Notes under the pieces: generated by a model
Told to the model about the DNA's origin: nothing
Databases searched by the model: none
Seen by the model: only the letters and a program-made list of their open reading frames with translations
Program-made: the position numbers and the translations under genes
In this document: positions 1-64,000 of the stretch, in pieces
How positions within the stretch are numbered: position 1 is the stretch's first letter
Layout: each line of letters begins with the position of its first letter
Source of the DNA: Candidatus Magasanikbacteria bacterium RIFOXYC2_FULL_42_28
GTDB taxonomy: Bacteria > Patescibacteriota > Patescibacteriia > Magasanikbacterales > GWA2-37-8
Direction of reading: 5' to 3'
Assembly: GCA_001784435.1 (NCBI GenBank)
Contig: MFQZ01000001.1
Location: 16,032 to 80,031, forward strand
Length of the DNA stretch: 64,000 bases

Positions 1-96
1 TTTTACTATTATCTTCAACTCTAATCGCGTCGGTCTGCGGATGCCCAATTTTCTCCAACCACTCGGTCAAAGATATTTGTGTTTGGTATAATTTGG

Positions 97-813
97 TTAG
101 GTCCATATATTATGCTTCTTTAAAACAATCTCTCGCGCCACTTCGTATTCCTTCACATCTTTTATTTTAAACGGTAATTTAAAAAATATTTTTGGAAGCC
201 AGCCACTCATTCCCTTTCGGCCACGGACGATTTTAGAATATAGACACTCTGACAAATATATTCCGATTTTATTTTTTTCAAACATCGTGAGCCACAAATC
301 CCAGTCCTGGAATCTTTTGAGCGCGGGATCAAAACCGCAAAAATCTTTCATGCGAATAAGCGAGGTGGTATCAATGTAATTTTGTTTTTTTAACGCGCCA
401 GCATCAAACTCTTGGCTCGGCATTTTTTTCCAACCAAATTTATAATCGCAATACACATAACTATTTTCCGGATTTTTTTCTAAAACTTCCACCATTTTTG
501 CGAGCATTTCCGGCTGAGCAATGGTATCCGCATCCCAAAAAATTACATACTCACCATTTGCCTCTTTAAACCCACAATTACGCGCGACCGGAGCGCCTTG
601 GTTAGTTTGGTTAATAATTTTAATATTTAGACGTAAAAACTTTTCATCTGCCAAAATTTTTTTAATTTCCTCGCCAAAATTATCAGCACTGCCATCATTA
701 ACAATAATTACCTCCAAATTTTTATAGGTTTGGCAACGCAAAGAATCCAAACTTTTAATCAAAGTTTTGGCGTGATTATAAACAGGAATAATTACGGAAA
801 TTAGTTTAAACAT
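97..813 (-). CDS. Glycosyltransferase family 2
   Basis: N-terminal IIPVYN...DGSAD motif typical of GT-A fold family 2 glycosyltransferases; 238-aa ORF. Confidence 0.7.
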   Translation of the reverse strand: MFKLISVIIPVYNHAKTLIKSLDSLRCQTYKNLEVIIVNDGSADNFGEEIKKILADEKFLRLNIKIINQTNQGAPVARNCGFKEANGEYVIFWDADTIAQPEMLAKMVEVLEKNPENSYVYCDYKFGWKKMPSQEFDAGALKKQNYIDTTSLIRMKDFCGFDPALKRFQDWDLWLTMFEKNKIGIYLSECLYSKIVRGRKGMSGWLPKIFFKLPFKIKDVKEYEVAREIVLKKHNIWT

Positions 814-838
814 GATGAAAATATTGGATATTTGGTAT

Positions 839-866
839 TTGGATTTGATTTGACATTGGAAATTTG
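839..866. repeat. Solo copy of recurrent AT-rich motif TTGGATTTGATTTGACATTGGAAATTTG (contains TTGACA; TATAAT 16 nt downstream at 872-877 on plus strand)
   Basis: Same ~28-45 nt motif also at 31911-32025 (as inverted pair) and 60246-60288, each next to the start of a minus-strand gene. Confidence 0.5.
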
Positions 867-870
867 ATAT

Positions 871-1734
871 TTATAATATCACACTCTCCCGATCCTGCCC
901 CTTGGGTGGTAAAATATACAAATCGGTACGACCATACTCATCTAACCCAATCCCCTCACCTTGGCCAGATAGAACGGCCAGAAGGGGCTTGCAGTAACGA
1001 CAGGACTCGCCTTCCGGGCATTTAAAGCGATTTAACTGGCGGGCCAATTTCATTTGCATTGCCACATCCAAAACTCGCTTTTTGGACTCGGCTAAATCCG
1101 GCAAGGGCTTTTCAGTTAATTCATCATTAGTTTCCAAATACCAATAACTGGCCTTGGTCACTTGCCGTTTTTGGCAGTTGGTGACTAATAGATTATAAAT
1201 CGGCAATTGGAGCGACGCTTCGTCCTCTTCGCTTTTCCCGGTTTTAAAATCCACGATGTGAACGCTGTCGGTCTCGGGCAAATATTCCAGCCAGTCAATT
1301 TTCCCACACAAAATTATCCCCTCCTCTTCGGACAACCAATAATAAGGTAAGTCTTCTTTAATTTTTACCGCCGGTTTTTTTAAAATTCCCGGATGATTAT
1401 ACGCGCGTCGCAACATTTCTTCACCGCGCGCCCGATATTTATTTTCTGTCGTCTCATCCCAAAATCCACCGCGCTTACCGGAAAATTTTGGCCACAAGTC
1501 ATGAAATTTATCCAAAAGAGATAAATCAAAGCGCTTATCAGTCGGCAAGACCGAAATTGATTCTAACACTTCGTGTACTGCCGACCCCAAAGCCAGCGCC
1601 GGCGCCATTACTTTTATTTTATGATTTGTTTTGGGATCCTTGTAAACATTTTGATAATAATACAATTGCGGACATTTCAAAAAATCACTGGAAGACGAGT
1701 GTGAGACCCACACGGCGGAAAATTTATCAGGCAT
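871..1734 (-). CDS. PD-(D/E)XK nuclease family protein, Cas4/RecB-like with Cys cluster
   Basis: IVDFKTGK motif (D...E.K core), N-terminal Cys plus C-terminal CPEGESCRYC cluster resembling Cas4/AddB Fe-S nuclease domains; no CRISPR array nearby. Confidence 0.55.
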   Translation of the reverse strand: MPDKFSAVWVSHSSSSDFLKCPQLYYYQNVYKDPKTNHKIKVMAPALALGSAVHEVLESISVLPTDKRFDLSLLDKFHDLWPKFSGKRGGFWDETTENKYRARGEEMLRRAYNHPGILKKPAVKIKEDLPYYWLSEEEGIILCGKIDWLEYLPETDSVHIVDFKTGKSEEDEASLQLPIYNLLVTNCQKRQVTKASYWYLETNDELTEKPLPDLAESKKRVLDVAMQMKLARQLNRFKCPEGESCRYCKPLLAVLSGQGEGIGLDEYGRTDLYILPPKGQDRESVIL

Positions 1735-1869
1735 AATTTATAATTAAAGATTGAAGAATAAAGAATAAAGAATAAATAATTAACTAATTCACTAATTTCT
1801 AATTCGCTAATATAATGCCAAAGTAATTTAAGAATTTATAATTTTATTAGTTAATTAGTGAATTAGGAC

Positions 1870-3297
1870 TTAGCAAATTTTCGCAAACAATCGTTTTAAC
1901 AAATCTCTATCAACTGCGCCAAAAACAAATAATAAAATACCATATATAATCGCCACCAACGGAATAACAATCATAAAACTAATTTTGACGATTGATAAAT
2001 AGGCGATAACACCCATAATTACCGCCGGAATAAATGTCCGCCATAAATATTTCCACAATTCCGCGTAAGGTAAAATTATTTTTTTAGCGACGAGAATGGT
2101 ACCGGCGATTGCTAAAAACCCATTGCCGATAACGGCCGAAATCGCCGCGCCGACAATTCCCCAAATTGGAATCAAAATCAAATTTGAGATAACGCTCACA
2201 GTCAAAGCGGCTAATAACAAACCGGTTTGAGTTTTTTGTCTATCAGTGGCGTTTAAGGTGGCGCCGGTAACAAAACCCACATAGCCGAATATCAAACTTA
2301 GCAACAAAATTCTAAGCACCAGAACCGACGGTGCGTATTGCGCTCCGTAAATTGTGGTCAAGGTCGGGTAAGCCACGGCCGACAAGCCGAACGCCAAGGG
2401 AAAAACTACGGCGAATAAATAGCGCGTGGCTTTTACAAATAATTCGCCAACGCGGGCGCGATCAGTAATAAAAAATGAACTCATCGCCGGATAAACACTC
2501 GCCGTCAGGGCCGCCGGAATAAATTGGAACGCAAAAGTTATTTTAAAGGGCACGCTCCAATAACCCAACTCTGTCGGCGATAATAATTTTGACATTATAA
2601 TTGAATCAGAATAAGAATATAAACGCGTAATTAATCCCGCGATTGCAAACGGCCAAGCCATTACTAAAAATTTTTGTAATAATCCAAAATCAATTTTAGG
2701 AATAACTGGCGCGCCTAAAATTCTCCTTGCCATGAAGCCGGCATAAATTGCATTTACGCCAGCTGGTATTGTGTACGCCAAGATTAACCAATACAACGGA
2801 GCACCTAAATACAAGGCAACGCCGCCGATTATAGCGGTCAAAAATTGCGAACCGATTAAACCGGCGCCTTCAAACAACAAATTTTTCTTGGCGCGTAAAA
2901 TTCCATAAAAAGTGGCGTGAATATTATCAAAAAACATCGTGATGCCGGAAAGATAAATCATTGATTTTGTCAGCGCGTCGTAACCAAGCAAATTCGCGCA
3001 AATTATCAAAACTCCGTAAGAAATTACACCAAAAATTAATTTTGTGCCGAGAACGGTATTTAAATACGCGGAAGAATTAGTGTCAAAACGCGCGGCTTCG
3101 CGCGTCAAAACCGGACCCAAACCAAAATCGGCCACTACCGTAAAAATCGTGGTAAAAGCAATGGCAAAAAAATACACGCCGGTATTTTCCACACCAATCG
3201 CTCGCGCGATAAAAATAAAATAAACAAAAGAAATCGCCCGCTGTAAAACCGCGGCCACGGTTAAAAAGGTAGTATTTTGTGAAACTGAATAGGACAT
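1870..3297 (-). CDS. MOP-superfamily flippase (MurJ/Wzx-like polysaccharide or lipid II flippase)
   Basis: 475-aa polytopic membrane protein with the hydrophobic profile of the polysaccharide-biosynthesis/MurJ family; adjacent to two FemAB-family genes. Confidence 0.6.
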   Translation of the reverse strand: MSYSVSQNTTFLTVAAVLQRAISFVYFIFIARAIGVENTGVYFFAIAFTTIFTVVADFGLGPVLTREAARFDTNSSAYLNTVLGTKLIFGVISYGVLIICANLLGYDALTKSMIYLSGITMFFDNIHATFYGILRAKKNLLFEGAGLIGSQFLTAIIGGVALYLGAPLYWLILAYTIPAGVNAIYAGFMARRILGAPVIPKIDFGLLQKFLVMAWPFAIAGLITRLYSYSDSIIMSKLLSPTELGYWSVPFKITFAFQFIPAALTASVYPAMSSFFITDRARVGELFVKATRYLFAVVFPLAFGLSAVAYPTLTTIYGAQYAPSVLVLRILLLSLIFGYVGFVTGATLNATDRQKTQTGLLLAALTVSVISNLILIPIWGIVGAAISAVIGNGFLAIAGTILVAKKIILPYAELWKYLWRTFIPAVIMGVIAYLSIVKISFMIVIPLVAIIYGILLFVFGAVDRDLLKRLFAKIC

Positions 3298-3298
3298 A

Positions 3299-4312
3299 TT
3301 AACAACGCAAACGACGAATTAAACAATAAATTAAATAAATAGTCGAACGCAAAGGCAAATCAAAGGTACCAGGATCTTCGTGATAGGTGGCGTTAAAACC
3401 GACTTTAAATCGCGAAACGCCGGCGTAGCGATGCGTCGGATCATACTGATAGGCACCGCCGTTGGAAACATTGGGCGCGACGCCAAAAAAATCATAAAAT
3501 TTATACCCAGTCGATTTTGCAAATTTAATCGCTTCCCACTGCGCCAAATACGGCGCCATTAATTGGCGATATTCGTGGTCAGACGCGCCGTATAAATAAT
3601 AAATTGTTTCGCCAAATCCAAACAAACAAACTGATGCTAAAGCGACATCATTATCAAAAATAGTAATTTGTGTGACCGCCGGATGACTCACGGCGACGTG
3701 ATAGGTTGATTCGGGGTGCAAAATAAAATTGTCGCGCTCGCCGGTCTTTTTAAATAAATCCCAAAATACTTTAAAATTTTTCGCGCGCGAAACAATCAGA
3801 TTTTTTCGCTGCGCCAAATTTATATTATAACGTGTCTTGGGGTGAAATGATTTTAAAATTTCGTCTTCATTTTTTATTAAATCCAATATCATGGTTGCTG
3901 GTGGGTTGATATCGGTAATTAACTTCATCCTCTTCTTAATATTCGATGAAAAAAAATCCAATATTGTCGGCTCTAACCGAACAAACACACATCCTTTTTC
4001 ATGCAGATAATTAAATAATCCGTTAAGGGATTCCTCCGCTCCCTGCGACGGTCGGTCGGAATGACAGTGAAAAACCGGCCCCTTGTGAATTTGAGCGTAT
4101 TTAAATCCCAAGAATAAATTCTTATAAACTACCTGCGCTAGTAATTTTACCTCACCTTCTTCAACTAACAAACGTTCAACTTTTTGCCCGATTGATTCCA
4201 AAATTTCTCCCCATTCAAACGATTGCAAAAAATTAGCCGACGCTGAATTTGCCAACTTATTCCATTCATTTTTGTCGGTAATTATTTTAATCATATTAGC
4301 GATCGCAACCAC
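3299..4312 (-). CDS. FemAB-family peptidoglycan bridge-forming aminoacyltransferase (paralog 1)
   Basis: 337 aa; C-terminal FKxGFN/YDFFG-like region and overall architecture resembling FemX/FemAB family; tandem with a paralog. Confidence 0.55.
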   Translation of the reverse strand: MVAIANMIKIITDKNEWNKLANSASANFLQSFEWGEILESIGQKVERLLVEEGEVKLLAQVVYKNLFLGFKYAQIHKGPVFHCHSDRPSQGAEESLNGLFNYLHEKGCVFVRLEPTILDFFSSNIKKRMKLITDINPPATMILDLIKNEDEILKSFHPKTRYNINLAQRKNLIVSRAKNFKVFWDLFKKTGERDNFILHPESTYHVAVSHPAVTQITIFDNDVALASVCLFGFGETIYYLYGASDHEYRQLMAPYLAQWEAIKFAKSTGYKFYDFFGVAPNVSNGGAYQYDPTHRYAGVSRFKVGFNATYHEDPGTFDLPLRSTIYLIYCLIRRLRC

Positions 4313-5280
4313 CGTTGAAAATTATATAAACGATATCGCCACGGACAAGCTACTAAATCATGCGTCCCGGGACGTTCCACAATTTTTCCGCCAAAACCAA
4401 GTTTAAATTTAGTAAAACCGGCGTAACGATGAACGCGATTATAATCATAATCAGTTCCGACAGTGATAACGCGTGGGGCAATACCAAAAAAATCATAGTA
4501 TCGCAAACCCTCCGCGCGCGCTAAGGAGATTATTTTTTCTTGAATTAAATACGAAGCTGACAAATGCCCGTGCCGACGCGAAGCGGCCGCGAATAAATAA
4601 ACAAGCATATCTCCCCATTGCCAAAATATCGCAGACGCCACCGGCTCGTTACCATGATACGCGACTAATTGACGACTGGACGCGCTCGCTAAAATTTTTT
4701 CATAGTGAATCTGCGGATGAGTTAAAAAATCATCATGGCGTGAAACTTCCTTAAGCAACGACCAAAATATTCCCAGGTTTTTTCCGACCACCACGCTTAC
4801 GCCCCGCTTGTTCGCCTGGTTGATTTCGTAGCGAGTTTTTTTATCTAAATTTTCCAAATACTTTTCTTGACTGCCAATTAATTCCAAAACCAAAGTTGTG
4901 CTGGGATTAACATCTCTAACTTTTTTCATGGTAACCGCGCCCGGAACCAACTCCGGTTCAATACGTAAAAATATATAGCCGGCGTTTCGCGCCCAATTTT
5001 GCAATAACTCATAAATTCGCACCCGAATATCTTTGGCCAAACCGCGTTTTAACACCGGCCCATTCGGACAAAATCCATATTTTAATCCCAATGGCAAACG
5101 CGCTTCCATAATTTGCGCCATTGCTAAAATCTCTTCGCCTTCTACCAAAGCCAGACGCCTGACTTTTTTACCCTCGGATAACAAAACTTCACCCCAATCC
5201 CAAGATTGCGGAAAAGTGGCGCCGAGCGTTAACAAAAAACTATCCCAATCGTCTTTTTTGGTGACCTCTTTCATTTCCAT
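4291..5280 (-). CDS. FemAB-family peptidoglycan bridge-forming aminoacyltransferase (paralog 2)
   Basis: 329 aa; collinear similarity to upstream paralog (WGEVL, YDFFG, RYAGF motifs shared). Confidence 0.55.
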   Translation of the reverse strand: MEMKEVTKKDDWDSFLLTLGATFPQSWDWGEVLLSEGKKVRRLALVEGEEILAMAQIMEARLPLGLKYGFCPNGPVLKRGLAKDIRVRIYELLQNWARNAGYIFLRIEPELVPGAVTMKKVRDVNPSTTLVLELIGSQEKYLENLDKKTRYEINQANKRGVSVVVGKNLGIFWSLLKEVSRHDDFLTHPQIHYEKILASASSRQLVAYHGNEPVASAIFWQWGDMLVYLFAAASRRHGHLSASYLIQEKIISLARAEGLRYYDFFGIAPRVITVGTDYDYNRVHRYAGFTKFKLGFGGKIVERPGTHDLVACPWRYRLYNFQRWLRSLI

Positions 5281-5350
5281 AACAACTCTATTTTAACATA
5301 AAAAACAGACCTTGTAAAAGGCCTGCTTATTCGTGTAAATTCGTGGTTCA

Positions 5351-5746
5351 TTAACGTTTGGACCACTGCGGTGCGCGCCGAGCTTTTTTCAAACCAAATT
5401 TCTTTCTTTCTTTGATGCGCGGATCGCGTGTCAATAGTCCCACTGATTTTAAGGTCTTTTTTACGGTCTCATCTTCTTTAACTAGGGCGCGCGCGACACC
5501 CAAACAAATTGCTGTGGCCTGGCCTTTTTTCCCGCCACCGGCTACTTTCGTGGACAAATCATAGGCCTTTTCTTTACCAAGCAATTTAAGCGGTTGTAAA
5601 ACAATATCTTGTAATTCGGCATAAGTAAAATACTGCGCGAACTCCATGCCATTTACCGTTATTTTGCCGGTCCCCCGCTCCAAACGCACGCGCGCGGAAG
5701 CGCGTTTGCGCCGACCGATAGTACGATTCTTTATATCAGCAGTCAT
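5351..5746 (-). CDS. rpsI: 30S ribosomal protein S9
   Basis: C-terminal GGGKKGQAxAI...GLKKARRAPQWSKR signature of S9. Confidence 0.95.
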   Translation of the reverse strand: MTADIKNRTIGRRKRASARVRLERGTGKITVNGMEFAQYFTYAELQDIVLQPLKLLGKEKAYDLSTKVAGGGKKGQATAICLGVARALVKEDETVKKTLKSVGLLTRDPRIKERKKFGLKKARRAPQWSKR

Positions 5747-5748
5747 AA

Positions 5749-6105
5749 TTATTTTGTTTTAAATGTCAATCTATTCAAACGTCCAGCGCGCAATTTATTT
5801 TTTGGCAACATTTTTATCACCGCGTGGCGGACAACTTCTTCCGGGTTCTCTTTTAAAACTTTTTTCAACGGAATTTCTTTCAAACCGCCCGGATGCATGG
5901 AGTGATGTCGAAAAAGTTTCTGATCTATTTTTTTACCGGTCAAAACAATGCCGGCCGAGTTTTCTACTACCACTTTATCACCACCATCCACATGCGGTTC
6001 ATAGGTGGCTTTGTGCTTGCCCATAAGTACGGTCGCGATTTTGGTCGCGAGCCGTCCCGGTTTTTCACCAGTGGCGTCAAAAACTACTGTCTTTCTTTTG
6101 GACAT
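5749..6105 (-). CDS. rplM: 50S ribosomal protein L13
   Basis: MSKRKTVVFDATGEKPGRLAT...L13 N-terminal signature; immediately upstream of rpsI as in the conserved L13-S9 operon. Confidence 0.9.
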   Translation of the reverse strand: MSKRKTVVFDATGEKPGRLATKIATVLMGKHKATYEPHVDGGDKVVVENSAGIVLTGKKIDQKLFRHHSMHPGGLKEIPLKKVLKENPEEVVRHAVIKMLPKNKLRAGRLNRLTFKTK

Positions 6106-6116
6106 ATCTTGTACAA

Positions 6117-6467
6117 TTAAACTAATTCAATAACCGACTGCTCGCCGCCATCACCGCGACGCACGCCGATTTTAGTAATTCTGGTATAACCACCTTGACG
6201 GTCAGCATAACGCGGACCGATTACCTCCATCATTTTTTTAATCACCTTAGCGGTATATAAAAATGTCCCCAAATAACGGCGGGCGGCCAAATTATTCTGT
6301 TTGGCCTTAGTGATAAGGCGCTCCGCTAACGGACGCAAGGCCTTGGCTTTGCCGGTGGTGGTAGTAATCTTTTCGTACAACACCAAACTTTCCACCAAAT
6401 TGGCGAGAAGTGAACGGCGTGCCGCTGTTTTACGGCCTAATGTTATTTTTTTCTTTTGATGACGCAT
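6117..6467 (-). CDS. rplQ: 50S ribosomal protein L17
   Basis: MRHQKKKITLGRKTAARRSLLANLV N-terminus matches L17 family; follows rpoA as in alpha operon. Confidence 0.9.
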   Translation of the reverse strand: MRHQKKKITLGRKTAARRSLLANLVESLVLYEKITTTTGKAKALRPLAERLITKAKQNNLAARRYLGTFLYTAKVIKKMMEVIGPRYADRQGGYTRITKIGVRRGDGGEQSVIELV

Positions 6468-6478
6468 ATCTTACAAAA

Positions 6479-7303
6479 TTACTTTTTCTTAGCGGTTTTC
6501 TTTTTAACACTTTTTTCTTTTTTATCCACTTTTTCTTCGGTTTCAATTTTACCTTCGGCCACTTCGGGGTCAACATCAGGTTTTTCCATGGTCATTTCCG
6601 ATTGATTCATCCCATCTTTTAAACTACCGAGCACAGTGGAAAAATGATCAATCAATATCTGCGTTGCTTGGGCAGCAGCTGACTGTGGGGTGATAGTGCC
6701 GTCAGTTTCAATATTTAATACTAATTTCTCGTAGTTAGTAATATCCCCCAAACGAGTATATTCAACTTTATAGCCGACATCTTTAATCGGAGAATAAACC
6801 GAATCAATTAAAATCGTGCCTAATTCATTATTATCTTTATTTTTTTCTTCCACCGGTTTATAACCACGGCCCCGACCGACGGTAATTTCCATTTCCAAAC
6901 CCTTGGTACCGGTCAAATTGCAAATAACCAAATCTTTGTTAATCACTTCCACATCGGCATTTTTTTCAATATCAGCGCCCGTAACCGGACCTTTGCCTTT
7001 TTTAACCAAATTTAATTTCACCGGCTCATCGGAATAAACACGAACCGACAACTGTTTTAAATTTAAGATAATTTCCACGACGTCTTCTTTTACGCCTTCA
7101 ACCGCGGAAAATTCATGGGACACGCCCCGAATTTTGAATGACTCTACCGAAGAACCCGGCAAAGAAGAGAGCAACACCCGGCGAAGCGCGTTACCGAGAG
7201 TGGTGCCATAGCCATGGTAACACGGCATCACGGTAAGCGAACCGGAAAACTCATCAGCACCCGGCTGAAATTCTATTTTTGATGGCAATAAGAAATTTTC
7301 CAT
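6479..7303 (-). CDS. rpoA: DNA-directed RNA polymerase alpha subunit, NTD only with lysine-rich tail (no recognizable alpha-CTD)
   Basis: N-terminal dimerisation/assembly domain motifs (GYGTTLGNALRRVLLSS); protein is only 274 aa and ends in KKEKSVKKKTAKKK instead of the ~80-aa alpha-CTD. Confidence 0.85.
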   Translation of the reverse strand: MENFLLPSKIEFQPGADEFSGSLTVMPCYHGYGTTLGNALRRVLLSSLPGSSVESFKIRGVSHEFSAVEGVKEDVVEIILNLKQLSVRVYSDEPVKLNLVKKGKGPVTGADIEKNADVEVINKDLVICNLTGTKGLEMEITVGRGRGYKPVEEKNKDNNELGTILIDSVYSPIKDVGYKVEYTRLGDITNYEKLVLNIETDGTITPQSAAAQATQILIDHFSTVLGSLKDGMNQSEMTMEKPDVDPEVAEGKIETEEKVDKKEKSVKKKTAKKK

Positions 7304-7312
7304 ACAAAAAAA

Positions 7313-7921
7313 TTAACGAGAATAAAATTCAACAATTGATTTAGCGTTGAATGGCTGGCCGGACAGGGTTGGATTATTTAAAATTTTAGCCGACAAGGCC
7401 TTGACGTCCAAACCGATCCAGGCCGGGGGTTCAACTTTATTTAACCCCTCTTTTAAAATTTCAACGATTTTTTTGTTAACTGATTTTTCATAAATTGCCA
7501 CGGTATCGCCCACTTTAACACGGTAAGAAGGAATGTTAACTTTTTGACCGTTCACGCTTACGTGACCATGGCCGACGAGTTGTCGACCGGCCGCGCGTGA
7601 ACTGGCAAACCCGGCGCGATAAGCGACATTGTCCAAACGTGATTCCAAATATTGAATCACAAACACGCCGGTATCACCGGTTTTCTTTGACGCTTCCGCC
7701 ACATAATTAGAAAACTGACGTTCTAAAATTCCGTAAAGACGTTTAACTTTTTGTTTTTCCAACAACTGCTTACCGTAGCCGGAAACTTTGGGACGGCGCT
7801 TAGACACACCGTGCACACCGGGCGGATAACTGCGTTTCGTTACCGGACATTTCGGAGAATCACAAAGTTTCTCGCCATACTTGCGACACAATTTATGTTT
7901 TGGTCTTAAATCTCTACCCAT
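7313..7921 (-). CDS. rpsD: 30S ribosomal protein S4
   Basis: MGRDLRPKHKLCRKYGEKLC... zinc-ribbon-like N-terminus and S4 domain; alpha operon position. Confidence 0.9.
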   Translation of the reverse strand: MGRDLRPKHKLCRKYGEKLCDSPKCPVTKRSYPPGVHGVSKRRPKVSGYGKQLLEKQKVKRLYGILERQFSNYVAEASKKTGDTGVFVIQYLESRLDNVAYRAGFASSRAAGRQLVGHGHVSVNGQKVNIPSYRVKVGDTVAIYEKSVNKKIVEILKEGLNKVEPPAWIGLDVKALSAKILNNPTLSGQPFNAKSIVEFYSR

Positions 7922-7941
7922 AACAAAAAAATTAAAGTAAT

Positions 7942-8394
7942 TTAGACGCGACGGCGTTTAGGAGGCCGACAGCCGTTGTGAGGAATCGGGGTAACATCGT
8001 TAATCGCTACCACATTCAAACCGTGAGTATGTAAAGCGCGAATCGCGCCTTCGCGACCACCACCTACTCCTTTTATAAACACACTCACTTCTTTGATACC
8101 ATAATCAACCACTTTATCAATGCAATCTTTGGCCACTTGCGAGGCGGCGTACGGAGTGGCTTTTTTGGGGCCTTTAAAACCAACTTTACCGGCGGATGAC
8201 CAACTCAAAACATTGCCGGTCGGATCGGCCAAAGTAATAATGGTATTATTGTAAGATGCTTGAACATAAGCGTGCGCGCGCGGAACTTGACGCACGGCTT
8301 TTTTCTTTTTGGTCTTGACCACTTTAGTCGCCGGCGCAGCCGCGTCAGTAACCGCTGGTTTAGTGGTGTCAGTTTTAATTTTTTCTTCGGACAT
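7942..8394 (-). CDS. rpsK: 30S ribosomal protein S11 with Lys/Ala-rich N-terminal extension
   Basis: C-terminal GLNVVAINDVTPIPHNGCRPPKRRRV signature of S11. Confidence 0.9.
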   Translation of the reverse strand: MSEEKIKTDTTKPAVTDAAAPATKVVKTKKKKAVRQVPRAHAYVQASYNNTIITLADPTGNVLSWSSAGKVGFKGPKKATPYAASQVAKDCIDKVVDYGIKEVSVFIKGVGGGREGAIRALHTHGLNVVAINDVTPIPHNGCRPPKRRRV

Positions 8395-8421
8395 ATATCA
8401 ATATATCAAAGTTGGGATAAA

Positions 8422-8805
8422 TTAAGTTTTTGTCTCTTTCTTCTTACCGGAAACAGCAGTTTTGCGCACATTACCACGCACGGTGCGGGAGTTAGTTTTG
8501 GTACGTTGACCACGAACCGGCAAATGCTTCATGTGGCGCAATCCAATATAACTTTTGATGTCTTTCAGCCGTTTAATGTTAAACATCACTTCCCGACGCA
8601 AATTGCCTTCAGTGGTATATTCTTTTTCCACAATATCGCGCAATAAATCTTCTTGAGCCGGAGTTAAATCCTTAACGCGGATATTCCAATCAATCTTGGC
8701 TTTTTCCAAAATTTTATTGGTGAGGGTCTGACCGATGCCGTAAACATAGTTCAACGACACGCCGATTTTTTTCTCCTTAGGGATATTTGTTCCTGCAATT
8801 CTCAT
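8422..8805 (-). CDS. rpsM: 30S ribosomal protein S13
   Basis: MRIAGTNIPKEKKIGVSLNYVYGIG N-terminus of S13; the longer ORF to 8880 overlaps rpmJ and is an artefactual extension. Confidence 0.9.
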   Translation of the reverse strand: MRIAGTNIPKEKKIGVSLNYVYGIGQTLTNKILEKAKIDWNIRVKDLTPAQEDLLRDIVEKEYTTEGNLRREVMFNIKRLKDIKSYIGLRHMKHLPVRGQRTKTNSRTVRGNVRKTAVSGKKKETKT

Positions 8806-8845
8806 AAAAACTTTATAAACTTTATGAACTTTAAAAACTTTTATT

Positions 8846-8959
8846 TTAACCTTGTCTTTGTTTATGTTTGGGATTAGCACAAATTACGCGCACCCGACCT
8901 TTGCGGCGCACGGTTTTACACTTTAAACAGATTTTTTTTACTGAAGCTTGTACTCTCAT
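8846..8959 (-). CDS. rpmJ: 50S ribosomal protein L36
   Basis: Manual translation of minus strand: [37 protein letters not shown], classic L36 zinc-ribbon (C-x2-C...C...H); not in the supplied ORF track because <60 aa. Confidence 0.9.
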
Positions 8960-9101
8960 AATCGATTAAATAGAATTTTTTCATTTAAAAAACACCAACC
9001 ACTGCCGCGATATCAGCGCCGGATTCTTTTCTCCCGACTAAGTCGGGATACTGAATCCAACTACACCGCACTGGTTGATACTCCTTAATCTTAATTGAAT
9101 T

Positions 9102-9317
9102 TTAGAATCGAAATGTTATTCGTCCTTTGGTCAGATCGTAAGGCGTCATCTCTACTTTTACGCCATCGCCAATACTAAGACGAATTTTATTAAGGCGCAT
9201 TTTGCCCGACAAATGGGCGATTATTGTTTGGCCGCTTTCGAGGGTTACTCGAAAAGTACCAGCTGGCAATAATTCAGCAATCGTGCCTTTGATTTCAATT
9301 GTGTCTTGTTTTGACAT
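9102..9317 (-). CDS. infA: Translation initiation factor IF-1
   Basis: 71 aa S1-like OB fold, ...[34 protein letters not shown] matches IF-1. Confidence 0.9.
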
Positions 9318-9417
9318 TAATGAAATTTTCGTTCGGGGCTATTTTAAGCCAATTTTATTATTTTGTCAAGGGCGGGATGGCCTGTGGATAACATTTACTA
9401 CCGTTATTACAAACAAT

Positions 9418-9900
9418 TTACTCACTTTTTTGGCTAATTTCAGCTAAATTATCAGGCAAAATAACTACTCTATACACCCAAAATTTATACAAAAAGAAAT
9501 TCCAACTGACCGCAAAAATAACATTTAAAGTCCGCAATATTAAATAGGCAACATCTACTGTGTGGACACCAAACCCTAACGGCCATGATACACCCACCGC
9601 GTCTATCCACAACCACATCCACGCAATTGAAAAAAAATAATTGGCAATTAATAACATAATAAATCTTTTCATCTGACGCGTGGTGTTACCGCTGGATTTA
9701 AAAGACCAAAATTTATGCGCGTAAAACACATAAACAACCACAACAATTTGCCCCAGCGCCACCGCGATTGTCGGTTTTAATTTTAAAAATTCTTTAAAAA
9801 ATATCAAAACGAGAATATCCAAAACAAACGCGCTGCTACCGGCGAGAAAATAATTAATAAAACGATGAACGTAAAGATAGTTGTAAAGTTTTTTAAACAC
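9418..9900 (-). CDS. GtrA-family membrane protein (polysaccharide/glycolipid flippase accessory)
   Basis: 160 aa, four predicted TM helices, size and hydropathy typical of GtrA-like proteins. Confidence 0.5.
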   Translation of the reverse strand: MFKKLYNYLYVHRFINYFLAGSSAFVLDILVLIFFKEFLKLKPTIAVALGQIVVVVYVFYAHKFWSFKSSGNTTRQMKRFIMLLIANYFFSIAWMWLWIDAVGVSWPLGFGVHTVDVAYLILRTLNVIFAVSWNFFLYKFWVYRVVILPDNLAEISQKSE

Positions 9901-9902
9901 AA

Positions 9903-11753
9903 TTATTCTAAAATCGCTTTAATCCTACGCACCCCGGCCGAAACCGCTTCTTCTTTCGTAATTTTAAACTTGCCCAAAGTACCAGTGTGCTCCACATGCG
10001 GTCCGCCACAAATTTCACGGCTAAAAGTTAAAGAATTTTCATGGACATGCGCCGGTTCACCGGGATCGCCGATAGTGTACACTTTTACTTTGGCTTCATA
10101 TTTATCACCAAATAATCCAATCGCACCTTTTTTGCCCGCTTCCTCGACTGACATTTCGGCAAACGAGACATTATAATCGTGACTAATAGCGTAATTTAAC
10201 AATTCCTCCACGCGCTTTTTTTGTTCATCGGTTAATTTTTCCGGATGTGAAAAATCAAAACGCAGGCGTTCGGCGGTAATATTACTCCCCTTTTGTTCCA
10301 CATGCTTACCCAAAACTTCGCGCAAAACCGCGTGGAGTAAATGCGTGGCAGTATGGTATTTGGTGGACATCTCACTGTGATCGGCCAAGCCACCGGCAAA
10401 TTTTTGCTCAGCGCCAGCGCGCGATAATTCTTGATGTGCTTTGAAAGCGGTTTCAAATCCATTCACATCTACTTTCAAACCATTTTCGTTCGCCAACTCC
10501 AAAGTCATTTCTAACGGAAAACCGTAACTCTCAAATAAACGAAACGCTTGCTTGCCGGAAATTTCGCTTACCACTTTGCCGGTTTTTTCCAGCGCGATTC
10601 TAAAACCATCCAATAATTTTTCCAATTCTTTTAAACCACTCTCAATCGTATTTCTAAATTTACTTTCTTCTTGGGCGATTTCGTTTAAAACAAATTCGCG
10701 ATTACGATTAACTTCCGGATAAACATCGGTAAAAATTTTAATTACCACTTCGGCAATTTGCGAACAGAAATTTTCTTTTAACCCCAAATTTCGTCCATGG
10801 CGAACTGCGCGCCGAATTAACCGGCGTACAATATACCCCTGATCAACATTGCTTGGCGCAACGCCTCGGTCATCGCCCATGATCATCGTGGCCGTGCGAA
10901 TGTGGTCGGCGATAATACGCATTGATTTGGTAATTTCCGGTGATTCAATATATTCGCGTCCGGAAATTGATTCTATTTTTTGGATTATCGGCCAAAAAGT
11001 GTCGATTTGAAAAACATCAGAAAATCCATTTAATACTACGAGTGTGCGTTCCAAGCCCATACCGGTATCAACATTTTTTTGCGTGAGTGGAACATATTTG
11101 CCTTCGGCGTTTTTATTATACTGCATGAAGACATCATTCCAAATTTCCAACCAATTATCTTCGTCAGTCGCCGGGTTACTGGACTCCGGCGGAAATTCAC
11201 TCTTACCCATCCAAAAAAACATCTCCGTATCCGGACCGCACGGGCCGGTTTGTCCGGCCGGACCCCACCAGTTATTAACCCTTGACAAAAAGGCGATTTT
11301 GTGCATTGGCACACCCAAGTTTTCCCAAATTTTGGCTGATTGCTCATCTTTGGGCGCGTTCTCATCTCCCAAAAATACCGAAACGGCCAGTTTGCGCTTA
11401 TCCAAGCCCAGCCACATTTCGGATGTTAAAAATTCCCAACTCCATTCAATGGCTTCTTGTTTAAAATAATCACCCAGCGACCAATTTCCCATCATTTCAA
11501 AAAAAGTATCATGACGATTGTCCCCCACCTCGTCAATATCTTGCGTGCGAATACATTTTTGGACATTGGCCAAACGTTTACCCTCCGGATGTGTCTCCCC
11601 CATTAAATATGGTACCAGCGGATGCATACCGGCCGTGGTAAACAAAACCGTCGGATCATTTTCCGGAATCAAAGGCGCGGACGCGATAATGGCGTGATTT
11701 TTGCTTTTGAAAAAATCCAAATATTTTTGACGAAGTTCGTGGGATGTGATCAT
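9903..11753 (-). CDS. alaS: Alanine--tRNA ligase, short form lacking C-Ala domain
   Basis: Class II aaRS core (FTTAGMHP, GNWSLGDYFK), editing-domain HxxxH (HTATHLLHAVL) and CGGPHV motifs; 616 aa vs ~870 aa for canonical AlaRS. Confidence 0.9.
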   Translation of the reverse strand: MITSHELRQKYLDFFKSKNHAIIASAPLIPENDPTVLFTTAGMHPLVPYLMGETHPEGKRLANVQKCIRTQDIDEVGDNRHDTFFEMMGNWSLGDYFKQEAIEWSWEFLTSEMWLGLDKRKLAVSVFLGDENAPKDEQSAKIWENLGVPMHKIAFLSRVNNWWGPAGQTGPCGPDTEMFFWMGKSEFPPESSNPATDEDNWLEIWNDVFMQYNKNAEGKYVPLTQKNVDTGMGLERTLVVLNGFSDVFQIDTFWPIIQKIESISGREYIESPEITKSMRIIADHIRTATMIMGDDRGVAPSNVDQGYIVRRLIRRAVRHGRNLGLKENFCSQIAEVVIKIFTDVYPEVNRNREFVLNEIAQEESKFRNTIESGLKELEKLLDGFRIALEKTGKVVSEISGKQAFRLFESYGFPLEMTLELANENGLKVDVNGFETAFKAHQELSRAGAEQKFAGGLADHSEMSTKYHTATHLLHAVLREVLGKHVEQKGSNITAERLRFDFSHPEKLTDEQKKRVEELLNYAISHDYNVSFAEMSVEEAGKKGAIGLFGDKYEAKVKVYTIGDPGEPAHVHENSLTFSREICGGPHVEHTGTLGKFKITKEEAVSAGVRRIKAILE

Positions 11754-11812
11754 ATTTTAATTTCAGATTTTAGATTTATGATTTCAGATTTGTATCTAAA
11801 TTATGCAAGTAT

Positions 11813-13324
11813 TTAATTTATCTTTAACAATTTTTTCGCCTCTTCTCGACCAAAATTAAATTCCACCCAGCTGGCATCAGACGACAAAATTTTTAGCAGA
11901 TTATATTTATATTTAAACGCCGCTCCCGCAAAATCTTTGGGGAAGTCCTCGTCGTTTGTATAAAATTTTGAATAGGAAACCTGCTCTTTGGTAAACCCAC
12001 GGTCAAACGCCCGCTTGATTTCCGGCAAAGCATCCACGGAAAGCCCGCTAAGCAAATATGATAAATCCAAATTTTTCTGTTCACCGGCAATCATCCTGTC
12101 TACATTTTTACGCGCGATTATTTTATCAACATTTAAACTGGCCACCAAAGTAAAGGCCAATAACCCCAAAACCAAATACAAACCAAACAGCCGACGAAAT
12201 TCAACTTTAAAAATCACCGCAATAAAATAAATCGCTTGAACCAAAATTACCAAATATATAAACCATTCCACGTAAAGGCGCAAAACCGTAAAACCATACG
12301 CATCTTGATACAAATTCATGCGTTTTAAGGCGGACAACGCGACCAGACACACTTGCGCTGACAAAAATAACTGCAAAAATCCCATGAGCCGGGCGCCATT
12401 ATGCGCGCAATAGGACCGATACACGTAAAACAAAAGCGCGAAAGAAATAACCAAAACCCCAACCAACTGGAAAAAACCTTGCCGAGCGTATTTGGCGTAA
12501 GTCAATCCGTTTTGCAAAACAAATTCGCTTGAGCCGAAAAGATATTTGATTTGAATGATTACAAACAGTAAAAATAGCGCGTTAATAAGCCCAAGCACGA
12601 TGCTCGCGATAAAATTATCATGCGCCTTTACTTTATTTACATATTCAAGTAAGGAATGTTCGCGAGACAGTGTCGCGTAAAACAGTCCAGAAAGAAAAAC
12701 AAAAATCACGAACCCGCGCAAAACCCGCCCCACCGCCGCGGGCGTAATGTTAATTTTAAAAACATTATCCAACAAATCCGCGAATATCCGATCCGCACTG
12801 TAAAACAACACGCCGAATAATAATAAAATCGGAAAAGCGATAAGAAGCGCGGTAGCAATTTTTTTATAATTTTTACTGGGTACGGAATTAGATTGCGACA
12901 AATCTTTATACACCAACACCATCTTGCCGAACCACAAAGCAAAATTACGCAAAACCGGAATATTTAATAATTTGAATTTATATCCGGCCGGATTGTGTAA
13001 AGTCGCCAAAACAAACAATAAAACTGATAAAATAAACACCACCCACGGCACTGCCATTTTTACCAAAGCGTTATTGTATAAAACCACATCAAAACTCAAT
13101 ATCAAAATTGGCAAGGTTAGAAGCAAAGCCAATTTTTGACGTAATTGATTGGTGATAAACGCCAAGGCCAAAAACGCGTAAATAAAAACAAACACAAAAA
13201 CAAACCAACCTAAGCCGAGTTGGCGATTGTTGAAAAATACATCAAAAAATATCGCGGCCAAAAGCGCCAAGGCGATATAGGCCAAACGAGACCAACGTTT
13301 ATCGTGAATATTTTCGTGAAACAT
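11813..13324 (-). CDS. Polytopic integral membrane protein, unknown function
   Basis: 503 aa, >=10 hydrophobic segments; no recognisable catalytic motif. Confidence 0.4.
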   Translation of the reverse strand: MFHENIHDKRWSRLAYIALALLAAIFFDVFFNNRQLGLGWFVFVFVFIYAFLALAFITNQLRQKLALLLTLPILILSFDVVLYNNALVKMAVPWVVFILSVLLFVLATLHNPAGYKFKLLNIPVLRNFALWFGKMVLVYKDLSQSNSVPSKNYKKIATALLIAFPILLLFGVLFYSADRIFADLLDNVFKINITPAAVGRVLRGFVIFVFLSGLFYATLSREHSLLEYVNKVKAHDNFIASIVLGLINALFLLFVIIQIKYLFGSSEFVLQNGLTYAKYARQGFFQLVGVLVISFALLFYVYRSYCAHNGARLMGFLQLFLSAQVCLVALSALKRMNLYQDAYGFTVLRLYVEWFIYLVILVQAIYFIAVIFKVEFRRLFGLYLVLGLLAFTLVASLNVDKIIARKNVDRMIAGEQKNLDLSYLLSGLSVDALPEIKRAFDRGFTKEQVSYSKFYTNDEDFPKDFAGAAFKYKYNLLKILSSDASWVEFNFGREEAKKLLKIN

Positions 13325-13329
13325 ATAAA

Positions 13330-14697
13330 TTATTGAATACCTGGTTTGTAATTAAAAAAATCAACAAACACATTTGATATATTAAGTAGCGGAAAATTTT
13401 CCGATGGGTACGCCACCCAAACTTTGGGCTGATAGCTCATCACAATGCTAAAAGCATTACGATATGACTCCTCAAACGAAACCATGCCATTGAGCAAAGA
13501 TTTATCATCTTCTTGAGTCGGTGCGATATCACTATTCAACCTGGCACCAATTTTTAAATTGACAAAACTTCCATAATTAATCATTTGATCGTGCATACTC
13601 TGCAACCCCGCCGTCTCCGCATTAAGATTATTGAGACGCTTAATCTCACTTCTTATAACAGATAAATTTGATTGGTAATGGGAATCAAATTCACCCAAAT
13701 TATTCATGTAAGAAATTACATTTCCATGTGAGTTTACAATTTCTTTTCGTTTAAAAAAATCTGCGTCAATTTTATTCAATGCGTCTTCGGCTTTACCATT
13801 TTTATATAAAAGGTCAGAAGCATCACGCGCATCAACTAATTTTGACACCCCCGTTTGAAACAAATTGTATTGAGGCGATACGTCAAAATTTTTCACAGCC
13901 AAATCGTCAACTGTGGTTTTTAAAGTAACTAATCTCTTTTTATAATCGACTATACTTTCATCCGCACTCTTTAAAACTCGAGCCCATTTCACAGCATACT
14001 CTAACGCCGGCCGCGATATATTTATTTTTGCAACCAAATCCTTCAAATTATCGACATTAATAGTAAGCAGTTCATTGTCTTCTTTAATGCCTTGAATTTT
14101 GGAATAAACAACATCCAATGCCGCCAAATTTTCTTTTACACCGGCCGGTGCCGCTACGCCGCGTTTTTCTATAAGATTTTCCAATTGATGTTTATACCAA
14201 AGTAAATCGCGACGCATGAATGAAAGTCTTTTTTTCAATGCCGGAATAAAATTATAATAATCCAAATCAACTGATAATGAAGTTAATTTATCCTGTATTT
14301 CTGACGCGGTAAAGCACTGGATTCCTTTTATTTGTTTGTTGGGATTTTTTAATACTTCTACGCCATATCTTATCTTCGCTAAATCAAATATGATTGGATC
14401 ATAAATGACAGCGCCAAAACTCTCTATACTTAAACGTTTATCATTTAATTCTTTTAGTGCATCCTCCATTTCAACAATCGTCATTTGTTTTTTTTCAGGT
14501 TGCAGTTGAGTAGTAGAGACAATACTGGTGATTTCCGCTAGCGCAATTTGATTCGTATCGGAAAAATTAGCAACTAAATTTGCCTGCTTTGAGTATCTAA
14601 ATACCAAAACTAAAATTATTACAAATAAAACTAATATTGGCACAAAAAACGTAAATACCACCACCAATTTCTTGTTCATAAAATTTCGGATTAACAC
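13330..14697 (-). CDS. Hypothetical protein with N-terminal TM anchor and extended helical/coiled-coil region
   Basis: N-terminal hydrophobic segment (VVVFTFFVPILVLFVIILVLVF) followed by charged helical sequence. Confidence 0.35.
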   Translation of the reverse strand: MLIRNFMNKKLVVVFTFFVPILVLFVIILVLVFRYSKQANLVANFSDTNQIALAEITSIVSTTQLQPEKKQMTIVEMEDALKELNDKRLSIESFGAVIYDPIIFDLAKIRYGVEVLKNPNKQIKGIQCFTASEIQDKLTSLSVDLDYYNFIPALKKRLSFMRRDLLWYKHQLENLIEKRGVAAPAGVKENLAALDVVYSKIQGIKEDNELLTINVDNLKDLVAKINISRPALEYAVKWARVLKSADESIVDYKKRLVTLKTTVDDLAVKNFDVSPQYNLFQTGVSKLVDARDASDLLYKNGKAEDALNKIDADFFKRKEIVNSHGNVISYMNNLGEFDSHYQSNLSVIRSEIKRLNNLNAETAGLQSMHDQMINYGSFVNLKIGARLNSDIAPTQEDDKSLLNGMVSFEESYRNAFSIVMSYQPKVWVAYPSENFPLLNISNVFVDFFNYKPGIQ

Positions 14698-14706
14698 AGA
14701 ACTACG

Positions 14707-16020
14707 TCATTTACTCAAGATTTCTCCCCCACCCAAACATTCGCCTTTCAAGTAAAAAACAGCAAATTGCCCTGGAGTGACGGCGCGTTGGGGTTTGGTG
14801 AATTTGACGACGAGAGATTGCTCCCCGTATCGTGAGTACGGGGCAGGCTGTCGCTCGGAATGACAACTGGTTACGACACAATCTTGCAATTCTTGACGAT
14901 GACGGAGCCGTACTTTACATTTTAGCGGTAATTTTGGGGTTTGTCCAGCGAGCCAGTTTATGCCCGAGACAGTTATTTCTTTTTTAAATAAAAGTGGATC
15001 GTCGTTTGTGCCGACGATTATGGTGTTGTTTTTTGGGTTTTTTTCGATAACGAACAGTGGTTTTTGTTCCCGGGTGATTGCTCCCACCACCCCCTCGCCC
15101 CCTCCTCGGGCAGGAGGGGAGAAACGAACGCCGACGCGTTCGCCGATGGTGTAAAACGGCAGGCCATCATGTTCACCCAATAATTCGCCACTCGTGGAAA
15201 TAATTTTCCCCGGCTTGGCTTTTACTTTTCCTTTTAAAAATTCTCGCATTGGCATTTCGCCGACAAAACAAATTCCCATGCTTTCGGCTTTATCGGCCGT
15301 GGGTAAATTAAATTTTTTTGCGAGTGCGCGCACTTCAAGTTTAGTGTAACCGCCAATTGGAAAAAGTGTTTTACTTAATTGTTTTTGGGTGAGTTGGTTT
15401 AAGAAATAAGTTTGGTCTTTGTTGGTGTCGGCGGATTGTAATAATTTACAGGCGACTTTGGGACAGAGATCCCGACTTTCGTCGGGATGACAAGTGACGG
15501 GCTTGCCCGGCGTAACGCAGTGAAGCCGGGCGTAATGTCCCGTCGCGAGTTTATCAAAACCTAACTTTTGCGCTTTTTCTAACCAGGCGCCAAATTTTAC
15601 AAATTTATTACATAAAATATCCGGGTTGGGCGTACGGCCGGCAGAATATTGTTTGTAACAATAATCTAACACCATTTTTTTATATTCTTTGACAAAATCC
15701 AAACGGAGTAATGGTATTTTTAATTTCGCGGCCACACGGAGGGCGTCTTGATAATCGGCGTGCCAGCAGGGCTCCGTTCCGACTACGTCGGAACTACGCC
15801 CTGTAAACACACTACCAGAAAAACTTGCCGGGCGTAGTCCAGAGGACGAAGCCCAACTTGTGGGGCGTAGCCGTTCAGGCGAAGCCCCATAATTAACCAT
15901 AAAAGCACCGGTCACATCATAACCAGCTTTTACGAGCAAGGCCGCGGCAACGCTTGAATCCACTCCGCCGGACATTGCGACCAAAATTTTTTCTTTTCTT
16001 TTACTGGCCATACTGACCAT
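14707..16020 (-). CDS. mnmA: tRNA-specific 2-thiouridylase MnmA carrying in-frame GC-rich insertions
   Basis: PP-loop SGGVDSSV, GRTPNPDILCNKFVKF catalytic Cys region, C-terminal PQRAVTPGQFAVFY...CLGGGEI all match MnmA; three GC-rich palindromic segments add ~30, ~10 and ~10 residues relative to E. coli MnmA (from memory). Confidence 0.85.
   Translation of the reverse strand: MVSMASKRKEKILVAMSGGVDSSVAAALLVKAGYDVTGAFMVNYGASPERLRPTSWASSSGLRPASFSGSVFTGRSSDVVGTEPCWHADYQDALRVAAKLKIPLLRLDFVKEYKKMVLDYCYKQYSAGRTPNPDILCNKFVKFGAWLEKAQKLGFDKLATGHYARLHCVTPGKPVTCHPDESRDLCPKVACKLLQSADTNKDQTYFLNQLTQKQLSKTLFPIGGYTKLEVRALAKKFNLPTADKAESMGICFVGEMPMREFLKGKVKAKPGKIISTSGELLGEHDGLPFYTIGERVGVRFSPPARGGGEGVVGAITREQKPLFVIEKNPKNNTIIVGTNDDPLLFKKEITVSGINWLAGQTPKLPLKCKVRLRHRQELQDCVVTSCHSERQPAPYSRYGEQSLVVKFTKPQRAVTPGQFAVFYLKGECLGGGEILSK
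14805..14866. repeat. GC-rich palindromic element inside mnmA 3' region (family related to 17731-17835)
   Basis: tgacgacgagag...ccccgtatcgtgagtacgggg hairpin...gtcgctcggaatgacaa; right end nearly identical to cctcgctcgggatgacaa at 17810-17832. Confidence 0.5.
15099..15119. repeat. Perfect GC hairpin cccctcct-cgggc-aggagggg inside mnmA coding sequence
   Basis: 8-bp G/C stem in a gene that is otherwise AT-rich; encodes the extra PPARGGGEG segment. Confidence 0.5.
15771..15890. repeat. GC-rich palindromic insertion inside mnmA 5' region
   Basis: ccgactacgtcgg palindrome and ggactacgccc...gggcgtagtcc inverted repeat; motif tccgacTacgtcgga resembles attccgacGacgaagga of the 17731 element. Confidence 0.5.
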
Positions 16021-16055
16021 TATATTACATTTTCAGGCAAAAATCAAGATAAAAC

Positions 16056-16086
16056 AAAAAACCACGCCTTTTAAAACGTGGTTTTT
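16056..16086 (-). terminator. Rho-independent terminator downstream of DUF805 gene
   Basis: accacg-N12-cgtggt stem followed by T-run on minus strand. Confidence 0.55.
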
Positions 16087-16096
16087 AAGAACAAAA

Positions 16097-16483
16097 TTAC
16101 ATACTTGCCGGAGCCGATGGCGTGGCGCCAGCACCTTTTGGACTGGGACCGTATTGATTATCGCCCGGCTTACTATCTAGAACTGTTAAGACGAAAAACC
16201 AAATACCGCCGACGAGCGGAATCAAATTTATAAAAATCCACCAACCGCTTTTACCAACATCGTGTAAACGACGAACAGTCAAAGCCCAACTTGGCACGGC
16301 TATCGCCAAAGCATATGATACATACAAACCATATCCTACTGTATAGGAAACTGCGGTTGTGCCACCATAAAATAACACGGCTACGATCACGGTATTTATT
16401 AACGCGAACATCCAATACTCCGCCCGGCTAGCCCGCCCGCTAAACACTGCGTATTTTTTTAAAACGTCTATATACCAATGCAT
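16097..16483 (-). CDS. DUF805-family inner membrane protein
   Basis: FSGRASRAEYWMF signature and 3-4 TM helices typical of DUF805 (YhaH-like). Confidence 0.65.
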   Translation of the reverse strand: MHWYIDVLKKYAVFSGRASRAEYWMFALINTVIVAVLFYGGTTAVSYTVGYGLYVSYALAIAVPSWALTVRRLHDVGKSGWWIFINLIPLVGGIWFFVLTVLDSKPGDNQYGPSPKGAGATPSAPASM

Positions 16484-16501
16484 ATTGATATTGTTAAATT
16501 G

Positions 16502-16571
16502 ATTGATGCGATGGGCGCATCCTAATTTAAATATATATTTAAATATATATTCAAGTATATACTTGAATATA
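16502..16571. promoter_or_regulatory. Cluster of three palindromes upstream of DUF805 gene (gatgcg-N5-cgcatc; ATTTAAATATATATTTAAAT; TATATTCAAGTATATACTTGAATATA)
   Basis: Perfect 20-nt and 26-nt AT palindromes; the 28-nt string atcctaatttaaatatatatttaaata is repeated at 54616-54643 and the core at 47478-47503. Confidence 0.45.
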
Positions 16572-16637
16572 TACAGAAACTTGCCTACCGGTAAGCAAAT
16601 TATAATTGTAAACAGTTTAATTATACCACAAACTAAT

Positions 16638-17711
16638 CTAATTGGCTACTAATTCTTCAATAATCTTTATCACCTGTTCCGGTTTGGCAATCGGTAAAAC
16701 TTCATGTAACCTCTGTCCAAGCGAAGCGCGTTTGTCCGGGTTATTAATTAATTCCTTAACCATTTGGGTTAATTTAAGCCCGCTATCGTGGGTTTCGTCT
16801 AATGCCAATACCGCGTTTTGGGAGCTTAATTTTTTCACGTTTTCTTCTTGGTGCGTGCCGTTCATCGGAATTAAAATAGCCGCTTTTTTTAAAGCGGCGA
16901 GCTCGGTAATCGTAGCAAATCCGGCGCGCGCCACTACCACGTCAGCCGCCGCGTAGGCAGAAGACATCTCGCTTGTAAAAAATTTATAAACATGATAATT
17001 GGAAAAAACATTTACGGCGCGTTCGTTTAATTCCGCCGGACGCTCACGACCGATCAAATGAATAACCTCATAATCACGTGGCCAACCACCGACACTTTCC
17101 ATAATTAATTTATTAACCGTCATAGATCCGGTACCGCCACCTAACGCAAAAATAACCGGCCCCGTGGCTGATAGGCCAAATTGCTTACGCCCTTGCGCCA
17201 CATCACAAGTTAAATCCCGCGCCGGGTTGCCCAACCACTGCGTTTTATGAGCGGGAAATTTACTAACAGTTTCTTGTAAAGCGGTAGTAATTTTGTCCGC
17301 GGCTCTGGCCATCAAACGATTGGCAAGCCCGGGGACGACATCTTGCTGGTGAATCCAAGTTGGAATTCCGAGTAACCACCCGGCCCAATGCAACGGCACA
17401 CTCACAAATCCCCCACCGGAAATTAATAAATCCGGTTTTTCTTGCCACAAAAAAAACAAAGAATTAAAAAACGCTAAAATAATTTTAAAAATATCAATAA
17501 TATTCCATAACGAAAAATACCGGCGCCATTTGCCGGCAATAATCGTATAAAACGAAAGGCCGCTTTCTTTTACCAATTCTTTTTCCGGACCATTTTTCGT
17601 CCCCACCCAAATAAATTCCGCGCCCGAATTATGACGCTTATAAATTTCGGCAATGGCCAAAAGCGGTACGACCGGCCCCAGTGTTCCACCACCGGACAAA
17701 ATTATTTTCAT
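16638..17711 (-). CDS. murG: Undecaprenyldiphospho-muramoylpentapeptide beta-N-acetylglucosaminyltransferase MurG
   Basis: GT28 N-terminal ILSGGGTLGPVVPLLAIAE and C-terminal GGGTGS...donor-binding region. Confidence 0.8.
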   Translation of the reverse strand: MKIILSGGGTLGPVVPLLAIAEIYKRHNSGAEFIWVGTKNGPEKELVKESGLSFYTIIAGKWRRYFSLWNIIDIFKIILAFFNSLFFLWQEKPDLLISGGGFVSVPLHWAGWLLGIPTWIHQQDVVPGLANRLMARAADKITTALQETVSKFPAHKTQWLGNPARDLTCDVAQGRKQFGLSATGPVIFALGGGTGSMTVNKLIMESVGGWPRDYEVIHLIGRERPAELNERAVNVFSNYHVYKFFTSEMSSAYAAADVVVARAGFATITELAALKKAAILIPMNGTHQEENVKKLSSQNAVLALDETHDSGLKLTQMVKELINNPDKRASLGQRLHEVLPIAKPEQVIKIIEELVAN

Positions 17712-17730
17712 AATGAGTTACAAAGACCAC

Positions 17731-17835
17731 CTGTCATTCCGACGACGAAGGAGGAATCTCTATCCCGTTGGACAATTTTACGGAAAAATGGAGATCCCTC
17801 GTCGGCGCGAGCCTCGCTCGGGATGACAAATGACA
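17731..17835. repeat. GC-rich imperfect palindromic element in rpoD-murG spacer
   Basis: tgtcattccgacgacgaagg ... cctcgtcggcgcgagcctcgctcgggatgacaaatgacaa; arms pair with 1-2 mismatches; related copies embedded in mnmA. Confidence 0.5.
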
Positions 17836-17837
17836 AA

Positions 17838-19181
17838 TTATAAGTAATCTCTCAACTTAGAAATCAAATCCGTGCCTTGAATTTTTTCCAAGGCCTTGGC
17901 CTCAATTTGGCGAATACGTTCGCGCGTAACACCAAATTCATTGCCGACCTCTTCCAAAGTGTGGGTAACACCATCGCCTAAACCAAAGCGCATTTCCAAG
18001 ATTTTCTGCTCGCGTGGCGCTAATGTTTGCACCACCTGTTTCACGTAATCGCGCAAAATTTGCAAACCGGCCGCGCGTGATGGCGAAATATTTTTGACAT
18101 CTTCAATAAAATCAGCCAATTGTGTATCTTCGTCATCATCGCCCACCGCGGCTTCCAAAGAAACCGTTTCCTGCGAAATTTTCATGATGTGGGTAATTTT
18201 TTCCACCTCTTCACCCATTTCCGCGGCTAATTCTTCCGGAGTCGGATCGCGCCCTAAGTCCTGCGTCAAACGGCGCTGGACTTGCTGGAAGCGATTGATT
18301 GTTTCCACCATATGCACCGGAATCCTGATCGTGCGTGATTGATCGGCCAGCGCGCGAGTGATGGCTTGGCGAATCCACCAAGTGGCATAGGTGGAAAATT
18401 TATAACCCTTGCGATAGTCAAATTTTTTAACAGCGCGAAACAAACCGATGTTGCCCTCTTGAATTAAATCCAAAAGCGACAAACTTTTGCCCACAAATTT
18501 TTTGGCAATTGATACCACTAAACGTAAGTTGGCTTCAATTAATTTGCGCTCCGCCGCCTGTTCGCCTCTTTCTTTGCGTTTGGCCAATGATACTTCTTGC
18601 TCGCCGGTAAGCAAAGGAATTTTACCAATTTCCCGCAAATACATTTGAATTGAGTCCGAAGAAATTTCGCCTAAATCAAACGGCGTGTCCATATCCGGCT
18701 GGCTGCCTTGGAATTCTTTTAAAATCGCGCCGTGTTCTTTTTTCGCGCCCAAAATTCCGGTCGCCGCTTCAACAATGGCGACACCATTTTTTTCAAAAGC
18801 CGCGAGTAGTCCTTCGTATAAATCCAAATAGCACTCCGGCCGAGGCAAGAATGTTAACAATTCCACTTCGGTAACAAATCCCCGGCTCCGGCCTTTGGCC
18901 ACGAGCGTCCATAGTTGTTCCACGGTTGGCTCCACCACTATTTCCGGTTCAACTTTTTTAGCTTTTTGTAATTTAAAAAATTTTTTCTTTTTATTTTTCA
19001 ATAAAAAATGCGCCCGCGCGCGGGTGTGTTTGGCAGTTGATTTTTTGTCGACCGTGGGCTTGGCTTTTTTTTGAACAATTTTACGCTGTCCAATTTTTTT
19101 GGCTTTCGTGGCCGTCTTTTTAGACGGGCGAGCCGAAGTTTTGGATTTCTGATTTTTCAATTTTTTCCCCCGCTTGATCAT
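17838..19181 (-). CDS. rpoD: RNA polymerase sigma factor RpoD (sigma-70) with Lys-rich N-terminal extension
   Basis: Regions 1.2-4 conserved: [40 protein letters not shown]; C-terminal region 4 HTH. Confidence 0.9.
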
Positions 19182-19189
19182 AAAAAAAT

Positions 19190-21040
19190 TTACTTCAAAT
19201 TTTGAAATTCAATTAAAAGTTTATTTTGCTCATCGCGATTTCCAGATTTTTCCGCTTCTACCATTTGATGTTGCACTTCGGCTCGACGTCTTTTTAGCCA
19301 TTCATCTTTAATTTCTCGCACGAGCGCCAACACTTCCTCTTTCGCCCGCTCTTCATCATAATCCACAAACTCGAGTTCAGCCCGCATTTGCCAAGGGTTT
19401 ATATCAAAATCGGCCGTCAAAGTCAAATCAGACGCCTTCTTGATATTCGCGTTTATATTATACTGGTTTTTTAGCCATTCGTAAAGCGGTTCCGCACCAG
19501 AACCGGCATATGCCCCAACTGGCAAGATATCTGTTATACAAGAAAACAAGGCGGGATATTTCAAAACTGCTAACACACAACGTTCGCGACGACGTTCAAA
19601 ACTATCAGTAATAACTGGTTTAATAGTGGTTGTGACATCTTTTTTTGATTGAGGTAAGCGCGTTCTCTTTTGCAAATCTACAAGATTTTCTTTCATAACC
19701 ACAATATTAGTATCAAGCTTTTCAGCTATTAATTTTAACCAATGATCACGTATGATTGAATAAGGAATCAGACCAACGAATGATAAAAAATCATCAGCAA
19801 CTGTTTGCTTGTCTTTTGGTGATGATAAATTTTTTCCAACCAAAACCATATCAAAAAGCCATTCCATGATTTCACGCGCATTCTTTACTGCCATAAACCA
19901 AACATCTGGATTTTTTTTCAAACACTCATCTGCATCCTTTCCTGCGCCTTCAGGAATTTTTATAATACCAACATTTAAACCCTCTTTAATAGCCACCCCA
20001 ACAACTCTCTTCACCGCATTAACTCCGGCGCCATCAGCATCAAATGCCATTTTTATATTATTTGTATACCTCTTAATTAGTCCAAATTGATTACTTCTTT
20101 GTTGTTCCGATTCAGATAAAGTATCATCCGTTTCAAGCTTAAATGCCGTTCCCGAAGCCGCCACCACATTTTTCATTCCAGCCTGATGACAGGCAATCAC
20201 ATCCATTTGCCCTTCCACCATCACCACCAAATCTTTTGACTTAATTTCCGTTTTCGCTTTATTCAACCCATACAACACGCGCGATTTATCATATACCAAA
20301 GTTTGCGGAGTATTGACATATTTTCCACCCGCTTCCAAATTTTCATGCAATTGCCGTCCGGTAAAACCAACCACATCACCGTGCACATTCCAAATTGGAA
20401 ACATAATCCGATCACGAAAGCGGTCATAATATCTGGCTAAGTTATTTACCAAAACGGGCTTGCCCGGCGTAGCCGAAGGCGAAGACGGGTCTTTTTTAAT
20501 TGTGAGCCCAGCCGCCACCATATCATCAATTCCAATTCCTTTTTTTAATAAATATTGCGTTAACAAATCCCATTGATCAGGAATATATCCAACTTGCCAA
20601 TCCGCGATTGTTTCCGTTTTTAATTGCCGTCGCTCCAAATATTCGCGCGCTTCTTTTGACGCCGGCATGTCTAACAAAAATCGATGATAAAAATATGCGG
20701 CCTTGGCATTAACTTCCAAAATCCGATTTTTCTGACTTTTATTAACTTCACTTTGAAAATTATTATCTAATTTTACGCCCGCTCGATCCGCCAATAGTTT
20801 CAACGCCTCGGGAAAATCCAGCCCCTCCATTTCTTGCGCGAAAGAAAATATATCCCCTGATTTAGAGCACCCAAAACAATGCCAAAATTGCCGTTCAGCG
20901 TTTACCATAAACGACGGGGTTTTTTCCTTATGAAACGGACAGCACGCCTTCCAATATATACCCGCCTTTTTTAAAGGCAGATATTCGCCAATGAGCGTGA
21001 CAATGTCCAATTTATCTTTGATTGATTGCGTGTCGGTCAT
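19190..21040 (-). CDS. dnaG: DNA primase DnaG
   Basis: N-terminal zinc finger [12 protein letters not shown]...CFGC, TOPRIM region ([11 protein letters not shown]); immediately upstream of rpoD as in MMS operon. Confidence 0.9.
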
Positions 21041-21068
21041 AATAATTTTAATTGCGAAATCTCTTCAC

Positions 21069-22994
21069 TCATCCATTGTTCTCTGGGCCAAATTGTTCCA
21101 TTCGCATAAGTAATTTCGCTTCATCCATGTTATAAACATATTCACCTTTTCTAGTGCCTCGTTGCGTGCCAGTACAATTAACCTGCGTAAGTGAAAAAGA
21201 AAATGCATTGTTATTTTGCCATTTATTATCTCCTACATATTCCGCAGTATATCGCCCAGAATGATAACCGGAAATAGCCAAATTCGTCAACGATTGAATG
21301 TCGATAATATCATAATACACGCCACTATTGCAAACTCCGCCGTGCACCAACGCCACCAGCGCCAAATATCGCCCATCCGGACTAGGAAACAAATCCACCG
21401 CCGCGCCAAAAACATCATCCATAATTTTACGAATCTGACCGGACTTTGTATCTAATTGAAATAAAACACTATGACAGTTTTGCGCGCCACAATCAAAGGA
21501 AGTGTTCGCTAAAAAATATACCATTCCATCAACACTGGAGGTTGCGCTACTAATTCTTATAGATCGATCTGGCTCGAAATTTGATATTGCGTCAATAGTA
21601 ATATCGTTTTGTGCTGAAGCATAATTTAATTTAGTCACAAAACCATGCGCCGCTAAAAAAAACCCAATAACAAACAACAAAATCGGCCACCAAATATTCC
21701 CCCACTTTTTCTTCTGACTATTTTCCAAAACACAACTAACTAAATTCTGTGTTTGTTGCTCGTAATTTTTTAAATTCAACTTGCCGACCACAGGCACATT
21801 GCCTGTCCCGGCGTTATAAGCAACTACAGATTTTTTAAAACTCTCAGTGCTTTTTTTGTATTTCGTAGTATTTAACCATTTAAAATAACTTACGCCAGCG
21901 GCGACATTTTGGTTGGCATTAAACAGGTCAGATATGGGCGAGTAAAATGGTTTGCTATCGTCATTCAAATCAATCTTTAGCTGATTAGTTAGTTGAAATA
22001 TGCCACGACCCAAACGATCATCGGATGCCGGACCGCCGGTGGCATACACTTTATAGCGCGATTCGCAACCGGCCAAAGCCAAAACATACGAACTTTCAAT
22101 ATTTAATTTTTGCGCCCAAAATTTAATCAACTCAATTATTTTTTCTCTTTCTTGACCTTGGATTTCCACAAACGAAGACAAAACATAGCCAATTTTGCCG
22201 TGCGCCCCCACTTTATGCCAAACATAAGATTTGCCCGCGATAAATTTTCCAATGACCACCTCCTCTAAAATGTTAATCTGTTCACCATCTGCTAAACTTT
22301 CTAAAATTTTCGATTCATCATCTGGTTGCGAACGTAAATTGACTGATGAAGACAAAATAATATCCTGATATAATTTAATCCGACCAATTTTATAGTTCAT
22401 TTCAATGGTAGATTTAAATTGCACAATCACAGATTCCACCTTTTTATCTTGTGGCCGCTTTATCGTAATCATGATAGTGTCAGTGTCAGTTTTAGTTTCA
22501 ATTGATTTTTGACTGTGAGTATTATCGTTATATTTTACTTCTAAATTTTCAATTTCAATATTCTTATAAATAAAGTCAATCGCCGACGCGTCGTGTGACA
22601 ATGACAAAACTAATTTTTCTTTTATGTCAGGATTCATCTCCTCAACAGAAATATTCTCCAACATCGGCGCTTCATCTACCCAAAATCGCAATTTATGGGC
22701 GCCAGCCTTAAGCGGTAGTAAAATAATAACCGACTTGCTGGAATTTTTTAATTCATTGCCATTCCAAGTCCCTGGTCCTTTAAACTCGCGCTTTTTACCT
22801 GATAATTCCGTAAATAAATAATCGTCAACCTGCACAGCCAAATCATCATCGCTGAATAAACGTTTAAAATTCTGCCGCCAATTTTTCGCTTTAGCTTGAA
22901 TGGTAATCAAATAAATACCGTCGGCGAAAACGTTAAAATCCCAAACCTCTTGATCGCTAACAACACGATTGAATATTTGTGATTGATTTGGCAT
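21069..22994 (-). CDS. Lytic transglycosylase (SLT domain) with SH3b-like domain and central TM segment
   Basis: SLT motifs AGCESRY...GRGIFQLT...AYNAGTGNV; SH3b-like VNLRSQPDDESKILESLADGEQINILEE; hydrophobic WWPILLFVIGFFLAAHGFV at ~aa 435-455. Confidence 0.65.
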   Translation of the reverse strand: MPNQSQIFNRVVSDQEVWDFNVFADGIYLITIQAKAKNWRQNFKRLFSDDDLAVQVDDYLFTELSGKKREFKGPGTWNGNELKNSSKSVIILLPLKAGAHKLRFWVDEAPMLENISVEEMNPDIKEKLVLSLSHDASAIDFIYKNIEIENLEVKYNDNTHSQKSIETKTDTDTIMITIKRPQDKKVESVIVQFKSTIEMNYKIGRIKLYQDIILSSSVNLRSQPDDESKILESLADGEQINILEEVVIGKFIAGKSYVWHKVGAHGKIGYVLSSFVEIQGQEREKIIELIKFWAQKLNIESSYVLALAGCESRYKVYATGGPASDDRLGRGIFQLTNQLKIDLNDDSKPFYSPISDLFNANQNVAAGVSYFKWLNTTKYKKSTESFKKSVVAYNAGTGNVPVVGKLNLKNYEQQTQNLVSCVLENSQKKKWGNIWWPILLFVIGFFLAAHGFVTKLNYASAQNDITIDAISNFEPDRSIRISSATSSVDGMVYFLANTSFDCGAQNCHSVLFQLDTKSGQIRKIMDDVFGAAVDLFPSPDGRYLALVALVHGGVCNSGVYYDIIDIQSLTNLAISGYHSGRYTAEYVGDNKWQNNNAFSFSLTQVNCTGTQRGTRKGEYVYNMDEAKLLMRMEQFGPENNG

Positions 22995-23026
22995 AATTTA
23001 ATTTTAGATTTATATGAGAATTTTTT

Positions 23027-23150
23027 CCTTATGAAACGGACAGCACGCTTTCCAATAGATACCGGCCTTTTAAATCGGCAGATATTCGCCAATGAGCGTG
23101 ACTATGTCCAATTTATCTTTGATTGATTGCGTGTCGGTCATGGGAAATTT
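23027..23150 (-). pseudogene. Degenerate duplicate of dnaG 5' end (first ~41 codons; premature stop)
   Basis: ~90% identical over ~124 nt to 20917-21040; translates [23 protein letters not shown] ; direct repeat flanking the SLT gene insertion. Confidence 0.8.
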
Positions 23151-23154
23151 AAAA

Positions 23155-23949
23155 TTAACTATTTGTATCACCCTCACTACCGCTATTCAATTTTTTAATT
23201 TTTAAACAATATCGTGTACGAACTGATGAACGCGTTGCAATTCCCGATCCCATGAATGGACGAGGGACAAATGTATATTGAAAATTATAAACACTCTTTA
23301 ATTTTTCCAGTTCCTTACTCACATAAACACTGTGCTGTGTTGAAACAGGAAATATGCTAGCCAAACCACCCTGATGTAATTTGCTTATTATCATACCAAA
23401 AAATGAGTTCAGTTTGCGTTCAAGATTATCCGTGTTAAGAAGACCGGTACTACTATCCTCAAAAACATACGGAAATTCACCCCAAGTATTTACTATTAAA
23501 TCAAACTCTTCTGTCGGGTGGCCTTGCTCATCTTGGTGTTTTAATTCTAAAATTGATCGCCATTTAAGATCATCTTTTGATAAATTTTTTAAATTTCTAT
23601 TACGACGATAGTTTTTCGCTATTTTTTTACGTAAACCGGTGGTAAAAACTTTTATTCTGTCCCCAAACTCGGTTCTTAGTTGATCAGCATATAAGCCGGC
23701 ACCACCACCCATATCTAACACTCTGAATTTTCTATTCTGAAATTCTTTTTCTGATAAACGCTGTCTAATATATTCAATAAATGATTGTTCATGTAATGCC
23801 GCCACATCTAATCTACTGGTATGCTCGTCGCCCTCTGTTCGATCATATTGATAAGGTGGTTCTGATAACCCCTTTTCGCTGTGTTCTCCTGTAAAAACAG
23901 TATGCAATTCTTCATCGGAAATATCATGCGGCCAATGTCGTTCTGACAT
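23155..23949 (-). CDS. Class I SAM-dependent methyltransferase
   Basis: Motif I VLDMGGGAGLYA. Confidence 0.6.
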   Translation of the reverse strand: MSERHWPHDISDEELHTVFTGEHSEKGLSEPPYQYDRTEGDEHTSRLDVAALHEQSFIEYIRQRLSEKEFQNRKFRVLDMGGGAGLYADQLRTEFGDRIKVFTTGLRKKIAKNYRRNRNLKNLSKDDLKWRSILELKHQDEQGHPTEEFDLIVNTWGEFPYVFEDSSTGLLNTDNLERKLNSFFGMIISKLHQGGLASIFPVSTQHSVYVSKELEKLKSVYNFQYTFVPRPFMGSGIATRSSVRTRYCLKIKKLNSGSEGDTNS

Positions 23950-23964
23950 ATAAAAAATATTTAT

Positions 23965-25209
23965 TTATTCTTTTCTAAGCGCCGTCACCGGATCCAAACC
24001 GGCGGCTTTCTTTGCTGGGTAAAGGCCAAAAAATAATCCAATGACCGCCGAAAACCCAACGGCCAAAATTATTGATTGAATGGGGATAACATACGCCCAG
24101 ACGAAGTTATAATAGACCGCAATCAAATAAATTACAAGGGCAAAAATCGCGCCTAAAATTATTCCCACGAGTCCCCCGCCCAAAGTTAAAAGCACTGCCT
24201 CACTTAAAAATTGTCGCAAAATATCTGAGTTAGTCGCCCCTAAGGCCTTCCTCAAACCAATTTCAAAAGTCCGTTCGGTAACCGACACATACATTATATT
24301 CATAATCCCCACCCCACCAACCAGAAGCGACACGCACACGAGCGCCACGAGCAACATCGTAATTCCGTTCACGACCGAGCCCAAAATATCCGCCGCCTCT
24401 TTCATCGTGTTAACGGCAAAATCATCTTTATTCGGATCAGTAATATCGTGATTGTCGCGAATAATTTCTTCCAAATCCGTAACGGTCGCTGCCATGGCCG
24501 AGCGGTCTTTTACTTTGGCAATTATAGAGCGAAAATAATCCACGCCTAAAATTTTCTTTTGCAAAGTTGTTACCGGCACAATGGCCATATTGTCCATATC
24601 CATCCCAAAAGACGCGCCCCGCTTAACAGTAACGCCCAACACCCGAAACGCTTTTCCCTTCATATATATAGTTTGACCCACCGCATCGCTGTCGCCAAAT
24701 AATTCCTCTTTTAACACTGGGCCCAAAACAGCGACTTGCGCGAGCGACTCCTCTTCTTCTTTCGTAAACATTCTCCCGTCCGACAAATCCAATTTTTCCA
24801 CTTCTTGTAAATTATATCCTTCGCCCATGAGTAGTGAAATTTTGGTTTGGTCTTCGTATTTAATCGCCGCCTGCCCCATTGCCCAACCATACGCCGCAAC
24901 AATATTGTGGTGATTACGCACATCTTCCAAATCATGATTTTTTAAAGTGGTAATATTAATACCGGTGCTCTGACCAAAAGCATTATCACTGGAAGTTTTT
25001 TTCGTGGCCGGCACTTTTACTTCAATGCTAATCGTGTCCGGCGAAAAAGTTTCCAATTGCGACATTACCATTCGATCCAATCCCCGCCCGGCGGCCATAA
25101 TGGCGATGACGACCGCGATGCCGATGCTTAAACCCAAAACAGTCAAGACGGTTCTGGTCTTTTGAGATTTAAGGGCAGTGATAGCTAATTTGATGGGAGT
25201 AAAATTCAT
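23965..25209 (-). CDS. ABC transporter permease, MacB/FtsX-like (paralog 1)
   Basis: 414 aa; N-terminal TM, large periplasmic domain, C-terminal FtsX 3-TM bundle; tandem paralog at 25670-26914. Confidence 0.75.
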   Translation of the reverse strand: MNFTPIKLAITALKSQKTRTVLTVLGLSIGIAVVIAIMAAGRGLDRMVMSQLETFSPDTISIEVKVPATKKTSSDNAFGQSTGINITTLKNHDLEDVRNHHNIVAAYGWAMGQAAIKYEDQTKISLLMGEGYNLQEVEKLDLSDGRMFTKEEEESLAQVAVLGPVLKEELFGDSDAVGQTIYMKGKAFRVLGVTVKRGASFGMDMDNMAIVPVTTLQKKILGVDYFRSIIAKVKDRSAMAATVTDLEEIIRDNHDITDPNKDDFAVNTMKEAADILGSVVNGITMLLVALVCVSLLVGGVGIMNIMYVSVTERTFEIGLRKALGATNSDILRQFLSEAVLLTLGGGLVGIILGAIFALVIYLIAVYYNFVWAYVIPIQSIILAVGFSAVIGLFFGLYPAKKAAGLDPVTALRKE

Positions 25210-25212
25210 GTT

Positions 25213-25672
25213 TAAACTCTAAATACTAAACCCTAAATTCTAAACAAACCCAAAATACAAATAATAAATGTTCAAATTTTCGAAATAATTGCGCCAAATA
25301 TTTTCATAAGCTGTGTTGCTTCATCAATTAAAATTTTTCTTTCCGCTTCGTGTATTGTTAACGCGTCCACTAATCTCAACCACAAAACTGATTCTTTTGC
25401 TTCTTTGCGACAAATCTTAATTCTCATTACAAAATCCTTTTTACTTAACGACTCACTTGCTTCAATATAATTCGCAGCAACCGAACCTGACGAACGAATT
25501 AATTGCTTGGCATATTCTATATTTGATATATTTCTTGGTAATTTTTTTACAAATAATTTTGTATTATAAGCAAATTTAAATATTCTATCGTGTAAATCAA
25601 ACACCGGTTTTGGATTTTGTATTTCAGACATTTGAACTTGTTTAGAATTTAGGGTTTAGAGTTTAGTATTTA
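25213..25672. mobile_element. Miniature element: four-helix-bundle protein gene flanked by 35-bp imperfect inverted repeats built from TTTAG-type units
   Basis: Left taaactctaaatactaaaccctaaattctaaacaa (25213-25247) vs reverse complement of right (25638-25672) taaatactaaactctaaaccctaaattctaaacaa; sits exactly between stop of one permease paralog and start of the other. Confidence 0.5.
25272..25631 (-). CDS. Four-helix-bundle protein (23S rRNA intervening-sequence protein family)
   Basis: 119 aa all-helical protein, A..YIEA..S.S...F....I...EA.ES.YWL motif characteristic of this family. Confidence 0.65.
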   Translation of the reverse strand: MSEIQNPKPVFDLHDRIFKFAYNTKLFVKKLPRNISNIEYAKQLIRSSGSVAANYIEASESLSKKDFVMRIKICRKEAKESVLWLRLVDALTIHEAERKILIDEATQLMKIFGAIISKI

Positions 25673-26914
25673 TTCGTACCTAAGCGCTTCAATAGGATTT
25701 AATTTTGCCGCCTTCCGCGCCGGCACAATCCCAAACAACATTCCGATCCCAACCGATACCACACAACCCAAGACAATCGACGGGATACTAATAATAAAAT
25801 CCCAGTCATAGCCAAGCGAACGCACCACCAGTGAAATTATATAAGAAATAAAAATACCAGAAATAATTCCGATCACGCCACCAATAAAAGTTATCATCAC
25901 GGTCTCAACTAAAAATTGTTCAATAATATTACGATTGGTCGCCCCAACGGCTTTGCGCAAACCAATTTCACGCGTGCGTTCTTGCACCGCCGCGAGCATG
26001 ATATTCATAATCCCAACGCCACCCACGACAAGCGCAATCGCCGCCACGGCTGCTAAAAATAATTTTAAAGCGTTGGTAATTTGCGTAATTGCTTCCAAAC
26101 CCTGCGCCATTGATCGCACCGAAAAATCATCCTCTTCCGGCCGGTCAATTTTGTGGCGTTCGCGTAAAAATATCCGCGCGTCTTCCATCGCCGCGTCAAC
26201 ATTGTCCGGATTATCCACTTTTAAACGCGCGAAGCTAATATAATCAATGCCCAATAATAATTTTTGCGCGGTATTAAGTGGCACAAAAATTTGGTCATCT
26301 TGATTTTGAAAACCAGACACACCGCGTGTTTTCATCACACCAATAACATTAAACGAGGATTTTTTTATTTTAATTTGCGCGCCCACCGGATCTTCTTCGC
26401 CAAATAATTCTTTGGCCACCGTACTGCCTAACACGGCCACGCGCGCCATACTACGCTCTTCTTCTTCGGTAAAAAATCTCCCATTTTCAACTTTGGCATT
26501 TTCCACTTCCACAATAGACGCGTTAACGCCGGTAAAACTGGTGTCGGTTTGATTGTCACCCCAAACAATCGTATCAGTGCCTTTGACATAGCCGGTGCCG
26601 GCAACAACGTGCGCCGAACCGCTCCGAATTAATTCGCGGATATCACTGTCTTTCAAAGTCGTAACCACAATTCCCATCGCTGACGCCGGTGGGCCTTTTT
26701 CATCAGACGCGCCCGGAAGCACACCAATTAAATCCGAACCCAAACTTTTTACTTGATTTAAAATCATCCCCTGCGCGCCCGCACCGGCTGACAAAACAAT
26801 TATCACCGACATCACACCAATTATCACCCCAAGCATAGTTAAAAATGACCGAATTTTATTCCGGCCCAATACTCGCCAGATGGCGTGGATGTTGTCGAGG
26901 AGGTGCATAATCAC
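25670..26914 (-). CDS. ABC transporter permease, MacB/FtsX-like (paralog 2)
   Basis: 414 aa; same architecture as 23965-25209. Confidence 0.75.
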   Translation of the reverse strand: MIMHLLDNIHAIWRVLGRNKIRSFLTMLGVIIGVMSVIIVLSAGAGAQGMILNQVKSLGSDLIGVLPGASDEKGPPASAMGIVVTTLKDSDIRELIRSGSAHVVAGTGYVKGTDTIVWGDNQTDTSFTGVNASIVEVENAKVENGRFFTEEEERSMARVAVLGSTVAKELFGEEDPVGAQIKIKKSSFNVIGVMKTRGVSGFQNQDDQIFVPLNTAQKLLLGIDYISFARLKVDNPDNVDAAMEDARIFLRERHKIDRPEEDDFSVRSMAQGLEAITQITNALKLFLAAVAAIALVVGGVGIMNIMLAAVQERTREIGLRKAVGATNRNIIEQFLVETVMITFIGGVIGIISGIFISYIISLVVRSLGYDWDFIISIPSIVLGCVVSVGIGMLFGIVPARKAAKLNPIEALRYE

Positions 26915-27633
26915 TTTTTCAAATCCGTCGCGCCGGCCGCAATTTGGCGATTAGTTATCAGCGCGTCTTCCACAATTTCGCCATCTTTTAATTTAATCGC
27001 CCGCTTGGCGTGAGCGGCGGTGTATTGTTCGTGCGTGACCAAAATTATGGTGTTGCCTTTATCGTTTAAATCCTGCAAAATTTTCATCACTTGTAAACCG
27101 GATTTAGAATCCAAATTACCGGTCGGTTCATCGGCAAAAATTACGGATGGTTCGTTGACAAGCGCGCGCGCGATGGCCACGCGTTGTTTTTCACCGCCGG
27201 ATAATTGATTGGTAAAATATTCTAAACGATGTGCCAAACCAACCGACTCTAACGCCGCGGTCGCTTTTTGTTTGCGTTCACTTTCGGAATATTTAGCATA
27301 CACGAGCGGTAACATTACATTTTCCAATACGGTCGTGCGGGGCAATAAATTAAACGCTTGAAAAACAAAACCAACCGACTTACTTCGCATCTGCGCTAAT
27401 TCGTCATCGGTTAAACTACTAACATCACGCCCATCAAAAATATATTTTCCCGATGATAATTTATCCAAAAAACCCAAAATGTGCATCAGGGTGGATTTAC
27501 CCGAGCCCGACGGCCCCATAATCGCCACAAACTCCCCGCGCTCAATTTGAAAATTCAAACCGGCCAAAACAGGCGTTACCACGCCTTCGTTTTCGTATTG
27601 CTTTTTTAGGTTTTGGATTTGGATAAGTGACAT
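26911..27633 (-). CDS. ABC transporter ATP-binding protein (MacB/LolD type)
   Basis: Walker A GPSGSGKST, signature LSGGEKQRVAIARAL, Walker B IIFADEPTGNLD. Confidence 0.9.
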   Translation of the reverse strand: MSLIQIQNLKKQYENEGVVTPVLAGLNFQIERGEFVAIMGPSGSGKSTLMHILGFLDKLSSGKYIFDGRDVSSLTDDELAQMRSKSVGFVFQAFNLLPRTTVLENVMLPLVYAKYSESERKQKATAALESVGLAHRLEYFTNQLSGGEKQRVAIARALVNEPSVIFADEPTGNLDSKSGLQVMKILQDLNDKGNTIILVTHEQYTAAHAKRAIKLKDGEIVEDALITNRQIAAGATDLKK

Positions 27634-27639
27634 ATTTTT

Positions 27640-28596
27640 TTACATTATTTTTTTTCTTGTCACTTTGTATTTTACAGTGTTGTCTATGGATGGCAGCTTG
27701 ATATCTACGCCACTTTTATTTTCGCTTTTAACATGAACAACTTCTGATAATATTGGTAGATGTGCCTCTAAAAATTTAAATTTGCCTGGATGGATTCGTT
27801 TAAGTACCTCTGGATCCAAAAGGTAAACCGCCACACTGTCAGATAAATCTTCCGCTGGATCAAATGCTGCATAATCAGATACACAGGGTTGACTGGTAGT
27901 TTTTTGGATGGCGCGCCCACCAGGAGCAATTACTGCCTGCTCAACTTTTTTCCAACCAAATTCATTTTCCCAATCAGCCAAAAGTTTATCCCCAAAAACA
28001 TGTCCAATTTCGTGAGCAACCGTCGCCTCAAAACTTGAGGGAAGCCCGGTGCGGTGTTTATCTTGTCTCAAGCCATGTGGGTAAATTTGTATTGCTTGAT
28101 AATTATTCCTTAATGTTGCCTCACCACTTGTCAATTCCCCAGTGAGCTCATTTTGTTTGTCTGTTTTTCCTATAAATATGTATTTTACTTTTTTGATTAT
28201 TTCTCCATTATTTATTCTAGCGGCAGTCATGATAATATTTACTATTTGTGCTTTGTGCTGATCAGATAGGGACTCGCCAAAATTATATACATCAACTTCT
28301 ATGGTGTCGGCTTCTCCAATACGAGCTGTAATTGTTGTCTGTTCTTTAGGTAGACCTAGTTCATTTTTTATCTTATCACTTAACCACCAGCACTCCCCAG
28401 CCAGCTTAACCTTTAACGCTGTTATGATCGCCCTTTCCAACTCGTCATCTGATAAACTTGGTCTTATATTTATTACAACTGCATTAGGGTCATCATCATC
28501 ACAAACAAATCTTAAATCATCAAAATTTTGATATTCTTTCGGCCGGTATCCTTTTGCCTCACTTGTATTTATCATAGATAAAAAATAAATTGCCAA
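27640..28596 (-). CDS. Putative zinc metallopeptidase (HExxH)
   Basis: TVAHEIGHVFGDKL zincin motif; embedded in ABC exporter operon. Confidence 0.45.
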   Translation of the reverse strand: MAIYFLSMINTSEAKGYRPKEYQNFDDLRFVCDDDDPNAVVINIRPSLSDDELERAIITALKVKLAGECWWLSDKIKNELGLPKEQTTITARIGEADTIEVDVYNFGESLSDQHKAQIVNIIMTAARINNGEIIKKVKYIFIGKTDKQNELTGELTSGEATLRNNYQAIQIYPHGLRQDKHRTGLPSSFEATVAHEIGHVFGDKLLADWENEFGWKKVEQAVIAPGGRAIQKTTSQPCVSDYAAFDPAEDLSDSVAVYLLDPEVLKRIHPGKFKFLEAHLPILSEVVHVKSENKSGVDIKLPSIDNTVKYKVTRKKIM

Positions 28597-28602
28597 AAAA
28601 CC

Positions 28603-30366
28603 TCACGGCGCTTTCACACTCACCACCACATCTTGCCCATCACTTAACCCCAACAAAATTTCTGTTTTACCGCCATCGGCTTTTAACCCAATTTCAACAG
28701 TCACTTCGCTCACCTCGCCATTATTTAACACTTTTACTTTTTTCTCACCATTGGATTTAATCGCGCGGCTCGGTACAAACAAAACATTTTCTTTTTTGTC
28801 AGTAGTAATTTTTACATTCGCGGTCATTCCCGCCTTGACCGCCTTAGTTCCGACAAACGGAACGGCGGCGGTCCCCATTATATTATCGCTCGCATCCAAC
28901 GTTACCGTCACTTTGTAATAAACCACATCTTGAATAACCGTTGATGCTGGCTCCAGATTGATAATCTTTCCGGAAAATTTAACATCGTTTCCAAACGCAT
29001 CCAAAGTAATTTCCGCGTTGTCATTTAATTGTAATTTGGAAATATCGGTCTCCGGAATATCCACTTCAATTTGGTAATTAGGCGCGAGCAGTTGAATCAT
29101 CGTATCCGCGCCGGTAATAAATTCACCTTTTTTCTTATTAATTTTCGTCACGATGCCAGCAATCGGCGCGCGAATAATTGCTTTATCGCGACTGGCGACA
29201 GCGGACGAAAGCGCGGCTCGAAGCGCGGCCACATCCACTTCGCGTGGTGGATTTATTTTGCTGTCATAATTCGCTTGCGCTTGATCATACGCCGCTTGTT
29301 TATATGCCACCGAATTTATCGCATTGGCTTTAGCAGTTGCCAAATCTTTCACCGCTTTATCATAAGCAACCAAATAAGTGGAATAACTATTTTTTGCGTC
29401 CAACAATGCCTGCTTTTTGGCAATAGTGTTAGTATATTGAGTGTTAACGGCCGTGCGCGTCGCGTCAATGGTGGTTTTGTGGCCATCTAAAATTGTTTGA
29501 GTAAGCGCGCCCAAAGGTGGCGTAAAATTCAAAACATCGCCAACGAGTGCCAACAAAGAAATGTCCTTGGCCAAAGCATCTTCGGCTAAAAGTAACGCCG
29601 CGTCAATATCAGCATGAGCCGACACGGTTGTTAAAACCAAAATTTTATTTTTCACATTATCACGGCCTTGACGAGCAACAGCGTAAGCGGTTTTGGCAAA
29701 TGATAATTTTGAACTATCCAAGACCGACAAATAACTTTCAAAACTATCATTACCCAAAGTATTGTCAATACCCAAAATATTATCGGATTGCGTTAAACCA
29801 TTTTCAATGTTAGACAGCGCGGTTTGAAGCGACGCCACCGCTCCAGCATAAGCGCTATCCACAATTTGATTATTGTCACCACCCTCGACTAATTTCAAAT
29901 TATTCTGCGCGGTATCTACCACTGCTTGTGCCGCCGTAACGCTCGCCTCGGCATCGGTTTTACTTTGCTCATAAGCCGACCGCGCGCTATCCACCGCCGC
30001 TTGATAATATTTTTTATCCGCGTCCGACAAACCCACTAATTTTTGATTTAAATTCGCGCTCGCCTGCGCCACGCCGGCGTTTAATTCGGCCAAACGCAAA
30101 TTAGCGAGCATTGTTCCCACTTTCACAATATCACCCTCTTGAACATTCGCCGCATCCACAATTCCGCCAATTTCAAATTTCAAAGCCAAATCCGTAGCCG
30201 ATTCCACTTTACCGGTGGCTTCCACGGTTTGCTCCAAATTACCGCGTTCTACTTTGACGGTTTCGTATTGAGGCACGGCGGATTGCTTGGAACGATATAT
30301 AAAAAATCCTACAACCAAAACTAAAGTTATCGCACCAATAATTATATATTTACTTTTTTTAGTCAT
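28603..30366 (-). CDS. HlyD/MacA-family periplasmic adaptor with very long Ala/Gln-rich coiled coil
   Basis: N-terminal TM anchor, biotinyl/lipoyl-like half-motifs (GKVESATDLALKFEIGGIV...GDIVKVGTMLANL), extended coiled coil, C-terminal beta-barrel. Confidence 0.7.
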   Translation of the reverse strand: MTKKSKYIIIGAITLVLVVGFFIYRSKQSAVPQYETVKVERGNLEQTVEATGKVESATDLALKFEIGGIVDAANVQEGDIVKVGTMLANLRLAELNAGVAQASANLNQKLVGLSDADKKYYQAAVDSARSAYEQSKTDAEASVTAAQAVVDTAQNNLKLVEGGDNNQIVDSAYAGAVASLQTALSNIENGLTQSDNILGIDNTLGNDSFESYLSVLDSSKLSFAKTAYAVARQGRDNVKNKILVLTTVSAHADIDAALLLAEDALAKDISLLALVGDVLNFTPPLGALTQTILDGHKTTIDATRTAVNTQYTNTIAKKQALLDAKNSYSTYLVAYDKAVKDLATAKANAINSVAYKQAAYDQAQANYDSKINPPREVDVAALRAALSSAVASRDKAIIRAPIAGIVTKINKKKGEFITGADTMIQLLAPNYQIEVDIPETDISKLQLNDNAEITLDAFGNDVKFSGKIINLEPASTVIQDVVYYKVTVTLDASDNIMGTAAVPFVGTKAVKAGMTANVKITTDKKENVLFVPSRAIKSNGEKKVKVLNNGEVSEVTVEIGLKADGGKTEILLGLSDGQDVVVSVKAP

Positions 30367-30415
30367 AAAATTTTACATTTTAATTTGTCATTTTGATTTT
30401 TGATATTTACATTTT

Positions 30416-31909
30416 TCATTTTAACATCTCCCACTCCTGCGCATTTTTTAAATATTCACTTTTAATCTTCTCGAAATATTCAGCGACAGCATCGTGCTCA
30501 TTCGGCACTTTTCCATCCAAAATTGCCTCTTCCAGCGCGTCTTTAATTCTGCCAACGGTCGGTCCGGGTTTTAATTTACACGCAATCATAATTTCATCAC
30601 CACGAAACGGCGACTGGAACGCGCGCAATTTATCTTTTTCAGATAACTCGTCAATTTTTGCGCGCAGATGAATATAATTGCCTTGACGCTTGGTTAATTT
30701 ATGGGGATTACCAGTCGTAATATCCGACACCCCTAAAATCAATAAATCTTCTAGTTCTTCATCCAAATTTACCACAAGGCGCCGCACAGCCGAGTCGGAA
30801 ATACCATCATCCATCAGCGCGATGGGCTGTAAATGCCAACGCACCAATTTGGCAAGATATTTTGTCAAATCAGTAGAAAAACGCAAACGCCGCGCCAAAC
30901 CATGGACTAATTTTTTACCAAAATGATCATGCTGATAAAAAGTCCAACCAATGCCTTTGACAAATTTTTTCGTACCCGGTTTACCAATGTCGTGCAAAAG
31001 CCCGGCCAAACGCAAATTAACTTTTTCCGAACGCTCGGCAATATTGTCCACTACTTTAAAAGTATGAGTTAAAATATTTTTGTGTAGATGGCCAAAAACT
31101 TCTTCCACGCCGTCAAGCACGGCCACTTCAGGCAAAACCAAATCCAACAGACGAGTTTGAAACATTAACGCCAAACACACCGACGGCTGGCGCACGGCTA
31201 ACATTTTTAATAATTCTTCTTGGACGCGTTCAGCCGAAATTATTTTTAGTCGCGCGCGATTTTCAAAAATTGATTTCAAAGTTTTACTTTCAATCCCAAA
31301 TTCCAATTGTCCGGCAAACCTGATAGCGCGCATCATACGCAGTGGGTCATCAGAAAATGTCTCATCCGGCGCGAGCGGTGTGCGTAAAATTTTGTCTGCC
31401 AAATCTTTTTGGCCGTTGAATGGGTCAATTATATTTTTCTTAATGGTAGCGACGGTAGGCGCTTTGGCCACCGCAAAAACTTTCACCGGCACGGCCATGG
31501 CATTCACCGTAAAATCACGCCGTTTTAAATCCTCTGCCAACGTGGCTGTCTCCACTTTTGGTTTACGCGAAGTAGCATGATAACTTTCACTGCGCGCGCC
31601 GGCAAATTCCAAAACAATTTGATTTTCGCCATCGCCCAAACAATAACGCGCCGTATCAAAATCCGGAAATTCCACCAAGCTTCCACCGGCGTCGCCTTCG
31701 GCTATGCCAGTCAAGCTCTCCTGCTTAAATTCTTCATCAAATTTTTTCGCAAATTCCAAACCACTGCCTTCTACCACAAAATCAATGTCTTTTTTTTGCT
31801 CTCGGCCTAATAAAAAATCGCGCACAAAACCGCCCACCACATAAATCTGGGTTTTGTTTTGTTTGGCAACTTTATCAATTATTTTAAAGATTTTTGTGAT
31901 ATCAGACAT
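30416..31909 (-). CDS. cca: CCA tRNA nucleotidyltransferase / polyA polymerase family with HD domain
   Basis: Pol-beta NT motif YVVGGFVRDFLLG...DIDFVV; HD domain HLHKN...H...D; supplied ORF extends to 31942 (MEIGNLDFEIN) but those codons are repeat-motif sequence, likely start is MSDITKIF at 31909. Confidence 0.8.
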   Translation of the reverse strand: MSDITKIFKIIDKVAKQNKTQIYVVGGFVRDFLLGREQKKDIDFVVEGSGLEFAKKFDEEFKQESLTGIAEGDAGGSLVEFPDFDTARYCLGDGENQIVLEFAGARSESYHATSRKPKVETATLAEDLKRRDFTVNAMAVPVKVFAVAKAPTVATIKKNIIDPFNGQKDLADKILRTPLAPDETFSDDPLRMMRAIRFAGQLEFGIESKTLKSIFENRARLKIISAERVQEELLKMLAVRQPSVCLALMFQTRLLDLVLPEVAVLDGVEEVFGHLHKNILTHTFKVVDNIAERSEKVNLRLAGLLHDIGKPGTKKFVKGIGWTFYQHDHFGKKLVHGLARRLRFSTDLTKYLAKLVRWHLQPIALMDDGISDSAVRRLVVNLDEELEDLLILGVSDITTGNPHKLTKRQGNYIHLRAKIDELSEKDKLRAFQSPFRGDEIMIACKLKPGPTVGRIKDALEEAILDGKVPNEHDAVAEYFEKIKSEYLKNAQEWEMLK

Positions 31910-31910
31910 A

Positions 31911-32025
31911 TTAATTTCAAAATCCAAATTTCCAATTTCCAAAATAATGTCAAAGCCAAAATGTCAAATTTGATATTTTGATTTTGGATTTGATTTGACA
32001 TTGGAAATTGGAAATTTGACATTAC
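31911..32025. repeat. ~115-bp AT-rich foldback (inverted pair of the TTTGACATTGGAAATTTGGATTTTGAAATTAA motif) between pilT and cca
   Basis: Left arm ttaatttcaaaatccaaatttccaa...aatgtcaaagcc is reverse complement of right arm ...tttgacattggaaattggaaatttgacatt; solo copies at 839-866 and 60246-60288. Confidence 0.55.
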
Positions 32026-33053
32026 ACCCGCCTCGCTCTCCCGCTCCTTTTCTCCGCCGTCTCACTCGTAATCCACCCTTCTTTTACCAACTGCTTCAAC
32101 GAATTTTCCATCGTGATCATCCCTTCTTTACCGCCGGTCTGAATCGCGGATTTAATTTGACTCACATTATTTTCTTTAATCATATTAGCCACGGCCGGGG
32201 TATTTATCAAAATTTCGCGCGCCGGTACCCGCCCACCGTCTTTGGCCGGCAATAATTCTTGTGCCACAATCATGCGCAACACGCTCCCCAACTGAATTAA
32301 CACCTGCTTCTGGCGCGAACCATCAAACACATCCACAATACGCTCCACGGCCTCGGCCGCGCTACTCGTGTGCAAAGTTGACAAAACCAAATGCCCGGTC
32401 TCGGCCGCGGTCAAAACCGTCGCGATGGTCTCGGGGTCGCGCATTTCGCCCACCAAAATCACATTCGGGTCTTGCCGTAAAACATGTTTTAATGCCTCGG
32501 CAAATGATTTAGTATCCGTACCCACCTCGCGTTGTTCAATCAAACATTTTTTATCTTTAAACACAAATTCAATCGGATCTTCAATGGTCATAATATGCGC
32601 TTTGCGATTTTTATTTATTTCTTCCACAATGGACGCGAGGGTCGTGGATTTACCACAACCGGTCGGTCCGGTTACCAGAACCAAACCATCTAAAAATTCC
32701 GGCACTTGCGCCAAGGCCGGTTCAAAATGTAAATCTTTCGGCGTGGGAATTTCTTCCGGAATCAAACGCGCGGACAAACCAATCTTTTCTTCCTGCTGAT
32801 GCAAATTAACGCGAAACCGCGTGCCATCCTGTTCATACCCAAAATCCAATTCCAAATCATTCTCATAACGCGTCCATTGCTCTTTGGACAACATGGCCTT
32901 AATCGCCGTTGTCAATTCCGTATTATTCAATGGCTTTTCATCCAAAGCCGACAATTCACCTTCCAAACGCAACATCGGCAATTCGCCACCAATCAAATGT
33001 AAATCCGAAGCGTCTTTTTTGATTGCGTCCTTAAAAAAACTTTTGATATTCAT
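32022..33053 (-). CDS. pilT: Type IV pilus retraction ATPase PilT
   Basis: Walker A GPTGCGKSTTLA, Asp box, His box and VLVGEMRD motifs of PilT/PilU family. Confidence 0.85.
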   Translation of the reverse strand: MNIKSFFKDAIKKDASDLHLIGGELPMLRLEGELSALDEKPLNNTELTTAIKAMLSKEQWTRYENDLELDFGYEQDGTRFRVNLHQQEEKIGLSARLIPEEIPTPKDLHFEPALAQVPEFLDGLVLVTGPTGCGKSTTLASIVEEINKNRKAHIMTIEDPIEFVFKDKKCLIEQREVGTDTKSFAEALKHVLRQDPNVILVGEMRDPETIATVLTAAETGHLVLSTLHTSSAAEAVERIVDVFDGSRQKQVLIQLGSVLRMIVAQELLPAKDGGRVPAREILINTPAVANMIKENNVSQIKSAIQTGGKEGMITMENSLKQLVKEGWITSETAEKRSGRARRV

Positions 33054-33096
33054 ATAATAAATTGCTTATATTTAATTCGTGAATAAAATTCGTGGT

Positions 33097-33741
33097 TTAT
33101 ATACCTTTATGTTCTAAAATTACTTTTATAGTGCGGGCGATAATTTTACAGTCATTCCAAACGATTTTTAGACCGCTACCGGTTCGACATAATTCGTAAT
33201 ATTCGCCGTCCATTTCTTTATCGCCAATTCCAGCTGGCCAATGCCCTTTATAACTTTGAAAAATTCCGGTCAAGCCGGCGGTTAAATATTTTTTTGTTAA
33301 ATTACCAGCGCGCAAACATTCTTCATATTCAACCGGTGGCTTGGGACGCGGACCAACCAAACTCATATCGCCGATCAATACATTAAAAAGTTGCGGTGCT
33401 TCGTCCAAGTAAACCCGTTTTAAAATTCTGCCAACCCGAGTAAAATTTTTATCATTTTCTACAAAAGCGGTATGGATGCTACCAAACTCCCGACGACATT
33501 GCTCATAAGCCGATAAGTGACAGGTGCGAATTTTGTAAAAATCAAATGGTTTGCCGGCGGAAATTCTTTTCTCGCAGTATAACCAAGGACCGCGCGCTGC
33601 GCCATCAAAGATTTTTTCAATGACTGACAAAATATAAGCCACCATTAGAAAAGGCGCGAGTAAGATCAGAAAAAAGATAGAAAAAATAACATCAAATAAC
33701 CGTTTAAAGAGCGGTATTTGAACGGGCGCGTCAATGTTCAT
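33097..33741 (-). CDS. Bacterial sugar transferase (polyprenyl-phosphate glycosyl-1-phosphate transferase, WbaP C-terminal type)
   Basis: N-terminal TM, DMSLVGPRP motif characteristic of PF02397. Confidence 0.75.
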   Translation of the reverse strand: MNIDAPVQIPLFKRLFDVIFSIFFLILLAPFLMVAYILSVIEKIFDGAARGPWLYCEKRISAGKPFDFYKIRTCHLSAYEQCRREFGSIHTAFVENDKNFTRVGRILKRVYLDEAPQLFNVLIGDMSLVGPRPKPPVEYEECLRAGNLTKKYLTAGLTGIFQSYKGHWPAGIGDKEMDGEYYELCRTGSGLKIVWNDCKIIARTIKVILEHKGI

Positions 33742-33835
33742 AACAGAGTTATTTTAACATAAAAACAATAAAAAGCCAATGGCCTGAGGCGCACTTGATT
33801 TTAGAGGTAAAATATGGTATTTTATAAAGCACAGA

Positions 33836-33912
33836 CGGGCTGTAGCGTAGTTTGGTAGCGCGCATGCATGGGGTGCATGAGGTCGCGGGTTCAAATCCCG
33901 CCAGCCCGACCA
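33836..33912 (+). tRNA. tRNA-Pro (anticodon GGG), CCA encoded
   Basis: Manual cloverleaf: acceptor CGGGCUG/CAGCCCG, anticodon stem CAUGC/GCAUG, loop AUGGGGU, T-loop GCGGGUUCAAAUCCCGC, 3' ACCA. Confidence 0.8.
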
Positions 33913-33937
33913 AAATTAAACTTCTGGGTAATTTTTT

Positions 33938-35104
33938 ATGCCTCGCGTCAAACTTTACGAACATTCAGCCAAAACCATAATATCAAAAGCGCTACCTCTC
34001 CCCTATCGCGGTATTAGAATTGATGAAAATACGGATTTAAAAAAATTAGTCGCGTCATTGCCTAAAAATAAAACTTACGTGGTGAAAGTTGACCAAGGAG
34101 TTAAAAAACGGATGAAAAATGGGTTGGTAGTTTTAAATATCAGTCCGGCCGAAATTCCAGCGGCGTTGAAAAAATTAAAATTAAAAAAATTTGATAATTT
34201 TTTGGTAGAAGAATTTTTACCACATAAGCCCAACGAGGAAAAATATTTTTCTTTGGAGCGCCAGCGCGATGGTATTGTCGCCAGTGTGTCAGATAAAGGC
34301 GGGATTGATATTGAAGACAATCCGGACTCAATCAAAACATTTATTTTAGAACCCAAAAATTATTCGGCTTTGGAAAAATTAACCGGATTATCGCCGGACA
34401 TGCTCCAAAAAATCCGCCAAACATTTGACGAACTTTGTTTTTCTTTTTTAGAAATAAATCCGCTCGTGGTAAAAAATGAAACTCCATATTTTTTGGATTT
34501 AGCTGCGACTGTGGATAGTGCCGGAGAATTTTTTGTAAGTGGCACTTGGGGCGAAAAAGACATCGTCGCCATGGCGCTTAAAACTACCGAAGAAAAAACC
34601 GTTAAAATTTTGAAAGATAACAGCCCGGCGGCTTTGTCGCTTGCAGTTATCAACCCCAATGGCTCAATCTTTTTGCTTTTATCCGGAGGCGGTGCCAGTT
34701 TAGTGGTGGCGGACGAGGTAGCCAATTTAGGCGCGGCAAATGAGCTCGCCAATTACGGCGAATACAGTGGCAACCCGAGCGAAGAAGAGACATATTTATA
34801 CACTCTGGAAATTATTTCTTTACTCAAAAAATCCCGCGCTAAACGAAAAATTTTAATTATCGGCGGTGGCGTGGCGAATTTTACTGATGTGCGTGCCACT
34901 TTTCGCGGTATTATTCGCGCGCTTGAAAAAAATAAAATTACTTTACAAAAAATGTCCACGAAAATTTTTGTGCGCCGGGGCGGACCGGGGCAGACCGAGG
35001 GTCTGGCCAGTATGCAAAAATTTTTAAATGACAATAATTTTGACGGCGGTGTTTACGGACCGGAATTGCCTTTACAAAAAATCGTGGAACTGGCCTTATG
35101 CTAA
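33938..35104 (+). CDS. aclB: ATP-citrate lyase subunit B-like (ATP-grasp; ACLY N-terminal homolog)
   Basis: Collinear matches to ACLY N-terminus: FLVEEFLPH, YLEINPLVV, FLDLAATVD, GGGASLVV, ANELANYGEYSGNPSE, ILIIGGGVANFTDVRATFRGIIRAL, IFVRRGGPGQTEGL. Confidence 0.8.
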   Translation: MPRVKLYEHSAKTIISKALPLPYRGIRIDENTDLKKLVASLPKNKTYVVKVDQGVKKRMKNGLVVLNISPAEIPAALKKLKLKKFDNFLVEEFLPHKPNEEKYFSLERQRDGIVASVSDKGGIDIEDNPDSIKTFILEPKNYSALEKLTGLSPDMLQKIRQTFDELCFSFLEINPLVVKNETPYFLDLAATVDSAGEFFVSGTWGEKDIVAMALKTTEEKTVKILKDNSPAALSLAVINPNGSIFLLLSGGGASLVVADEVANLGAANELANYGEYSGNPSEEETYLYTLEIISLLKKSRAKRKILIIGGGVANFTDVRATFRGIIRALEKNKITLQKMSTKIFVRRGGPGQTEGLASMQKFLNDNNFDGGVYGPELPLQKIVELALC

Positions 35105-36870
35105 ATATTCAACAACTGCGAAAATTAGAACCGCAAATAATCGCGCTTGGTAATCACCGGCCGATTTTGCAGTCAATGTTGGATTTTGATTTTTATTGTG
35201 GCCGAACCGAGCCGACACTTAAAGCAATTATCGGCACCGGTAAAAAATTTGAGAAATTTTTCTTTGGGAAACGTGAAATCTTAATTCCGGTATATCATGA
35301 TTTAAGTCATGATATAAAAATTAACGCCACTATCAACGGCTTAATCAACGTCAATTCCGGTAGACGCACGCTCGCCTCTATGCGCGCGGCCATATCAGCT
35401 TATCCCAATTTAAAAACAGCCGTACTATTTGCCGAAAATGTGCCGGAAAAACATTCTTTGGAAATGGACAAATTAGCCAAAACCAAAAACATCACCATCA
35501 CCGGTCCGGCCAGTGTGGGCATTTTAATCCCCAATCATTTAAAAATCGGCCCGATCGGGGGCGTAGACCATCGCCAGTTATTATCGGCGAAATTATTTGA
35601 CACGGGCGCGACCGCGGTGTTGTGTTCGTCCGGCGGTATGAGCAACGAAATTATCAACTTACTCGCCCACGCCAACATTCCCCTCTCGTTTGCCGTGGCG
35701 TTTGGTGGTGATCGCTTTCCGGTGCTTACTCCCAAAGAAGCATTTTTGGCCGCGGAAAATGACCCCAACACTAAACAAATTGTTTACTTCGGCGAATTAG
35801 GCGGATATGATGAATACGAACTAGCCGAATTATTAAAAAAGAAAATCATTACTAAGCCCGTTATCGCCTACATCGCCGGCAGTGTGTCCGCGGTCTTTAA
35901 AGAACCACCCCAATTTGGCCATGCCAAAGCGTTGGCGCAACGCGGGGCCGAAACCGCCGTGGCCAAAGCCGAAGCCCTTACTGATGCCGGCGCGCTCGTA
36001 GGAAAATCATTTGCTCAATTTTTAAATTTAATTACTAAAAATATTATGACTCAAAAATCTCCACCCCAAACCCAAATTGATTTATCAGACCGCCGCGCTT
36101 CGCTATTTACCTGTCGCATTTCCGGTGATAAAAACGGTAGTCCGACAATTTTAGGACAAGAATTGGTCGCGGCTGTAAAAACCATGAGTTATTCCGAAAT
36201 GGTCATCGCCTTACTACTTGGTAAAAAACCTAAATCAAAAGAATTGGCGCAATTTACCGATTTGGCACTAAAACTTTTAATTGACCACGGGCCGTATGTG
36301 TCTGGCGCGGTCAACACGATGATTACCGCGCGCGCGGGCAAGGATTTGGTATCGGCCTTGTGCGCCGGACTACTCACCATTGGCGACCGTTTTGGCGGAG
36401 CGATTAACGAAGCGGCCTTGAATTGGTTCACAGCGGTAAATCAAAAAATAGCCGCCGCAAATTTCGTAGAAAATTTTGCCAGCGCCAAAAAAATTATCGC
36501 CGGCATCGGCCATAAAAAATACAGTTCGCACCAGCCGGATGAACGGGTAAAATTAATTTTGGAATTTGCGAAAAAATTAAAATTCCACCCGCATTTGGAT
36601 TTTGCGTTAGGAGTAGCCAAAATAACTTTGGCCAAAAAAGCTAATTTGATTTTAAATGTGGACGGCGCTTTGGCAGCGGTGCTGTTGGATTTGTTACAAG
36701 AAAAAGAAAATTACCAAAAAGAAGAATTGTCCGAACTAATCGCTTCCGGATTTTTTAATTCACTATTCATCCTCGCCCGCAGTGTCGGGTTCGCGGCGCA
36801 TTTCTTGGAACAACGCCGGCTGGATGAAGGGCTGTTCCGCTTGCCGGAGGATAGTGTGAATAATGGTTAA
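35098..36870 (+). CDS. aclA: ATP-citrate lyase subunit A-like (CoA-binding, phosphohistidine, citrate-synthase-like lyase domain)
   Basis: Phosphohistidine loop QFGHAKA; C-terminal HGPYVSGAVNTMITARAGKDLVSALCAGLLTIGDRFGGAINEAA nearly identical in pattern to ACLY citryl-CoA lyase domain. Confidence 0.8.
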   Translation: MLNIQQLRKLEPQIIALGNHRPILQSMLDFDFYCGRTEPTLKAIIGTGKKFEKFFFGKREILIPVYHDLSHDIKINATINGLINVNSGRRTLASMRAAISAYPNLKTAVLFAENVPEKHSLEMDKLAKTKNITITGPASVGILIPNHLKIGPIGGVDHRQLLSAKLFDTGATAVLCSSGGMSNEIINLLAHANIPLSFAVAFGGDRFPVLTPKEAFLAAENDPNTKQIVYFGELGGYDEYELAELLKKKIITKPVIAYIAGSVSAVFKEPPQFGHAKALAQRGAETAVAKAEALTDAGALVGKSFAQFLNLITKNIMTQKSPPQTQIDLSDRRASLFTCRISGDKNGSPTILGQELVAAVKTMSYSEMVIALLLGKKPKSKELAQFTDLALKLLIDHGPYVSGAVNTMITARAGKDLVSALCAGLLTIGDRFGGAINEAALNWFTAVNQKIAAANFVENFASAKKIIAGIGHKKYSSHQPDERVKLILEFAKKLKFHPHLDFALGVAKITLAKKANLILNVDGALAAVLLDLLQEKENYQKEELSELIASGFFNSLFILARSVGFAAHFLEQRRLDEGLFRLPEDSVNNG

Positions 36871-36893
36871 AAAACCAACAATGCAACTTAAAC

Positions 36894-36925
36894 AAAAACA
36901 CCTCTGCCAACAGAGGTGTTTTTGT
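36894..36925 (+). terminator. Rho-independent terminator after aclA
   Basis: acacctctg-ccaa-cagaggtgt stem-loop followed by TTTTGT. Confidence 0.6.
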
Positions 36926-36933
36926 GGTATAAT
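36925..36933 (+). promoter_or_regulatory. Extended -10 (TGgTATAAT) ~30 nt upstream of corA
   Basis: tgg tataat at 36925-36933; corA ATG at 36963. Confidence 0.4.
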
Positions 36934-36962
36934 ATAATTGTTTACAAATCTAATCGCTAAAT

Positions 36963-37973
36963 ATGCCAACCGCCAAAAACAACGCGCCAAAAAATAACAT
37001 CGACCTGTTTGACTACGACGCTAAGAATTTCATAGAAAAACGCGTCAAGTCCATTGATGATTGTATCCCCTACAAAAATACTCCGAGCGTTACCTGGATT
37101 AACATTGACCGCACGCCACCTTTGGCATTTTTAGAAAAATTGCAACTGGGATTTGATTTACATCCGGTTATCGTAGAAGACATTACCGGTCCCAACCAAC
37201 GCCCCAAAGTGGAAATTTTAGATGACTACATCTATGTGGTTTTTCGTATGCTTACCATTGACGAAGAACACAAAAAAGTTATGAGCGAACAGGTAAGTTT
37301 GGTATTGTCGCATAAATTTCTAATCACTTTTCAACAAAACGTCGTGGGCGATACTTTTGAACCGGTGCGCGCGTTAATCCGTAAACCCACTACGCGTATT
37401 CGACATTTGGACACCGACTATCTTGCTTACGAACTAATTAATTCAGTCGTGGAAAATTATTTTAAAATTTTAGAATATTTCTCGGAAAAAATTGAGAAAC
37501 TGGAGCAAGAAATTATTACCAATCCGACGAGTCGCAATTTAAACCATATCCACTCTTTAAAACGAGGGCTACTGTCTTTTCGTAAATCCATTTGGCCGCT
37601 ACGCGAAGTTATCGGCATTTTGGAACGAGGCGAATCAACTTTAATTAAAAAATCCACCCGTATTTATTTGCGCGATTCTTACGAACGATTAATTCAAGTG
37701 ATCGATTCGGTGGAAACTTACCGCGATATTTTATCGGGGCTATTAGATGTATATTTATCCAGTGTGTCTAACCGCACCAATTCGGTCATGCGCGTGCTGA
37801 CGGTCATTACCACTATTTTCATGCCCTTGTCGTTTTTGGCCGGCTTTTATGGCATGAATTTCACCAATTTACCGGGGATGCATACCTCCTACGGCCCAGC
37901 TGTAGTCACCGCCATAATGCTCGTCATAATGGTGATAATGTTATCCTACTTCCGCAAAAAAGAATGGCTATAA
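36963..37973 (+). CDS. corA: Magnesium/cobalt transporter CorA
   Basis: C-terminal two TM helices with YGMNF (GMN) motif. Confidence 0.85.
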   Translation: MPTAKNNAPKNNIDLFDYDAKNFIEKRVKSIDDCIPYKNTPSVTWINIDRTPPLAFLEKLQLGFDLHPVIVEDITGPNQRPKVEILDDYIYVVFRMLTIDEEHKKVMSEQVSLVLSHKFLITFQQNVVGDTFEPVRALIRKPTTRIRHLDTDYLAYELINSVVENYFKILEYFSEKIEKLEQEIITNPTSRNLNHIHSLKRGLLSFRKSIWPLREVIGILERGESTLIKKSTRIYLRDSYERLIQVIDSVETYRDILSGLLDVYLSSVSNRTNSVMRVLTVITTIFMPLSFLAGFYGMNFTNLPGMHTSYGPAVVTAIMLVIMVIMLSYFRKKEWL

Positions 37974-38713
37974 ATATGTGGCGTAAATCCATATTAATTA
38001 TTCTGATTGTCGTCATTGCCATTGGTGTTTATCTCAATCGCTCTTACGCGCATTTTTTTAATTATATCACTGATCACTTTCAAACTAACCCCACTATTAA
38101 TTACAACTACGAAATTGGAATTGGACCACCGATAAAATATGTGGCTCTGGGTGACAGCTTGACTGCCGGCACCGGCACCAATGAACCGACCGACAGTTTT
38201 CCTTATCAACTATCACAAAAAATAGCAGCTGACGGACACAGAGTTGAATTAATGAATTTGGGGATACCGGGCGGAAAGGCCGACAACATAATCAGTGGGC
38301 AAATTGAAAAAACCATCGCGTTTAAGCCAAATTTAATTACTATCCTAATTGGGGTTAATGATCTGCAGGACAAAATAAAAAAGACGATGTTTGCGCAGAA
38401 TTTAGACAAAATTATCGTAGAGCTAAAAGCCAAAACAACCGCCCGCATCATCGTCGCGAGTATACCTCATTTAGGCGCCTACCCGGCCTTACTTTGGCCA
38501 CATTACCAATATTTTAATTACCAAACACAAAAATTTAACACGGTAATTCAAAATATTGCCACTGCCAATTCCGTGGAATTTATTGATTTATATTCTTACA
38601 ATAAAAATTTAGAAAAAACCGGCGACAATTTTTATTCACCGGATTATTTTCATCCTAATAAAAACGGCTACCGCGCCTGGGCCGAATTTTTCTATGCAAA
38701 TTACCGTAAATAA
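37964..38713 (+). CDS. SGNH/GDSL-family hydrolase (putative O-acetyl esterase/transferase partner)
   Basis: Block I VALGDSLTAGTG with catalytic Ser; N-terminal TM anchor; overlaps downstream acyltransferase-3 gene. Confidence 0.7.
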   Translation: MAINMWRKSILIILIVVIAIGVYLNRSYAHFFNYITDHFQTNPTINYNYEIGIGPPIKYVALGDSLTAGTGTNEPTDSFPYQLSQKIAADGHRVELMNLGIPGGKADNIISGQIEKTIAFKPNLITILIGVNDLQDKIKKTMFAQNLDKIIVELKAKTTARIIVASIPHLGAYPALLWPHYQYFNYQTQKFNTVIQNIATANSVEFIDLYSYNKNLEKTGDNFYSPDYFHPNKNGYRAWAEFFYANYRK

Positions 38714-39815
38714 CCCCGAACAACAAACGTTAATTTTTGGAATTATTTTTTTAGTGGCGCTAATAGCATTTTTACGATTTCGAAAAAATAATGGCGATTT
38801 ATTCCCCACCACAACGACGAACGAATTAAAAGGAGTGGCGATTATCGCGATCGTCTTGGCGCATATCGGCTATTTTTTATCGACCAATACGAAATTTCTA
38901 TTCCCCTATTCAATTTTCGCCGGCGCCGGGGTTGATTTATTTTTATTTTTGTCCGGCTTTGGCTTGGCGGCTTCGGCACTAAAAAAAGAAATCTCCACAA
39001 TTGAATTTTATAAAAAACGACTGAAAAAAATATTAGTACCGATGTGGGTGACAATGGTGATATTATTAATCGCTGATTGGCTGATTTTGGGGATCAAATA
39101 TCCGACTAACGCGATTGTCAAAAATTTTCTCGGTTTTTTCCAAACAGCCGATTTATTTAACGACATCAATTCCCCGCTTTGGTTTATCACTTTAATTTTC
39201 GCTTATTATTTATTATTTCCATTAGTGTTCAACAGGCGCGCGCCCTGGATTTCGGCATTAATTTTATTTTTTTTAGGATATTATTTTGTCCAAGCGCCCC
39301 ACGAAAAATTGCAAGATATTTTGCATCTGTGGAAATGGCATATTTTGGCTTTCCCGGTGGGCGTGGCGTTTGCCGATTTGCTTAATACCAAACTACTAAA
39401 CAACACGGTTGCTAAATCAAAAAAATATTTTTCGCGCTTTGCTAAAACTACGTTTATCGCCCGGTTACTTTTGGCGAGCGCACTTTTAATAACTGGCTGG
39501 TATGTGGCGGTTGATTTGCGTATCGGCTCGGGCTGGTGGTATGAAGAAAAAATTTGTGTTTTAGTGGCGTTACTGGTACTATTGGCTTTTATGATATTAC
39601 CGTTGCGTTTTACAATTTTAGAAATTTTGGGATCATGCTCCTACGAAATTTACTTAATACACTGGCCACTTTTGTATCGTTATGATTTATTTTATAAATA
39701 CCTGCCGGCCGGATTAGCGACCATATTATATTTTGCTCTTTTTATCGGCTTGGGATTATTACTGCAAAAAGGAACGGAATTAATCGCAAAAAAAACCCGA
39801 CTGGGGAGGGCTTGA
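38694..39815 (+). CDS. Acyltransferase family 3 membrane protein (OatA/OafA-like)
   Basis: 373 aa, ~10 TM helices, conserved IIAIVLAHIGYF-type N-terminal helix with His. Confidence 0.65.
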   Translation: MQITVNNPEQQTLIFGIIFLVALIAFLRFRKNNGDLFPTTTTNELKGVAIIAIVLAHIGYFLSTNTKFLFPYSIFAGAGVDLFLFLSGFGLAASALKKEISTIEFYKKRLKKILVPMWVTMVILLIADWLILGIKYPTNAIVKNFLGFFQTADLFNDINSPLWFITLIFAYYLLFPLVFNRRAPWISALILFFLGYYFVQAPHEKLQDILHLWKWHILAFPVGVAFADLLNTKLLNNTVAKSKKYFSRFAKTTFIARLLLASALLITGWYVAVDLRIGSGWWYEEKICVLVALLVLLAFMILPLRFTILEILGSCSYEIYLIHWPLLYRYDLFYKYLPAGLATILYFALFIGLGLLLQKGTELIAKKTRLGRA

Positions 39816-39950
39816 TTTTATCTACTAGTCGTGCTAAAATTGGAAACGTTTAAATCGTCCGCCAAAGGCGCTGCGCCTGCCTCTGGCACGGGACACCCGC
39901 CTGTGGCGGGGGCTTGATTACGCAAAAAAATAACATACAAAATAAACAAA

Positions 39951-40023
39951 CGGGCTATAGCGCAGTTGGTAGCGCGCGTGGTTCGGGACCACGAGGCCGT
40001 GGGTTCAAATCCCACTAGCCCGA
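39951..40023 (+). tRNA. tRNA-Pro (anticodon CGG)
   Basis: Manual cloverleaf: acceptor CGGGCUA/UAGCCCG, D-arm GCGC-AGUUGGUA-GCGC, anticodon stem CGUGG/CCACG loop UUCGGGA, T-arm GUGGGUUCAAAUCCCAC. Confidence 0.8.
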
Positions 40024-40028
40024 CACAT

Positions 40029-40370
40029 TAAAAAAGAAAGCAAATGCTTTCTTTTTTAATGTGTCGCAGTCACTGAACGACGTGCGAACCTTTTTTGAAA
40101 AAAATATTATTGGCCAATAATCGAGTTTCCGCGCCCCGTCCGGCGGACGGGGCAACAAACAAGTTTGTTTTTTTCTGAAAGAAAAAGCGGAAACCGTGAA
40201 CCCGTTTGCCCCGACCAAGTCGTGGCAAAATTGTTCGCGACAAGCCCCCCCCCTGTCCGTTTGTGTTGAAAATTACTTTTTGCCTACCACCGCCAGAGGC
40301 GGGCAGGCGTATCGGGCGGGCGTGTCTGAGTGGCTGGTGGGTGGATATTAGTATTTAAATACTAATACGC
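40029..40370. repeat. Left copy of ~340-bp inverted repeat (IR-L) bounding accessory island; begins with hairpin aaaaaagaaagcaaatgctttctttttt
   Basis: ~88% identical to reverse complement of 54624-54968; contains conserved hairpins (ccccgtcc-ggcg-ggacgggg; ccgcc-aga-ggcgg) and ends inward with palindrome tattagtatttaaatactaata. Confidence 0.85.
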
Positions 40371-40376
40371 ATTTTT

Positions 40377-40781
40377 TTAAAACTTATACCACTTTTTACG
40401 ATTACACTTCTGACACGCTAATTGTAGATTTTTTATATGGTTTGATCCGTAACTTTCTGACGGTACTTTTTTCAGCTTTCCATTTTGCATCATTGGTCTC
40501 ATCTTCCGCAAACTCTTACTTAATTGATTGCTCGCCACCGGAATAATATGATCTATCTGCTGACCTTTGGTAATTTTACAAATCTCGCAAATACCCCCTG
40601 AACGCTTTAAAAGTATTTGCAATAATTTTGGTTTTAACAAATTATATTCTTGTCTTTTAATCGCCGAACTGCGAAAATCAAAATAATCACAGTACTTGCT
40701 CCCCAATAATTTTTCGTCACCGCCGGTCAATTTATCGGCAAAATATTTTTTATCTGCCTTATATTTAAAATGTAAAGGCAT
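40377..40781 (-). CDS. HNH endonuclease
   Basis: CEIC...DHIIP...N...N...CQKCNRKK HNH zinc-finger nuclease motif. Confidence 0.75.
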   Translation of the reverse strand: MPLHFKYKADKKYFADKLTGGDEKLLGSKYCDYFDFRSSAIKRQEYNLLKPKLLQILLKRSGGICEICKITKGQQIDHIIPVASNQLSKSLRKMRPMMQNGKLKKVPSESYGSNHIKNLQLACQKCNRKKWYKF

Positions 40782-40791
40782 AATTTATAAT

Positions 40792-40965
40792 TTATTTTTT
40801 CCAATCCCTAACCACAAACCCACCACGCGTCTTTTTCACCGTCACTTTTTGTTTTTCTTTCCACCCCAACACGCGCAAAATTTCAATTGGAATAGTGACG
40901 GAAAAACTATCCCCTATTTTGATTATTTTTCTGATTTCTTGTTTGTTTAATTTTTGGAGTGGCAT
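40792..40965 (-). CDS. AbrB/MazE/SpoVT-type swapped-hairpin DNA-binding protein (57 aa)
   Basis: Manual translation MPLQKLNKQEIRKIIKIGDSFSVTIPIEILRVLGWKEKQKVTVKKTRGGFVVRDWKK; IGDSxxVTIP motif typical of AbrB/MazE fold; 10 nt upstream of HNH gene. Confidence 0.55.
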   Translation of the reverse strand: MPLQKLNKQEIRKIIKIGDSFSVTIPIEILRVLGWKEKQKVTVKKTRGGFVVRDWKK

Positions 40966-40999
40966 ATATATTTAAATAATGATTAAAAAAATTATCCTA

Positions 41000-41365
41000 T
41001 CAAAATTTTGACGCCTTTGCGAATTTTTTGGTTATAACCCAGTTTAAGCCAGCACCTAACCCCCAACCGACAAGGCCAATTAAAATAGGGAAATAAATAT
41101 GTAATCGTTCAAAATAAATTTCAAATAACGCCGCCGGCAAAAGTCCGAACAAAATCCAAAGATATTTATTTTTATCACCAAAAATGGTAAAAATAAAAAT
41201 TAGAAAAAAAATGTAGGCAAGTGGTAGACCAATTAGAACAGTCATATCAACATACCCGCCAATATGAAAAAAACTATCATAAAATTCCCCGACACTATAC
41301 GAACTAAAATAAGCCAAAACCAACACCGCCGTCAACAATAAAATATTTTTAACTACTTTATTCAT
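41000..41365 (-). CDS. Small membrane protein (4 TM), unknown function
   Basis: 121 aa, four hydrophobic helices. Confidence 0.4.
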   Translation of the reverse strand: MNKVVKNILLLTAVLVLAYFSSYSVGEFYDSFFHIGGYVDMTVLIGLPLAYIFFLIFIFTIFGDKNKYLWILFGLLPAALFEIYFERLHIYFPILIGLVGWGLGAGLNWVITKKFAKASKF

Positions 41366-41374
41366 AAATTTAAA

Positions 41375-43789
41375 TTAATTATTTAATAACCAGTTAAGAT
41401 CTTCTAATAGCACGGCATAGGCCGGAGCGGTAATGGCTTTGTCGCGTTTGTTCGTTAATTCTCTTAAAAAGTTTAGCCCTAAAATTTTGTCAATCCTTTG
41501 GGTCAACCTTTCAATTCTTTCCGCTCGTCTAGGGGCGGGAAATTTTGGTGGTTTGGCTTTGATGGTTTCAATTATCATTTCCAAACGAATGGCGTTTTTT
41601 AATTTGTTTATTAAACTATTTTTGGTGGACAAATTTTTTATCCAGCCCAAAATAAACATTTTTTCAATGTCGGCAATAGTACTGGACGGGGTGGCGATTA
41701 GTTGATAAATGATCGTAGCCGTGGCGGTATTGCCGGCGAAATCAGTGGCGGTAGCGAAAAAAATATGGTTGCCTAATTTTTGGGTGAACAAATCAATTGG
41801 CTCGCCCACGACTACTATTTTACCATCTAACGACCAAACCTGCGACTGGATGCCAGAGTCGGCGTCGGTGCTGGAAACGGAAACTGCCAAACTGTCCACG
41901 CGAGTATAATTCTGTGCCAAAGGCGAATTAATAGTTACTATTGGCGAAATAGTATCTCCAGCTGGTTTTACTTCTAAAACAGACGGCTCGGCATTGTCTA
42001 CTATAAACTCCAAATCGGCAATTTCGTCTGACAAAATTGTGCTTTGGTAATTACTACTTACGGATTGGCTATCGCTGACATAACTAGCGACAATCGTGTA
42101 TTCTCCGCCATCACCGGTACCTTGGGCTTGAATTTTATATTCGCCATCCAGTGGGTTTGGAACGGTAATGTATTCGTTGTCTGTAGCAAAACCAGAATAA
42201 AAAGCACCTTCAATTTCGTTGAATTCTTCGCCGGTATTAAAGTCCTTACCTACGCGCTTACCGTCCGGGGCGATGACGACAATGTCGGCTGGGGAGAGGA
42301 TTTTGATGAGGAGAATTTTGACATTGGGAAAATAAGAATGATTAACTTCAACCGGATCGTTAATATCTGATAGCTGACCTATGATTATTTTTTCCGCCTC
42401 GGTTGGTAAATTTCTATGCCCAGAATTATAAACAACCGTGCGTAAATCATTATTGTAGGCACTAACATATCTACTACTGCGCAGAGGAACCGTATCATCT
42501 CCATCGCCTAATTCCAACCCCAAATCAGCGGTTGTACCATCATATCCATCAGGGAATCCATCTTCCCACACTGGCTTAATAGGTGAATCAACTACCCGAA
42601 TCGTGTTTATGGTGTTACTTGTGTCTAAATTACCAACGATATTAAAAATTGAAACGCCGGAATTAAATAATCGATCAATATTAGCGTTTAACTCTTCTAA
42701 AAACGGATTAACCGGATAATTATTGGGATATGCACGCATTTGGCCGGTGCTTTTGTCTTTTAAATAATCATAAATCGGTAACAATTCTTGGGCTGATGCT
42801 ATTGGTTCACGATGAACATAATCAAAAATATCCATATAGCCGGATTTTTTAGCTTCTCTTGAAAAAAATGATTCTTTTAGGTTGTCTTCTATATTAACTC
42901 CAAACTCCTCCGCCTCCCAAGTTAAATACGATGCTGGTGCCCCCAAATGCGGCGTCCCTAAAAATATCAATTGGTCGACATCTTGAATATAATCATCAGA
43001 TTGGATATATTGCCGCGCGACTAATCCACCCATAGAGTGTCCGACCAAATCCACTTTATCGCACTGGCAATTTTCTTTTACCTCATCAATTTTTTCTTTT
43101 AATTGAAAAGCCGTGTCCACATTGGACTGGCGCCACTCATATGGGAAAGTAAATAAATCATAGCCGAGGCGATAACCATTAGCCACGAAAGTATCCACCA
43201 AATTATCATAGGTATGAAAAATAGGATCAATCACCCACTCACCATTTTTTTGTTCGCTTCCCATAACGCCGGGAATAATAATAACCGGATCGCTTTTTAC
43301 ATTTACTTCGTATTCGCCACTCGCGGGCAAGCGCGCGCTATTGCCAAAACTGTCGGTGGTTTCAAAATGAAACGAATAATGTCCGCGTACGAGAGTGGGA
43401 GATGATGTAAAAATATATTCTATGCCACCATAATAACCACAATTTAAATAATTTTCTTCGCCATTGGGACCAAAACCTAACCAACACTGATCCGCACTGG
43501 CGTTTCTGATCATTGGATAAGAGGCACCATCAATAACGACATTGATATCCAGCGGCGCGTCGTTGTCTTGGTCGGTATAAATCATTTTAAAATCCGGCAC
43601 GGAAGAAATATACCAAGAATATGGCTGCTCATCGATATAAAGATTGGCTTGGTCGTAGGTATGCGACAGGGTTGGTGGTTGATTGTCGGGGATTATAATG
43701 GCCGCCTGTATGACCAATGGCGCGAATAAAAACGCAACAAAAAAAGCCACGGAAATCATGACCTTTTTTGACCAAAAATTATGGTTCAT
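41375..43789 (-). CDS. Secreted alpha/beta-hydrolase lipase (GxSxG) with C-terminal Ig-like/Big-type domains
   Basis: Signal peptide MISVAFFVAFLFAPLVIQA; PGVMGS and VGHSMGGLVARQY lipase-class-2/PGAP1-like motifs; C-terminal beta-rich repeats (SVSSTDADSG...). Confidence 0.6.
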   Translation of the reverse strand: MNHNFWSKKVMISVAFFVAFLFAPLVIQAAIIIPDNQPPTLSHTYDQANLYIDEQPYSWYISSVPDFKMIYTDQDNDAPLDINVVIDGASYPMIRNASADQCWLGFGPNGEENYLNCGYYGGIEYIFTSSPTLVRGHYSFHFETTDSFGNSARLPASGEYEVNVKSDPVIIIPGVMGSEQKNGEWVIDPIFHTYDNLVDTFVANGYRLGYDLFTFPYEWRQSNVDTAFQLKEKIDEVKENCQCDKVDLVGHSMGGLVARQYIQSDDYIQDVDQLIFLGTPHLGAPASYLTWEAEEFGVNIEDNLKESFFSREAKKSGYMDIFDYVHREPIASAQELLPIYDYLKDKSTGQMRAYPNNYPVNPFLEELNANIDRLFNSGVSIFNIVGNLDTSNTINTIRVVDSPIKPVWEDGFPDGYDGTTADLGLELGDGDDTVPLRSSRYVSAYNNDLRTVVYNSGHRNLPTEAEKIIIGQLSDINDPVEVNHSYFPNVKILLIKILSPADIVVIAPDGKRVGKDFNTGEEFNEIEGAFYSGFATDNEYITVPNPLDGEYKIQAQGTGDGGEYTIVASYVSDSQSVSSNYQSTILSDEIADLEFIVDNAEPSVLEVKPAGDTISPIVTINSPLAQNYTRVDSLAVSVSSTDADSGIQSQVWSLDGKIVVVGEPIDLFTQKLGNHIFFATATDFAGNTATATIIYQLIATPSSTIADIEKMFILGWIKNLSTKNSLINKLKNAIRLEMIIETIKAKPPKFPAPRRAERIERLTQRIDKILGLNFLRELTNKRDKAITAPAYAVLLEDLNWLLNN

Positions 43790-43835
43790 ATTTTTTCCCT
43801 CCTTTAAAAATAAAATTCAAATATAGTTTTGACGA

Positions 43836-44222
43836 TCACATACTCCCCAATTTCGCCTTAACAATTTTCACCACCGCGTCCGGCCGCACATCCACTTTGG
43901 AAATAAAATCAATCGCTCCCATCGCTACGCCCTTTTCTTTATTGCCGGCCACCCGTACATTGGACAATAGATACACGGGTATATTTTTTGTGGCCGGATT
44001 ACTTTTCATCTCCGCTAAAATATCAAAGCCACTTTTATTATCATCCAATTGCAAATCCAACAATAATAAATCCGGTTTTATTTCCGCAACCATTTTACGG
44101 CCACTGTCAAAAGTATCGGCCGTTATTAAATCCAATCCTTCCACTTTAAATTTCAGCACATACATATTGGTAATTATCGGCTCATCTTCAATTAACAATA
44201 TTTTTACTTTTTTATTGTTCAT
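43836..44222 (-). CDS. Single-domain response regulator (CheY-like receiver)
   Basis: KILLIEDEP...DLLLLDLQL...K receiver motifs with phospho-acceptor Asp. Confidence 0.75.
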   Translation of the reverse strand: MNNKKVKILLIEDEPIITNMYVLKFKVEGLDLITADTFDSGRKMVAEIKPDLLLLDLQLDDNKSGFDILAEMKSNPATKNIPVYLLSNVRVAGNKEKGVAMGAIDFISKVDVRPDAVVKIVKAKLGSM

Positions 44223-44252
44223 ATTTTTTTAAAATAAAAATTAAACGCTTTT

Positions 44253-46058
44253 TTATTTTTTGGCCAAAATTTCCAAGGCCTTGGTCTCGGGTATAACCGG
44301 AATAGCCGGGATAGTAACGGTAAAAGTAGTACCCTTATCCACCCCCGCACTTTCAAGTGTAATCGCGCCATTATGCGCTTTCACAATTTTTCGCGCGATA
44401 AACAACCCCAAACCAGAACCATCCGGATGCACTAACATCGCCCGTTTGGCGCGTTGGAATTTTTGGAATAAATTGCGTTCCTCTTCTTCGCTTACGCCAA
44501 TACCGGTGTCTTTTATTTCAAATACAACATTCTCGCCACTACCATAAACACGCACGGTCGCCCCGCCTTTTTCCGTGTATTGGCAAGCATCATCAATTAA
44601 ATTCATAAATACTTGCAAAAGTAAAGTTGGATCAGCGGGGAAATACGGCGTGAGTTTCTCAGGCGCAATATATTTTAAATATAATTCTTTTTTGTCATAA
44701 TTCGGTTTAAGAGTGTTAATGGCTTCGGCGACTAACTTTTCCACATTAACCGGTACCAATTTTAACGATAACCCCATTTCTGCTTCCATCGCGTCCATTA
44801 AATCGGCGACGATATTCTTCAGACGGTCGGCCGAAATTAACATATTATTCTGCTGTTCTTTTTGTTCTTTGTCCGATAATTTCTCAAAATCGCCGTCGGC
44901 TTGCATTGACAATAAACCAATCATCGCGGACAATGGCGTGCGTAATTGATGCGAGGCAATATCCAAAAATTCGCTTTTTTGTTTGTCTAATTCTTTTAAA
45001 CTGACATTGGCCGTGTCCAATTGATTATTGCTCACTTCCAAAGATTCGGCCAGTCCTTTGAGCGCGGAATTTTTTTCTTTTAAATTTAAATTGGCGTCGT
45101 CTAATTTAAGGTTGGTGCGTTTCAGATCATTGGCAAGTTTGGCCATTTCTTCGCGAGCTTGAATTTCTTTTTTGACAGAACGAACAAGGAAATAGCCGAG
45201 CGTTGTCACTAAAATAAAAGTAAACACAACAACCACACGGACATTTTCTATCCGTCTGATAAATAAAATTGACAGCACTAAAAAGCCAAGTGCGGAAACT
45301 AACGCCTGAGTGCCAAACATTTTAACATTAAATGCGTTAAATTTAACGATAATATAGGCAAGGAAAGCAACAAATACCGGAGCACCGAAGAGGCCATATT
45401 GACCCAGTGTCCAATCTGCGGTAATACTTTGAACCAAATTGCCCCAAGAAAAAGCCAAAAGAAATAAAGAAATCCCCGAAACAATAAGCAATATCTGTTT
45501 CCTAAATTCTTTATCCGCCTTTATATATTTGGCCACAGAAAATATTAACATCCAAATTATAAAAATAAATTCTATAATATAGCCATACTGAACAAGTGCG
45601 CCCTCAATCGCTGCCCTATCGCAGTTAGTGTGGTCAAAGGCGGATACGCCCAAACTGGTCGGGGCGAGTAATACCATCGGCAAAAGCATTAAAGCAATTA
45701 TAATTTTATTTTTAAAATTTATATCTTTTTTATTTATAAATACATAAACAAAATAAAGACAGCCAGCGTAAATTAACGGCTCTATTAGTACTTCCAAAGC
45801 CCAAAATACCATTATCAATTCCGGCTTTTCGCTCGCCCACAAAACTAGGTCGGCATATACCCAAAAAGAAAAAACTGCCAAGATAAAAAATAGTGCTTGA
45901 TTAATTAGTGATTTTTTATCTTTAAGTAAAATAAAAAAACCGATAATCACAGAAAAGATTAGTGGCAGAAGGTGGGAATAGTAAACAAAGCTTCCAAAAA
46001 CATTCGCGGAAATAATTAAAAACTTTGCATTGTCCCAATTGCAAGATAAATAATCCAT
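44253..46058 (-). CDS. Sensor histidine kinase with N-terminal ~7-TM sensing domain
   Basis: H-box HQLRTPLSAM, N/G1/G2 HATPase boxes (DTGIGV, GSGLGL); long polytopic N-terminus. Confidence 0.8.
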   Translation of the reverse strand: MDYLSCNWDNAKFLIISANVFGSFVYYSHLLPLIFSVIIGFFILLKDKKSLINQALFFILAVFSFWVYADLVLWASEKPELIMVFWALEVLIEPLIYAGCLYFVYVFINKKDINFKNKIIIALMLLPMVLLAPTSLGVSAFDHTNCDRAAIEGALVQYGYIIEFIFIIWMLIFSVAKYIKADKEFRKQILLIVSGISLFLLAFSWGNLVQSITADWTLGQYGLFGAPVFVAFLAYIIVKFNAFNVKMFGTQALVSALGFLVLSILFIRRIENVRVVVVFTFILVTTLGYFLVRSVKKEIQAREEMAKLANDLKRTNLKLDDANLNLKEKNSALKGLAESLEVSNNQLDTANVSLKELDKQKSEFLDIASHQLRTPLSAMIGLLSMQADGDFEKLSDKEQKEQQNNMLISADRLKNIVADLMDAMEAEMGLSLKLVPVNVEKLVAEAINTLKPNYDKKELYLKYIAPEKLTPYFPADPTLLLQVFMNLIDDACQYTEKGGATVRVYGSGENVVFEIKDTGIGVSEEEERNLFQKFQRAKRAMLVHPDGSGLGLFIARKIVKAHNGAITLESAGVDKGTTFTVTIPAIPVIPETKALEILAKK

Positions 46059-46088
46059 AAAATAATTGCTTAAATAAATAGTGCTAAT

Positions 46089-46634
46089 TTATTTAGTGGG
46101 TTGTGCACGCTTGTTGGCATGATGCCTATGATAAGCAGTTTGAAAAAATTTTGGAATGTGTGGCAAATAATTGTCAAAAAAAGATTTCGGTAAAAATTGA
46201 ACCGATCTAACTACTTTTCTGCACCTATCGCTTTTGCAAAGACAACGCATATACCATAACTTCTCACTTTCAATGGTAGAATAATCAAGCGTAATTTCCT
46301 CACCCTGTTTGATGTGCTTTAGAGCCACCACAGTAACTGTGCCCTTAATAGCAGAATTGGGGTGGCAAGAATGGTTTAAATATTTAAATGGCACTGCCGG
46401 ATCTATCCACAAATTCTTTTTTATACCTATCCAGTCTTCACCATACATTGCCGTCTTCATGTCTTTAACCACCCAATGAACAAGTTCGCCTTTAATTATT
46501 GCCACTGTCTCACCCTTTTTAATATCTTTAGAGGCAAAAAGGCCAAACCCGTCAATACGGCTCTTAGATATATAAATTTTTTTATGTTTAAAATTTGTTC
46601 TATCCATACACGATTTATAAAATATGACATCCAA
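46089..46634 (-). CDS. SET-domain protein-lysine methyltransferase with post-SET Cys cluster
   Basis: NHSCHPN, EEITLDY, post-SET CLCKSDRC motifs. Confidence 0.7.
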   Translation of the reverse strand: MDVIFYKSCMDRTNFKHKKIYISKSRIDGFGLFASKDIKKGETVAIIKGELVHWVVKDMKTAMYGEDWIGIKKNLWIDPAVPFKYLNHSCHPNSAIKGTVTVVALKHIKQGEEITLDYSTIESEKLWYMRCLCKSDRCRKVVRSVQFLPKSFFDNYLPHIPKFFQTAYHRHHANKRAQPTK

Positions 46635-46654
46635 ATGAATAATAATTCAACCAA

Positions 46655-47032
46655 TTATCCAAATCTATAAAGCAAAGCCAGCGAAAATAATCCGGCGACT
46701 ATTCCAGCAATCTCGTAAGCATTTAAGCGTTCATTAAAAAATAATACGCCAACTATAACCAGTGCCAAAATCGTCGTAACTCCGTAGATAACACCGAGCG
46801 TGCCTAACTTAATATTTTTCATTACAAAAAACCACCCTACTGCAGTTAAAGAATATACCACAAAACCAATTATAAATAATTTATAATCAATATACTTGGT
46901 TTTATCATCGCCCGATAATTTGATAAAATAATCACCCAAAACGCCAACCAAACTTAAAGCGATAACTAATAAAAACGCATAAAAATAACTCATAAAATCA
47001 TCTAAAAAAATAATGACTACGGGGATGCGCAC
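46655..47032 (-). CDS. Small multidrug-resistance/DMT-like 4-TM transporter
   Basis: 125 aa, four TM helices, size/topology of SMR/EamA half-transporters. Confidence 0.45.
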   Translation of the reverse strand: MRIPVVIIFLDDFMSYFYAFLLVIALSLVGVLGDYFIKLSGDDKTKYIDYKLFIIGFVVYSLTAVGWFFVMKNIKLGTLGVIYGVTTILALVIVGVLFFNERLNAYEIAGIVAGLFSLALLYRFG

Positions 47033-47385
47033 TGGTCGGTGCCTTCATCTCCTGAATTCTCGCATAAAAACTCTAAGCAAGAGGCGTCGCCTGTGCAGGA
47101 AGGAATTGGGCAATCGCTAACTTCGCCAGCGCAATTTGGCAAATTATAGGCCTTCTTTTCTATTATTTTGTAATAACTTGTGCGCTCTTCTGGGTCAGCC
47201 GGACATTCGCTGTCTTCGGATGGATCGCACTCAGACACAAAACACCGTTCAGCCAATTGATCGCACGGCACTTGTAAACGAACGTAATAATCACGTTTAT
47301 TTACATAGCGATAATAAACTACCGCAATTGACGCGACTATGGCTGTAAAAAATATTATAAAAAATATTTTAGATTTTTTGTCCAT
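47017..47385 (-). CDS. Cys-rich secreted/membrane-anchored small protein
   Basis: N-terminal TM anchor, 12 Cys in 122 aa (CDQLAERCFVSECD...CAGEVSDCPIPSCTGDASCLEFLC). Confidence 0.35.
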   Translation of the reverse strand: MDKKSKIFFIIFFTAIVASIAVVYYRYVNKRDYYVRLQVPCDQLAERCFVSECDPSEDSECPADPEERTSYYKIIEKKAYNLPNCAGEVSDCPIPSCTGDASCLEFLCENSGDEGTDQCASP

Positions 47386-47477
47386 AATGTTAAAAATGCC
47401 TTAAATTAAGGGTACTTTTACTATATCACATTTTTCAAATATTTACCACCAACATTAACCCATGGATACTAGACGCT

Positions 47478-47503
47478 ATGATTTAAATATATATTTAAAT
47501 CAT
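47478..47503. promoter_or_regulatory. Perfect 26-nt palindrome ATGATTTAAATATATATTTAAATCAT
   Basis: Core ATTTAAATATATATTTAAAT identical to sites at 16525-16544 and 54624-54643; lies between two island genes upstream of the Cys-rich gene. Confidence 0.45.
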
Positions 47504-47506
47504 GAT

Positions 47507-47983
47507 TTAATTTTTGCCTTCAAAATCAATTAATATCTGTAAATAACGCTTTTGTAGTTCAATATTGGCATACTCTGCTGGAAACATTGAAATTTTACCA
47601 CCGTTGTTAATAATATCGTCAATGCCGTCAAAATAAAACCCGTCCAATGTGGCAATAAACAAATAAGACGGATTCCACGATTTACTCATTCGCACGGCGT
47701 CTTCTAAAACATATTTTAAATTTAAATTACGCATATATTTTACCTCAACCAGCTGAACTTTTTTTGTTTTCTGATTGATAACTGCGAAATCTGGTGCTGT
47801 TCGTAGCGTCTCAATAATGTCGTTATTTTTCTTATCGTGTCCTTGTTGGACTAATTCAGGAATTATTTTTTCATAACCAAATTCCAAAACCGTAAAATCT
47901 TTGGTTTCGCGCAACATTTGCGCGAAGATTGTCTCGGCAATTTTACCTTTGACTAAATTTCTGGCAAAAGTTATGTTGCTCAT
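47507..47983 (-). CDS. Small putative PD-(D/E)XK-fold nuclease-like protein
   Basis: Pattern GKIAE...PDFAV...VQLVEVKY resembling the D...(E/Q)xK core of Hjc/Mrr-like nucleases; inference only. Confidence 0.3.
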   Translation of the reverse strand: MSNITFARNLVKGKIAETIFAQMLRETKDFTVLEFGYEKIIPELVQQGHDKKNNDIIETLRTAPDFAVINQKTKKVQLVEVKYMRNLNLKYVLEDAVRMSKSWNPSYLFIATLDGFYFDGIDDIINNGGKISMFPAEYANIELQKRYLQILIDFEGKN

Positions 47984-47986
47984 AAG

Positions 47987-50900
47987 TTATTCAATTACTT
48001 TTTTTAATTCCCAAAAACGATTGCTGCCTTTTACTAACAACTCATTAATTAAATTAACAACACCGTCTTTAGTTTGTGAATTTTTATACAATGTTTTTAA
48101 TGCCGTTGTGATACTATCGCCATAAAGAGAATAAGCAAAATAACCAGGCCCAGCGACCACTTGTTGCATCAAATAAAGCTCCAAAATTATTAAAGTGTCT
48201 TCCGGCGCGGCATTGGCAAAATCCGGCAATCTATTGATGACGCCATGTTCCCATTCAATGTCGCCGTTACTTTTTTCCAACGATTGTTTAAAGTGCAAAA
48301 CCAACCATTTTAAATCTGTAAACAATCTTTGTTTTTCTCCAACCCAAAAACCAAAATAAGCAAAAATTTCATTTTCGCCGTCAATGGGGTTTGCCAAAAT
48401 CCAATCCCACAGGTTACTTAATTTCCCCCTAATAACATCCGCGTTAATTTTATTAACCAACATAAATTCAGCCGGATCATCACGGGATATGAAATGTCGC
48501 CCAATATACGATACGAACTCGCCGTGGCGTTTTTGTCCGGCTGTGTCCCAAAACAATTTAAATATTGGTGAATTAAAATCAAAATTACCATAATGAACAT
48601 AAGCCAAAGCCAAATGAATAGCCAGCCCTTCATCTAATTCTTTGGAATAATGACGCTTGGTATATTCGTTACTTGGCATTTCAATCAAGCGTTTATAAAT
48701 ATTACTCAAATCATCAAATAATTCTTCATACAAATCAGCAGTTAAATAACCCTCAACCGCGGCCAAAAATAAATCCTTTTTTGCTAGCGCAGACGAAAAT
48801 ATTTTGGGAATCATCTTTTTCATCCATTCTTTATCACGATAATAAAAAGTCGGAAGATAACGACCAAATAAAAACATTACCGCGCGAGTATTTTCTATTT
48901 CTAAAATTTGCTCATAAATCTTTTTAACATCTTCGCTAATCTTGGCTATATCTTCTTTGGTAAAATTATTTTTCCCGTCCAAATACACAAATAATGCCAA
49001 CGATTCAAACGCGCGGCCACGGACAGAATTAATAGCGTGAGTGAACGGATCACTGCCGTTTTCAACATTCTCACTTTCTGGATCAGGGTCAGAATGGCGG
49101 AGTAAATATGAAATTATAGCAAGGATCCGTTTCCTATTCTTTTTGAAATCAATCAATTGACCGCTATGTTTACCTGATAAGATAATTTTTAATAACTCGG
49201 AAATTTCACCATGCACGCCCGCCCAATCGACCAACCATGTGCTACCAAGCTCTGCCCTGCCTTTACGCACGCTTAAAAATTGTGTTAGCGCAGAAGAACT
49301 TTTGATAACATCAAACAAATCTAATAGTTTTTCCAAATCGAGGCCGCCACTATACTCGTCTTGACGAATAACTGCTTCAATGCCGTGTAAAAATGAATAG
49401 GTATAATGCTGATCTAAAATATCTCTCTGAAAAAATAAATTAGCATTATCAAGATATGCCCCCGGTCTTTTGGCAATATCCTGCACGAGCATATTGCCCA
49501 TACCGTCGGCACTTAGTGGATTTAAAAAATTCCGTTCTCCATCTTTTTTATATAAACTCTCCGGCGACCATTCCGATAATAATTTATCCACCATCGTTGA
49601 TATTTCCATTTTATTCAACTCCGGCAAATCTATCGGAGCACGCGGTCTGACCATTCCGCCAGTAACAGGTCCGTATCCTGCAATAGGTTCAAATTTTTGA
49701 TCTAATTCTTTGTCAAAAATTTGTTTCGCCATATTTTTTTTCACATCTGTCAAATTATCAAATATACTAGACAGGATTTCCCAGCCATCACTTTTATACA
49801 TTGTTTCATCTTTTTTATCTGTCCGCTCTTTACCGAAATAATTAAAAACCTGCTTAACGTATTCTTCTTTGTCTGTTTTGTCTAAATCAAAAAAGCATTT
49901 ATTTAAGGCATGACAATATTCTGGACTATACAACTCATAATATTTTTCTTCATCAGCGAATATATCAAAAAAAGCTTTTTTCAATTCATCTTTAAACACT
50001 TCCGGACACAAGCTCCATATAAAAAGACGGAAACGATAAAACGATTGAGTATTTGGCAAATTTTTTATATACAAACCATGCAATCTTTGGGCATCGTCGC
50101 ATTTTCCATTGAATAAGGACTTCGCTAATTTGGTAATTGTCGCTGCTAAATCGTGTACATTATCACGCAATGAAAGATGGGCTTTGATATTTAAATCAAG
50201 CACAAAAAAATCAACATCAAACAGATAATAATTTTCTTTGGCATCAAAATATTTACTATCTGATCTGCCGGAAGAAACTGCAATATCTTTTAAAATATTC
50301 AAAAGTAATTTAAATGTCCGCTCTACATAATCGTCGTCTATCAAACTAAGATAATTAAATACTTTTGTATGCTCTAAATCGTTAATATAAAAAGGATTAT
50401 CAGAAAAATTATTGGTTTTATCTCGTTCGGCTTGGCTACGAATTGTTAGCACCGCCTCGGCCAATTCTAACAATCCGCTGTATTCTTTTGCTACAGACAA
50501 TTCTTTGAGTATTTCTTCATATTCAAATCCCCACCGACTAAACGGTGCCAACAGTTTCACCCATTCATTATTCTTTATCATTCCTGTTAATTTTACAATT
50601 TGCGCAGCTGGTAATTTGGAACAAATATGCAAAAAAATATCAACTACTTCCGGATTAAAATTTTTGACCGACATGCTGACAGTCAAAATTATATCCGCGA
50701 CTTTTTCTGGATTATTTTCTGCCATTCGCTCTAAATATCCTAACTCTGGTAAGGAATATGAATATCTAGTTGGATCTGCAGATTTTTGTTTTATAGCGTT
50801 TAAAAAACCGCCATTCCACAACCAGTCAAGCCAACGTTCGTCGGCTTTTGTAAAAAAATATCTATATGCGTCCGAATTAAAAGATAAAATTAAAAAAACT

Positions 50901-51532
50901 CTATCAGCATCAACAAAAAGCGGATCGCAGACAAGAATCCTATCAATTATATTATGAATTGAAATTTGTTGAGGCAGCAATACACACCAAACATTTGTCA
51001 AAATAACAACCAATTTTTTAAAATGAGTGTAGCCAAATTTTGACACATCATAAAGTTCAACTTGTAAATTGTTAATTTTCTTAATAAAATCACTATGTTT
51101 CGACGAATCTCTAAAGTGGTGCGCAATTTGTGTAAAAATAAAATATAAGTCATTCAGAGTAGTAGCAATCTCATCTATCTGCTCCTCGTTGCTATCGATT
51201 TTATTTTCGGCAATTATTTTTTTCAAAAAATCTTTTCTATGCATCTCTCGACTTTCTTTTGGCAGATTGATAATATCATTTTTATACTGATAGAGAATTT
51301 CTCTTAATGAGTGGGCAGCTTGTGATAGATAATCTGGGTTCTTGGAACGATTATTATCGTTTAGTAAAAAAATAGCACCTCTATACAAAATAGATGGTGC
51401 GATAGCAGGACAAAAAATACTGACCCTATTCAGTTTATCCAAATATGATACCAACCACTCGATTTTTTCTTTAGGAATAAAATCTCCACGATCAGAAATA
51501 GCGTCCTTTAATTCGCTGTTCATAATTACCAC
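47987..51532 (-). CDS. Large uncharacterised protein (1181 aa), no recognisable motifs
   Basis: Long uninterrupted ORF tightly packed (3-nt gap) with downstream nuclease-like gene and 63 nt after putative REase; no Walker A/helicase/DDE motifs seen. Confidence 0.5.
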   Translation of the reverse strand: MVIMNSELKDAISDRGDFIPKEKIEWLVSYLDKLNRVSIFCPAIAPSILYRGAIFLLNDNNRSKNPDYLSQAAHSLREILYQYKNDIINLPKESREMHRKDFLKKIIAENKIDSNEEQIDEIATTLNDLYFIFTQIAHHFRDSSKHSDFIKKINNLQVELYDVSKFGYTHFKKLVVILTNVWCVLLPQQISIHNIIDRILVCDPLFVDADRVFLILSFNSDAYRYFFTKADERWLDWLWNGGFLNAIKQKSADPTRYSYSLPELGYLERMAENNPEKVADIILTVSMSVKNFNPEVVDIFLHICSKLPAAQIVKLTGMIKNNEWVKLLAPFSRWGFEYEEILKELSVAKEYSGLLELAEAVLTIRSQAERDKTNNFSDNPFYINDLEHTKVFNYLSLIDDDYVERTFKLLLNILKDIAVSSGRSDSKYFDAKENYYLFDVDFFVLDLNIKAHLSLRDNVHDLAATITKLAKSLFNGKCDDAQRLHGLYIKNLPNTQSFYRFRLFIWSLCPEVFKDELKKAFFDIFADEEKYYELYSPEYCHALNKCFFDLDKTDKEEYVKQVFNYFGKERTDKKDETMYKSDGWEILSSIFDNLTDVKKNMAKQIFDKELDQKFEPIAGYGPVTGGMVRPRAPIDLPELNKMEISTMVDKLLSEWSPESLYKKDGERNFLNPLSADGMGNMLVQDIAKRPGAYLDNANLFFQRDILDQHYTYSFLHGIEAVIRQDEYSGGLDLEKLLDLFDVIKSSSALTQFLSVRKGRAELGSTWLVDWAGVHGEISELLKIILSGKHSGQLIDFKKNRKRILAIISYLLRHSDPDPESENVENGSDPFTHAINSVRGRAFESLALFVYLDGKNNFTKEDIAKISEDVKKIYEQILEIENTRAVMFLFGRYLPTFYYRDKEWMKKMIPKIFSSALAKKDLFLAAVEGYLTADLYEELFDDLSNIYKRLIEMPSNEYTKRHYSKELDEGLAIHLALAYVHYGNFDFNSPIFKLFWDTAGQKRHGEFVSYIGRHFISRDDPAEFMLVNKINADVIRGKLSNLWDWILANPIDGENEIFAYFGFWVGEKQRLFTDLKWLVLHFKQSLEKSNGDIEWEHGVINRLPDFANAAPEDTLIILELYLMQQVVAGPGYFAYSLYGDSITTALKTLYKNSQTKDGVVNLINELLVKGSNRFWELKKVIE

Positions 51533-51595
51533 GTTGTTTTATTTATTTTAGCCATTATTGTGTTCCAACATTTTTTGGTAACAATATCTATATTT

Positions 51596-52654
51596 TTACC
51601 AACTGCCAGCTGTCTTAAGTTTAAAATAGCCCCGCTCTTTAATAAAAGGCAATAGCTCAGAATTAGACGGGAACTCTAAATTAAATTCTCTCTCAACGTC
51701 TCTTAGTAAAAACTTACCGAGATTATTCCTGTATTTATCACTTAAACAAATTTTATACCACTGATCCAGATCGTTCATGGTAATAATGCCTTGAATTTTT
51801 TCGCCCCAGCCCACTTGGGATAATAAGTTTTCTATCGCGGTTTTTTCAGAATCAACACAAACTACCACTATCCTATCGGCGGCAATTCCAGTGGCCACAT
51901 CTTCTATAATTTCAGGTGTCAACGTCAAATGTTTTACCTGGACAGCCAAACCAAAATTAGCCCACATATCCAAACCCCTGTCAGCAGCATTGGCCACGCC
52001 AGCCCTATATAAAGCCGCCGGCAATGTTATTTTGGTATTTTTAGCATCAATTCCCAAAACCATTTTAATAAAAGGCTCAAAATCTTGAAGAAGCTGCTTA
52101 TTGTCATTTAAAATTTCCAAAGTTATTTGCGCGCGCAATGCCCTAACAATTGTAGAAAATAGGGCATAAACTAAAATCTCATAAATTTTATCCGTGCTTC
52201 TTTTTAATCCAGGATCTAAAACAAAAAAATTGACTAACTTTTTTAAATCAAAAGTTGAAGCCGTTGACTTGCTAACATATAAATTCACATCGTGCACAGA
52301 AGACAATCTGGTGTTAAGGGCGTTGTAAATATAGGCCTCCACCAATCCACTTTCCCGTTTATTAAAATTCCCTAAATCACGCAATAAACTTGGCGGTATT
52401 GCGTTAATCTCAAAAATGTTATCCTGAAATTTTTGGCTTGACGTGCAAACTCTGCCGACCAAACGACCAGAAACCTCATCTCGCCATTTTTTTGAAACAT
52501 TGCGATAAGATTCCAAATCAAGAAGAACCCAACGTCTTTTGTCCGTTCTATGGTGAAATAAAATTTCAGCAATTTGAATTGGTTTGTACAAATGAACGCG
52601 TGATTTGCGTATTATTGTATCAAGCGCATTTTTTGCGATATTAATTTTAGGCAT
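51596..52654 (-). CDS. Putative type II restriction endonuclease (context-based)
   Basis: 352-aa ORF overlapping the 3' end of the C5-methyltransferase gene by 8 nt, typical R-M operon arrangement; possible D...QVK catalytic core (DMWANFGLAVQVKH). Confidence 0.35.
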   Translation of the reverse strand: MPKINIAKNALDTIIRKSRVHLYKPIQIAEILFHHRTDKRRWVLLDLESYRNVSKKWRDEVSGRLVGRVCTSSQKFQDNIFEINAIPPSLLRDLGNFNKRESGLVEAYIYNALNTRLSSVHDVNLYVSKSTASTFDLKKLVNFFVLDPGLKRSTDKIYEILVYALFSTIVRALRAQITLEILNDNKQLLQDFEPFIKMVLGIDAKNTKITLPAALYRAGVANAADRGLDMWANFGLAVQVKHLTLTPEIIEDVATGIAADRIVVVCVDSEKTAIENLLSQVGWGEKIQGIITMNDLDQWYKICLSDKYRNNLGKFLLRDVEREFNLEFPSNSELLPFIKERGYFKLKTAGSW

Positions 52655-54422
52655 ACACTCTTTCTTTTTTTATAATTAATGAGTCAATTTTAGAAGATTC
52701 TCTTACTGGCATTTTTTTCATTGCTTCTACCATCGCGCGAGCAACCGCTTGAATTTTTGGAACGACAACGCTATTACCGGCCTGCTTCCGCGCTTGTGTA
52801 TCAGGAACAACAATACGAAAAGTATCTGGAAAACCTTGGAGACGCAACAGCTCTCTTGGTGTCAAACGTCTTTCCCCATTAACTGTCAGATAATTATAAG
52901 AACCGTTGGCTCTTAAGGCACACGAGTATGGGTGCATTCCGATATTACCACCCTTATTTTCATGCCAGACAGACGGCTTTGGTGCCGGCACTTTCCCCTG
53001 CTCTACCAACCTCTTCTGCAATTTTTGTTTAAAACTTTCACTCAAATAATGTTTTTTATCTATCTGACTTTTTGGTTCCAAAATATCAGATAGCGTTTTC
53101 GTCTCTGAAACACCCGTGGGAAACTCAAAAGGATAATTTTCCTTGAAACCAACTATGATTATACGCTCTCTTTTCTGCGGGACACCAAAGTCAAGACCGT
53201 TGAGAACATTAAAGTGAACAAAGTATCCCAAACTTTTCAAAGATTCTATAATTATTTTAAATGTGCGCCCATCATCATGCGAAGTTAATTGTTTAACATT
53301 CTCCAACAAAAAAGCTTTCGGCTGTTTGGCTTTTAATATTCTTTCAACATCAAAAAATAAAGTGCCGCGAGTATCAGCGAACCCTCGTTTTTTGCCAATT
53401 ATACTAAACGCTTGGCAGGGAAAACCGCCGGTGAGGATATCGTGATCAGGTATTTCGTCCGCAGAAATTTTTGTTATATCTCCGTGTGGTTTATCCCCAA
53501 AATTTGCTTCATACATAACTTGACACGGCTCATCAAATTCGGATGTAAATACACACTTGCCGCCATTGCGTTCAAAAGCAATTCTGACACCGCCGATGCC
53601 AGCGAATAAATCTATAAAACGAAATGAGTTATTGTCGGTTGAAAAATCATCATTCAAATTACTTTTATAAAAATATGCTCGTCTTGTGTCTGTAAGTAGA
53701 CTAAACAAAGAAACTTGCAAACCTTCCGCGACATACTCGGCATTAACAAATTCTGTATTATTTATTTCAGCTAATACGCTATGTGCGTGGTCTTTTGACA
53801 CTATAATAAAATCATCAACATTAACACCCATTAATTGTCCGGCCTCGGCAATTCTTTTAACTACCTGCTTGTCTTCATCACTTGGACTCACATCACCGGA
53901 AGGGTGATTATGAATAACAATCACGCTCGCGGCTCGAAGTTCTATCGCCAGTGCAAAAATTTCGCGAGGGTGAACAATATTTTTATCAAGCGTCCCAATA
54001 AAAATTGTTTCTTTCTTTATCAATGCTTTGCGCGCATTTAAATACAAACAAACAAGATGTTCTTGTTTTTTATCTTTCAAATCGGCGACTAATTTAACCG
54101 CATCTTTTGCAGATAGAACCAAATCATCGGGAGCATTTTGTCTGTCATTAAGTCTTTTTGCAAGTGCCACCATGGAAAGAATCTGTAAGGCCTTTGCCTG
54201 TCCGATTCCGTGAATCTTCATTAAATCTTCAACCGAGACATTTATCAAATTATCACCAAACTTTTTAAGAATTTTTTGCGCCAAAACTTTAACGTTAACA
54301 TTTTTGGTGCCGCTTCCAAGTTGAATAGCTAAAAGTTCACCATCGGTTAAGGCATCTGGTCCTTTTTCTAAAAATTTTTCTCTGGGGCGGTCAAATTTTG
54401 GTGTATCTTTTAATTTTGTCAT
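52647..54422 (-). CDS. Fusion protein: RadC-like JAB/MPN domain (N-term) + DNA (cytosine-5)-methyltransferase (C-term)
   Basis: RadC HhH + JAMM motif VIVIHNHPSGDVSPSDED; C5-MTase motifs I FIDLFAGIGG, IV GFPCQAFS, VI ENV, VIII QKRERIIIVG, X GNSVVVP; single uninterrupted 591-aa ORF. Confidence 0.8.
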   Translation of the reverse strand: MTKLKDTPKFDRPREKFLEKGPDALTDGELLAIQLGSGTKNVNVKVLAQKILKKFGDNLINVSVEDLMKIHGIGQAKALQILSMVALAKRLNDRQNAPDDLVLSAKDAVKLVADLKDKKQEHLVCLYLNARKALIKKETIFIGTLDKNIVHPREIFALAIELRAASVIVIHNHPSGDVSPSDEDKQVVKRIAEAGQLMGVNVDDFIIVSKDHAHSVLAEINNTEFVNAEYVAEGLQVSLFSLLTDTRRAYFYKSNLNDDFSTDNNSFRFIDLFAGIGGVRIAFERNGGKCVFTSEFDEPCQVMYEANFGDKPHGDITKISADEIPDHDILTGGFPCQAFSIIGKKRGFADTRGTLFFDVERILKAKQPKAFLLENVKQLTSHDDGRTFKIIIESLKSLGYFVHFNVLNGLDFGVPQKRERIIIVGFKENYPFEFPTGVSETKTLSDILEPKSQIDKKHYLSESFKQKLQKRLVEQGKVPAPKPSVWHENKGGNIGMHPYSCALRANGSYNYLTVNGERRLTPRELLRLQGFPDTFRIVVPDTQARKQAGNSVVVPKIQAVARAMVEAMKKMPVRESSKIDSLIIKKERVYA

Positions 54423-54623
54423 AATTTAAAAAACCTGCCAATGCTTATAAAAATCTACAATGCATATGCCGACCGTTTGTGGCCATTTAGTCGGTGAGTG
54501 TAATTTGGTACCCAGACGATAATATTCTACCACAATTCGCCAAACCAATCAACAACGAAGGGATGATTGCTTTTGACCAATTAGTTGCGTTAATTGAGAT
54601 AATAAACCGCAATAATTTATCCT

Positions 54624-54968
54624 AATTTAAATATATATTTAAATACTAATACGCCCCACACACCGCCCACCCAAACAAGCCCGCCCAATACACCCACCCG
54701 CCTCTGGCGGGGACAAGCAAAAAGTAATTTTCAATACAAACGGACAGGGGGGGCTGGTCGCGGACAATTTGCCACGACTTGGTCGGGGCAAACGGGTTCG
54801 CGGTTTCCGCTTTTTCTTTCAGAAAAAAACAAACTTGTTTGTTCGCCAGTCCGCTGGACTGGCAGGCGGAAACTCGATTGCTGGCCAATAATATTTTTTT
54901 CAAAAAAGGTTCGCACGTCGTTCAGTGACTGCGACAAAACAAAAAAGAAAGTGGGTGCTTTCTTTTTT
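54624..54968. repeat. Right copy of ~340-bp inverted repeat (IR-R); inner end is the 28-nt AT palindrome string, outer end hairpin aaaaaagaaagtgggtgctttctttttt
   Basis: Reverse complement aligns with 40029-40370; hairpin maintained by compensatory pairs (gccagtcc-agcg-ggactggc vs ccccgtcc-ggcg-ggacgggg). Confidence 0.85.
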
Positions 54969-54992
54969 GTTTGTTTTAAATTTTAATTTTAT

Positions 54993-56003
54993 CTACCCGC
55001 AAATCGTCTCAATCAGCTTAGCACAAACCTGATACGGATCCATATTGGCGGCCGGACGCCGATCTTCCAAATACCCCATCCCGCTATTGGCTGTGGCCAT
55101 TGGGATGCGAATAGACGCGCCCCGATCAGAAACGCCATAACGAAAATCCGTCATACTGGAAGTTTCGTGTTTGCCGGTTAGCCGTTCTTCGTTGTGAGCG
55201 CCGTAAACCGCGATGTGCTCGCTATGCTTTAATTTTAATTTCTCGCAAGCGGCTTTGACAACTTCAATTCCGCCCGGAGCACGCATCGCATTAGTAGAAA
55301 AATTAGTGTGCGCTCCCGCTCCGTTCCAATCCCCTTTTACCGGTTTGGGGTCAAGCGTGGCTGACACTTTAAAATCTTCGGCAACGCGATACAATAACCA
55401 CCGACAAAGCCACAGCTGGTCGGCGGCCGCGAGCGGTCCAAGTGGTCCCACTTGAAATTCCCACTGCCCGGGCATAACTTCGGAATTGATACCAGAAAGC
55501 GTGATACCGGCTTTTAAACACAGCTCCATGTGTTTCTCTACAATCGGCCGGCCAAACACTTCATCCGCGCCCACACCGCAATAATATCCGCCCTGCGGGG
55601 CCGGGAAACCATTGCTGGGCCAACCCAGAGGTTTGACGCCCTCAAAAAAAGTATATTCTTGTTCAATACCAAACCAACTGTCATGACTTTTAAATTCTTC
55701 GGCTACGCCACGCAAATGCGCGCGGGTATTGCTCACGTGCACTGAACCATCAGCATTTAACACTTCACATAATACCAAAATATTTTCCCCGCCGCGAATG
55801 GGATCAGGAATATAAGTAGCGGGCTTTAATTGGCAGTCACTAAAATGACCTTCGGCCTGATAGGTACTGGAACCATCAAATCCCCAATCCGGTAAATCAG
55901 CCAAAGAACGAACCGGCCCATCCACGATTTTCGTTTTTGAGCGTAATTTGGCGCTGGGCTTTTGCCCGTCCACCCAAATGTACTCGGCCATGATTTTGGA
56001 CAT
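54993..56003 (-). CDS. glnII: Glutamine synthetase type II (eukaryote-like GSII)
   Basis: 336 aa; MAEYIWVDG N-terminus and overall collinearity with GSII rather than dodecameric GSI. Confidence 0.75.
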   Translation of the reverse strand: MSKIMAEYIWVDGQKPSAKLRSKTKIVDGPVRSLADLPDWGFDGSSTYQAEGHFSDCQLKPATYIPDPIRGGENILVLCEVLNADGSVHVSNTRAHLRGVAEEFKSHDSWFGIEQEYTFFEGVKPLGWPSNGFPAPQGGYYCGVGADEVFGRPIVEKHMELCLKAGITLSGINSEVMPGQWEFQVGPLGPLAAADQLWLCRWLLYRVAEDFKVSATLDPKPVKGDWNGAGAHTNFSTNAMRAPGGIEVVKAACEKLKLKHSEHIAVYGAHNEERLTGKHETSSMTDFRYGVSDRGASIRIPMATANSGMGYLEDRRPAANMDPYQVCAKLIETICG

Positions 56004-56153
56004 ATTTTTTATATATTAAAAATTAATTTAAAAAGCGATTATGGAACAGTAGCATAGGTAGTGGCCTTTGCCAATAAAAGTTATCCACAGCCCAATATCT
56101 TGAATTAAAAAAAACAAAAAAGAGCATTAGCGGCTCTTTCTTCGCACAATATT

Positions 56154-56681
56154 TTATATTACCAACCGCATCGGCGACGGACGAGATGGCCTAGTTGTGG
56201 GCATAGGATTTCTTCCGCCAATACCGGATAGATTATTGGATTGCCGACCAAGCGGACTGGCGCTAACACGATGAGGGGGAGAAATAGTATCGGCTAACTG
56301 TGGTCGCGCCAAATGTAAGGCCGATGGTGTCTCTGCCGGTTTAACATCTGCCGACTTCTTGTAACGATCAACCACTTGCTTGGCCACTTTTAATTTATAA
56401 GCAGAAAAATTATGCGGGTCTTTCAGATGGTCGCTGGTTAATTTGTGCTTAATGGCCTTGGCTTGATAATCCGACAATCCACCCTGATATTTGACCGCTC
56501 TTTTAATTAGCGGGTTATCAAATTTATCGGTAATTTTACTAATAGAACCCTCGTCCAACACATTTAAAGTGCCACCCTGATGAGAAGCGTGCACCAATTT
56601 GGTATGCAAACTCATGTGCCCGCCGATATTGGTTCTGGCGCTAAAATTTTGTCCAATTTGGGGTAAATCTTTTAAACTCAT
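56154..56681 (-). CDS. Hypothetical protein with Pro/Ser-rich disordered C-terminus
   Basis: 175-aa ORF, no recognisable domain. Confidence 0.3.
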   Translation of the reverse strand: MSLKDLPQIGQNFSARTNIGGHMSLHTKLVHASHQGGTLNVLDEGSISKITDKFDNPLIKRAVKYQGGLSDYQAKAIKHKLTSDHLKDPHNFSAYKLKVAKQVVDRYKKSADVKPAETPSALHLARPQLADTISPPHRVSASPLGRQSNNLSGIGGRNPMPTTRPSRPSPMRLVI

Positions 56682-56717
56682 AAACTTTAACTATTTTATT
56701 TAATATATTATAACAAA

Positions 56718-57614
56718 CTAAGCCAACGATGACAAATACGCCACCAGCGCTTCTTGCCAGGACCGCATTGGCTCGGTTTTGGTATTTAATAACACGGAAT
56801 ACAACGGACGTTTAGCGGCCCGCGGGAATTCACTTGCTAAAACCGGAATCAATTTTGGCTGTTTATTTAAAATTTTAAAAATCTCGCCGGCCCAGCCATA
56901 CCAATTACAGCTGCCGCTATTTACTCCATGATAAATACCATACGGCTTTTTTTGCTCTACTAAAAGACGAGTAAAATATGCCAAATCCAGAGAGTAAGTC
57001 GGGCAACCCTCTTCTTCGTTAACAACTTTGATCTTGCCATCATTTTTCTTTTCTACCATGATGTCCACAAAACTTTTTTTAGCATTGGCGGTTTTATCGC
57101 TCGGACCAAACAAACGCGACGGACGAATAACATAATATTTACCGCCCACGACTGCGACGAATTTTTCTCCTTCCCATTTGGATTGACCATACACGCTAAT
57201 GGGATCGGGCCTATCATTTTCAGCATACCCTTCTATTTTGTCACCCCGAAAAACATAATCCGAGGAATAATTAACAAATATCGCGCCGATTTCTTTGGAC
57301 GCCTTGGCCAATTTACCGGGCGTAAAAGAATTTAATTGAAAACACTTGGCCTTTTCTGCCTCATCGGTCTCGGCCTTATCAACGGCATTATAACCGGTAG
57401 CATTAATTATTATATCCGGTTTTTGCGCGATTACCCGTCGGCCAATTTGCGCGCTCGTAACATCGGCTTCGTTTCTATCCCAGCCGACCACAATATATTC
57501 CGGTAAATTAAACTCGGCCACAAGCGCTTGGCCTAAGGTACCCTGGCACCCTAAAATTAAAACTTTTTTTAGGGGCGTTTCAGCCGGCTTGGACAATTTT
57601 TTGGTATTCATCAT
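56718..57614 (-). CDS. rfbD: dTDP-4-dehydrorhamnose reductase
   Basis: Rossmann KVLILGCQGTLGQAL; RmlD-like length and motifs; adjacent to rfbB. Confidence 0.7.
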   Translation of the reverse strand: MMNTKKLSKPAETPLKKVLILGCQGTLGQALVAEFNLPEYIVVGWDRNEADVTSAQIGRRVIAQKPDIIINATGYNAVDKAETDEAEKAKCFQLNSFTPGKLAKASKEIGAIFVNYSSDYVFRGDKIEGYAENDRPDPISVYGQSKWEGEKFVAVVGGKYYVIRPSRLFGPSDKTANAKKSFVDIMVEKKNDGKIKVVNEEEGCPTYSLDLAYFTRLLVEQKKPYGIYHGVNSGSCNWYGWAGEIFKILNKQPKLIPVLASEFPRAAKRPLYSVLLNTKTEPMRSWQEALVAYLSSLA

Positions 57615-57987
57615 AATCTTCTATATAATCGCTCCGATCCGGACTATAATTGGTAGACGATAACGCAAGCAAAATTGCGTCCGCAGAAAAATCTTTAAAC
57701 CCATGCCAGACATAATTGCCGATATAAACCGCATCACCGGGCGCGAGTAAAATATCTTCTTTGCCCTTGCCCTGATCAATAATCGCCACACAACTTCCGA
57801 TTTGCATCACAAACAATTCTTTTTCAATTTTATGGCAATGCTCACCGGTATTGACCTGGCAATTATTAATATAATACATCCGCTTTACTTCAAAATCAAG
57901 ATAATCTTTCAGTTCAAAAAAGGCGTAATCTGCTTTGGCGTTTTTCAATGTTTTGGCCCCTAATTTTTTAAATACTAAATTCATCAT
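57580..57987 (-). CDS. Cupin-fold sugar 3,4-ketoisomerase/epimerase (WxcM/FdtA-like)
   Basis: 135-aa cupin with His-containing motifs (GEHCH, VWHGF) typical of FdtA/WxcM C-terminal domain. Confidence 0.5.
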   Translation of the reverse strand: MMNLVFKKLGAKTLKNAKADYAFFELKDYLDFEVKRMYYINNCQVNTGEHCHKIEKELFVMQIGSCVAIIDQGKGKEDILLAPGDAVYIGNYVWHGFKDFSADAILLALSSTNYSPDRSDYIEDYDEYQKIVQAG

Positions 57988-59072
57988 ATAATTTCCTCTT
58001 TAAGAATTTGTTGTTTGTGCGCGAGCGCGGCTTTGGCGCGGGTGGGCGCGTGATTAATTTGGTAGGCGTCCTCGTGTTTAGACCATAATTTTTCCACCCA
58101 ATCAGTGTTGGTTAAATACCAATTAATCGTCTGTGACAAACCAACTTCAAATGAATCATACCCATACTCCGGTTTCCAACCCAGCGCCAATAATTTTTTG
58201 GCGTCAATCGCATAACGCAAATCATTGCCCGGACGATCTTCAACAAACTGAATCATATCATCGGGCTTATTCATCAAACGCAAAAGCATTTTGGCAATAT
58301 CCAAATTATTACGCTCGTTATCCACGCCCACATTATAAATTTCACCCGGCACGCCGGTTTGCAACATCAAATCCAAGGCCGCGCAATGGTCAGTAACATA
58401 AATCCAGTCGCGCACATTATTGCCAGCGCCATGAATTAAAATCGGTTTATTTTTTAACAAACGAAAAATAGACGACGGAATTAATTTTTCCGGATATTGA
58501 TAGGGGCCATAATTATTAGAGCAGTGCGTTACCACCACCGGAATTTTGTGCGTGGCAAAAAACGCCCGGCAAAGCAGATCCCCACCGGCCTTGGCCGCGG
58601 CATAAGGCACGTTGGGGGTCATGGGCGTGTCTTCCGTAAATTTGTTGGGGTCGTCTAGAGCCAGCGAACCATAAACCTCGTCCGTGGAAACATTCACAAA
58701 TTTTTGAATCGGGAAATTGCGACAAATATTTAAAAGTGAAAGCACGCCGAAAGTGTTAGTCATCACAAACTCGGACGCGTCGCCAAAAATTGATCGGTCC
58801 ACATGGGTCTCGGCCGCGAAATTGATAATATGATCAATCTGATATTTTTTTACCACTTCGGCCAATAAATCATAGTTGCAGATATTACCTTTGATAAAAG
58901 TATAACGAGTGGATAATTGTAAATTGATTTCAATGGCGCGCAAATTATCTTCGTTGCCGGCATAAGTGAGTTTATCAAAATTCACCACCTCAACGTGCGG
59001 ATATTTCGTCAAAATATAATGAATGAAATTGGAGCCGATAAAGCCGGCGCCGCCAGTTACTAATATTTTCAT
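57984..59072 (-). CDS. rfbB: dTDP-glucose 4,6-dehydratase
   Basis: MKILVTGGAGFIGSNF Rossmann, SDR-extended YxxxK region, RmlB-like length (362 aa). Confidence 0.85.
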   Translation of the reverse strand: MKILVTGGAGFIGSNFIHYILTKYPHVEVVNFDKLTYAGNEDNLRAIEINLQLSTRYTFIKGNICNYDLLAEVVKKYQIDHIINFAAETHVDRSIFGDASEFVMTNTFGVLSLLNICRNFPIQKFVNVSTDEVYGSLALDDPNKFTEDTPMTPNVPYAAAKAGGDLLCRAFFATHKIPVVVTHCSNNYGPYQYPEKLIPSSIFRLLKNKPILIHGAGNNVRDWIYVTDHCAALDLMLQTGVPGEIYNVGVDNERNNLDIAKMLLRLMNKPDDMIQFVEDRPGNDLRYAIDAKKLLALGWKPEYGYDSFEVGLSQTINWYLTNTDWVEKLWSKHEDAYQINHAPTRAKAALAHKQQILKEEII

Positions 59073-59148
59073 AATTGAAATGAGTGAGAGAAATGACTTA
59101 ATTTATTAAGACATTTCCGAGCGAATGAAGATTATATCCTTAGATATA

Positions 59149-60264
59149 CTACCACCAAACAATTAATCTTAAAAAATAATAATATAATTTAAATATCGCG
59201 TTAACAAAAAATTTTAGTGGCGCCGAAATAACCAATTCCGCCGAACCAATTGTGGCCACAACTTGAGCCAACAATTGCCGATCACTCATTTTTCGTGTCC
59301 GTAAATTATTTCGTCGCAGTTCACGCCAAATTTGCCAATTTTTGGAACTAAGCCAATACCTATAAACCCGTAATAATTCCGATAGCCAACCGCCCCCACC
59401 GGCCACAATCATTAGGCCTAAATTATACACTATTTCCAGTGGCCAAGTCAAAATTAGCGTGGGCCATTTATAAAATAGATATTTCAGTGCGTGACGGTTG
59501 CGTTCTAACCAATAAAACTTTTCCAAATTTTTGCTAAAGGTATATTCGTGAAAAAATTCCGCCTGACTGGCCAACACCACTCTAAACCCATTGATTTTCA
59601 AACGAAGTGAATATTCCGTGTCCTCATGATACAAATAAAACTCCTCGTGCCACTTACCAAATTTTTTTAACAAATCAACGCGCAACATCGTCGCGGCGCC
59701 AGAAGCATAGCCAATATCTTTGATTGTCGGCAAAATCACTTTATCAACTCGCTCGCGATAATTCGCGCAATAACCAATTCCTAAATAATGAAAATTATTA
59801 CCAGCGCTATTTATCAAATTTGTTTCCGGATAAAGACGAATTAAACTTTGCACCTGCCCGATATTTTTATCACTCGCAAACGCGCTGGCCATCTCGTTAA
59901 TCGCGTCGGGTGCTAAAAATCCATCGGCATTATGCAAAAAAACATAATCGCAATCATTGTCTATCGCCCATTGCAGGCCGACATTATTTCCGGCCGGAAA
60001 TCCTAAATTTTTTGCTTGCGCTAAAACAACAGTTTCCGGTAGGATGTTTTTATTTTTTAATACTTCACTTTCAATAAAAGATAACTGTGACACCTCGTCC
60101 GGCTTATACGAATTATAAACAACCACCAAACGCAAATTCTCACGCGCGTAATTTTGCTTTACTATCGCCTCCAAAGCCCGCGCCAAAAATTTACTCGGCT
60201 CATCCGACCACACCAGATACACAATCGCCACTTTGGCATTCAAATTTTGGATTTGGTTTGACAT
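59149..60264 (-). CDS. Glycosyltransferase family 2 with C-terminal membrane segment
   Basis: GT2 DxD region (VFLHNADGF), N-terminal codons MSNQIQN lie inside the recurrent repeat motif. Confidence 0.6.
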   Translation of the reverse strand: MSNQIQNLNAKVAIVYLVWSDEPSKFLARALEAIVKQNYARENLRLVVVYNSYKPDEVSQLSFIESEVLKNKNILPETVVLAQAKNLGFPAGNNVGLQWAIDNDCDYVFLHNADGFLAPDAINEMASAFASDKNIGQVQSLIRLYPETNLINSAGNNFHYLGIGYCANYRERVDKVILPTIKDIGYASGAATMLRVDLLKKFGKWHEEFYLYHEDTEYSLRLKINGFRVVLASQAEFFHEYTFSKNLEKFYWLERNRHALKYLFYKWPTLILTWPLEIVYNLGLMIVAGGGGWLSELLRVYRYWLSSKNWQIWRELRRNNLRTRKMSDRQLLAQVVATIGSAELVISAPLKFFVNAIFKLYYYFLRLIVWW

Positions 60265-60288
60265 TGGAAATTTGGATTTTGAAATTAA
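60246..60288. repeat. Solo copy of motif TTTTGGATTTGGTTTGACATTGGAAATTTGGATTTTGAAATTAA overlapping GT2 start codon
   Basis: Shares 30+ nt with the arms of the 31911-32025 foldback. Confidence 0.5.
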
Positions 60289-61106
60289 CGATAGAACTTA
60301 TACTCTCCCCGCCACTTCCAAAAATATTTCAACCAACTGACAAAATGCGTGCGCGCGTATTTATTTTTTATAAGTGCCATAATTACTCCTGGCACCTTGG
60401 CCGAGGCGCGACCATGAACATGACGCAAAACCACCGCGTGAAAATAATACACCGCCCAGCCCTTTTGCCACATCCGCCAACACCAGTCCATATCCTCAAA
60501 ATACATCCAAAACCGATCGTCAAAACCACCCACTTCAGCTAACGCCAATTGGCGCGCGAACATCGCCGAACCCATCACGCAGTCCACCGGCATCGTTTGA
60601 TTGTGTTCAAAATCTTTCATTAAATAATGATCAGCCACTTTTTTGCCCCGCCCCTTTTGCCCCCATTTGGTGCGCGAAAATATTGGTTGTAAAAAAGTGG
60701 GGAAGCGCCAGCAAGAGTGTTGGAGCGAACCGTCCGGATAAATAATTTTAGGCCCAGCCATGCCAATTTTAGGATTTTTTTCCATAAAATCGTACAGCTG
60801 GCGCAAAAAATTTTGACCGACGCTAAATTCCGTGTCCGGATTCAAAACAAAATAATATTTCGCGTCGACGGTCGCGAAGGCGCGATTATGAGATTTACCA
60901 AAACCAAAATTTTTGGCCTGCTTAACAACAGTCAAATTGGAAAATTTTTGCGTTAAATCATCCACTGAATCAGTGGAAGCGTTGTCTACAATTACGGTAG
61001 CAATATTCAAACCGGAATTTTTTGAATCCAAAAACAAAGAGGTCAGGGCTCGCTCAATTTCTGATTTTTCATTCGTATTGACAATGGTAACGCAAATATC
61101 AAACAT
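60285..61106 (-). CDS. Glycosyltransferase family 2
   Basis: TVIVDNASTD...NFGFG GT2 signature. Confidence 0.7.
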   Translation of the reverse strand: MFDICVTIVNTNEKSEIERALTSLFLDSKNSGLNIATVIVDNASTDSVDDLTQKFSNLTVVKQAKNFGFGKSHNRAFATVDAKYYFVLNPDTEFSVGQNFLRQLYDFMEKNPKIGMAGPKIIYPDGSLQHSCWRFPTFLQPIFSRTKWGQKGRGKKVADHYLMKDFEHNQTMPVDCVMGSAMFARQLALAEVGGFDDRFWMYFEDMDWCWRMWQKGWAVYYFHAVVLRHVHGRASAKVPGVIMALIKNKYARTHFVSWLKYFWKWRGEYKFYR

Positions 61107-61107
61107 A

Positions 61108-62202
61108 CTACAAAAACCATCTTCTAATCCCTTGCCAATGCAAATGCCGACTACTCACTACCGCATGGCGCGCTTCTTTGGTATATTTCCAATTACGAAT
61201 AATGTCGCCCCAGCCATTTATTACTACTTTGGGGTTAGTAAATAAAAGATAAATAAATTTCTTAAATTCATACCAAAAAATAAACGGGAAGTCGCGTAAA
61301 ATATTTTCCCAATATTCATTTTTATACAGGGTGCGTAAATGATTTTTGTAAGAATGATATGATACAAAATACGGCTGATTGGTTTTATTTTTTAACGCCG
61401 CATAATCCCCCATTTCTTTTGGCCCGGCGCCAGTGCGATCATGATACGCCACCGCGTCAAGCAACACATACGAAACAAAACCGGCATTGCGCAAACGATA
61501 CGCTAAATCCAAATCTTCTTTATACGAATGATAAGTGGGATCAAATAAATTATTCCCGGGTAAAAGTATCTTGTCAATTAACGACTTGCGAAGCATTGCT
61601 AATGCTCCCGACACGCCAAAAACTTCTAAAATCGGTAAACCATACATCTCCCGCACTGCCTTACTTTCGCTGTCCGTCGCCCACGTTTGACGCGTTTGCC
61701 ATTCCACCGCCCGCCGATTACGAAATAAACGCACGCCAATGGCGTCAATTTGCGAGGTAAAGCCGGTTTGGGCAACCTCAAAATTATTTAGCAAATTACC
61801 ATTAAACGCTAAACGCGCTCGTTCAAAATCCCAACGCATGAGTCGCGGCGCCACCGCGCCGGCATCTTGATGCATGTCCATAAATGCTGTCATCCTTTCT
61901 AAAACATCAGGCATTAAATACATGTCGGCGTTCAAAAGTAAAAAATAGGGCGTCTTCACTTCGGCAAACGCTTGATTATGACCAACAGCAAAACCAAAAT
62001 TTTCTGAATTGCGGATGATGCGATAGGTAATACCGCTGTCTTTTAATCCCAATTCTAATAATTCCACGGTCTGATCGGTAGAAGCATTATCAATAATAAT
62101 CAACTCCCAATCTTTAAAAGTTTGGAGTTTGAGCGACGAGATTATAAATTGAATATAATTTTCGCCGTTGTGTACGACTAAACTAATCGTTAATTTTGGC
62201 AT
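61108..62202 (-). CDS. Glycosyltransferase family 2
   Basis: IIIDNASTD, ENFGFAVGHN, DxD LNADM motifs. Confidence 0.7.
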   Translation of the reverse strand: MPKLTISLVVHNGENYIQFIISSLKLQTFKDWELIIIDNASTDQTVELLELGLKDSGITYRIIRNSENFGFAVGHNQAFAEVKTPYFLLLNADMYLMPDVLERMTAFMDMHQDAGAVAPRLMRWDFERARLAFNGNLLNNFEVAQTGFTSQIDAIGVRLFRNRRAVEWQTRQTWATDSESKAVREMYGLPILEVFGVSGALAMLRKSLIDKILLPGNNLFDPTYHSYKEDLDLAYRLRNAGFVSYVLLDAVAYHDRTGAGPKEMGDYAALKNKTNQPYFVSYHSYKNHLRTLYKNEYWENILRDFPFIFWYEFKKFIYLLFTNPKVVINGWGDIIRNWKYTKEARHAVVSSRHLHWQGIRRWFL

Positions 62203-63055
62203 AGTGTTTATTTAATTTGCTTGCTATCAATACTAATAAAATCCCCAACGGTTTGATAGTTAAAATTACCATCCATTTATACCACGGCTCCCACTTCTGA
62301 AAATATTTTACCATACTGGCCGTAAACCATTTTTGTTTTTGTAAACTTGGTAATTTTTTAAATGATTGACCGACGTAATCAACACAACTAATTATCGGCG
62401 TATAAATCACCTCATATCCCAACCGCTTCGCTTCACGACAAGTATCCACATCTTCAAACCAGATAAAATAGCGGGGGTCAAACGCGAAGCCCAATTTATC
62501 AAATAACTCGCGTCGCATTAACATAAACGACCCGCGCACACTATCTACCGCTTGCTCACTATCATGATTTAAATCATGATATAAATACTTATTTAACAAA
62601 CTTGGGAATAAATGAGACAATTTTAATAAAATAATAATTTGATCAAACAATTTTGGAAAACGACGTGGCGAGGTATCAGGATTAAACTCGCCGGTTTCTT
62701 TCACTAATTTACAACTGGCAATACCCAACCGCGGATGTTTATCGGCCCAAGTAATTAAAGTTTTTAAACTATCGGGCGCGACGCGCATGTCCGGATTTAA
62801 AAATAACAAATAACGCCCACTGGAAATTTTTGCCGCCACGTTATTCGCCCCGCCAAATCCGATATTTTTATTATTTAAAATTATTTTAACTTCGGAAAAT
62901 TTTGATTTAATTTCTGCCACTGAACCATCGCTAGAGCCATTATCAGAAATAATCTGTTCAAAATTTAAACCAACCGCGCCATTTTTCACAGACGCAATTT
63001 GAGCAATAATCCTTTCTTTGTCATTGGTATTCACTGTAATTACCGAGATATCCAT
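62183..63055 (-). CDS. Glycosyltransferase family 2
   Basis: ISDNGSSDGS, NIGFGGANN, DxD NPDM motifs. Confidence 0.7.
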   Translation of the reverse strand: MDISVITVNTNDKERIIAQIASVKNGAVGLNFEQIISDNGSSDGSVAEIKSKFSEVKIILNNKNIGFGGANNVAAKISSGRYLLFLNPDMRVAPDSLKTLITWADKHPRLGIASCKLVKETGEFNPDTSPRRFPKLFDQIIILLKLSHLFPSLLNKYLYHDLNHDSEQAVDSVRGSFMLMRRELFDKLGFAFDPRYFIWFEDVDTCREAKRLGYEVIYTPIISCVDYVGQSFKKLPSLQKQKWFTASMVKYFQKWEPWYKWMVILTIKPLGILLVLIASKLNKHYAKIND

Positions 63056-63113
63056 ACCACAAAAATATACAAAACATCATTGGCTTTGCCGACAAATTAA
63101 CCTAAAAACAAAA

Positions 63114-63392
63114 TCAAACTTTATAAATGCGCGCGCCATCCTTGGTAGCCCGAGATAATAAAATTGCCACCTCGTCGCCCTTACCGCCATTCTCAACATT
63201 GACGTGATTTACCTGTATCGAAGTAACCACATCGGTAAATTCGTCTTCACCGCGCTTCACTTTGATTTTGTCGCCGACCGCGAGCGTGCCGGATAAGCGC
63301 ACGACCGCCACATTTAGGCGATCAAAAAAATGCACAACTTTTCCGACTGCTTGCTCGACTTTAGATTTTCTTTTAAAAAAATCCCAAAACAT
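63114..63392 (-). CDS. Small hypothetical protein (beta-barrel-like)
   Basis: 92-aa ORF; no confident family assignment. Confidence 0.3.
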   Translation of the reverse strand: MFWDFFKRKSKVEQAVGKVVHFFDRLNVAVVRLSGTLAVGDKIKVKRGEDEFTDVVTSIQVNHVNVENGGKGDEVAILLSRATKDGARIYKV

Positions 63393-63414
63393 ATTCGACC
63401 TTTTAATTAATAAA

Positions 63415-63993
63415 CTAATTTTTACTGATATTTACTATCATGCCGGCGGCAGTCAAAGCCGTGAGCAAAGCCGAACCACCATGACTCACAAATGGCAACG
63501 GCACACCGGTCAAAGGTAGCACCCCCACCATCGCCCCAATATTCAAAAATGATTGCCACACGAGCCAGCTGATAATCCCAATGGCCAGTAATTTCCCGAA
63601 ATTATCACGAGCGGACTTGGCAATTTTTAAACCCCGCCAACCGATTGCCACAATAAAAATTACCAAGCCGGCGGCAAAAATGAATCCCAATTCTTCACTC
63701 AAAACAGCATAAATTGAATCCGCGCTCACTTCGGGTAAATACTGAAATTTCTGACGTGATTGCCCCAATCCCAACCCCCAAAAACCGCCCGAGCCAATCG
63801 CCAAAAACGCTTGGTTGATGTGATAGCCGATGCCTTGCGGATCAAGTTCGGGATGTAAAAAAATAGACAGACGTTGCAAACGATAAGGAGCCGCGAAAAC
63901 CAACGAGGTAAAAACCAGCACCCCGAGCGCGCCGAGCACGGCCAAATACTTAACCGGCACTTTAGCGACAAACAACATACAAAACAATATCAC
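63415..63993 (-). CDS. SEDS-family peptidoglycan glycosyltransferase (RodA/FtsW), C-terminal part; 5' end beyond window
   Basis: GIGYHINQAFLAIGSGGFWGLGLGQS ... PFVSHGGSALL motifs of FtsW/RodA. Confidence 0.75.
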   Translation of the reverse strand: MILFCMLFVAKVPVKYLAVLGALGVLVFTSLVFAAPYRLQRLSIFLHPELDPQGIGYHINQAFLAIGSGGFWGLGLGQSRQKFQYLPEVSADSIYAVLSEELGFIFAAGLVIFIVAIGWRGLKIAKSARDNFGKLLAIGIISWLVWQSFLNIGAMVGVLPLTGVPLPFVSHGGSALLTALTAAGMIVNISKN

Positions 63994-64000
63994 TACGAGT

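What the first reader, a model, noticed from the sequence alone, without database searches (positions are those of the whole stretch)
14775..15895. GC-rich palindromic elements inserted in frame into mnmA, related to an intergenic palindrome
mnmA is recognisable end to end but contains three short, strongly GC-rich segments in an otherwise AT-rich gene. Each forms a hairpin or palindrome: ccgactacgtcgg / ggactacgccc...gggcgtagtcc at 15771-15890; cccctcct-cgggc-aggagggg at 15099-15119; and ccccgta-tcgtgag-tacgggg followed by gtcgctcggaatgacaa at 14805-14866. They add roughly 30, 10 and 10 residues in loops relative to E. coli MnmA as I recall its sequence. The third shares its end (g/cctcgctcggRatgacaa) and a ccgacNacg motif with the intergenic palindrome at 17731-17835. 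This resembles Rickettsia palindromic elements, which insert in frame into genes and are tolerated as peptide insertions.
Basis: partly seen in the sequence, partly recalled or inferred. Interest (0 to 1): 0.6.

Follow-up and report, generated by a model that had tools for sequence, protein, structure and literature searches.

The report
Hairpin repeats inserted in-frame in mnmA
The gene for a tRNA-modifying enzyme in an uncultured groundwater bacterium (Magasanikbacteria) carries four in-frame patches of short GC-rich hairpin repeats that are probably translated as floppy surface loops; this is the same kind of selfish-DNA insertion known from Rickettsia genes, and one repeat type is built like the hairpin motif that Ssn nucleases recognise.

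Summary
mnmA (14707-16020, minus strand, 437 aa) has GC-rich segments (GC 0.59-0.76; core 0.42) that are absent from solved MnmA structures and from the shortest homologs. They hold 6 perfect hairpins of at least 7 bp (0.2 expected). AlphaFold gives pLDDT below 50 for these segments only.

They are built from three dispersed repeat families.
- **Family A** is TGTCAT, a palindrome, then ATCYC. It also forms both halves of the intergenic palindrome at 17732-17828 and occurs in frame in a FemAB-like gene. It has the architecture of the NTS/SRM hairpins bound by Ssn GIY-YIG nucleases (Chenal 2025).
- **Family B** also occurs in dnaG.
- **Family C** recurs almost identically in a radA-like gene in another metagenome.

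The exact family A hairpin occurs in at least 119 metagenome stretches. Some copies lie next to ssn-like genes, and others lie in frame in TopA, TatD, RadA-like and CobN genes.

Close relatives carry different elements at the same four loops. Two assemblies are identical, which rules out a chimera.

It works like Rickettsia palindromic elements but is not a member of those families. No ssn gene lies in the window, and how the elements spread is unknown.

The parts
14707..16020 (-). mnmA coding sequence (437 aa), the host gene. It is intact, with the PP-loop SGGVDSS and the conserved Cys137 and Cys251.
   Evidence: The AF2 model has TM 0.87-0.89 (normalised to target) to MnmA structures 2hma and 2det.
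15769..15888 (-). Site 1 insert (aa 45-84, 120 nt, GC 0.60), a composite of family B. It has two tandem 33-nt units (15856-15888 and 15823-15855; GGGGCTTCGCCTGAACGGCTACGCCCCACAAGT and a variant), an 18-nt spacer, then an inverted arm plus the perfect hairpin GTTCCGAC-GTA-GTCGGAAC (15769-15804).
   Evidence: (z -4.2). The first 33-nt unit is absent from relative P0002. pLDDT is below 50 at aa 50-81.
15505..15531 (-). Site 2, 5' part: family B hairpin GCCCGGC-N13-GCCGGGC. Its first arm overlaps the conserved codons Ala164-Arg165. It shares an identical 18-mer, ACGGGCTTGCCCGGCGTA, with the dnaG copy.
15466..15492 (-). It is read as CHPDESRDL.
   Evidence: z -3.8; the same hairpin in at least 119 metagenome stretches. 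pLDDT is below 50 at aa 172-187.
15079..15120 (-). Site 3 insert (aa 301-314, SPPARGGGEGVVGA, GC 0.76): family C unit with the hairpin CCCCTCCT-GCCCG-AGGAGGGG followed by a G-rich tail.
   Evidence: About 38 nt are nearly identical in a RadA-like gene on an unrelated contig, L102, and a related copy lies in L021. pLDDT is below 50 at aa 305-317.
14812..14865 (-). Site 4 insert (aa 386-403, CHSERQPAPYSRYGEQSL): a decayed family A unit (TGTCATTCCGAGCGA...GAGCAATCTC) with the nested 7-bp hairpin CCCCGTA-CTCACGA-TACGGGG.
   Evidence: pLDDT is below 50 at aa 389-399.
17732..17828 (.). Intergenic palindrome between rpoD and murG. It consists of two family A units in inverted orientation: 17732-17760 on the + strand (TGTCATTCCGACGACGAAGGAGGAATCTC) and 17791-17828 on the - strand (TGTCATCCCGAGCGAGGCTCGCGCCGACGAGGGATCTC).
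   Evidence: z -3.5. Relative L003 has an inverted doublet of regex-perfect SRM units in the same intergenic position.
4027..4066 (-). Family A-like unit in frame inside a FemAB-family ORF (3299-4312), read as CHSDRPSQGAEESL. The stem is decayed.
   Evidence: The folding z-score is -0.2.
20456..20489 (-). Family B unit in frame inside dnaG (19190-21040), read as [14 protein letters not shown]. The region is about 11 residues longer than in PDB primase 2au3. The unit is shared with relative L003.
   Evidence: (I11).

Best explanation
Four permissive loops of MnmA have been colonised by short, GC-rich, stop-codon-poor hairpin repeats from at least three dispersed families.

**What the insertions are.** The insertions and their local tandem or inverted duplications add whole numbers of codons and introduce no stop, so the ribosome reads straight through them. 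They add about 70-95 residues of disordered loop to an otherwise normal MnmA.

**Family A.** Its layout is TGTCAT, a palindrome, then ATC-YC. This is the layout of the NTS/SRM hairpins that single-domain GIY-YIG 'Ssn' nucleases bind and cut in single-stranded DNA. In other Patescibacteria the same hairpins flank ssn-like genes and also sit inside housekeeping genes. Families B and C have no known partner protein.

**Why these four loops.** Most likely the elements do nothing for MnmA, being selfish or neutral DNA. Selection removes every insertion that breaks the frame, introduces a stop or hits a structured part. What survives piles up in the same four loops and turns over quickly between relatives.

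**Shown:**
- The repeats are dispersed.
- They are in frame at loops that vary across homologs.
- Close relatives differ by presence, absence or replacement of elements.
- The exact family A hairpin lies next to ssn-like genes elsewhere.

**Inferred:**
- That the segments are translated and the enzyme still works.
- That an Ssn nuclease acts on these particular copies.
- How the elements spread. No target-site duplications are seen, so a single-strand, recombination or duplication route is more likely than a cut-and-paste transposase.
For: **The four segments are extra loops.**
- Four segments are absent from PDB MnmA.
- In 121 aligned Patescibacteria sequences (the window's MnmA plus 120 homologs; lengths 285-462 aa, the shortest a partial sequence) the same four sites are the length-variable ones. 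Between 67 and 90 sequences exceed the site minimum by at least 5 residues at each site.
- pLDDT is below 50 only at aa 50-81, 172-187, 305-317 and 389-399. The rest of the model is mostly above 90, with TM 0.87-0.89 to MnmA crystal structures.

**The content is repeat-derived.**
- Peptide signatures of TGTCAT units occur 63 times in 5,812 loop residues, against 28 times in 41,412 core residues, and are found at all four sites.

**Turnover between relatives (codon alignment with two relatives at 74-77% identity).**
- A 33-nt unit is present or absent at site 1.
- Different elements, in a different reading frame, occupy site 2.
- Two extra tandem TGTCAT units sit at site 3 in one relative only.
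- Site 4 holds an unrelated element.

**Dispersal.**
- TGTCAT[TC]CC occurs 5 times in the window against 0.7 expected.
- Family B is also in dnaG, and family C is also in an unrelated RadA-like gene.
- Of the 85 copies in the 80 loci held, 21 lie in long open frames. Pfam-confirmed hosts include RadA-like, TatD, TopA, CobN and Wzy_C proteins.
- All five stop-free frames of the unit are used. The one frame that contains TGA is never used.

**Link to Ssn.**
- The architecture matches NTS CGTCATTCCCGCGMAVGCGGGAATCYRG (PMC11893778).
- The closest relative has three regex-perfect SRMs, where 0.06 hits are expected per 64-kb shuffled window. One lies inside mnmA. Two form a doublet at the same intergenic place as the window's palindrome.
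- GIY-YIG ORFs of 94-101 aa (PF01541) lie next to the hairpin in L139 (hairpin-ssn-hairpin), L100 and L146.
- In a Patescibacteria MAG (L205) an ssn-like gene is flanked by inverted hairpins, and further units lie inside RNase HII, PMT and MiaA genes. A Moranbacteria locus (L207) shows the same flanks.

**Not an artefact.** DNA is identical in two separate assemblies.
Against: - No ssn or other GIY-YIG gene lies in the 64-kb window or in the loci of the closest relatives. The rest of the genome could not be searched.
- The published SRM search pattern finds nothing in the window. The window's copies have other stem sequences, and two of them (site 4 and the FemAB copy) have decayed stems whose folding is no better than shuffles.
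- Copy number within the window is low: about 5 family A ends, 4-5 family B units and 1 family C unit.
- A generic 'GTCAT + stem' scan is not enriched over shuffles.
- None of the other neighbouring genes compared with the relative shows an element-derived indel. Why mnmA is so heavily loaded is therefore unexplained.
- Part of site 1 (FTGRS...AE[TP]) is shared at the same position by many homologs. It may be old and vertically inherited rather than a recent insertion.
- No transcript, peptide or enzyme-activity data exist.
Confidence: 0.8

Rival explanations
1. The segments are lineage-specific functional loops of MnmA that evolved in place (for example for partner or tRNA binding). Their hairpin potential would be incidental, and they would not be mobile or repeat DNA.
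For: - The family C hairpin at site 3 is conserved in the three closest relatives.
- The FTGRS motif at the end of site 1 recurs at the same position in many homologs.
- The four sites are variable in most Patescibacteria MnmA.
Against: - The same DNA units occur in intergenic DNA, in dnaG, in a FemAB-like gene and in unrelated genes of other organisms.
- Relatives at 74-77% identity carry unrelated elements at the same site, even in another reading frame.
- The shortest homologs lack all four segments.
- The segments are predicted to be disordered.
Confidence: 0.08
2. The hairpins have been co-opted. They might act as recombination or Ssn-cleavage hot spots that diversify or shield the locus during DNA uptake, or as mRNA structures that tune mnmA translation.
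For: - In Neisseria, NTS hairpins and SsnA modulate integration of transforming DNA and cluster around particular genes (PMC11893778).
- P0002 looks like a recombinant: it matches P0001 over most of the gene but resembles the window around site 3.
- Hairpin density in mnmA is 24 times that of the rest of the window.
Against: - No ssn gene lies in the window.
- Several copies are decayed.
- Rapid turnover with no conservation of sequence or orientation is what neutral or selfish DNA would show.
- No functional data exist.
Confidence: 0.1
3. They are true members of the Rickettsia palindromic element (RPE) families.
For: They behave alike: palindromic, in frame, in conserved genes, at loops. RPE features are taken from PMC2229807 and PMC10969869.
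Against: - The insert peptides hit no NCBIfam model at E<=10, while the whole protein hits MnmA. I recall that the library contains RPE domain models but did not verify it.
- Units are 24-54 nt, against 105-146 bp for RPEs.
- The host is a Patescibacterium, not Rickettsia.
Confidence: 0.02
4. The segments are an assembly chimera or sequencing artefact, or mnmA is a pseudogene, or the segments are spliced out (as introns or inteins).
For: Local GC jumps and repeats are typical places for mis-assembly.
Against: - 21,314 nt including mnmA are 100% identical in an ENA assembly and a JGI assembly. Whether both derive from the same reads is unknown.
- Relatives from other samples carry the same kind of inserts.
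- The ORF is intact and passes the MnmA equivalog cut-off.
- Rfam finds no intron or other RNA family in the window apart from two tRNAs.
- The segments are far too short for inteins.
Confidence: 0.02

Closest known systems
NTS / Ssn-related motifs (SRM), the hairpin repeats recognised by single-domain GIY-YIG ssDNA endonucleases of the Ssn family (cd10448); Chenal et al. 2025, Nat Commun, PMC11893778
   Same: - Family A has the same layout: (C/T)GTCAT, a palindrome that begins AT and ends AT, a C directly after it, then Y. These are the positions the paper found critical for binding (the C after the palindrome) and for cleavage (the 3 nt before it).
- Loop identity is free, and GAAA is commonest.
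- The closest relative's copies satisfy the published search pattern.
- The identical hairpin flanks ssn-like genes in metagenome contigs and in Patescibacteria MAGs, in the hairpin-ssn-hairpin arrangement the paper describes.
   Different: - The window's own copies fail the published pattern because their stems differ (CCCGAC, TCCGAG...).
- No ssn gene lies within 64 kb.
- The copies of interest lie inside coding sequence and are read in frame. The paper's main text does not mention this (no occurrence of 'intragenic' or 'open reading').
- The paper's main text does not mention Patescibacteria or the Candidate Phyla Radiation.
Rickettsia palindromic elements (RPE); Ogata et al. 2000 Science, reviewed in PMC2229807 and PMC10969869
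   Same: - Palindromic repeats found both between genes and in frame inside conserved housekeeping genes.
- Tolerated as extra peptide segments at loops.
- Hosts have small genomes.
- Regarded as selfish DNA filtered by selection.
   Different: - RPEs are 105-146 bp with 12-bp terminal inverted repeats and genus-specific consensus peptides. The units here are 24-54 nt, often stacked in arrays, belong to other sequence families and come from another phylum.
- Chenal et al. list Rickettsia among the genomes with more than 300 SRMs, so the two may be connected. I could not test that.
REP / REPIN elements and their RAYT (IS200/IS605-like) transposases
   Same: - Short GC-rich hairpins with a conserved, oriented flank.
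- Singlets and inverted doublets; the intergenic palindrome at 17732-17828 looks like a REPIN-style doublet.
- No target-site duplication.
   Different: - REPs are, by definition, extragenic.
- Their partner enzyme is a HUH tyrosine transposase rather than a GIY-YIG nuclease.
- I did not search for a RAYT gene.
Bacterial MITEs that carry open reading frames (ERIC, the 107-bp Correia element, Coxiella QMITE1)
   Same: Non-autonomous repeats that are occasionally fused in frame to host ORFs.
   Different: MITEs are 100-200 bp with terminal inverted repeats and usually TA or other target-site duplications. No such duplications are seen here.

Membership tests
NTS/SRM hairpin repeats (Ssn-related motifs) | Oriented flank GTCAT (HGTCWY) directly 5' of, and overlapping, the palindrome. 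| tested here: met
   TGTCAT begins all five family A copies in the window: 15492, 14865, 17732, 17828 and 4066.
NTS/SRM hairpin repeats (Ssn-related motifs) | A 20-50 nt imperfect palindrome able to form a hairpin, followed at once by C. | tested here: met
   - Site 2 is ATCCCGAC-GAAA-GTCGGGAT then C (8 bp).
- The intergenic units end GGAATC and GGGATC.
- The copies at site 4 and at 4027-4066 keep the ends, but their stems are decayed.
NTS/SRM hairpin repeats (Ssn-related motifs) | Match to the published search pattern HGTCWYN(0-2)YYVSBRHN(0-5)WNVSBRGN(0-2)RNCYNB. | tested here: not met
   There are 0 matches in the window, against 0.06 expected by chance. The closest relative L003 has 3 matches: one in mnmA and two in the rpoD-murG spacer.
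NTS/SRM hairpin repeats (Ssn-related motifs) | A cognate ssn gene (single-domain GIY-YIG, cd10448) in the genome, often flanked by the motif. | tested here: inconclusive
   - None lies in the 64-kb window or in L001-L085.
- The identical hairpin flanks GIY-YIG ORFs in L139, L100 and L146.
- Related hairpins flank GIY-YIG genes in Patescibacteria MAGs L205 and L207.
- The rest of this genome was not available.
- cd10448 membership of those ORFs was not tested directly; only Pfam GIY-YIG was.
NTS/SRM hairpin repeats (Ssn-related motifs) | Bound and cut as single-stranded DNA by the Ssn protein. | not testable with these tools
   This needs a biochemical assay.
Rickettsia palindromic elements (RPE) | Sequence membership in an RPE family (conserved RPE peptide or consensus). 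| tested here: not met
   The insert peptides give no NCBIfam hit at E<=10. I recall that the library contains RPE domain models but did not verify it.
Rickettsia palindromic elements (RPE) | Length 105-146 bp with a long stem-loop and terminal inverted repeats. | tested here: not met
   Units are 24-54 nt. Only the composite at site 1 (120 nt) reaches that size, and it is an array of smaller units. The RPE dimensions are from PMC2229807.
Rickettsia palindromic elements (RPE) | In-frame insertion into conserved protein genes at positions compatible with the fold. | tested here: met
   - The ORF is intact with four extra segments.
- The segments fall between secondary-structure elements and have pLDDT below 50.
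- The core has TM 0.87-0.89 to MnmA structures.
- Surface exposure is predicted, not measured.
MITE (miniature inverted-repeat transposable element) | Terminal inverted repeats plus target-site duplication. | tested here: not met
   No consistent direct repeats flank any unit in the window or in the relatives. Where relatives differ, the flanking sequence is replaced rather than cleanly interrupted.
REP/REPIN-RAYT | A RAYT (IS200/IS605-type Y1 transposase) gene flanked by the repeats. | not tested
   I made no search with a RAYT query. Pfam scans of 10 ORFs in 40.3-54.5 kb showed none.
MnmA (tRNA 2-thiouridine(34) synthase) | Full-length match above the curated cut-off, with the PP-loop and catalytic cysteines. 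| tested here: met
   - NF001138 scores 377 bits (cut-off 284) and TIGR00420 scores 343 bits (cut-off 237).
- All three Pfam domains are present.
- S17-S22, D134, C137 and C251 are invariant in alignment A1.

The most novel reading that the evidence does not exclude
Ssn-type hairpin motifs, together with at least two other small hairpin families, may be a general and ongoing source of in-frame loop insertions in housekeeping proteins across Patescibacteria and beyond. Hosts seen here are MnmA, MiaA, RNase HII, RadA-like, TatD, TopA and CobN. If so, 'protein-coding palindromes' would not be a Rickettsia peculiarity. RPEs and NTS/SRM elements would be one phenomenon whose spread depends on single-strand-specific GIY-YIG nucleases. 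Much of the length variation of CPR proteins would then be translated selfish DNA.
Probability: 0.35. Interest if true: 0.65.

Novelty: new member of a known kind. Interest (0 to 1): 0.45.

Why it matters
- **Annotation.** It explains unexplained length variation and 'low-complexity' loops in conserved proteins of candidate-phyla-radiation bacteria as translated repeat DNA. This matters for annotation, alignment-based phylogeny and structure prediction in these genomes.
- **Reach of the phenomenon.** In-frame palindrome insertion, best known from Rickettsia, also occurs in a distant phylum with small genomes.
- **A testable link.** It connects that phenomenon to the Ssn/NTS hairpin system described in 2025, whose role outside Neisseria is open. 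The question becomes whether Ssn nucleases spread or prune these hairpins, and why tRNA-modification and DNA-metabolism genes tolerate them.
- **Limit.** For this window alone the finding is an instance of a known kind of event, not a new mechanism.

Tried and rejected
- **Generic scan.** A scan for GTCAT followed by any stem of at least 6 bp gave 11 hits, against 2-15 in shuffles. It is not informative, because the family is defined by both flanks and not by GTCAT alone.
- **Published SRM pattern.** It gives 0 hits in the window, so I describe family A as SRM-like rather than as a strict member.
- **Search for an ssn gene.** I used recalled consensus sequences and then real Ssn-like proteins and found nothing. 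The recalled consensus was validated afterwards by 61-66% identical hits in L139, L100 and L146.
- **Ortholog comparison.** Comparing nine neighbouring genes with the closest relative, to find more element-derived indels, turned up only an element just upstream of murG in the relative.
- **Genome-contig scan with the MnmA alignment.** It returned mostly distant MnmA genes without inserts. Only about six Magasanikbacteria-like loci came back, and they held no clear family A units.
- **Literature.**
  - No paper reports in-frame palindromes in CPR/Patescibacteria.
  - No paper contains the peptide signatures VIPAKAGIQ, CHSERSEES and the like.
  - A search for the DNA strings led to the Ssn paper. 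Its supplementary tables are not held, so its taxon list could not be checked.
- **Target-site duplications.** None were found.
- **Rfam.** No RNA family overlaps the elements.
- **Considered and dropped.** Inteins or introns (too short, no signatures), a pseudogene (intact and conserved), and an assembly chimera (two identical assemblies).
Full report
**What is there.** The ORF at 14707-16020 on the minus strand encodes a 437-aa MnmA. It scores 377 bits against the NCBIfam MnmA equivalog, whose cut-off is 284. The best homologs are from Candidatus Magasanikbacteria and other Patescibacteria. The window has 40% GC.

Alignment to solved MnmA structures (2hma, 9hlv, 2der; 375-380 aa) leaves four stretches of the query unmatched, at about aa 50-87, 169-190, 299-312 and 385-397. 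As I delimited them, the segments are:

| Site | Window coordinates | Codons | GC |
|---|---|---|---|
| 1 | 15769-15888 | 40 | 0.60 |
| 2 | 15460-15531 | 24 | 0.64 |
| 3 | 15079-15120 | 14 | 0.76 |
| 4 | 14812-14865 | 18 | 0.59 |

The rest of the gene has GC 0.42. Removing the four segments leaves 342 codons, close to the shortest full-length homologs at 349-357 aa.

- A scan for perfect stems of at least 7 bp with loops of 3-9 nt finds 18 in the whole window, 6 of them inside mnmA.
- Shuffles that keep local composition give 0.2-0.25 per gene, and none of 1000 reaches 6. The density is 4.6 per kb in mnmA against 0.19 per kb elsewhere.
- As single-stranded DNA, site 1, site 2 and the intergenic palindrome fold far better than shuffles (z -4.2, -3.8, -3.5). 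Sites 3 and 4 contain perfect 8-bp and 7-bp stems but score only z -1.6 and -1.1 in context.
- The shared end TCGGRATGACA has 6 matches (5 exact, one with one mismatch) against 1.5 expected with one mismatch allowed. TGTCAT[TC]CC occurs 5 times against 0.7 expected.

**Not an artefact.** The exact protein is found on three contigs. The 21,314 nt around it are 100% identical to the window in an ENA assembly (207-kb contig) and in a JGI assembly (47.7-kb contig). I cannot tell whether the two assemblies used the same reads. Relatives from other samples show the same kind of inserts.

**Anatomy: three repeat families.**

*Family A* has the layout TGTCAT, a palindrome, then ATC-YC. The window holds five copies:
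- 15466-15492 (-): TGTCATCCCGACGAAAGTCGGGATCTC, an 8-bp stem with a GAAA loop, read as CHPDESRDL.
- 14812-14865 (-): a decayed unit with a nested CCCCGTA/TACGGGG hairpin, read as CHSERQPAPYSRYGEQSL.
- 17732-17760 (+) and 17791-17828 (-): the two halves of the intergenic palindrome.
- 4027-4066 (-): in frame in a FemAB-family ORF.

*Family B* is GGCGTAG-N5-6-GG(C/A)GAAGCC on the plus strand.
- It forms two tandem 33-nt units plus an inverted arm at site 1, and the GCCCGGC...GCCGGGC hairpin at site 2.
- It lies in frame in dnaG at 20456-20489. The dnaG copy and the site 2 copy share an identical 18-mer.

*Family C* is CCCCTCCT-loop-AGGAGGGG with a G-rich tail, and fills site 3.
- A nearly identical stretch of about 38 nt sits in frame in a RadA-like gene on an unrelated metagenome contig (L102).
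- A related copy occurs in an Uhrbacteria locus.

The other two elements belong to different families.

**Insertions, not ancestral loops.** I aligned 121 sequences (the window's MnmA plus 120 homologs; lengths 285-462 aa, the shortest a partial sequence).
- The same four sites carry nearly all the length variation. Between 67 and 90 sequences exceed the site minimum by at least 5 residues at each site.
- The loops hold peptides that are plain translations of repeat DNA: CHSERSE.., VIPAKAGIQ..LGMT..RDD/..RND, PLLSKEGRRGG. They also hold QMSNFQCQIKSK, the translation of an AT-rich repeat that is intergenic in this window at 812, 31957 and 60220.
- TGTCAT-type signatures occur 63 times in 5,812 loop residues against 28 times in 41,412 core residues, and are seen at all four sites.

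A codon alignment with the two closest relatives (74-77% identity) shows turnover at the DNA level:
- One 33-nt unit of site 1 is missing in P0002.
- Site 2 holds two different TGTCAT units in the relatives, one of them read in another frame (VIPAKAGIQ).
- P0001 has two extra tandem TGTCAT units at site 3.
- Site 4 holds an unrelated family C-like element in the relatives.
- No target-site duplications are visible. Where alleles differ, the flanks are replaced, which suggests recombination.

Part of site 1 (FTGRS...) is shared by many homologs and may be old.

**Effect on the protein.** An AlphaFold2 model built from a 33-sequence alignment has mean pLDDT 81. Values below 50 occur only at aa 50-81, 172-187, 305-317 and 389-399. 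These are the four inserts, and each lies between secondary-structure elements. The model matches MnmA crystal structures with TM 0.87-0.89 normalised to the target. The PP-loop, D134, C137 and C251 are invariant. That the segments are translated and tolerated is an inference from the intact frame and conservation. No expression data were available.

**Comparison with what is known.** A literature search on the DNA strings led to Chenal et al. 2025 (PMC11893778).
- They define the Neisseria NTS as CGTCATTCCCGCGMAVGCGGGAATCYRG, and a generalised 'Ssn-related motif' (SRM).
- Single-domain GIY-YIG nucleases (Ssn, cd10448) bind these hairpins and cut them in single-stranded DNA.
- The C after the palindrome is critical for binding, and the three bases before it for cleavage.
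- The ssn gene is often flanked by the motif.

Family A has exactly this layout. The published search pattern finds nothing in the window (0.06 expected). It finds three sites in the closest relative: one inside mnmA, and an inverted doublet in the same rpoD-murG spacer as the window's palindrome.

The 80 loci that were held contain 85 copies.
- 43 of these copies have the GAAA loop.
- 21 lie within stop-free stretches of at least 150 codons. Hosts confirmed by Pfam include RadA-like, TatD, TopA, CobN and O-antigen ligase proteins.
- All five stop-free frames of the unit are used. The one frame containing TGA is never used.

GIY-YIG ORFs of 94-101 aa lie beside the hairpin in three of the 80 loci, once in the hairpin-gene-hairpin arrangement. 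Homologs of these proteins are named from Moranbacteria, Gracilibacteria and 'Patescibacteria group' genomes.

In one Patescibacteria MAG (L205) the GIY-YIG gene is flanked by inverted TGTCATTCCCGCGAAAGCGGGAATCCA units. More units lie inside the called RNase HII, PMT and MiaA genes of the same 18.6-kb locus. A Moranbacteria locus shows the same flanks.

**What is not shown.**
- No ssn-like gene lies in the window or near the relatives' mnmA.
- The remainder of this genome could not be searched.
- Families B and C have no known partner protein.
- Why mnmA is loaded while its neighbours are not remains unexplained: none of the other nine neighbouring genes compared with the relative shows an element-derived indel.

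**Rickettsia palindromic elements.** They are the closest analogue in behaviour. They differ in size (105-146 bp) and sequence family. The insert peptides hit no NCBIfam model. I did not confirm that RPE models are in that library, so that negative result is weaker than it looks. Chenal et al. list Rickettsia among genomes with more than 300 SRMs, which hints at a link I could not test.

**Verdict.** The interpretation, in-frame palindromic selfish DNA tolerated in loops, is supported in substance. These are not RPEs. They are small hairpin repeats of three families, one of them built like the Ssn-related NTS/SRM motif. I found no paper describing in-frame copies of such hairpins in Patescibacteria, and the Ssn paper's main text does not mention intragenic copies. 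This is a new instance of a known kind of event, of moderate interest. It carries a testable wider reading: these hairpins may be a general source of loop insertions in CPR proteins.

Noticed in passing
window 40030-40344 and 54656-54968: Inverted repeats of about 310 nt and 92% identity bracket a 14.3-kb segment right after tRNA-Pro (39951-40024). A GC hairpin within the repeat shows compensatory changes between the two copies. The segment encodes a HaeII-type restriction enzyme, a C5 methylase fused to RadC, an HNH endonuclease, a histidine kinase, a SET-domain protein and an 1181-aa protein with no Pfam hit. It could be an accessory island or an invertible segment, or the repeat could be a structured RNA or leader. 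Rfam finds nothing there.
   Followed up: partly
window 20920-21051 and 23021-23152: A 132-nt direct repeat (91% identity). The first ~120 nt of dnaG plus its upstream sequence are duplicated upstream of the neighbouring SH3/SLT gene. This is a partial gene duplication of unknown meaning.
   Followed up: no
window 812-879, 31957-32024, 60220-60287 (also 31911-31960): An AT-rich repeat family (GGATTTGATTTGACATTGGAAATT...) sits in short intergenic spacers and partly forms palindromes. Its translation (QMSNFQCQIKSK, EIRNSKF...) appears in frame in the variable loops of MnmA from other Magasanikbacteria. AT-rich repeats are therefore co-opted into proteins as well.
   Followed up: partly
window 16519-16545, 47475-47526 and 54619-54645: The 27-nt AT-rich motif ATCCTAATTTAAATATATATTTAAATA recurs: it is 100% identical at two sites and forms a local 12-nt tandem at 16513-16582. 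The sites are intergenic, so it may be a promoter or terminator-region motif.
   Followed up: no
window 25272-25631: A gene for a 119-aa four-helix-bundle protein of the 23S_rRNA_IVP family (PF05635) lies between two MacB/FtsX paralogs. From my own recollection, not checked here, this family includes accessory proteins of diversity-generating retroelements.
   Followed up: no
L102 (contig Ga0172381_10014394), RadA-like ORF: A single RadA-like protein carries a family C unit (SSPPARGGVGVVGA) and two hairpin doublets (CHPDESRDL...HRNDN and CHPRAGGDP...LRGNDS) in frame. This is a second heavily loaded housekeeping gene.
   Followed up: partly
L205 (GCA_018818145.1, JAHIST010000006.1) 181-244, 9734-9757, 13566-13690: In a Patescibacteria MAG whose ssn-like gene (8307-8597) is flanked by inverted NTS-like hairpins, further units lie inside the called RNase HII, PMT and MiaA genes. 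MiaA is another tRNA-modification enzyme.
   Followed up: partly
L005 / P0002 versus L003 / P0001, mnmA site 3 region: P0002 is nearly identical to P0001 over most of mnmA but resembles the window's allele around site 3. This suggests recombination between alleles next to the repeat arrays.
   Followed up: no

Follow-up and report, generated by a model that had tools for sequence, protein, structure and literature searches.

A lytic transglycosylase-family gene between an intact dnaG and a truncated duplicate of its 5' end in a Candidatus Magasanikbacteria bacterium

How did a single gene of the SLT lytic transglycosylase family come to stand directly upstream of the primase gene dnaG in an uncultured groundwater bacterium, Candidatus Magasanikbacteria, with a second, dead copy of the dnaG 5' end on its far side? 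The window, as we call the whole 64-kb stretch of metagenome-derived DNA that was analysed, contains the following features around this gene.

17838..21040, minus strand: dnaG-rpoD pair, then murG (Pfam matches; 8-nt gap between dnaG and rpoD)
19190-21040, minus strand: dnaG, intact, 616 aa (Zn-ribbon, DNAG_N, Toprim and DnaB_bind domains, Pfam)
20920..21040, minus strand: copy A, functional dnaG nt 1-121, contiguous with the intact 616-aa DnaG ORF
21041..21068, minus strand: spacer of 28 nt, SLT stop codon to dnaG ATG, no homology with the 13 nt preceding copy B
21069..22994, minus strand: SLT/SH3b gene, intact, 641 aa (Pfam), the single gene between copies A and B
22995..23020, minus strand: junction or spacer of 26 nt, from the end of copy B (..GGAAAAAA) to the SLT start codon, read from the sequence
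23021..23141, minus strand: copy B, dead duplicate of dnaG nt 1-121 (alignment to copy A)
23155..23949, minus strand: MT, 264 aa, probable SAM-dependent methyltransferase (weak Methyltransf_23 match and a motif)
23965..25209, minus strand: macB-type ABC permease (MacB_PCD and FtsX, Pfam, recorded for an identical gene)

The duplication of the dnaG 5' end described in the initial annotation is real. Positions 20920-21051 and 23021-23152 of the minus strand form a 132-nt direct repeat of 91% identity, the longest within the 64-kb window. Its high-identity core of 121 nt begins with the first base of the dnaG start codon (ATG), runs to GGAAAAAA and contains 8 mismatches and no indels (93.4% identity); the core copies, both on the minus strand and in direct orientation, lie at 20920-21040 (A) and 23021-23141 (B), so that the coordinates first given for the upstream copy, 23027-23150, were off by about 9 nt. 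Homology between the copies starts exactly at the dnaG start codon: bases -1 to -3 differ at all three positions, and 6 of the 13 nt preceding the ATG are mismatched in the alignment. Copy B begins 13 nt past the stop codon of the 264-aa MT-like gene, and both this position directly after a methyltransferase gene and the premature stop had been recognized correctly: a 23-codon ORF (23073-23141) ends at a TAA (23070-23072) that stands at codon 24. Seven codons are changed between the copies, five of them synonymously, the others being L23I and K24stop; the probability of at least five synonymous changes from eight random substitutions is 0.007. The copy B allele is marked by ATA13, CCG22, I23, GCC26, ATC28 and AAA31. 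The longest identical run is 38 nt. A regulatory RNA in copy B was considered and rejected, as the fold z-score was -0.57 and an Rfam search returned no match.

A repeat at a locus of metagenomic source might have been created by an assembler that joined two strain variants, and misassembly had been raised beforehand as an explanation of the duplication. An ENA k141 megahit contig (ERZ27254748) and a JGI contig (3300002209) are, however, 100% identical to the window over 9.9 kb, and an identical SLT protein is present in the NCBI record for this MAG; the separately deposited assemblies, which carry different sample accessions, agree base for base. Assembly at k = 141 spans the longest identical run of 38 nt, and copy B has diagnostic substitutions of its own. 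Logan unitigs (SRR2090171 and SRR3989339) end exactly at the common 38-mer, as expected of a true repeat. With identical separate assemblies and unitig break points at the repeat, misassembly is effectively refuted, and we give it almost no credence. All available assemblies represent one clonal population, so they offer no polymorphism by which to polarise the event.

The gene between the copies is a single ORF with SLT motifs, an SH3_3 domain and one internal transmembrane (TM) segment, as had been annotated. Its 641-aa product consists of a conserved N-terminal domain, SH3_3 (216-277), SLT (289-401), the TM segment, which is its one hydrophobic segment (approximately aa 438-456), and a C-terminal domain. 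Pfam matches were 1.5e-9 for SH3_3 and 1.8e-13 for SLT, the latter (PF01464, GH23) scoring 50.5 bits against a curated cut-off of 21.3. Across 13 homologues E311-S312 is invariant, while G331-x-F333-Q334 (GxFQL) and A392...G396 (AYNxG) are conserved. A PDB search with the single SLT sequence gave no match; only the family profile matched lytic transglycosylases, namely the catalytic domains of MltC (E = 3e-16), Slt70 and MltF. The protein shares the E-S motif, GxFQL and AYNxG with Family 1 lytic transglycosylases (PF01464; MltC, Slt70, MltF, EmtA) and differs from them in its Patescibacteria-specific arrangement of N-terminal domain, SH3b, SLT, TM and C-terminal domain and in having no signal peptide. 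On these matches it is a member of the SLT lytic transglycosylase family and a putative peptidoglycan-cleaving enzyme. A cluster of basic residues precedes the TM segment on its N-terminal side, and by positive-inside logic the SLT domain is predicted to be cytoplasmic.

The gene resembles its host in composition. GC3 is 0.352 and the codon-usage distance of 0.59 is among the lowest in the window; a foreign composition was rejected on these native-like values. Sixty homologues were found, most or all with SLT and with SH3_3 present or absent, and these are ordinary chromosomal genes of Patescibacteria in varied contexts (five contexts examined). Homologues on phage contigs, for which a search had been suggested at the outset, were absent from IMG/VR and from 50,697 phage records, and a phage or viral origin was rejected accordingly.

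We then considered whether the insert is itself an element. It comprises one gene with flanks of 26 and 28 nt, SLT being the sole sizeable ORF between the repeats. A novel junction at its upstream end, GGAAAAAA followed directly by TTCTCAT, accompanies an anchor in the dnaG 5' end, and an in-frame TAA 6 nt ahead of the SLT ATG means that copy B and SLT are not fused. No integrase, transposase or replication function was found inside the insert (ORFs and Pfam), no tyrosine or serine recombinase in or beside the repeats, whose neighbours are MT and dnaG, and no inverted repeats at the insert ends. Insertion of a transposon or IS was rejected, there being neither a transposase domain nor a terminal inverted repeat and the duplication measuring 121 bp as against the short one (2-14 bp) of such elements. 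An integron gene cassette was likewise rejected, since the sequence after the SLT stop codon is only 28 nt long, with no inverted repeat reported in it that could represent attC. Patescibacteria carry few classical mobile elements.

An integrase-dependent island could also have entered at the dnaG 5' end, supplied a replacement 5' end and since been reduced to one cargo gene. SXT/R391 elements insert at the 5' end of prfC in this manner and supply a new 5' end. As there, direct repeats bound the insert and an incoming substitute 5' end would keep the target gene working, and conjugative elements often carry lytic transglycosylases as cargo. Unlike at prfC, mobility genes, an integrase included, are absent, a long, diverged repeat takes the place of a short identical core, and the single cargo gene is of chromosomal type. 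Neither a relaxase nor any other gene accompanies it between the repeats, its non-coding flanks are short, its family is chromosomal and found in varied contexts, no viral or phage homologue was found, and none of 159 related loci has anything integrated in this way. We regard such a remnant as very improbable.

Comparison with related dnaG loci gave the insertion its polarity. The dnaG-rpoD pair is conserved across these loci, and murG comes next in approximately 40 of the closest. In 13 relatives a gene with 57-75% identity to the window's macB lies upstream of dnaG at a distance of 48-126 nt, and by this measure macB is the conserved neighbour on the left of dnaG within the clade. Between the two genes, relatives have gaps of 48 nt to 1.8 kb that hold unrelated genes; judged from these gaps, the interval is a variable hot spot at which genes are gained. 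The assignment of MT as a methyltransferase is probable: its Methyltransf_23 match in Pfam is weak (E 0.0047, 17.1 bits, under the cut-off of 27), and its translation contains a VLDMGGGAG motif. MT has a GC3 of 0.249, atypical for the window. No MT homologue was seen near dnaG among 160 loci; a protein search, which found only 7 homologues, then located them at the same position in the closest long relative (L173). There the order is macB-MT1-MT2-MT3-dnaG-rpoD-murG, with no SLT gene, and identities to the window are 64% for DnaG, 72% for macB and 78% for rpoD. MT and dnaG thus adjoin in an orthologous upstream region, and because they do so without SLT, the gene order indicates that macB-MT-dnaG-rpoD is ancestral in this sublineage, that MT is native to its position and that the SLT gene has been inserted, as first proposed.

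No SLT gene was found near dnaG among the 160 related loci and no duplication of the dnaG 5' end in 159 of them; the combination of SLT gene and duplication, which an ancient fixed arrangement would have left in relatives, occurs in none of the approximately 160. When closer relatives were sought with DnaG in GTDB genomes and JGI metagenomes, the best matches reached no more than 58-72% identity, leaving no sister haplotype from which the event could be polarised. The window was also examined for an empty ancestral SLT site, with neighbours such as DUF5674 or pheT; the ORFs between 40 and 48 kb, which encode a lipase-like protein, a two-component system and a SET-domain protein, proved unrelated.

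The three MT genes of the closest long relative are tandemly arrayed paralogues whose spacer is repeated (30 nt, 90%), which indicates that tandem duplication operates at this locus. The arrangement in the window might accordingly have arisen by serial local rearrangement, in which either the dnaG 5' end alone or SLT together with it was first duplicated in tandem and the same place then underwent a second insertion or deletion. This would, however, take two events or more, each with its boundaries placed precisely, and neither a second SLT fragment nor another intermediate is left. We consider this route improbable.

The locus reads best as a recombination scar and not as a mobile element, and we lean, with a little more than even confidence, towards entry of an SLT-dnaG donor by a single crossover. 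On the incoming DNA the SLT/SH3b gene would already have been attached to nt 1-121 of a dnaG gene, and the likely source of that DNA would be a closely related strain with SLT directly upstream of dnaG. One crossover within the dnaG 5' end, of Campbell type and with a circularised fragment, or else an equivalent one-ended homologous plus illegitimate join, would yield MT - dnaG(1-121) - junction - SLT - dnaG(full). Selection would then have kept the downstream copy as the start of the primase, while the upstream copy would later have been killed by the nonsense mutation K24stop, leaving its 23-codon ORF. This reading is drawn from the anatomy of the repeat, a single gene enclosed by two direct copies of 121 nt, of which one is truncated and the other intact. 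A start of homology at the dnaG ATG is expected if the MT-dnaG and SLT-dnaG contexts share only dnaG, and mostly synonymous differences fit two alleles that diverged as working genes and one nonsense change. Host-like SLT codon usage and chromosomal homologues in Patescibacteria fit a closely related donor. We also count in its favour the polarity given by the closest long relative, the macB-dnaG hot spot, the confirmation of the assembly and a precedent in E. coli. Counting against it, the SLT-dnaG haplotype was found neither in the 160 dnaG loci nor in the five SLT-homologue contexts, a sample in which close relatives are poorly represented, the best DnaG match being 64-72% identical.

The direction of the differences between the copies is also compatible with an origin in place. 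Copy A has the base of the closest long relative at 7 of the 8 sites at which the copies differ, which places seven of the eight differences on the copy B lineage and would also suit a duplication in place, after which B decayed neutrally. An SLT fragment, from elsewhere in the same genome or from taken-up DNA, would have been ligated or copied illegitimately into a staggered break or stalled fork at the dnaG start, duplicating 121 nt; B would then have decayed neutrally and A changed only synonymously. By our own calculation, seven changes in 121 nt on B, as against one synonymous change on A, fit a common neutral divergence of roughly 3-6%, and the native codon usage of SLT suits this reading. 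The synonymous excess has P of approximately 0.07-0.17 under this model (hand calculation). A random staggered break, on the other hand, leaves the exact start of the duplication at the start codon unexplained, as it does the four synonymous changes among the six codon changes assigned to B. No known bacterial insertion mechanism, to our knowledge, comes close to producing a target duplication of 121 bp, and a useless relic of 121 nt, diverged by approximately 6%, would have had to persist in a streamlined genome. We consider illegitimate insertion in place unlikely, though the least so of the alternatives to the single crossover.

The single-crossover reading has close counterparts in known systems. 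Single-crossover integration of circular DNA with truncated homology in E. coli leaves duplications of 109-950 bp, a range that includes the 121 bp found here, and was far commoner than true homology-facilitated illegitimate recombination (HFIR) (PMC3240628). Classical HFIR is predicted to delete recipient DNA, not to duplicate it, and duplications were assigned to single crossovers (PMC3240628). As in Campbell-type insertion-duplication, the insert stands between direct copies of the homologous segment, one of them truncated and the other intact; unlike in those experiments, neither a plasmid backbone nor a selectable vector is present, a 'circle' would have consisted of 2.1 kb of chromosomal DNA, and the copies are 6.6% diverged, the product of a natural event in an uncultured Patescibacterium. 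The initial annotation had proposed Campbell-type integration of a circular element; a crossover of that type is the best reading, given the precedent for duplication size (PMC3240628), whereas a self-mobile circular element finds no support in an insert of one gene and 26 and 28 nt with no integrase, transposase or replication function, no viral homologue and host-like codons. HFIR and cassette displacement in the T6SS effector-immunity arrays of Vibrio cholerae and in Rhs orphan arrays (PMC5361080) offer a further parallel: there too a conserved gene end serves as homologous anchor, a non-homologous gene is brought beside it, and old remnants are left at a hot spot. The present locus differs from classical HFIR in showing a duplication where a deletion is predicted, and from the arrays in that there was a single event and the anchor is a housekeeping primase gene. 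The event is of a known kind, an ordinary scar that reveals no new type of element or mechanism.

The locus is nonetheless a clean, assembly-verified case of a streamlined, uncultured CPR bacterium gaining a gene without mobile-element machinery. A more far-reaching reading, which we consider unlikely, would make the 121-nt relic a rare direct trace of how Patescibacteria generally gain genes: strains would swap accessory genes at fixed hot spots, through crossovers anchored in the highly conserved ends of flanking housekeeping genes. If so, the anchors here would be the 5' end of dnaG and the 3' end of macB, the cargo would drop into the dnaG-rpoD transcription unit, and the gap upstream of dnaG would act as an integrase-free 'cassette site' across Magasanikbacteria.

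Co-transcription of SLT with dnaG and rpoD, which had been put forward as a possibility, remains plausible. A consensus-match scan found no terminator-like site on the coding strand from MT to rpoD, so SLT is probably transcribed with dnaG and rpoD. Promoter-like matches, which are consensus matches only, were at background (26 found, 19.7 +/- 4.8 expected); none falls in the 28-nt SLT-dnaG spacer, and the nearest on the same strand lie inside SLT (21290-21261 and 21333-21304). A putative peptidoglycan-cleaving enzyme would thus probably be transcribed with primase and the main sigma factor, an arrangement that may tie its expression to growth.

The first 121 nt of dnaG occur twice in the window, as the functional 5' end of the gene (copy A, 20920-21040) and as a dead upstream duplicate (copy B), with a 641-aa lytic-transglycosylase gene (the SLT gene) between them. 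The genes of this locus, every one on the minus strand, are arranged as follows.

Features of the dnaG locus, in gene order
25670-26914, minus strand: macB, first in the locus
25272-25631, minus strand: 23S-IVP-family ORF (IVP ORF), between the two macB genes
23965-25209, minus strand: second macB, upstream of MT
23155-23949, minus strand: 264-aa methyltransferase-like gene (MT), after the second macB
23021-23141, minus strand: dnaG 5' fragment (copy B), between MT and the SLT gene
21069-22994, minus strand: 641-aa SH3b and SLT gene, between copy B and dnaG
19190-21040, minus strand: intact dnaG, after the SLT gene
17838-19181, minus strand: rpoD, after dnaG
16638-17711, minus strand: murG, after rpoD

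A repeat search of the window returned the two copies as a 132-nt direct repeat (20920-21051 and 23021-23152, 91% identity), the longest anywhere in the 64 kb. Its core, 121 nt long, opens with the A of the dnaG start codon and extends to GGAAAAAA, and over this length the copies are 93.4% identical, with 8 mismatches and no indels; the initial annotation had described the duplication accurately, apart from placing copy B about 9 nt off. The three bases just before the two ATGs all differ, as do 6 of the 13 upstream bases overall, so the start codon itself is the left edge of homology. A stretch of 13 nt separates the MT stop codon from copy B, which encodes 23 residues followed by TAA. The SLT gene starts 75 nt past this stop and, because an in-frame TAA lies just before its start, is not fused to copy B; its own stop codon lies 28 nt from the start of intact dnaG. 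The copy B region folded unremarkably as RNA (z = -0.57) and had no match in Rfam. The dnaG 5' end of one relative (L087), whose DnaG is just 55% identical overall to that of the window, shares a 38-nt identical run with copy A (ATTGGCGAATATCTGCCTTTAAAAAAGGCGGGTATATA, ~20955-20992), which may reflect either a short tract of recombination or convergence at the codon level.

Separately deposited assemblies were compared for the same locus, all representing one clonal population with no polymorphism among them to help. ENA ERZ27254748 (megahit k141, 207-kb contig) and JGI 3300002209 (47-kb contig) share this gene order and match the window at 100% identity across 9.9 kb, and the 641-aa protein is 100% identical to that in the NCBI record of the source MAG (Candidatus Magasanikbacteria RIFOXYC2_FULL_42, Rifle aquifer). 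Logan unitigs from SRR2090171 and SRR3989339 end exactly at the required k=31 graph branch point, a 38-nt run common to copies A and B; one 2,123-nt unitig, spanning offset 8 of copy B through offset 29 of copy A, carries the SLT gene alone. Because the k=141 contigs bridge the shared 38-mer, reads support the tandem order. Misassembly, raised earlier as a possible refutation, was ruled out by the identical, separately deposited contigs and by unitigs ending at the predicted branch point. The gene insertion is real and well supported, and a 121-nt duplication of the dnaG start flanks it.

A DnaG-based scan collected 80 GTDB and 80 metagenome loci (best DnaG matches 58-72% identical). Gene order in the closest clade is macB-macB-dnaG-rpoD-murG. 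By tblastn, none of the 160 loci contained a homologue of the SLT gene or MT, and self-comparison of 159 revealed no duplicated dnaG 5' end; the insertion with its duplication is unique to the window lineage among these ~160 relatives. The macB-to-dnaG gap is short (48-126 nt) in 13 loci; in 20 it spans 181-1,824 nt and contains unrelated small genes, which marks it as a hot spot of gene gain. A protein search returned only 7 matches to MT, the best three in tandem on one 63-kb contig (L173, JGI Ga0208246_1000161), the nearest relative with a long contig (identity: DnaG 64%, macB 72%, rpoD 78%, MT1 53%). Its order, macB-MT1-MT2-MT3-dnaG-rpoD-murG, answers whether MT and dnaG are normally adjacent: here they are, without an SLT gene between. 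From this order, the MT-dnaG adjacency is older than the split of the two lineages, and the SLT gene and flanking duplication are derived in that of the window. The L173 paralogues (6001-8398, between macB and dnaG) are 53, 44 and 42% identical to MT, and a 30-nt spacer recurring ahead of both MT3 and dnaG indicates local tandem duplication there.

Between the repeats lies the SLT gene with 26 and 28 nt of flank and nothing else: no integrase, transposase, terminal inverted repeat or attC-like structure. A search for phage homologues, of the kind the initial annotation had proposed, was negative: the protein had no relatives in IMG/VR or among 50,697 phage records. Its 60 homologues, of common architecture, all come from MAGs or metagenome contigs. 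Readable contexts are ordinary chromosomal ones (DUF5674 and pheT; a Trp-repressor-like gene and fructose-bisphosphate aldolase; asparaginyl/aspartyl-tRNA synthetase; ssb), none with dnaG alongside. The SLT gene is host-like in composition (GC3 0.352; codon-usage distance 0.59, among the window's lowest), the atypical genes of the locus being MT (GC3 0.249) and the IVP ORF (0.225). With neither mobility genes nor viral relatives, the insert was rejected as a mobile element or phage, there being evidence of neither.

Seven codons differ between the copies: five by synonymous third-position changes, one L to I and one K to stop. At least five synonymous codons would arise from 8 random substitutions with P = 0.007, and the pattern agrees with divergence of two functional alleles, one of which, once redundant, took a nonsense hit. 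The copies may instead have arisen by duplication in place, copy B then decaying neutrally while copy A stayed under purifying selection. That route predicts ~40% synonymous changes (P ~0.07-0.17 for the synonymous excess, hand calculation), and L173 as outgroup agrees with copy A at 7 of 8 variable positions, placing most change on the copy B lineage; it leaves the start-codon boundary unexplained, however, and a random staggered break would not place a homology edge at the ATG. Two haplotypes differing upstream (MT-dnaG and SLT-dnaG) would share only dnaG, and their homology would thus start precisely there. In E. coli, single crossovers with circular molecules carrying truncated homology yielded duplications of 109-950 bp, and were much commoner than true homology-facilitated illegitimate recombination, which is predicted to delete, not duplicate (PMC3240628). 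Because of the boundary, the substitution pattern and this precedent, we prefer a model in which the SLT gene arrived joined to a dnaG 5' end and entered through one homologous (Campbell-type) crossover, the redundant copy B later acquiring its nonsense mutation. The crossover proposed in the initial annotation is thereby retained, but not its self-mobile circular element; the donor would be a chromosomal fragment of a related strain. An SLT-dnaG haplotype was found in none of the 160 dnaG loci or the SLT-homologue contexts read. A comparable mechanism, in which conserved gene borders anchor the displacement, has been put forward for T6SS effector-immunity arrays and Rhs loci (PMC5361080). A known recombination route accounts best for the locus, which is a fresh instance of a familiar type of event.

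No terminator-like site was found on the minus strand from MT to rpoD. Promoter-like matches were at background (26 versus 19.7 +/- 4.8), with two inside the 3' part of the SLT gene and none in the 28-nt SLT-dnaG spacer. In many relatives a -35/-10-like pair is clearly recognizable 10-30 nt ahead of dnaG, whereas copy A has none; dnaG is thus probably transcribed by read-through from the SLT gene or from a promoter inside it. In the 60 nt upstream of dnaG in relatives L002-L136, many have a TTGxxx-N17-TAxxxT pair and no obvious Shine-Dalgarno sequence, which suggests very short leaders.

The SLT protein contains SH3_3 (216-277) and SLT (289-401) Pfam domains, and a 13-member family profile matched the MltC catalytic domain in the PDB (E = 3e-16), as well as Slt70, MltF and EmtA. 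E311-S312, GxFQL and AYNxG are conserved in the family. Neither the protein nor its family has an N-terminal signal peptide; a single hydrophobic segment (~438-456) has 3 basic residues on its N-terminal side and 0 on its C-terminal side. A basic cluster (KKK or KRK) on that N-terminal side is conserved family-wide (aa 420-470 region). Since the basic flank of a transmembrane segment predicts the cytoplasmic side (the positive-inside rule), the peptidoglycan-cleaving domain would be cytoplasmic, with only the ~170-aa C-terminal domain outside. This topology puzzle belongs to the whole SLT/SH3b family, not to the dnaG locus.

Other features of the window were also recorded. The IVP ORF (PF05635, 119 aa) separates macB genes that adjoin directly in most relatives, and 42-nt inverted repeats (25213-25254 and 25631-25672, 83% complementary) lie on either side of it; the region (25213-25672) has the appearance of a small insertion, similar to an rRNA intervening sequence. 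L173 has GrpB and a 211-aa ORF at this position. A 437-aa ORF (14707-16020), whose translation contains SGGVDSS and several Pro/Ser/Gly/Arg-rich inserts (e.g. SPERLRPTSWASSSGLRPASFSG), resembles tRNA 2-thiouridylase MnmA, though it seems longer than usual for that enzyme. A non-coding inverted repeat of ~320 nt (40030-40344 and 54656-54968, 91% identity), one arm beginning directly after a tRNA (39951-40023), encloses 14.3 kb with an HNH ORF, a lipase-like 804-aa protein, a histidine kinase/response regulator pair, a SET-domain protein and a 1181-aa ORF. Its copies have no Rfam family and share a multi-hairpin fold with 4 compensatory pair changes; they may represent either a structured RNA or the termini of a segment that inverts or moves. 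Intergenic positions at 812-879, 31911-32024 and 60220-60288 contain an interspersed AT-rich motif (GGATTTGATTTGACATTGGAAATT with a palindromic partner; families D2, I5 and I6).

Follow-up and report, generated by a model that had tools for sequence, protein, structure and literature searches.

A gene for a small four-helix-bundle protein lies between two MacB-type permease genes of Candidatus Magasanikbacteria bacterium RIFOXYC2_FULL_42_28 and is enclosed by two inverted repeats, which raises the question of whether the gene and its repeats together are a unit that has been inserted at this junction and, if so, what kind of element the unit is. The stretch of DNA analysed, hereafter the window, is 64,000 nucleotides long. 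The cassette (25213–25672) is 460 bp in length and has two 35-nt inverted arms, each composed of five TAAAnnC heptamers. All genes of the region, including the cassette ORF, are on the minus strand, and in the direction of transcription the features are as follows.

28603–30366, minus strand: HlyD-type adaptor
27640–28596, minus strand: 318-aa protein
26911–27633, minus strand: ABC ATPase
25670–26914, minus strand: MacB-type permease 1 (MacB_PCD and FtsX domains), the upstream host gene
25638–25672, minus strand: 5′ arm, TAAATAC TAAACTC TAAACCC TAAATTC TAAACAA, 35.2 bits with a matrix derived from other genomes
25632–25637, minus strand: spacer GTTCAA, 6 nt from the array to the ATG, part of a conserved inner module AAACAA-nTYCAA-ATG
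25272–25631, minus strand: four-helix-bundle gene, 119 aa (S23p / 23S_rRNA_IVP / Avd-like; PF05635, TIGR02436)
25248–25271, minus strand: 3′ spacer, 24 nt, ACATTTATTATTTGTATTTTGGGT
25213–25247, minus strand: 3′ arm, TTGTTTA GAATTTA GGGTTTA GTATTTA GAGTTTA, an inverted five-heptamer array
25210–25212, minus strand: AAC, the 3 nt from the end of the element to the ATG of permease 2
23965–25209, minus strand: MacB-type permease 2 (MacB_PCD and FtsX domains), the downstream host gene, with its ATG at 25207–25209

The original prediction of a 460-bp unit carrying a four-helix-bundle gene between permease paralogs is borne out, as the 119-aa protein matches PF05635 with 46.7 bits (cut-off 33.8, E 4e-12) and TIGR02436 with 65.7 bits (cut-off 24). 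The reverse complement of the 3′ arm reads TAAACTC TAAATAC TAAACCC TAAATTC TAAACAA, so units 1 and 2 are in the opposite order to those of the 5′ arm. Complementarity of the arms holds at 31 of 35 positions, in agreement with the predicted 35-bp inverted repeats. The repeat extends to 42 nt if weaker pairing is counted, and a weaker, AA-periodic complementarity to the start-codon region carries on through the 3′ spacer. The TTTAG-like units that had been described are the TAAAnnC heptamers as they appear on the plus strand. The 5′ arm had been said to abut the stop codon of permease 1; the contact exists, but it is more than abutment, because the first three bases of the arm (TAA, 25670–25672) are themselves the stop codon. 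The 3′ arm had been placed 4 nt from the next start codon, and the distance is actually 3 nt.

The genome has a G+C content of 40% and several short periodic repeats in its intergenic DNA, so one might suspect that an ordinary gene merely happens to be enclosed by AT-rich intergenic DNA in which a low-complexity inverted repeat has arisen by chance. However, the pattern TAAANNCTAAANNCTAAANNC with at most one mismatch has six matches in the window, all within the two arms, against 0.02 expected, and the arm-to-arm alignment score of 50 is never reached by shuffled flanks (mean 16.4, maximum 21). A matrix built only from the elements of other genomes gives 35.2 bits for each arm and no matches in simulated sequence, and the same structure is found at about 70 independent loci. 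The arrangement of the arms is far beyond chance, and an accidental origin can be dismissed for practical purposes. The window contains one copy of the four-helix-bundle gene; neither a second copy nor a further copy of the exact array was found in it.

Relatives of this gene are found at 595 loci or more among GTDB species representatives of many phyla, and the family comprises 5006 clusters (50% identity) that match at E ≤ 0.001. In the first four neighbourhoods inspected, the gene is co-directional within unrelated operons and is flanked by inverted heptamer arrays of differing sequence; one such site has the order purK, four-helix-bundle gene, purM. A sample of 81–82 loci, whose relatives are 55–68% identical, covers CPR, Desulfobacterota, Planctomycetota, Verrucomicrobiota, Bacteroidota and others. 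Among the hosts that carry a copy are the cultivable Mucilaginibacter lappiensis (L062) and Flavobacterium cellulosilyticum (L064). The expectation that other copies of the gene would carry conserved flanking repeats is met, since four or more heptamer units are present on both sides of the gene at 72 of 82 loci. The mode is exactly five units, a number found on the left side at 45 and on the right side at 50 of the 82 loci. The inner unit is xAAACAA or xAAATAA, most of these loci have 6 nt separating the array from the ATG, and the inverted array begins 20–36 nt past the stop codon. With the arrays aligned on the inner unit, no information content is left beyond exactly 35 nt in either arm. 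The elements have a median length of 474 nt and range from 444 to 570 nt. A matrix scan detects a sense array before the ATG at 63 of 81 loci and an inverted array after the stop codon at 67 of 81, as against 10 matches in 390 kb of control DNA. Heptamer arrays are therefore far commoner beside this gene than elsewhere.

The arms, built of degenerate heptamers of the form N-AAA-n-n-C that end in AAACAA, come in three flavours, set by the base before AAA: CTAAA, CGAAA and CCAAA. The flavour is nearly always the same in both arms of an element (T-T 23, G-G 18, C-C 11). Some of the closest pairs of relatives cross phyla, and a Bacteroidales/Delongbacteria pair shares 89% amino acid and 90% nucleotide identity. 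Four remoter family members, only 33–40% identical, lie on cyanobacterial, Chloroflexota and Bacteroidota plasmids with heptamer arrays of other units alongside, and the two cyanobacterial ones (L179 and L180) are located between cas1 and cas2 with AAGTAAA-type arrays. No relatives were found in INPHARED or IMG/VR, so there is no sign of phage carriage in these collections. Near-identical copies at different sites are absent from the sample, in which no whole genome was scanned; the two copies present in one MAG are 80% and 61% identical, and a look-up of each exact protein returned one site.

Empty permease junctions were sought by a metagenome scan with permease 1 and by look-ups of individual proteins. 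The four-helix-bundle gene is present at none of the 80 permease-1-related loci from the metagenome scan. The permease pair is kept in about 28 of these 80 loci, with a gap of no more than 17 nt (0–17) in at least 13. Altogether, about 30 orthologous junctions without an insert were obtained, other Magasanikbacteria among them. The closest of them, in which the permeases are 70% and 67% identical in amino acid sequence, reads TACGAA TAA gacgt ATG AAT. Two more Magasanikbacteria lineages, found via permease 2, have either GAA TAA ataatc ATG AATTTTACTCC or an 8-nt overlap of the two genes. For comparison, the junction in the window reads TACGAA, then the cassette (TAAATAC ... GAGTTTA), then AAC ATG AATTTTACTCC. 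Empty sites between orthologous permease genes, which the original prediction had called for, thus exist, and gaps in the closest of them are 5–6 nt. One genome with an empty junction has its own cassette about 10 kb away, in the order GT4 (glycosyltransferase), four-helix-bundle gene, DUF192, indicating that related genomes carry the cassette at different sites. L183, the closest relative of permease 2 (92% identical), was ruled out as an empty site because it has a different upstream gene. From these comparisons of junction sequences, the cassette at the permease junction is a lineage-specific insertion. In the explanation that we favour, and that we hold as a whole to be reasonably probable, the insertion point would be the junction of two translationally coupled permease genes, and the cassette now provides the stop codon of the upstream one.

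These results bear on a reading in which nothing is mobile, the arrays being host regulatory leaders or 3′ elements that act on translation or mRNA stability and the gene an ordinary accessory one, subject to gain and loss. In the window, arrays that resemble the left arm but lack an inverted counterpart do precede ordinary genes, at 11758–11792 and 30367–30423, and neither target-site duplications nor identical copies are seen. Furthermore, Beggiatoaceae, cyanobacteria and Bacteroidetes have direct TAACTGA heptamer repeats that run up to start codons, and a translational role has been suggested for these repeats (PMC4679880). However, the same bounded package lies between unrelated host genes in many phyla, its conservation stops sharply at 35 nt and takes in the host stop codon, orthologous junctions are empty, derivatives with internal deletions retain both ends, and the arrays are strongly concentrated at one gene family. 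We therefore consider it improbable that the cassette is merely a regulated accessory gene. The short tandem repeats themselves, known as STRR or TAACTGA repeats, resemble the arms in having a 7-nt period with 2–6 copies per array, in being intergenic and mostly forward, and in adjoining start codons; some overlap the end of the upstream ORF, and their patchy occurrence across phyla suggests horizontal spread by a mechanism that is unknown (PMC4679880). They differ from the arms in that nearly all are direct arrays, with one inverted case in a Beggiatoa genome, and in that they are associated with no protein gene (PMC4679880). In the literature that we covered, no paper links these heptamers to four-helix-bundle genes.

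The cassettes fit closely between their host genes and are oriented with them. Of 75 loci where this could be assessed, 56 have both neighbours co-directional with the four-helix-bundle gene; the upstream neighbour has this orientation in about 90%. The upstream stop codon lies between −7 and +10 nt from the left boundary at 23 of 40 loci, and seven of these 23 use the element's first TAA as that codon; the start codon of the downstream gene lies 0–12 nt past the right boundary at about 18 of 40. No promoter-like or terminator-like site was detected on the coding strand in or beside the arms. An independent gene with its own consensus promoter and a G+C-rich hairpin/T-run terminator was rejected, because neither is seen at the arms. 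The cassette is thus inferred to be transcribed by read-through within the host operon, and such read-through transcription would account for the co-orientation of about 90% of the copies with the upstream gene.

Copies without the ORF are found at L026 (99–238), L067 (3525–3717), L008 (1963–2088), L075 (4398–4523) and L170 (2223–2402). What they lack is the gene body; the five-unit arms, the 3′ spacer and the AAACAA-ATTCAA-ATG module are all retained, indicating that they are internal-deletion derivatives. These derivatives occur in the same genomes as ORF-bearing elements, as expected for a pair of autonomous and miniature elements. The window also contains a structure of this kind:

31911–32021, minus strand: ORF-less heptamer-array hairpin with CCAAA/TCAAA-type units, matrix match 25.1 bits

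It begins at the TAA of the upstream T2SSE ATPase gene (32022–32024) and ends within about 5 nt of the next ATG (31908–31910), that of a poly(A) polymerase/CCA-adding enzyme gene. Its predicted folding energy is −35.7 kcal/mol (z −4.35), and none of 200 shuffles is equally stable. A looser ORF-less hairpin is found at about 1775–1869.

The term terminal inverted repeats, used in the original prediction, implies that the two arms of an element match each other, and compensatory changes were assessed by flavour-stratified permutation and by duplex energies. Among 47 elements, 79.9% of the arm pairs are standard pairs. This count exceeds that of its shuffles, with the signal confined to the four flavour columns and column 33. 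The four flavour columns show a three-way covariation among U-A, G-C and C-G, in 79–96% of elements, and the C/T of the inner unit also covaries. The arm duplex has a mean energy of about −25 kcal/mol, as against −12 when the flavours are mismatched and −9 when the arms are shuffled, and the predicted fold of the whole unit in the window closes the arms together. For the 5′ arm by itself, no structure is predicted. The duplex energy of an element's own arms is no better than that obtained with same-flavour arms from other elements, the element-specific match at 15 variable heptamer positions is 401, as against 397 ± 10 for same-flavour arms of different elements, and G-U wobble pairs are not enriched. 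The arms also differ systematically: GCAC units are typical of the 5′ arm and TATC units of the 3′ arm, so that an internal mismatch recurs. The lack of element-specific pairing together with this systematic difference indicates that the inverted repeat consists of two opposite copies of a family-wide repeat pattern. The ends are therefore inverted as predicted, but their sequence is not specific to the element. A stem is possible and perhaps needed, but selection is not maintaining individual base pairs. Both the asymmetry of the arms and the bias in orientation suggest that the arrays act in a strand-specific way, on RNA or single-stranded DNA. A few copies, such as L170, have perfectly matching arms, and so arms can be homogenised.

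A classical miniature transposon would make different use of the arms, which would serve as terminal inverted repeats, recognised in double-stranded form by a transposase acting in trans, with the gene as cargo or accessory and the ORF-less copies as MITEs. The defined inverted ends common to ORF-bearing and ORF-less copies, the presence or absence of the cassette at orthologous sites, its patchy distribution across phyla and the few copies with perfectly matching arms are all compatible with such an element. However, no consistent direct repeat that could be a target-site duplication is seen at 47 boundaries, and none at L170 in spite of its perfect arms; a TAAA-like overlap in about one third of the 47 boundaries is explained by the array pattern itself. 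No transposase or nuclease is found in or beside the element, the only ORF being that of the 119-aa protein and the neighbours being unrelated housekeeping genes, and no transposase is present in any neighbourhood inspected. The strong orientation bias with host transcription, the systematic difference between the two arms and the absence of bursts of near-identical copies also argue against a DNA transposon. In addition, we infer that sites spaced by 7 bp would rotate around B-form DNA and so be a poor fit to a ring-shaped pentamer. A DNA transposon of this type is therefore unlikely, though not to be discarded. Of the predicted miniature mobile element, the small inserted unit with defined ends remains; transposition has not been demonstrated, neither a duplication nor a transposase nor a near-identical second copy has come to light, and how copies reach new sites is unknown.

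The encoded protein is under purifying selection: the median amino acid identity is 60%, while 53% of identical residues have codons that differ at the third position. It has the motif R46-x3-S50-x3-N54-x2-E57, all four residues of which are invariant or nearly so among 38 relatives; the family motif has been given as GxxRxxxSxxxNxxE (PMC3936711). The AlphaFold model (pLDDT 92.4) predicts an up-and-down four-helix bundle with helices at residues 14–29, 35–59, 64–87 and 92–118. Its best fold matches are 2RLD and 2GSC of the S23 family, followed by Avd in a complex of reverse transcriptase and RNA from a diversity-generating retroelement (DGR) (8UB7) and by free Avd (4DWL). No match to the protein was found in libraries of defence-system and phage proteins. 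2RLD and 2GSC have each been deposited with five chains (A–E), and Xcc0516 is described as "five four-helix bundles", as far as can be told from the citation of that reference in PMC3936711. The most economical reading of a homopentamer beside exactly five heptamers is that the two numbers are related; the pentamer of the window protein is itself an inference by analogy with these relatives, since the model is of a monomer.

The protein sequence tracks the flavour of the arms. Identity is 63.5% within and 60.9% between flavours, a difference reached in none of 2000 permutations, and the nearest protein neighbour has the same flavour in 30 of 44 cases, as against 35% expected. The columns most strongly associated with flavour are residues 109, 113 and 117, which are on one face of helix 4, and residue 117 is Arg where the arms have the G flavour and otherwise Glu. 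This tracking could reflect recognition of the heptamers by the protein, for which there are no binding data; shared ancestry is another possible reading of the same sequences.

Avd belongs to the same superfamily and has the same four-helix-bundle fold, and its similarity to the cassette protein is at the fold level only. Avd is a homopentamer that binds nucleic acid, and its gene lies in the RNA on which the complex acts. We know of no report of heptamer arrays around Avd genes. PF05635 proteins have been noted as relatives of Avd (PMC10053308), and their genes have been recorded within cas loci (PMC3936711). These relationships raise the possibility of a retro-mobile cassette, in which the operon transcript or an excised RNA would be bound by an Avd-like pentamer and copied by a reverse transcriptase acting in trans, and the arrays would be added or repaired by a telomere-like slippage. 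The fold similarity to Avd in the DGR complex (8UB7, 4DWL; PMC10053308), the sense orientation in host transcripts, the lack of a target-site duplication and the homogenised arms of some copies are in its favour, as is a polarity like that of telomeres, with the C-rich strand at the 5′ end and the G-rich strand at the 3′ end and with one unit being TAAACCC/TTTAGGG. On the other hand, no reverse transcriptase domain was detected among the called genes within 10 kb of the cassette, nor in four other neighbourhoods. Moreover, the heptamer consensus is position-specific, unit 5 always being AAACAA or AAATAA and unit 3 differing between the arms, which points to inheritance rather than stochastic addition. 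Copying by a reverse transcriptase is thus a slender possibility. A diversity-generating retroelement as such was excluded at this locus, because there is no reverse transcriptase, template repeat or variable repeat nearby.

The known system that most resembles the cassette is the S23p-encoding intervening sequence (IVS) of 23S rRNA, which occurs in Leptospira, Coxiella burnetii and others (PMC4990558) and was treated by Ralph and McClelland in 1993, to go by the citation of that work in PMC4990558. The Coxiella IVS is 428–444 nt long, has a 28-bp inverted-repeat stem that is cut by RNase III, and contains an S23p ORF with 3–4 heptamer repeats just 5′ of the ATG and no good ribosome-binding site; its mobility has long been suspected (PMC4990558). 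The cassettes and the IVSs are alike in size (444–570 nt here and 428–760 nt for IVSs), in their PF05635 ORF, in inverted repeats at the ends that could pair into a long stem enclosing the ORF, in tandem heptamers directly 5′ of an ATG with a poor or absent Shine-Dalgarno sequence, in lacking a promoter of their own and being transcribed within a host RNA (inferred in the case of the cassette), in the existence of ORF-less versions and in suspected mobility. Unlike the IVSs, the cassette lies at a junction of protein genes in an mRNA operon and not in helix 25 or 45 of 23S rRNA, its arms have exactly five heptamers of three interchangeable flavours, a regularity not described for IVSs, and its ORF is under purifying selection whereas the Coxiella ORF is decaying. 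No rRNA was found in 20 related loci, so the link to the IVSs rests on architecture and protein family and not on a shared site. Neither the window region nor those loci contain Rfam families, the only sub-threshold matches being plant-miRNA look-alikes of the ORF-less hairpin. Since the same package lies between genes in many phyla, it looks like a non-ribosomal relative of the 23S rRNA IVS.

Small inverted-repeat elements in transcribed intergenic DNA, namely Correia/NEMIS in Neisseria and ERIC in enterobacteria, likewise form mRNA hairpins that RNase III can cleave. To our knowledge, no transposase is known for them. They are non-coding, are found in either orientation and have an element-specific sequence, and Correia elements duplicate a TA target. 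In contrast, the cassette has a protein-coding master copy, an orientation bias, heptamer arrays and no detectable duplication. We found no literature on the five-heptamer package, its flavours, its preference for operon junctions or its ORF-less derivatives; most subscription journals were outside our coverage, and novelty is therefore unproven.

Taken together, the reading that we judge the better supported, without regarding it as settled, is that the 460-bp unit is one representative of a selfish cassette that has spread horizontally and very widely, the counterpart in protein operons of the S23p-encoding IVS of 23S rRNA. Having no promoter or terminator of its own, the cassette would be transcribed together with its host operon. 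An imperfect stem of 35–50 bp may then form in the RNA between the 5′ array, which is poor in G and unstructured, and the 3′ array, which is rich in U and G. The stem would enclose the ORF and its start codon and bring the stop and start codons of the host genes together again. By analogy with the rRNA IVSs, this inferred stem would be a likely substrate of RNase III, and excision of the cassette by this enzyme is inferred from the rRNA IVSs only. The encoded protein would be the element's own factor and is proposed to read the five heptamers of a single strand, one per subunit. Such a role is suggested by the solved relatives, which are homopentamers, and by the DGR homologue Avd, which is an RNA-binding partner of reverse transcriptase; binding of the array by a pentamer remains an inference.

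The cassette is thus best described as an IVS-type element in mRNA operons, and there is a substantial chance that it is the visible part of an undescribed class of mobile elements. A bolder reading that includes a mechanism is possible but doubtful, namely that PF05635 genes are the autonomous core of pan-bacterial mobile elements without a recognisable transposase, nuclease or reverse transcriptase. According to it, a pentamer would read five heptamers in single-stranded RNA or DNA, with the flavour set by the residue stripe of helix 4, and the protein, in complex with the two-array hairpin, would enable new copies to be made at gene junctions and in rRNA loops.

The function of S23p and other four-helix-bundle proteins and the origin of the rRNA IVSs have been open questions since 1993. 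Genes of this family are scattered over all kinds of operons, including cas and restriction-modification loci, and guesses at their function have followed from these locations; their co-occurrence with defence genes may simply reflect where cassettes have landed. A bounded package of five heptamers, its insertion and its ORF-less derivatives turn the question into experiments that can be carried out, and intergenic hairpins made of heptamer arrays can be labelled in genome annotation as relics of the cassette. If PF05635 genes do prove to be the core of such mobile elements, the rRNA IVSs, the cyanobacterial STRR repeats and many "orphan" intergenic heptamers would be members or relics of one system.

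Two inverted repeats within the window contain no open reading frame:

31911-32021, minus strand: hairpin of 111 nt made of heptamer units and their complements.
About 1775-1869, minus strand: second inverted repeat, with units of CTAATTn type, each 7-8 nt long.

The first, with the units TGTCAAA, TTTCCAA, TTTCCAA, TGTCAAA and so on plus complements, occupies the minus-strand junction of the T2SSE ATPase gene and the poly(A) polymerase/CCA-adding gene. The TAA stop codon of the former (32022-32024) immediately precedes the hairpin, and the ATG of the latter (31908-31910) lies beyond it. This hairpin is predicted to fold with -35.7 kcal/mol (z = -4.35). The second repeat lies on the minus strand between the stop of the gene at 1870-3297 and the start of the gene at 871-1734, and is followed by three copies of TTTATTC; its predicted fold has no significant gain over shuffled sequences (z = -0.74). 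An ORF-less copy with two perfectly complementary 35-nt arms is found at 2223-2402 of L170, a comparison locus. The GAAGCAC unit, as a rule restricted to the 5' arm, is present in both of its arms, which suggests that recopying of one arm from the other can occur. There is no flanking duplication around this copy.

Heptamers also precede ordinary genes as direct arrays, and one unrelated palindrome is present:

11758-11792, minus strand: left-arm-type array of five heptamers, scoring 22.2 bits against the position matrix of arms from other genomes.
30367-30423, minus strand: direct array of about eight tandem units of the nnnAAAA type, ahead of the HlyD-type adaptor gene.
40021-40066: perfect palindrome (CGACACATTAAAAAAGAAAGCA / TGCTTTCTTTTTTAATGTGTCG), 22 nt, whose loop is 2 nt.

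The array at 11758-11792 (ACAAATC TGAAATC ATAAATC TAAAATC TGAAATT) is followed by AAAAT and then by the ATG of an ordinary gene, and has no inverted partner. It may be the relic of a left arm, or else a similar leader that belongs to the host. The array at 30367-30423 (TGAAAAA TGTAAAT ATCAAAA ATCAAAA TGACAAA and so on), in direct orientation only, fills the gap that separates the adaptor ATG from the stop of the preceding gene. The palindrome, which has no relation to the heptamer arrays, may be a terminator.

The permease operon contains a further gene:

27640-28596, minus strand: gene for a 318-aa product, which has a HEIGH zinc-protease-like motif and a weak Peptidase_Mx hit.

It is placed between the adaptor and ABC ATPase genes. 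Since the ATPase gene directly follows the adaptor gene in two related Magasanikbacteria (L186, L187), this gene is the operon's second lineage-specific addition. In other genomes, the junction between permeases 1 and 2 carries other small inverted repeats with different heptamers (L110 3749-3840, L121 3770-3930, L114, L124, L100 and L113), for example TTCGTAA TCCGTAA CTAGTAA CCAGTAA plus complement; L099 and L114 have GTCATTCCG...GGAATGAC-type repeats instead. This junction seems to be a repeated collector of small hairpin inserts.

On Nostoc and Anabaena plasmids (L179, L180), cas1 and cas2 are separated by a distant four-helix-bundle gene, which is on the opposite strand and flanked by AAGTAAA-type heptamer arrays. 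Insertion, rather than a cas function, may be what lies behind the previously reported occurrence of the family at cas loci.
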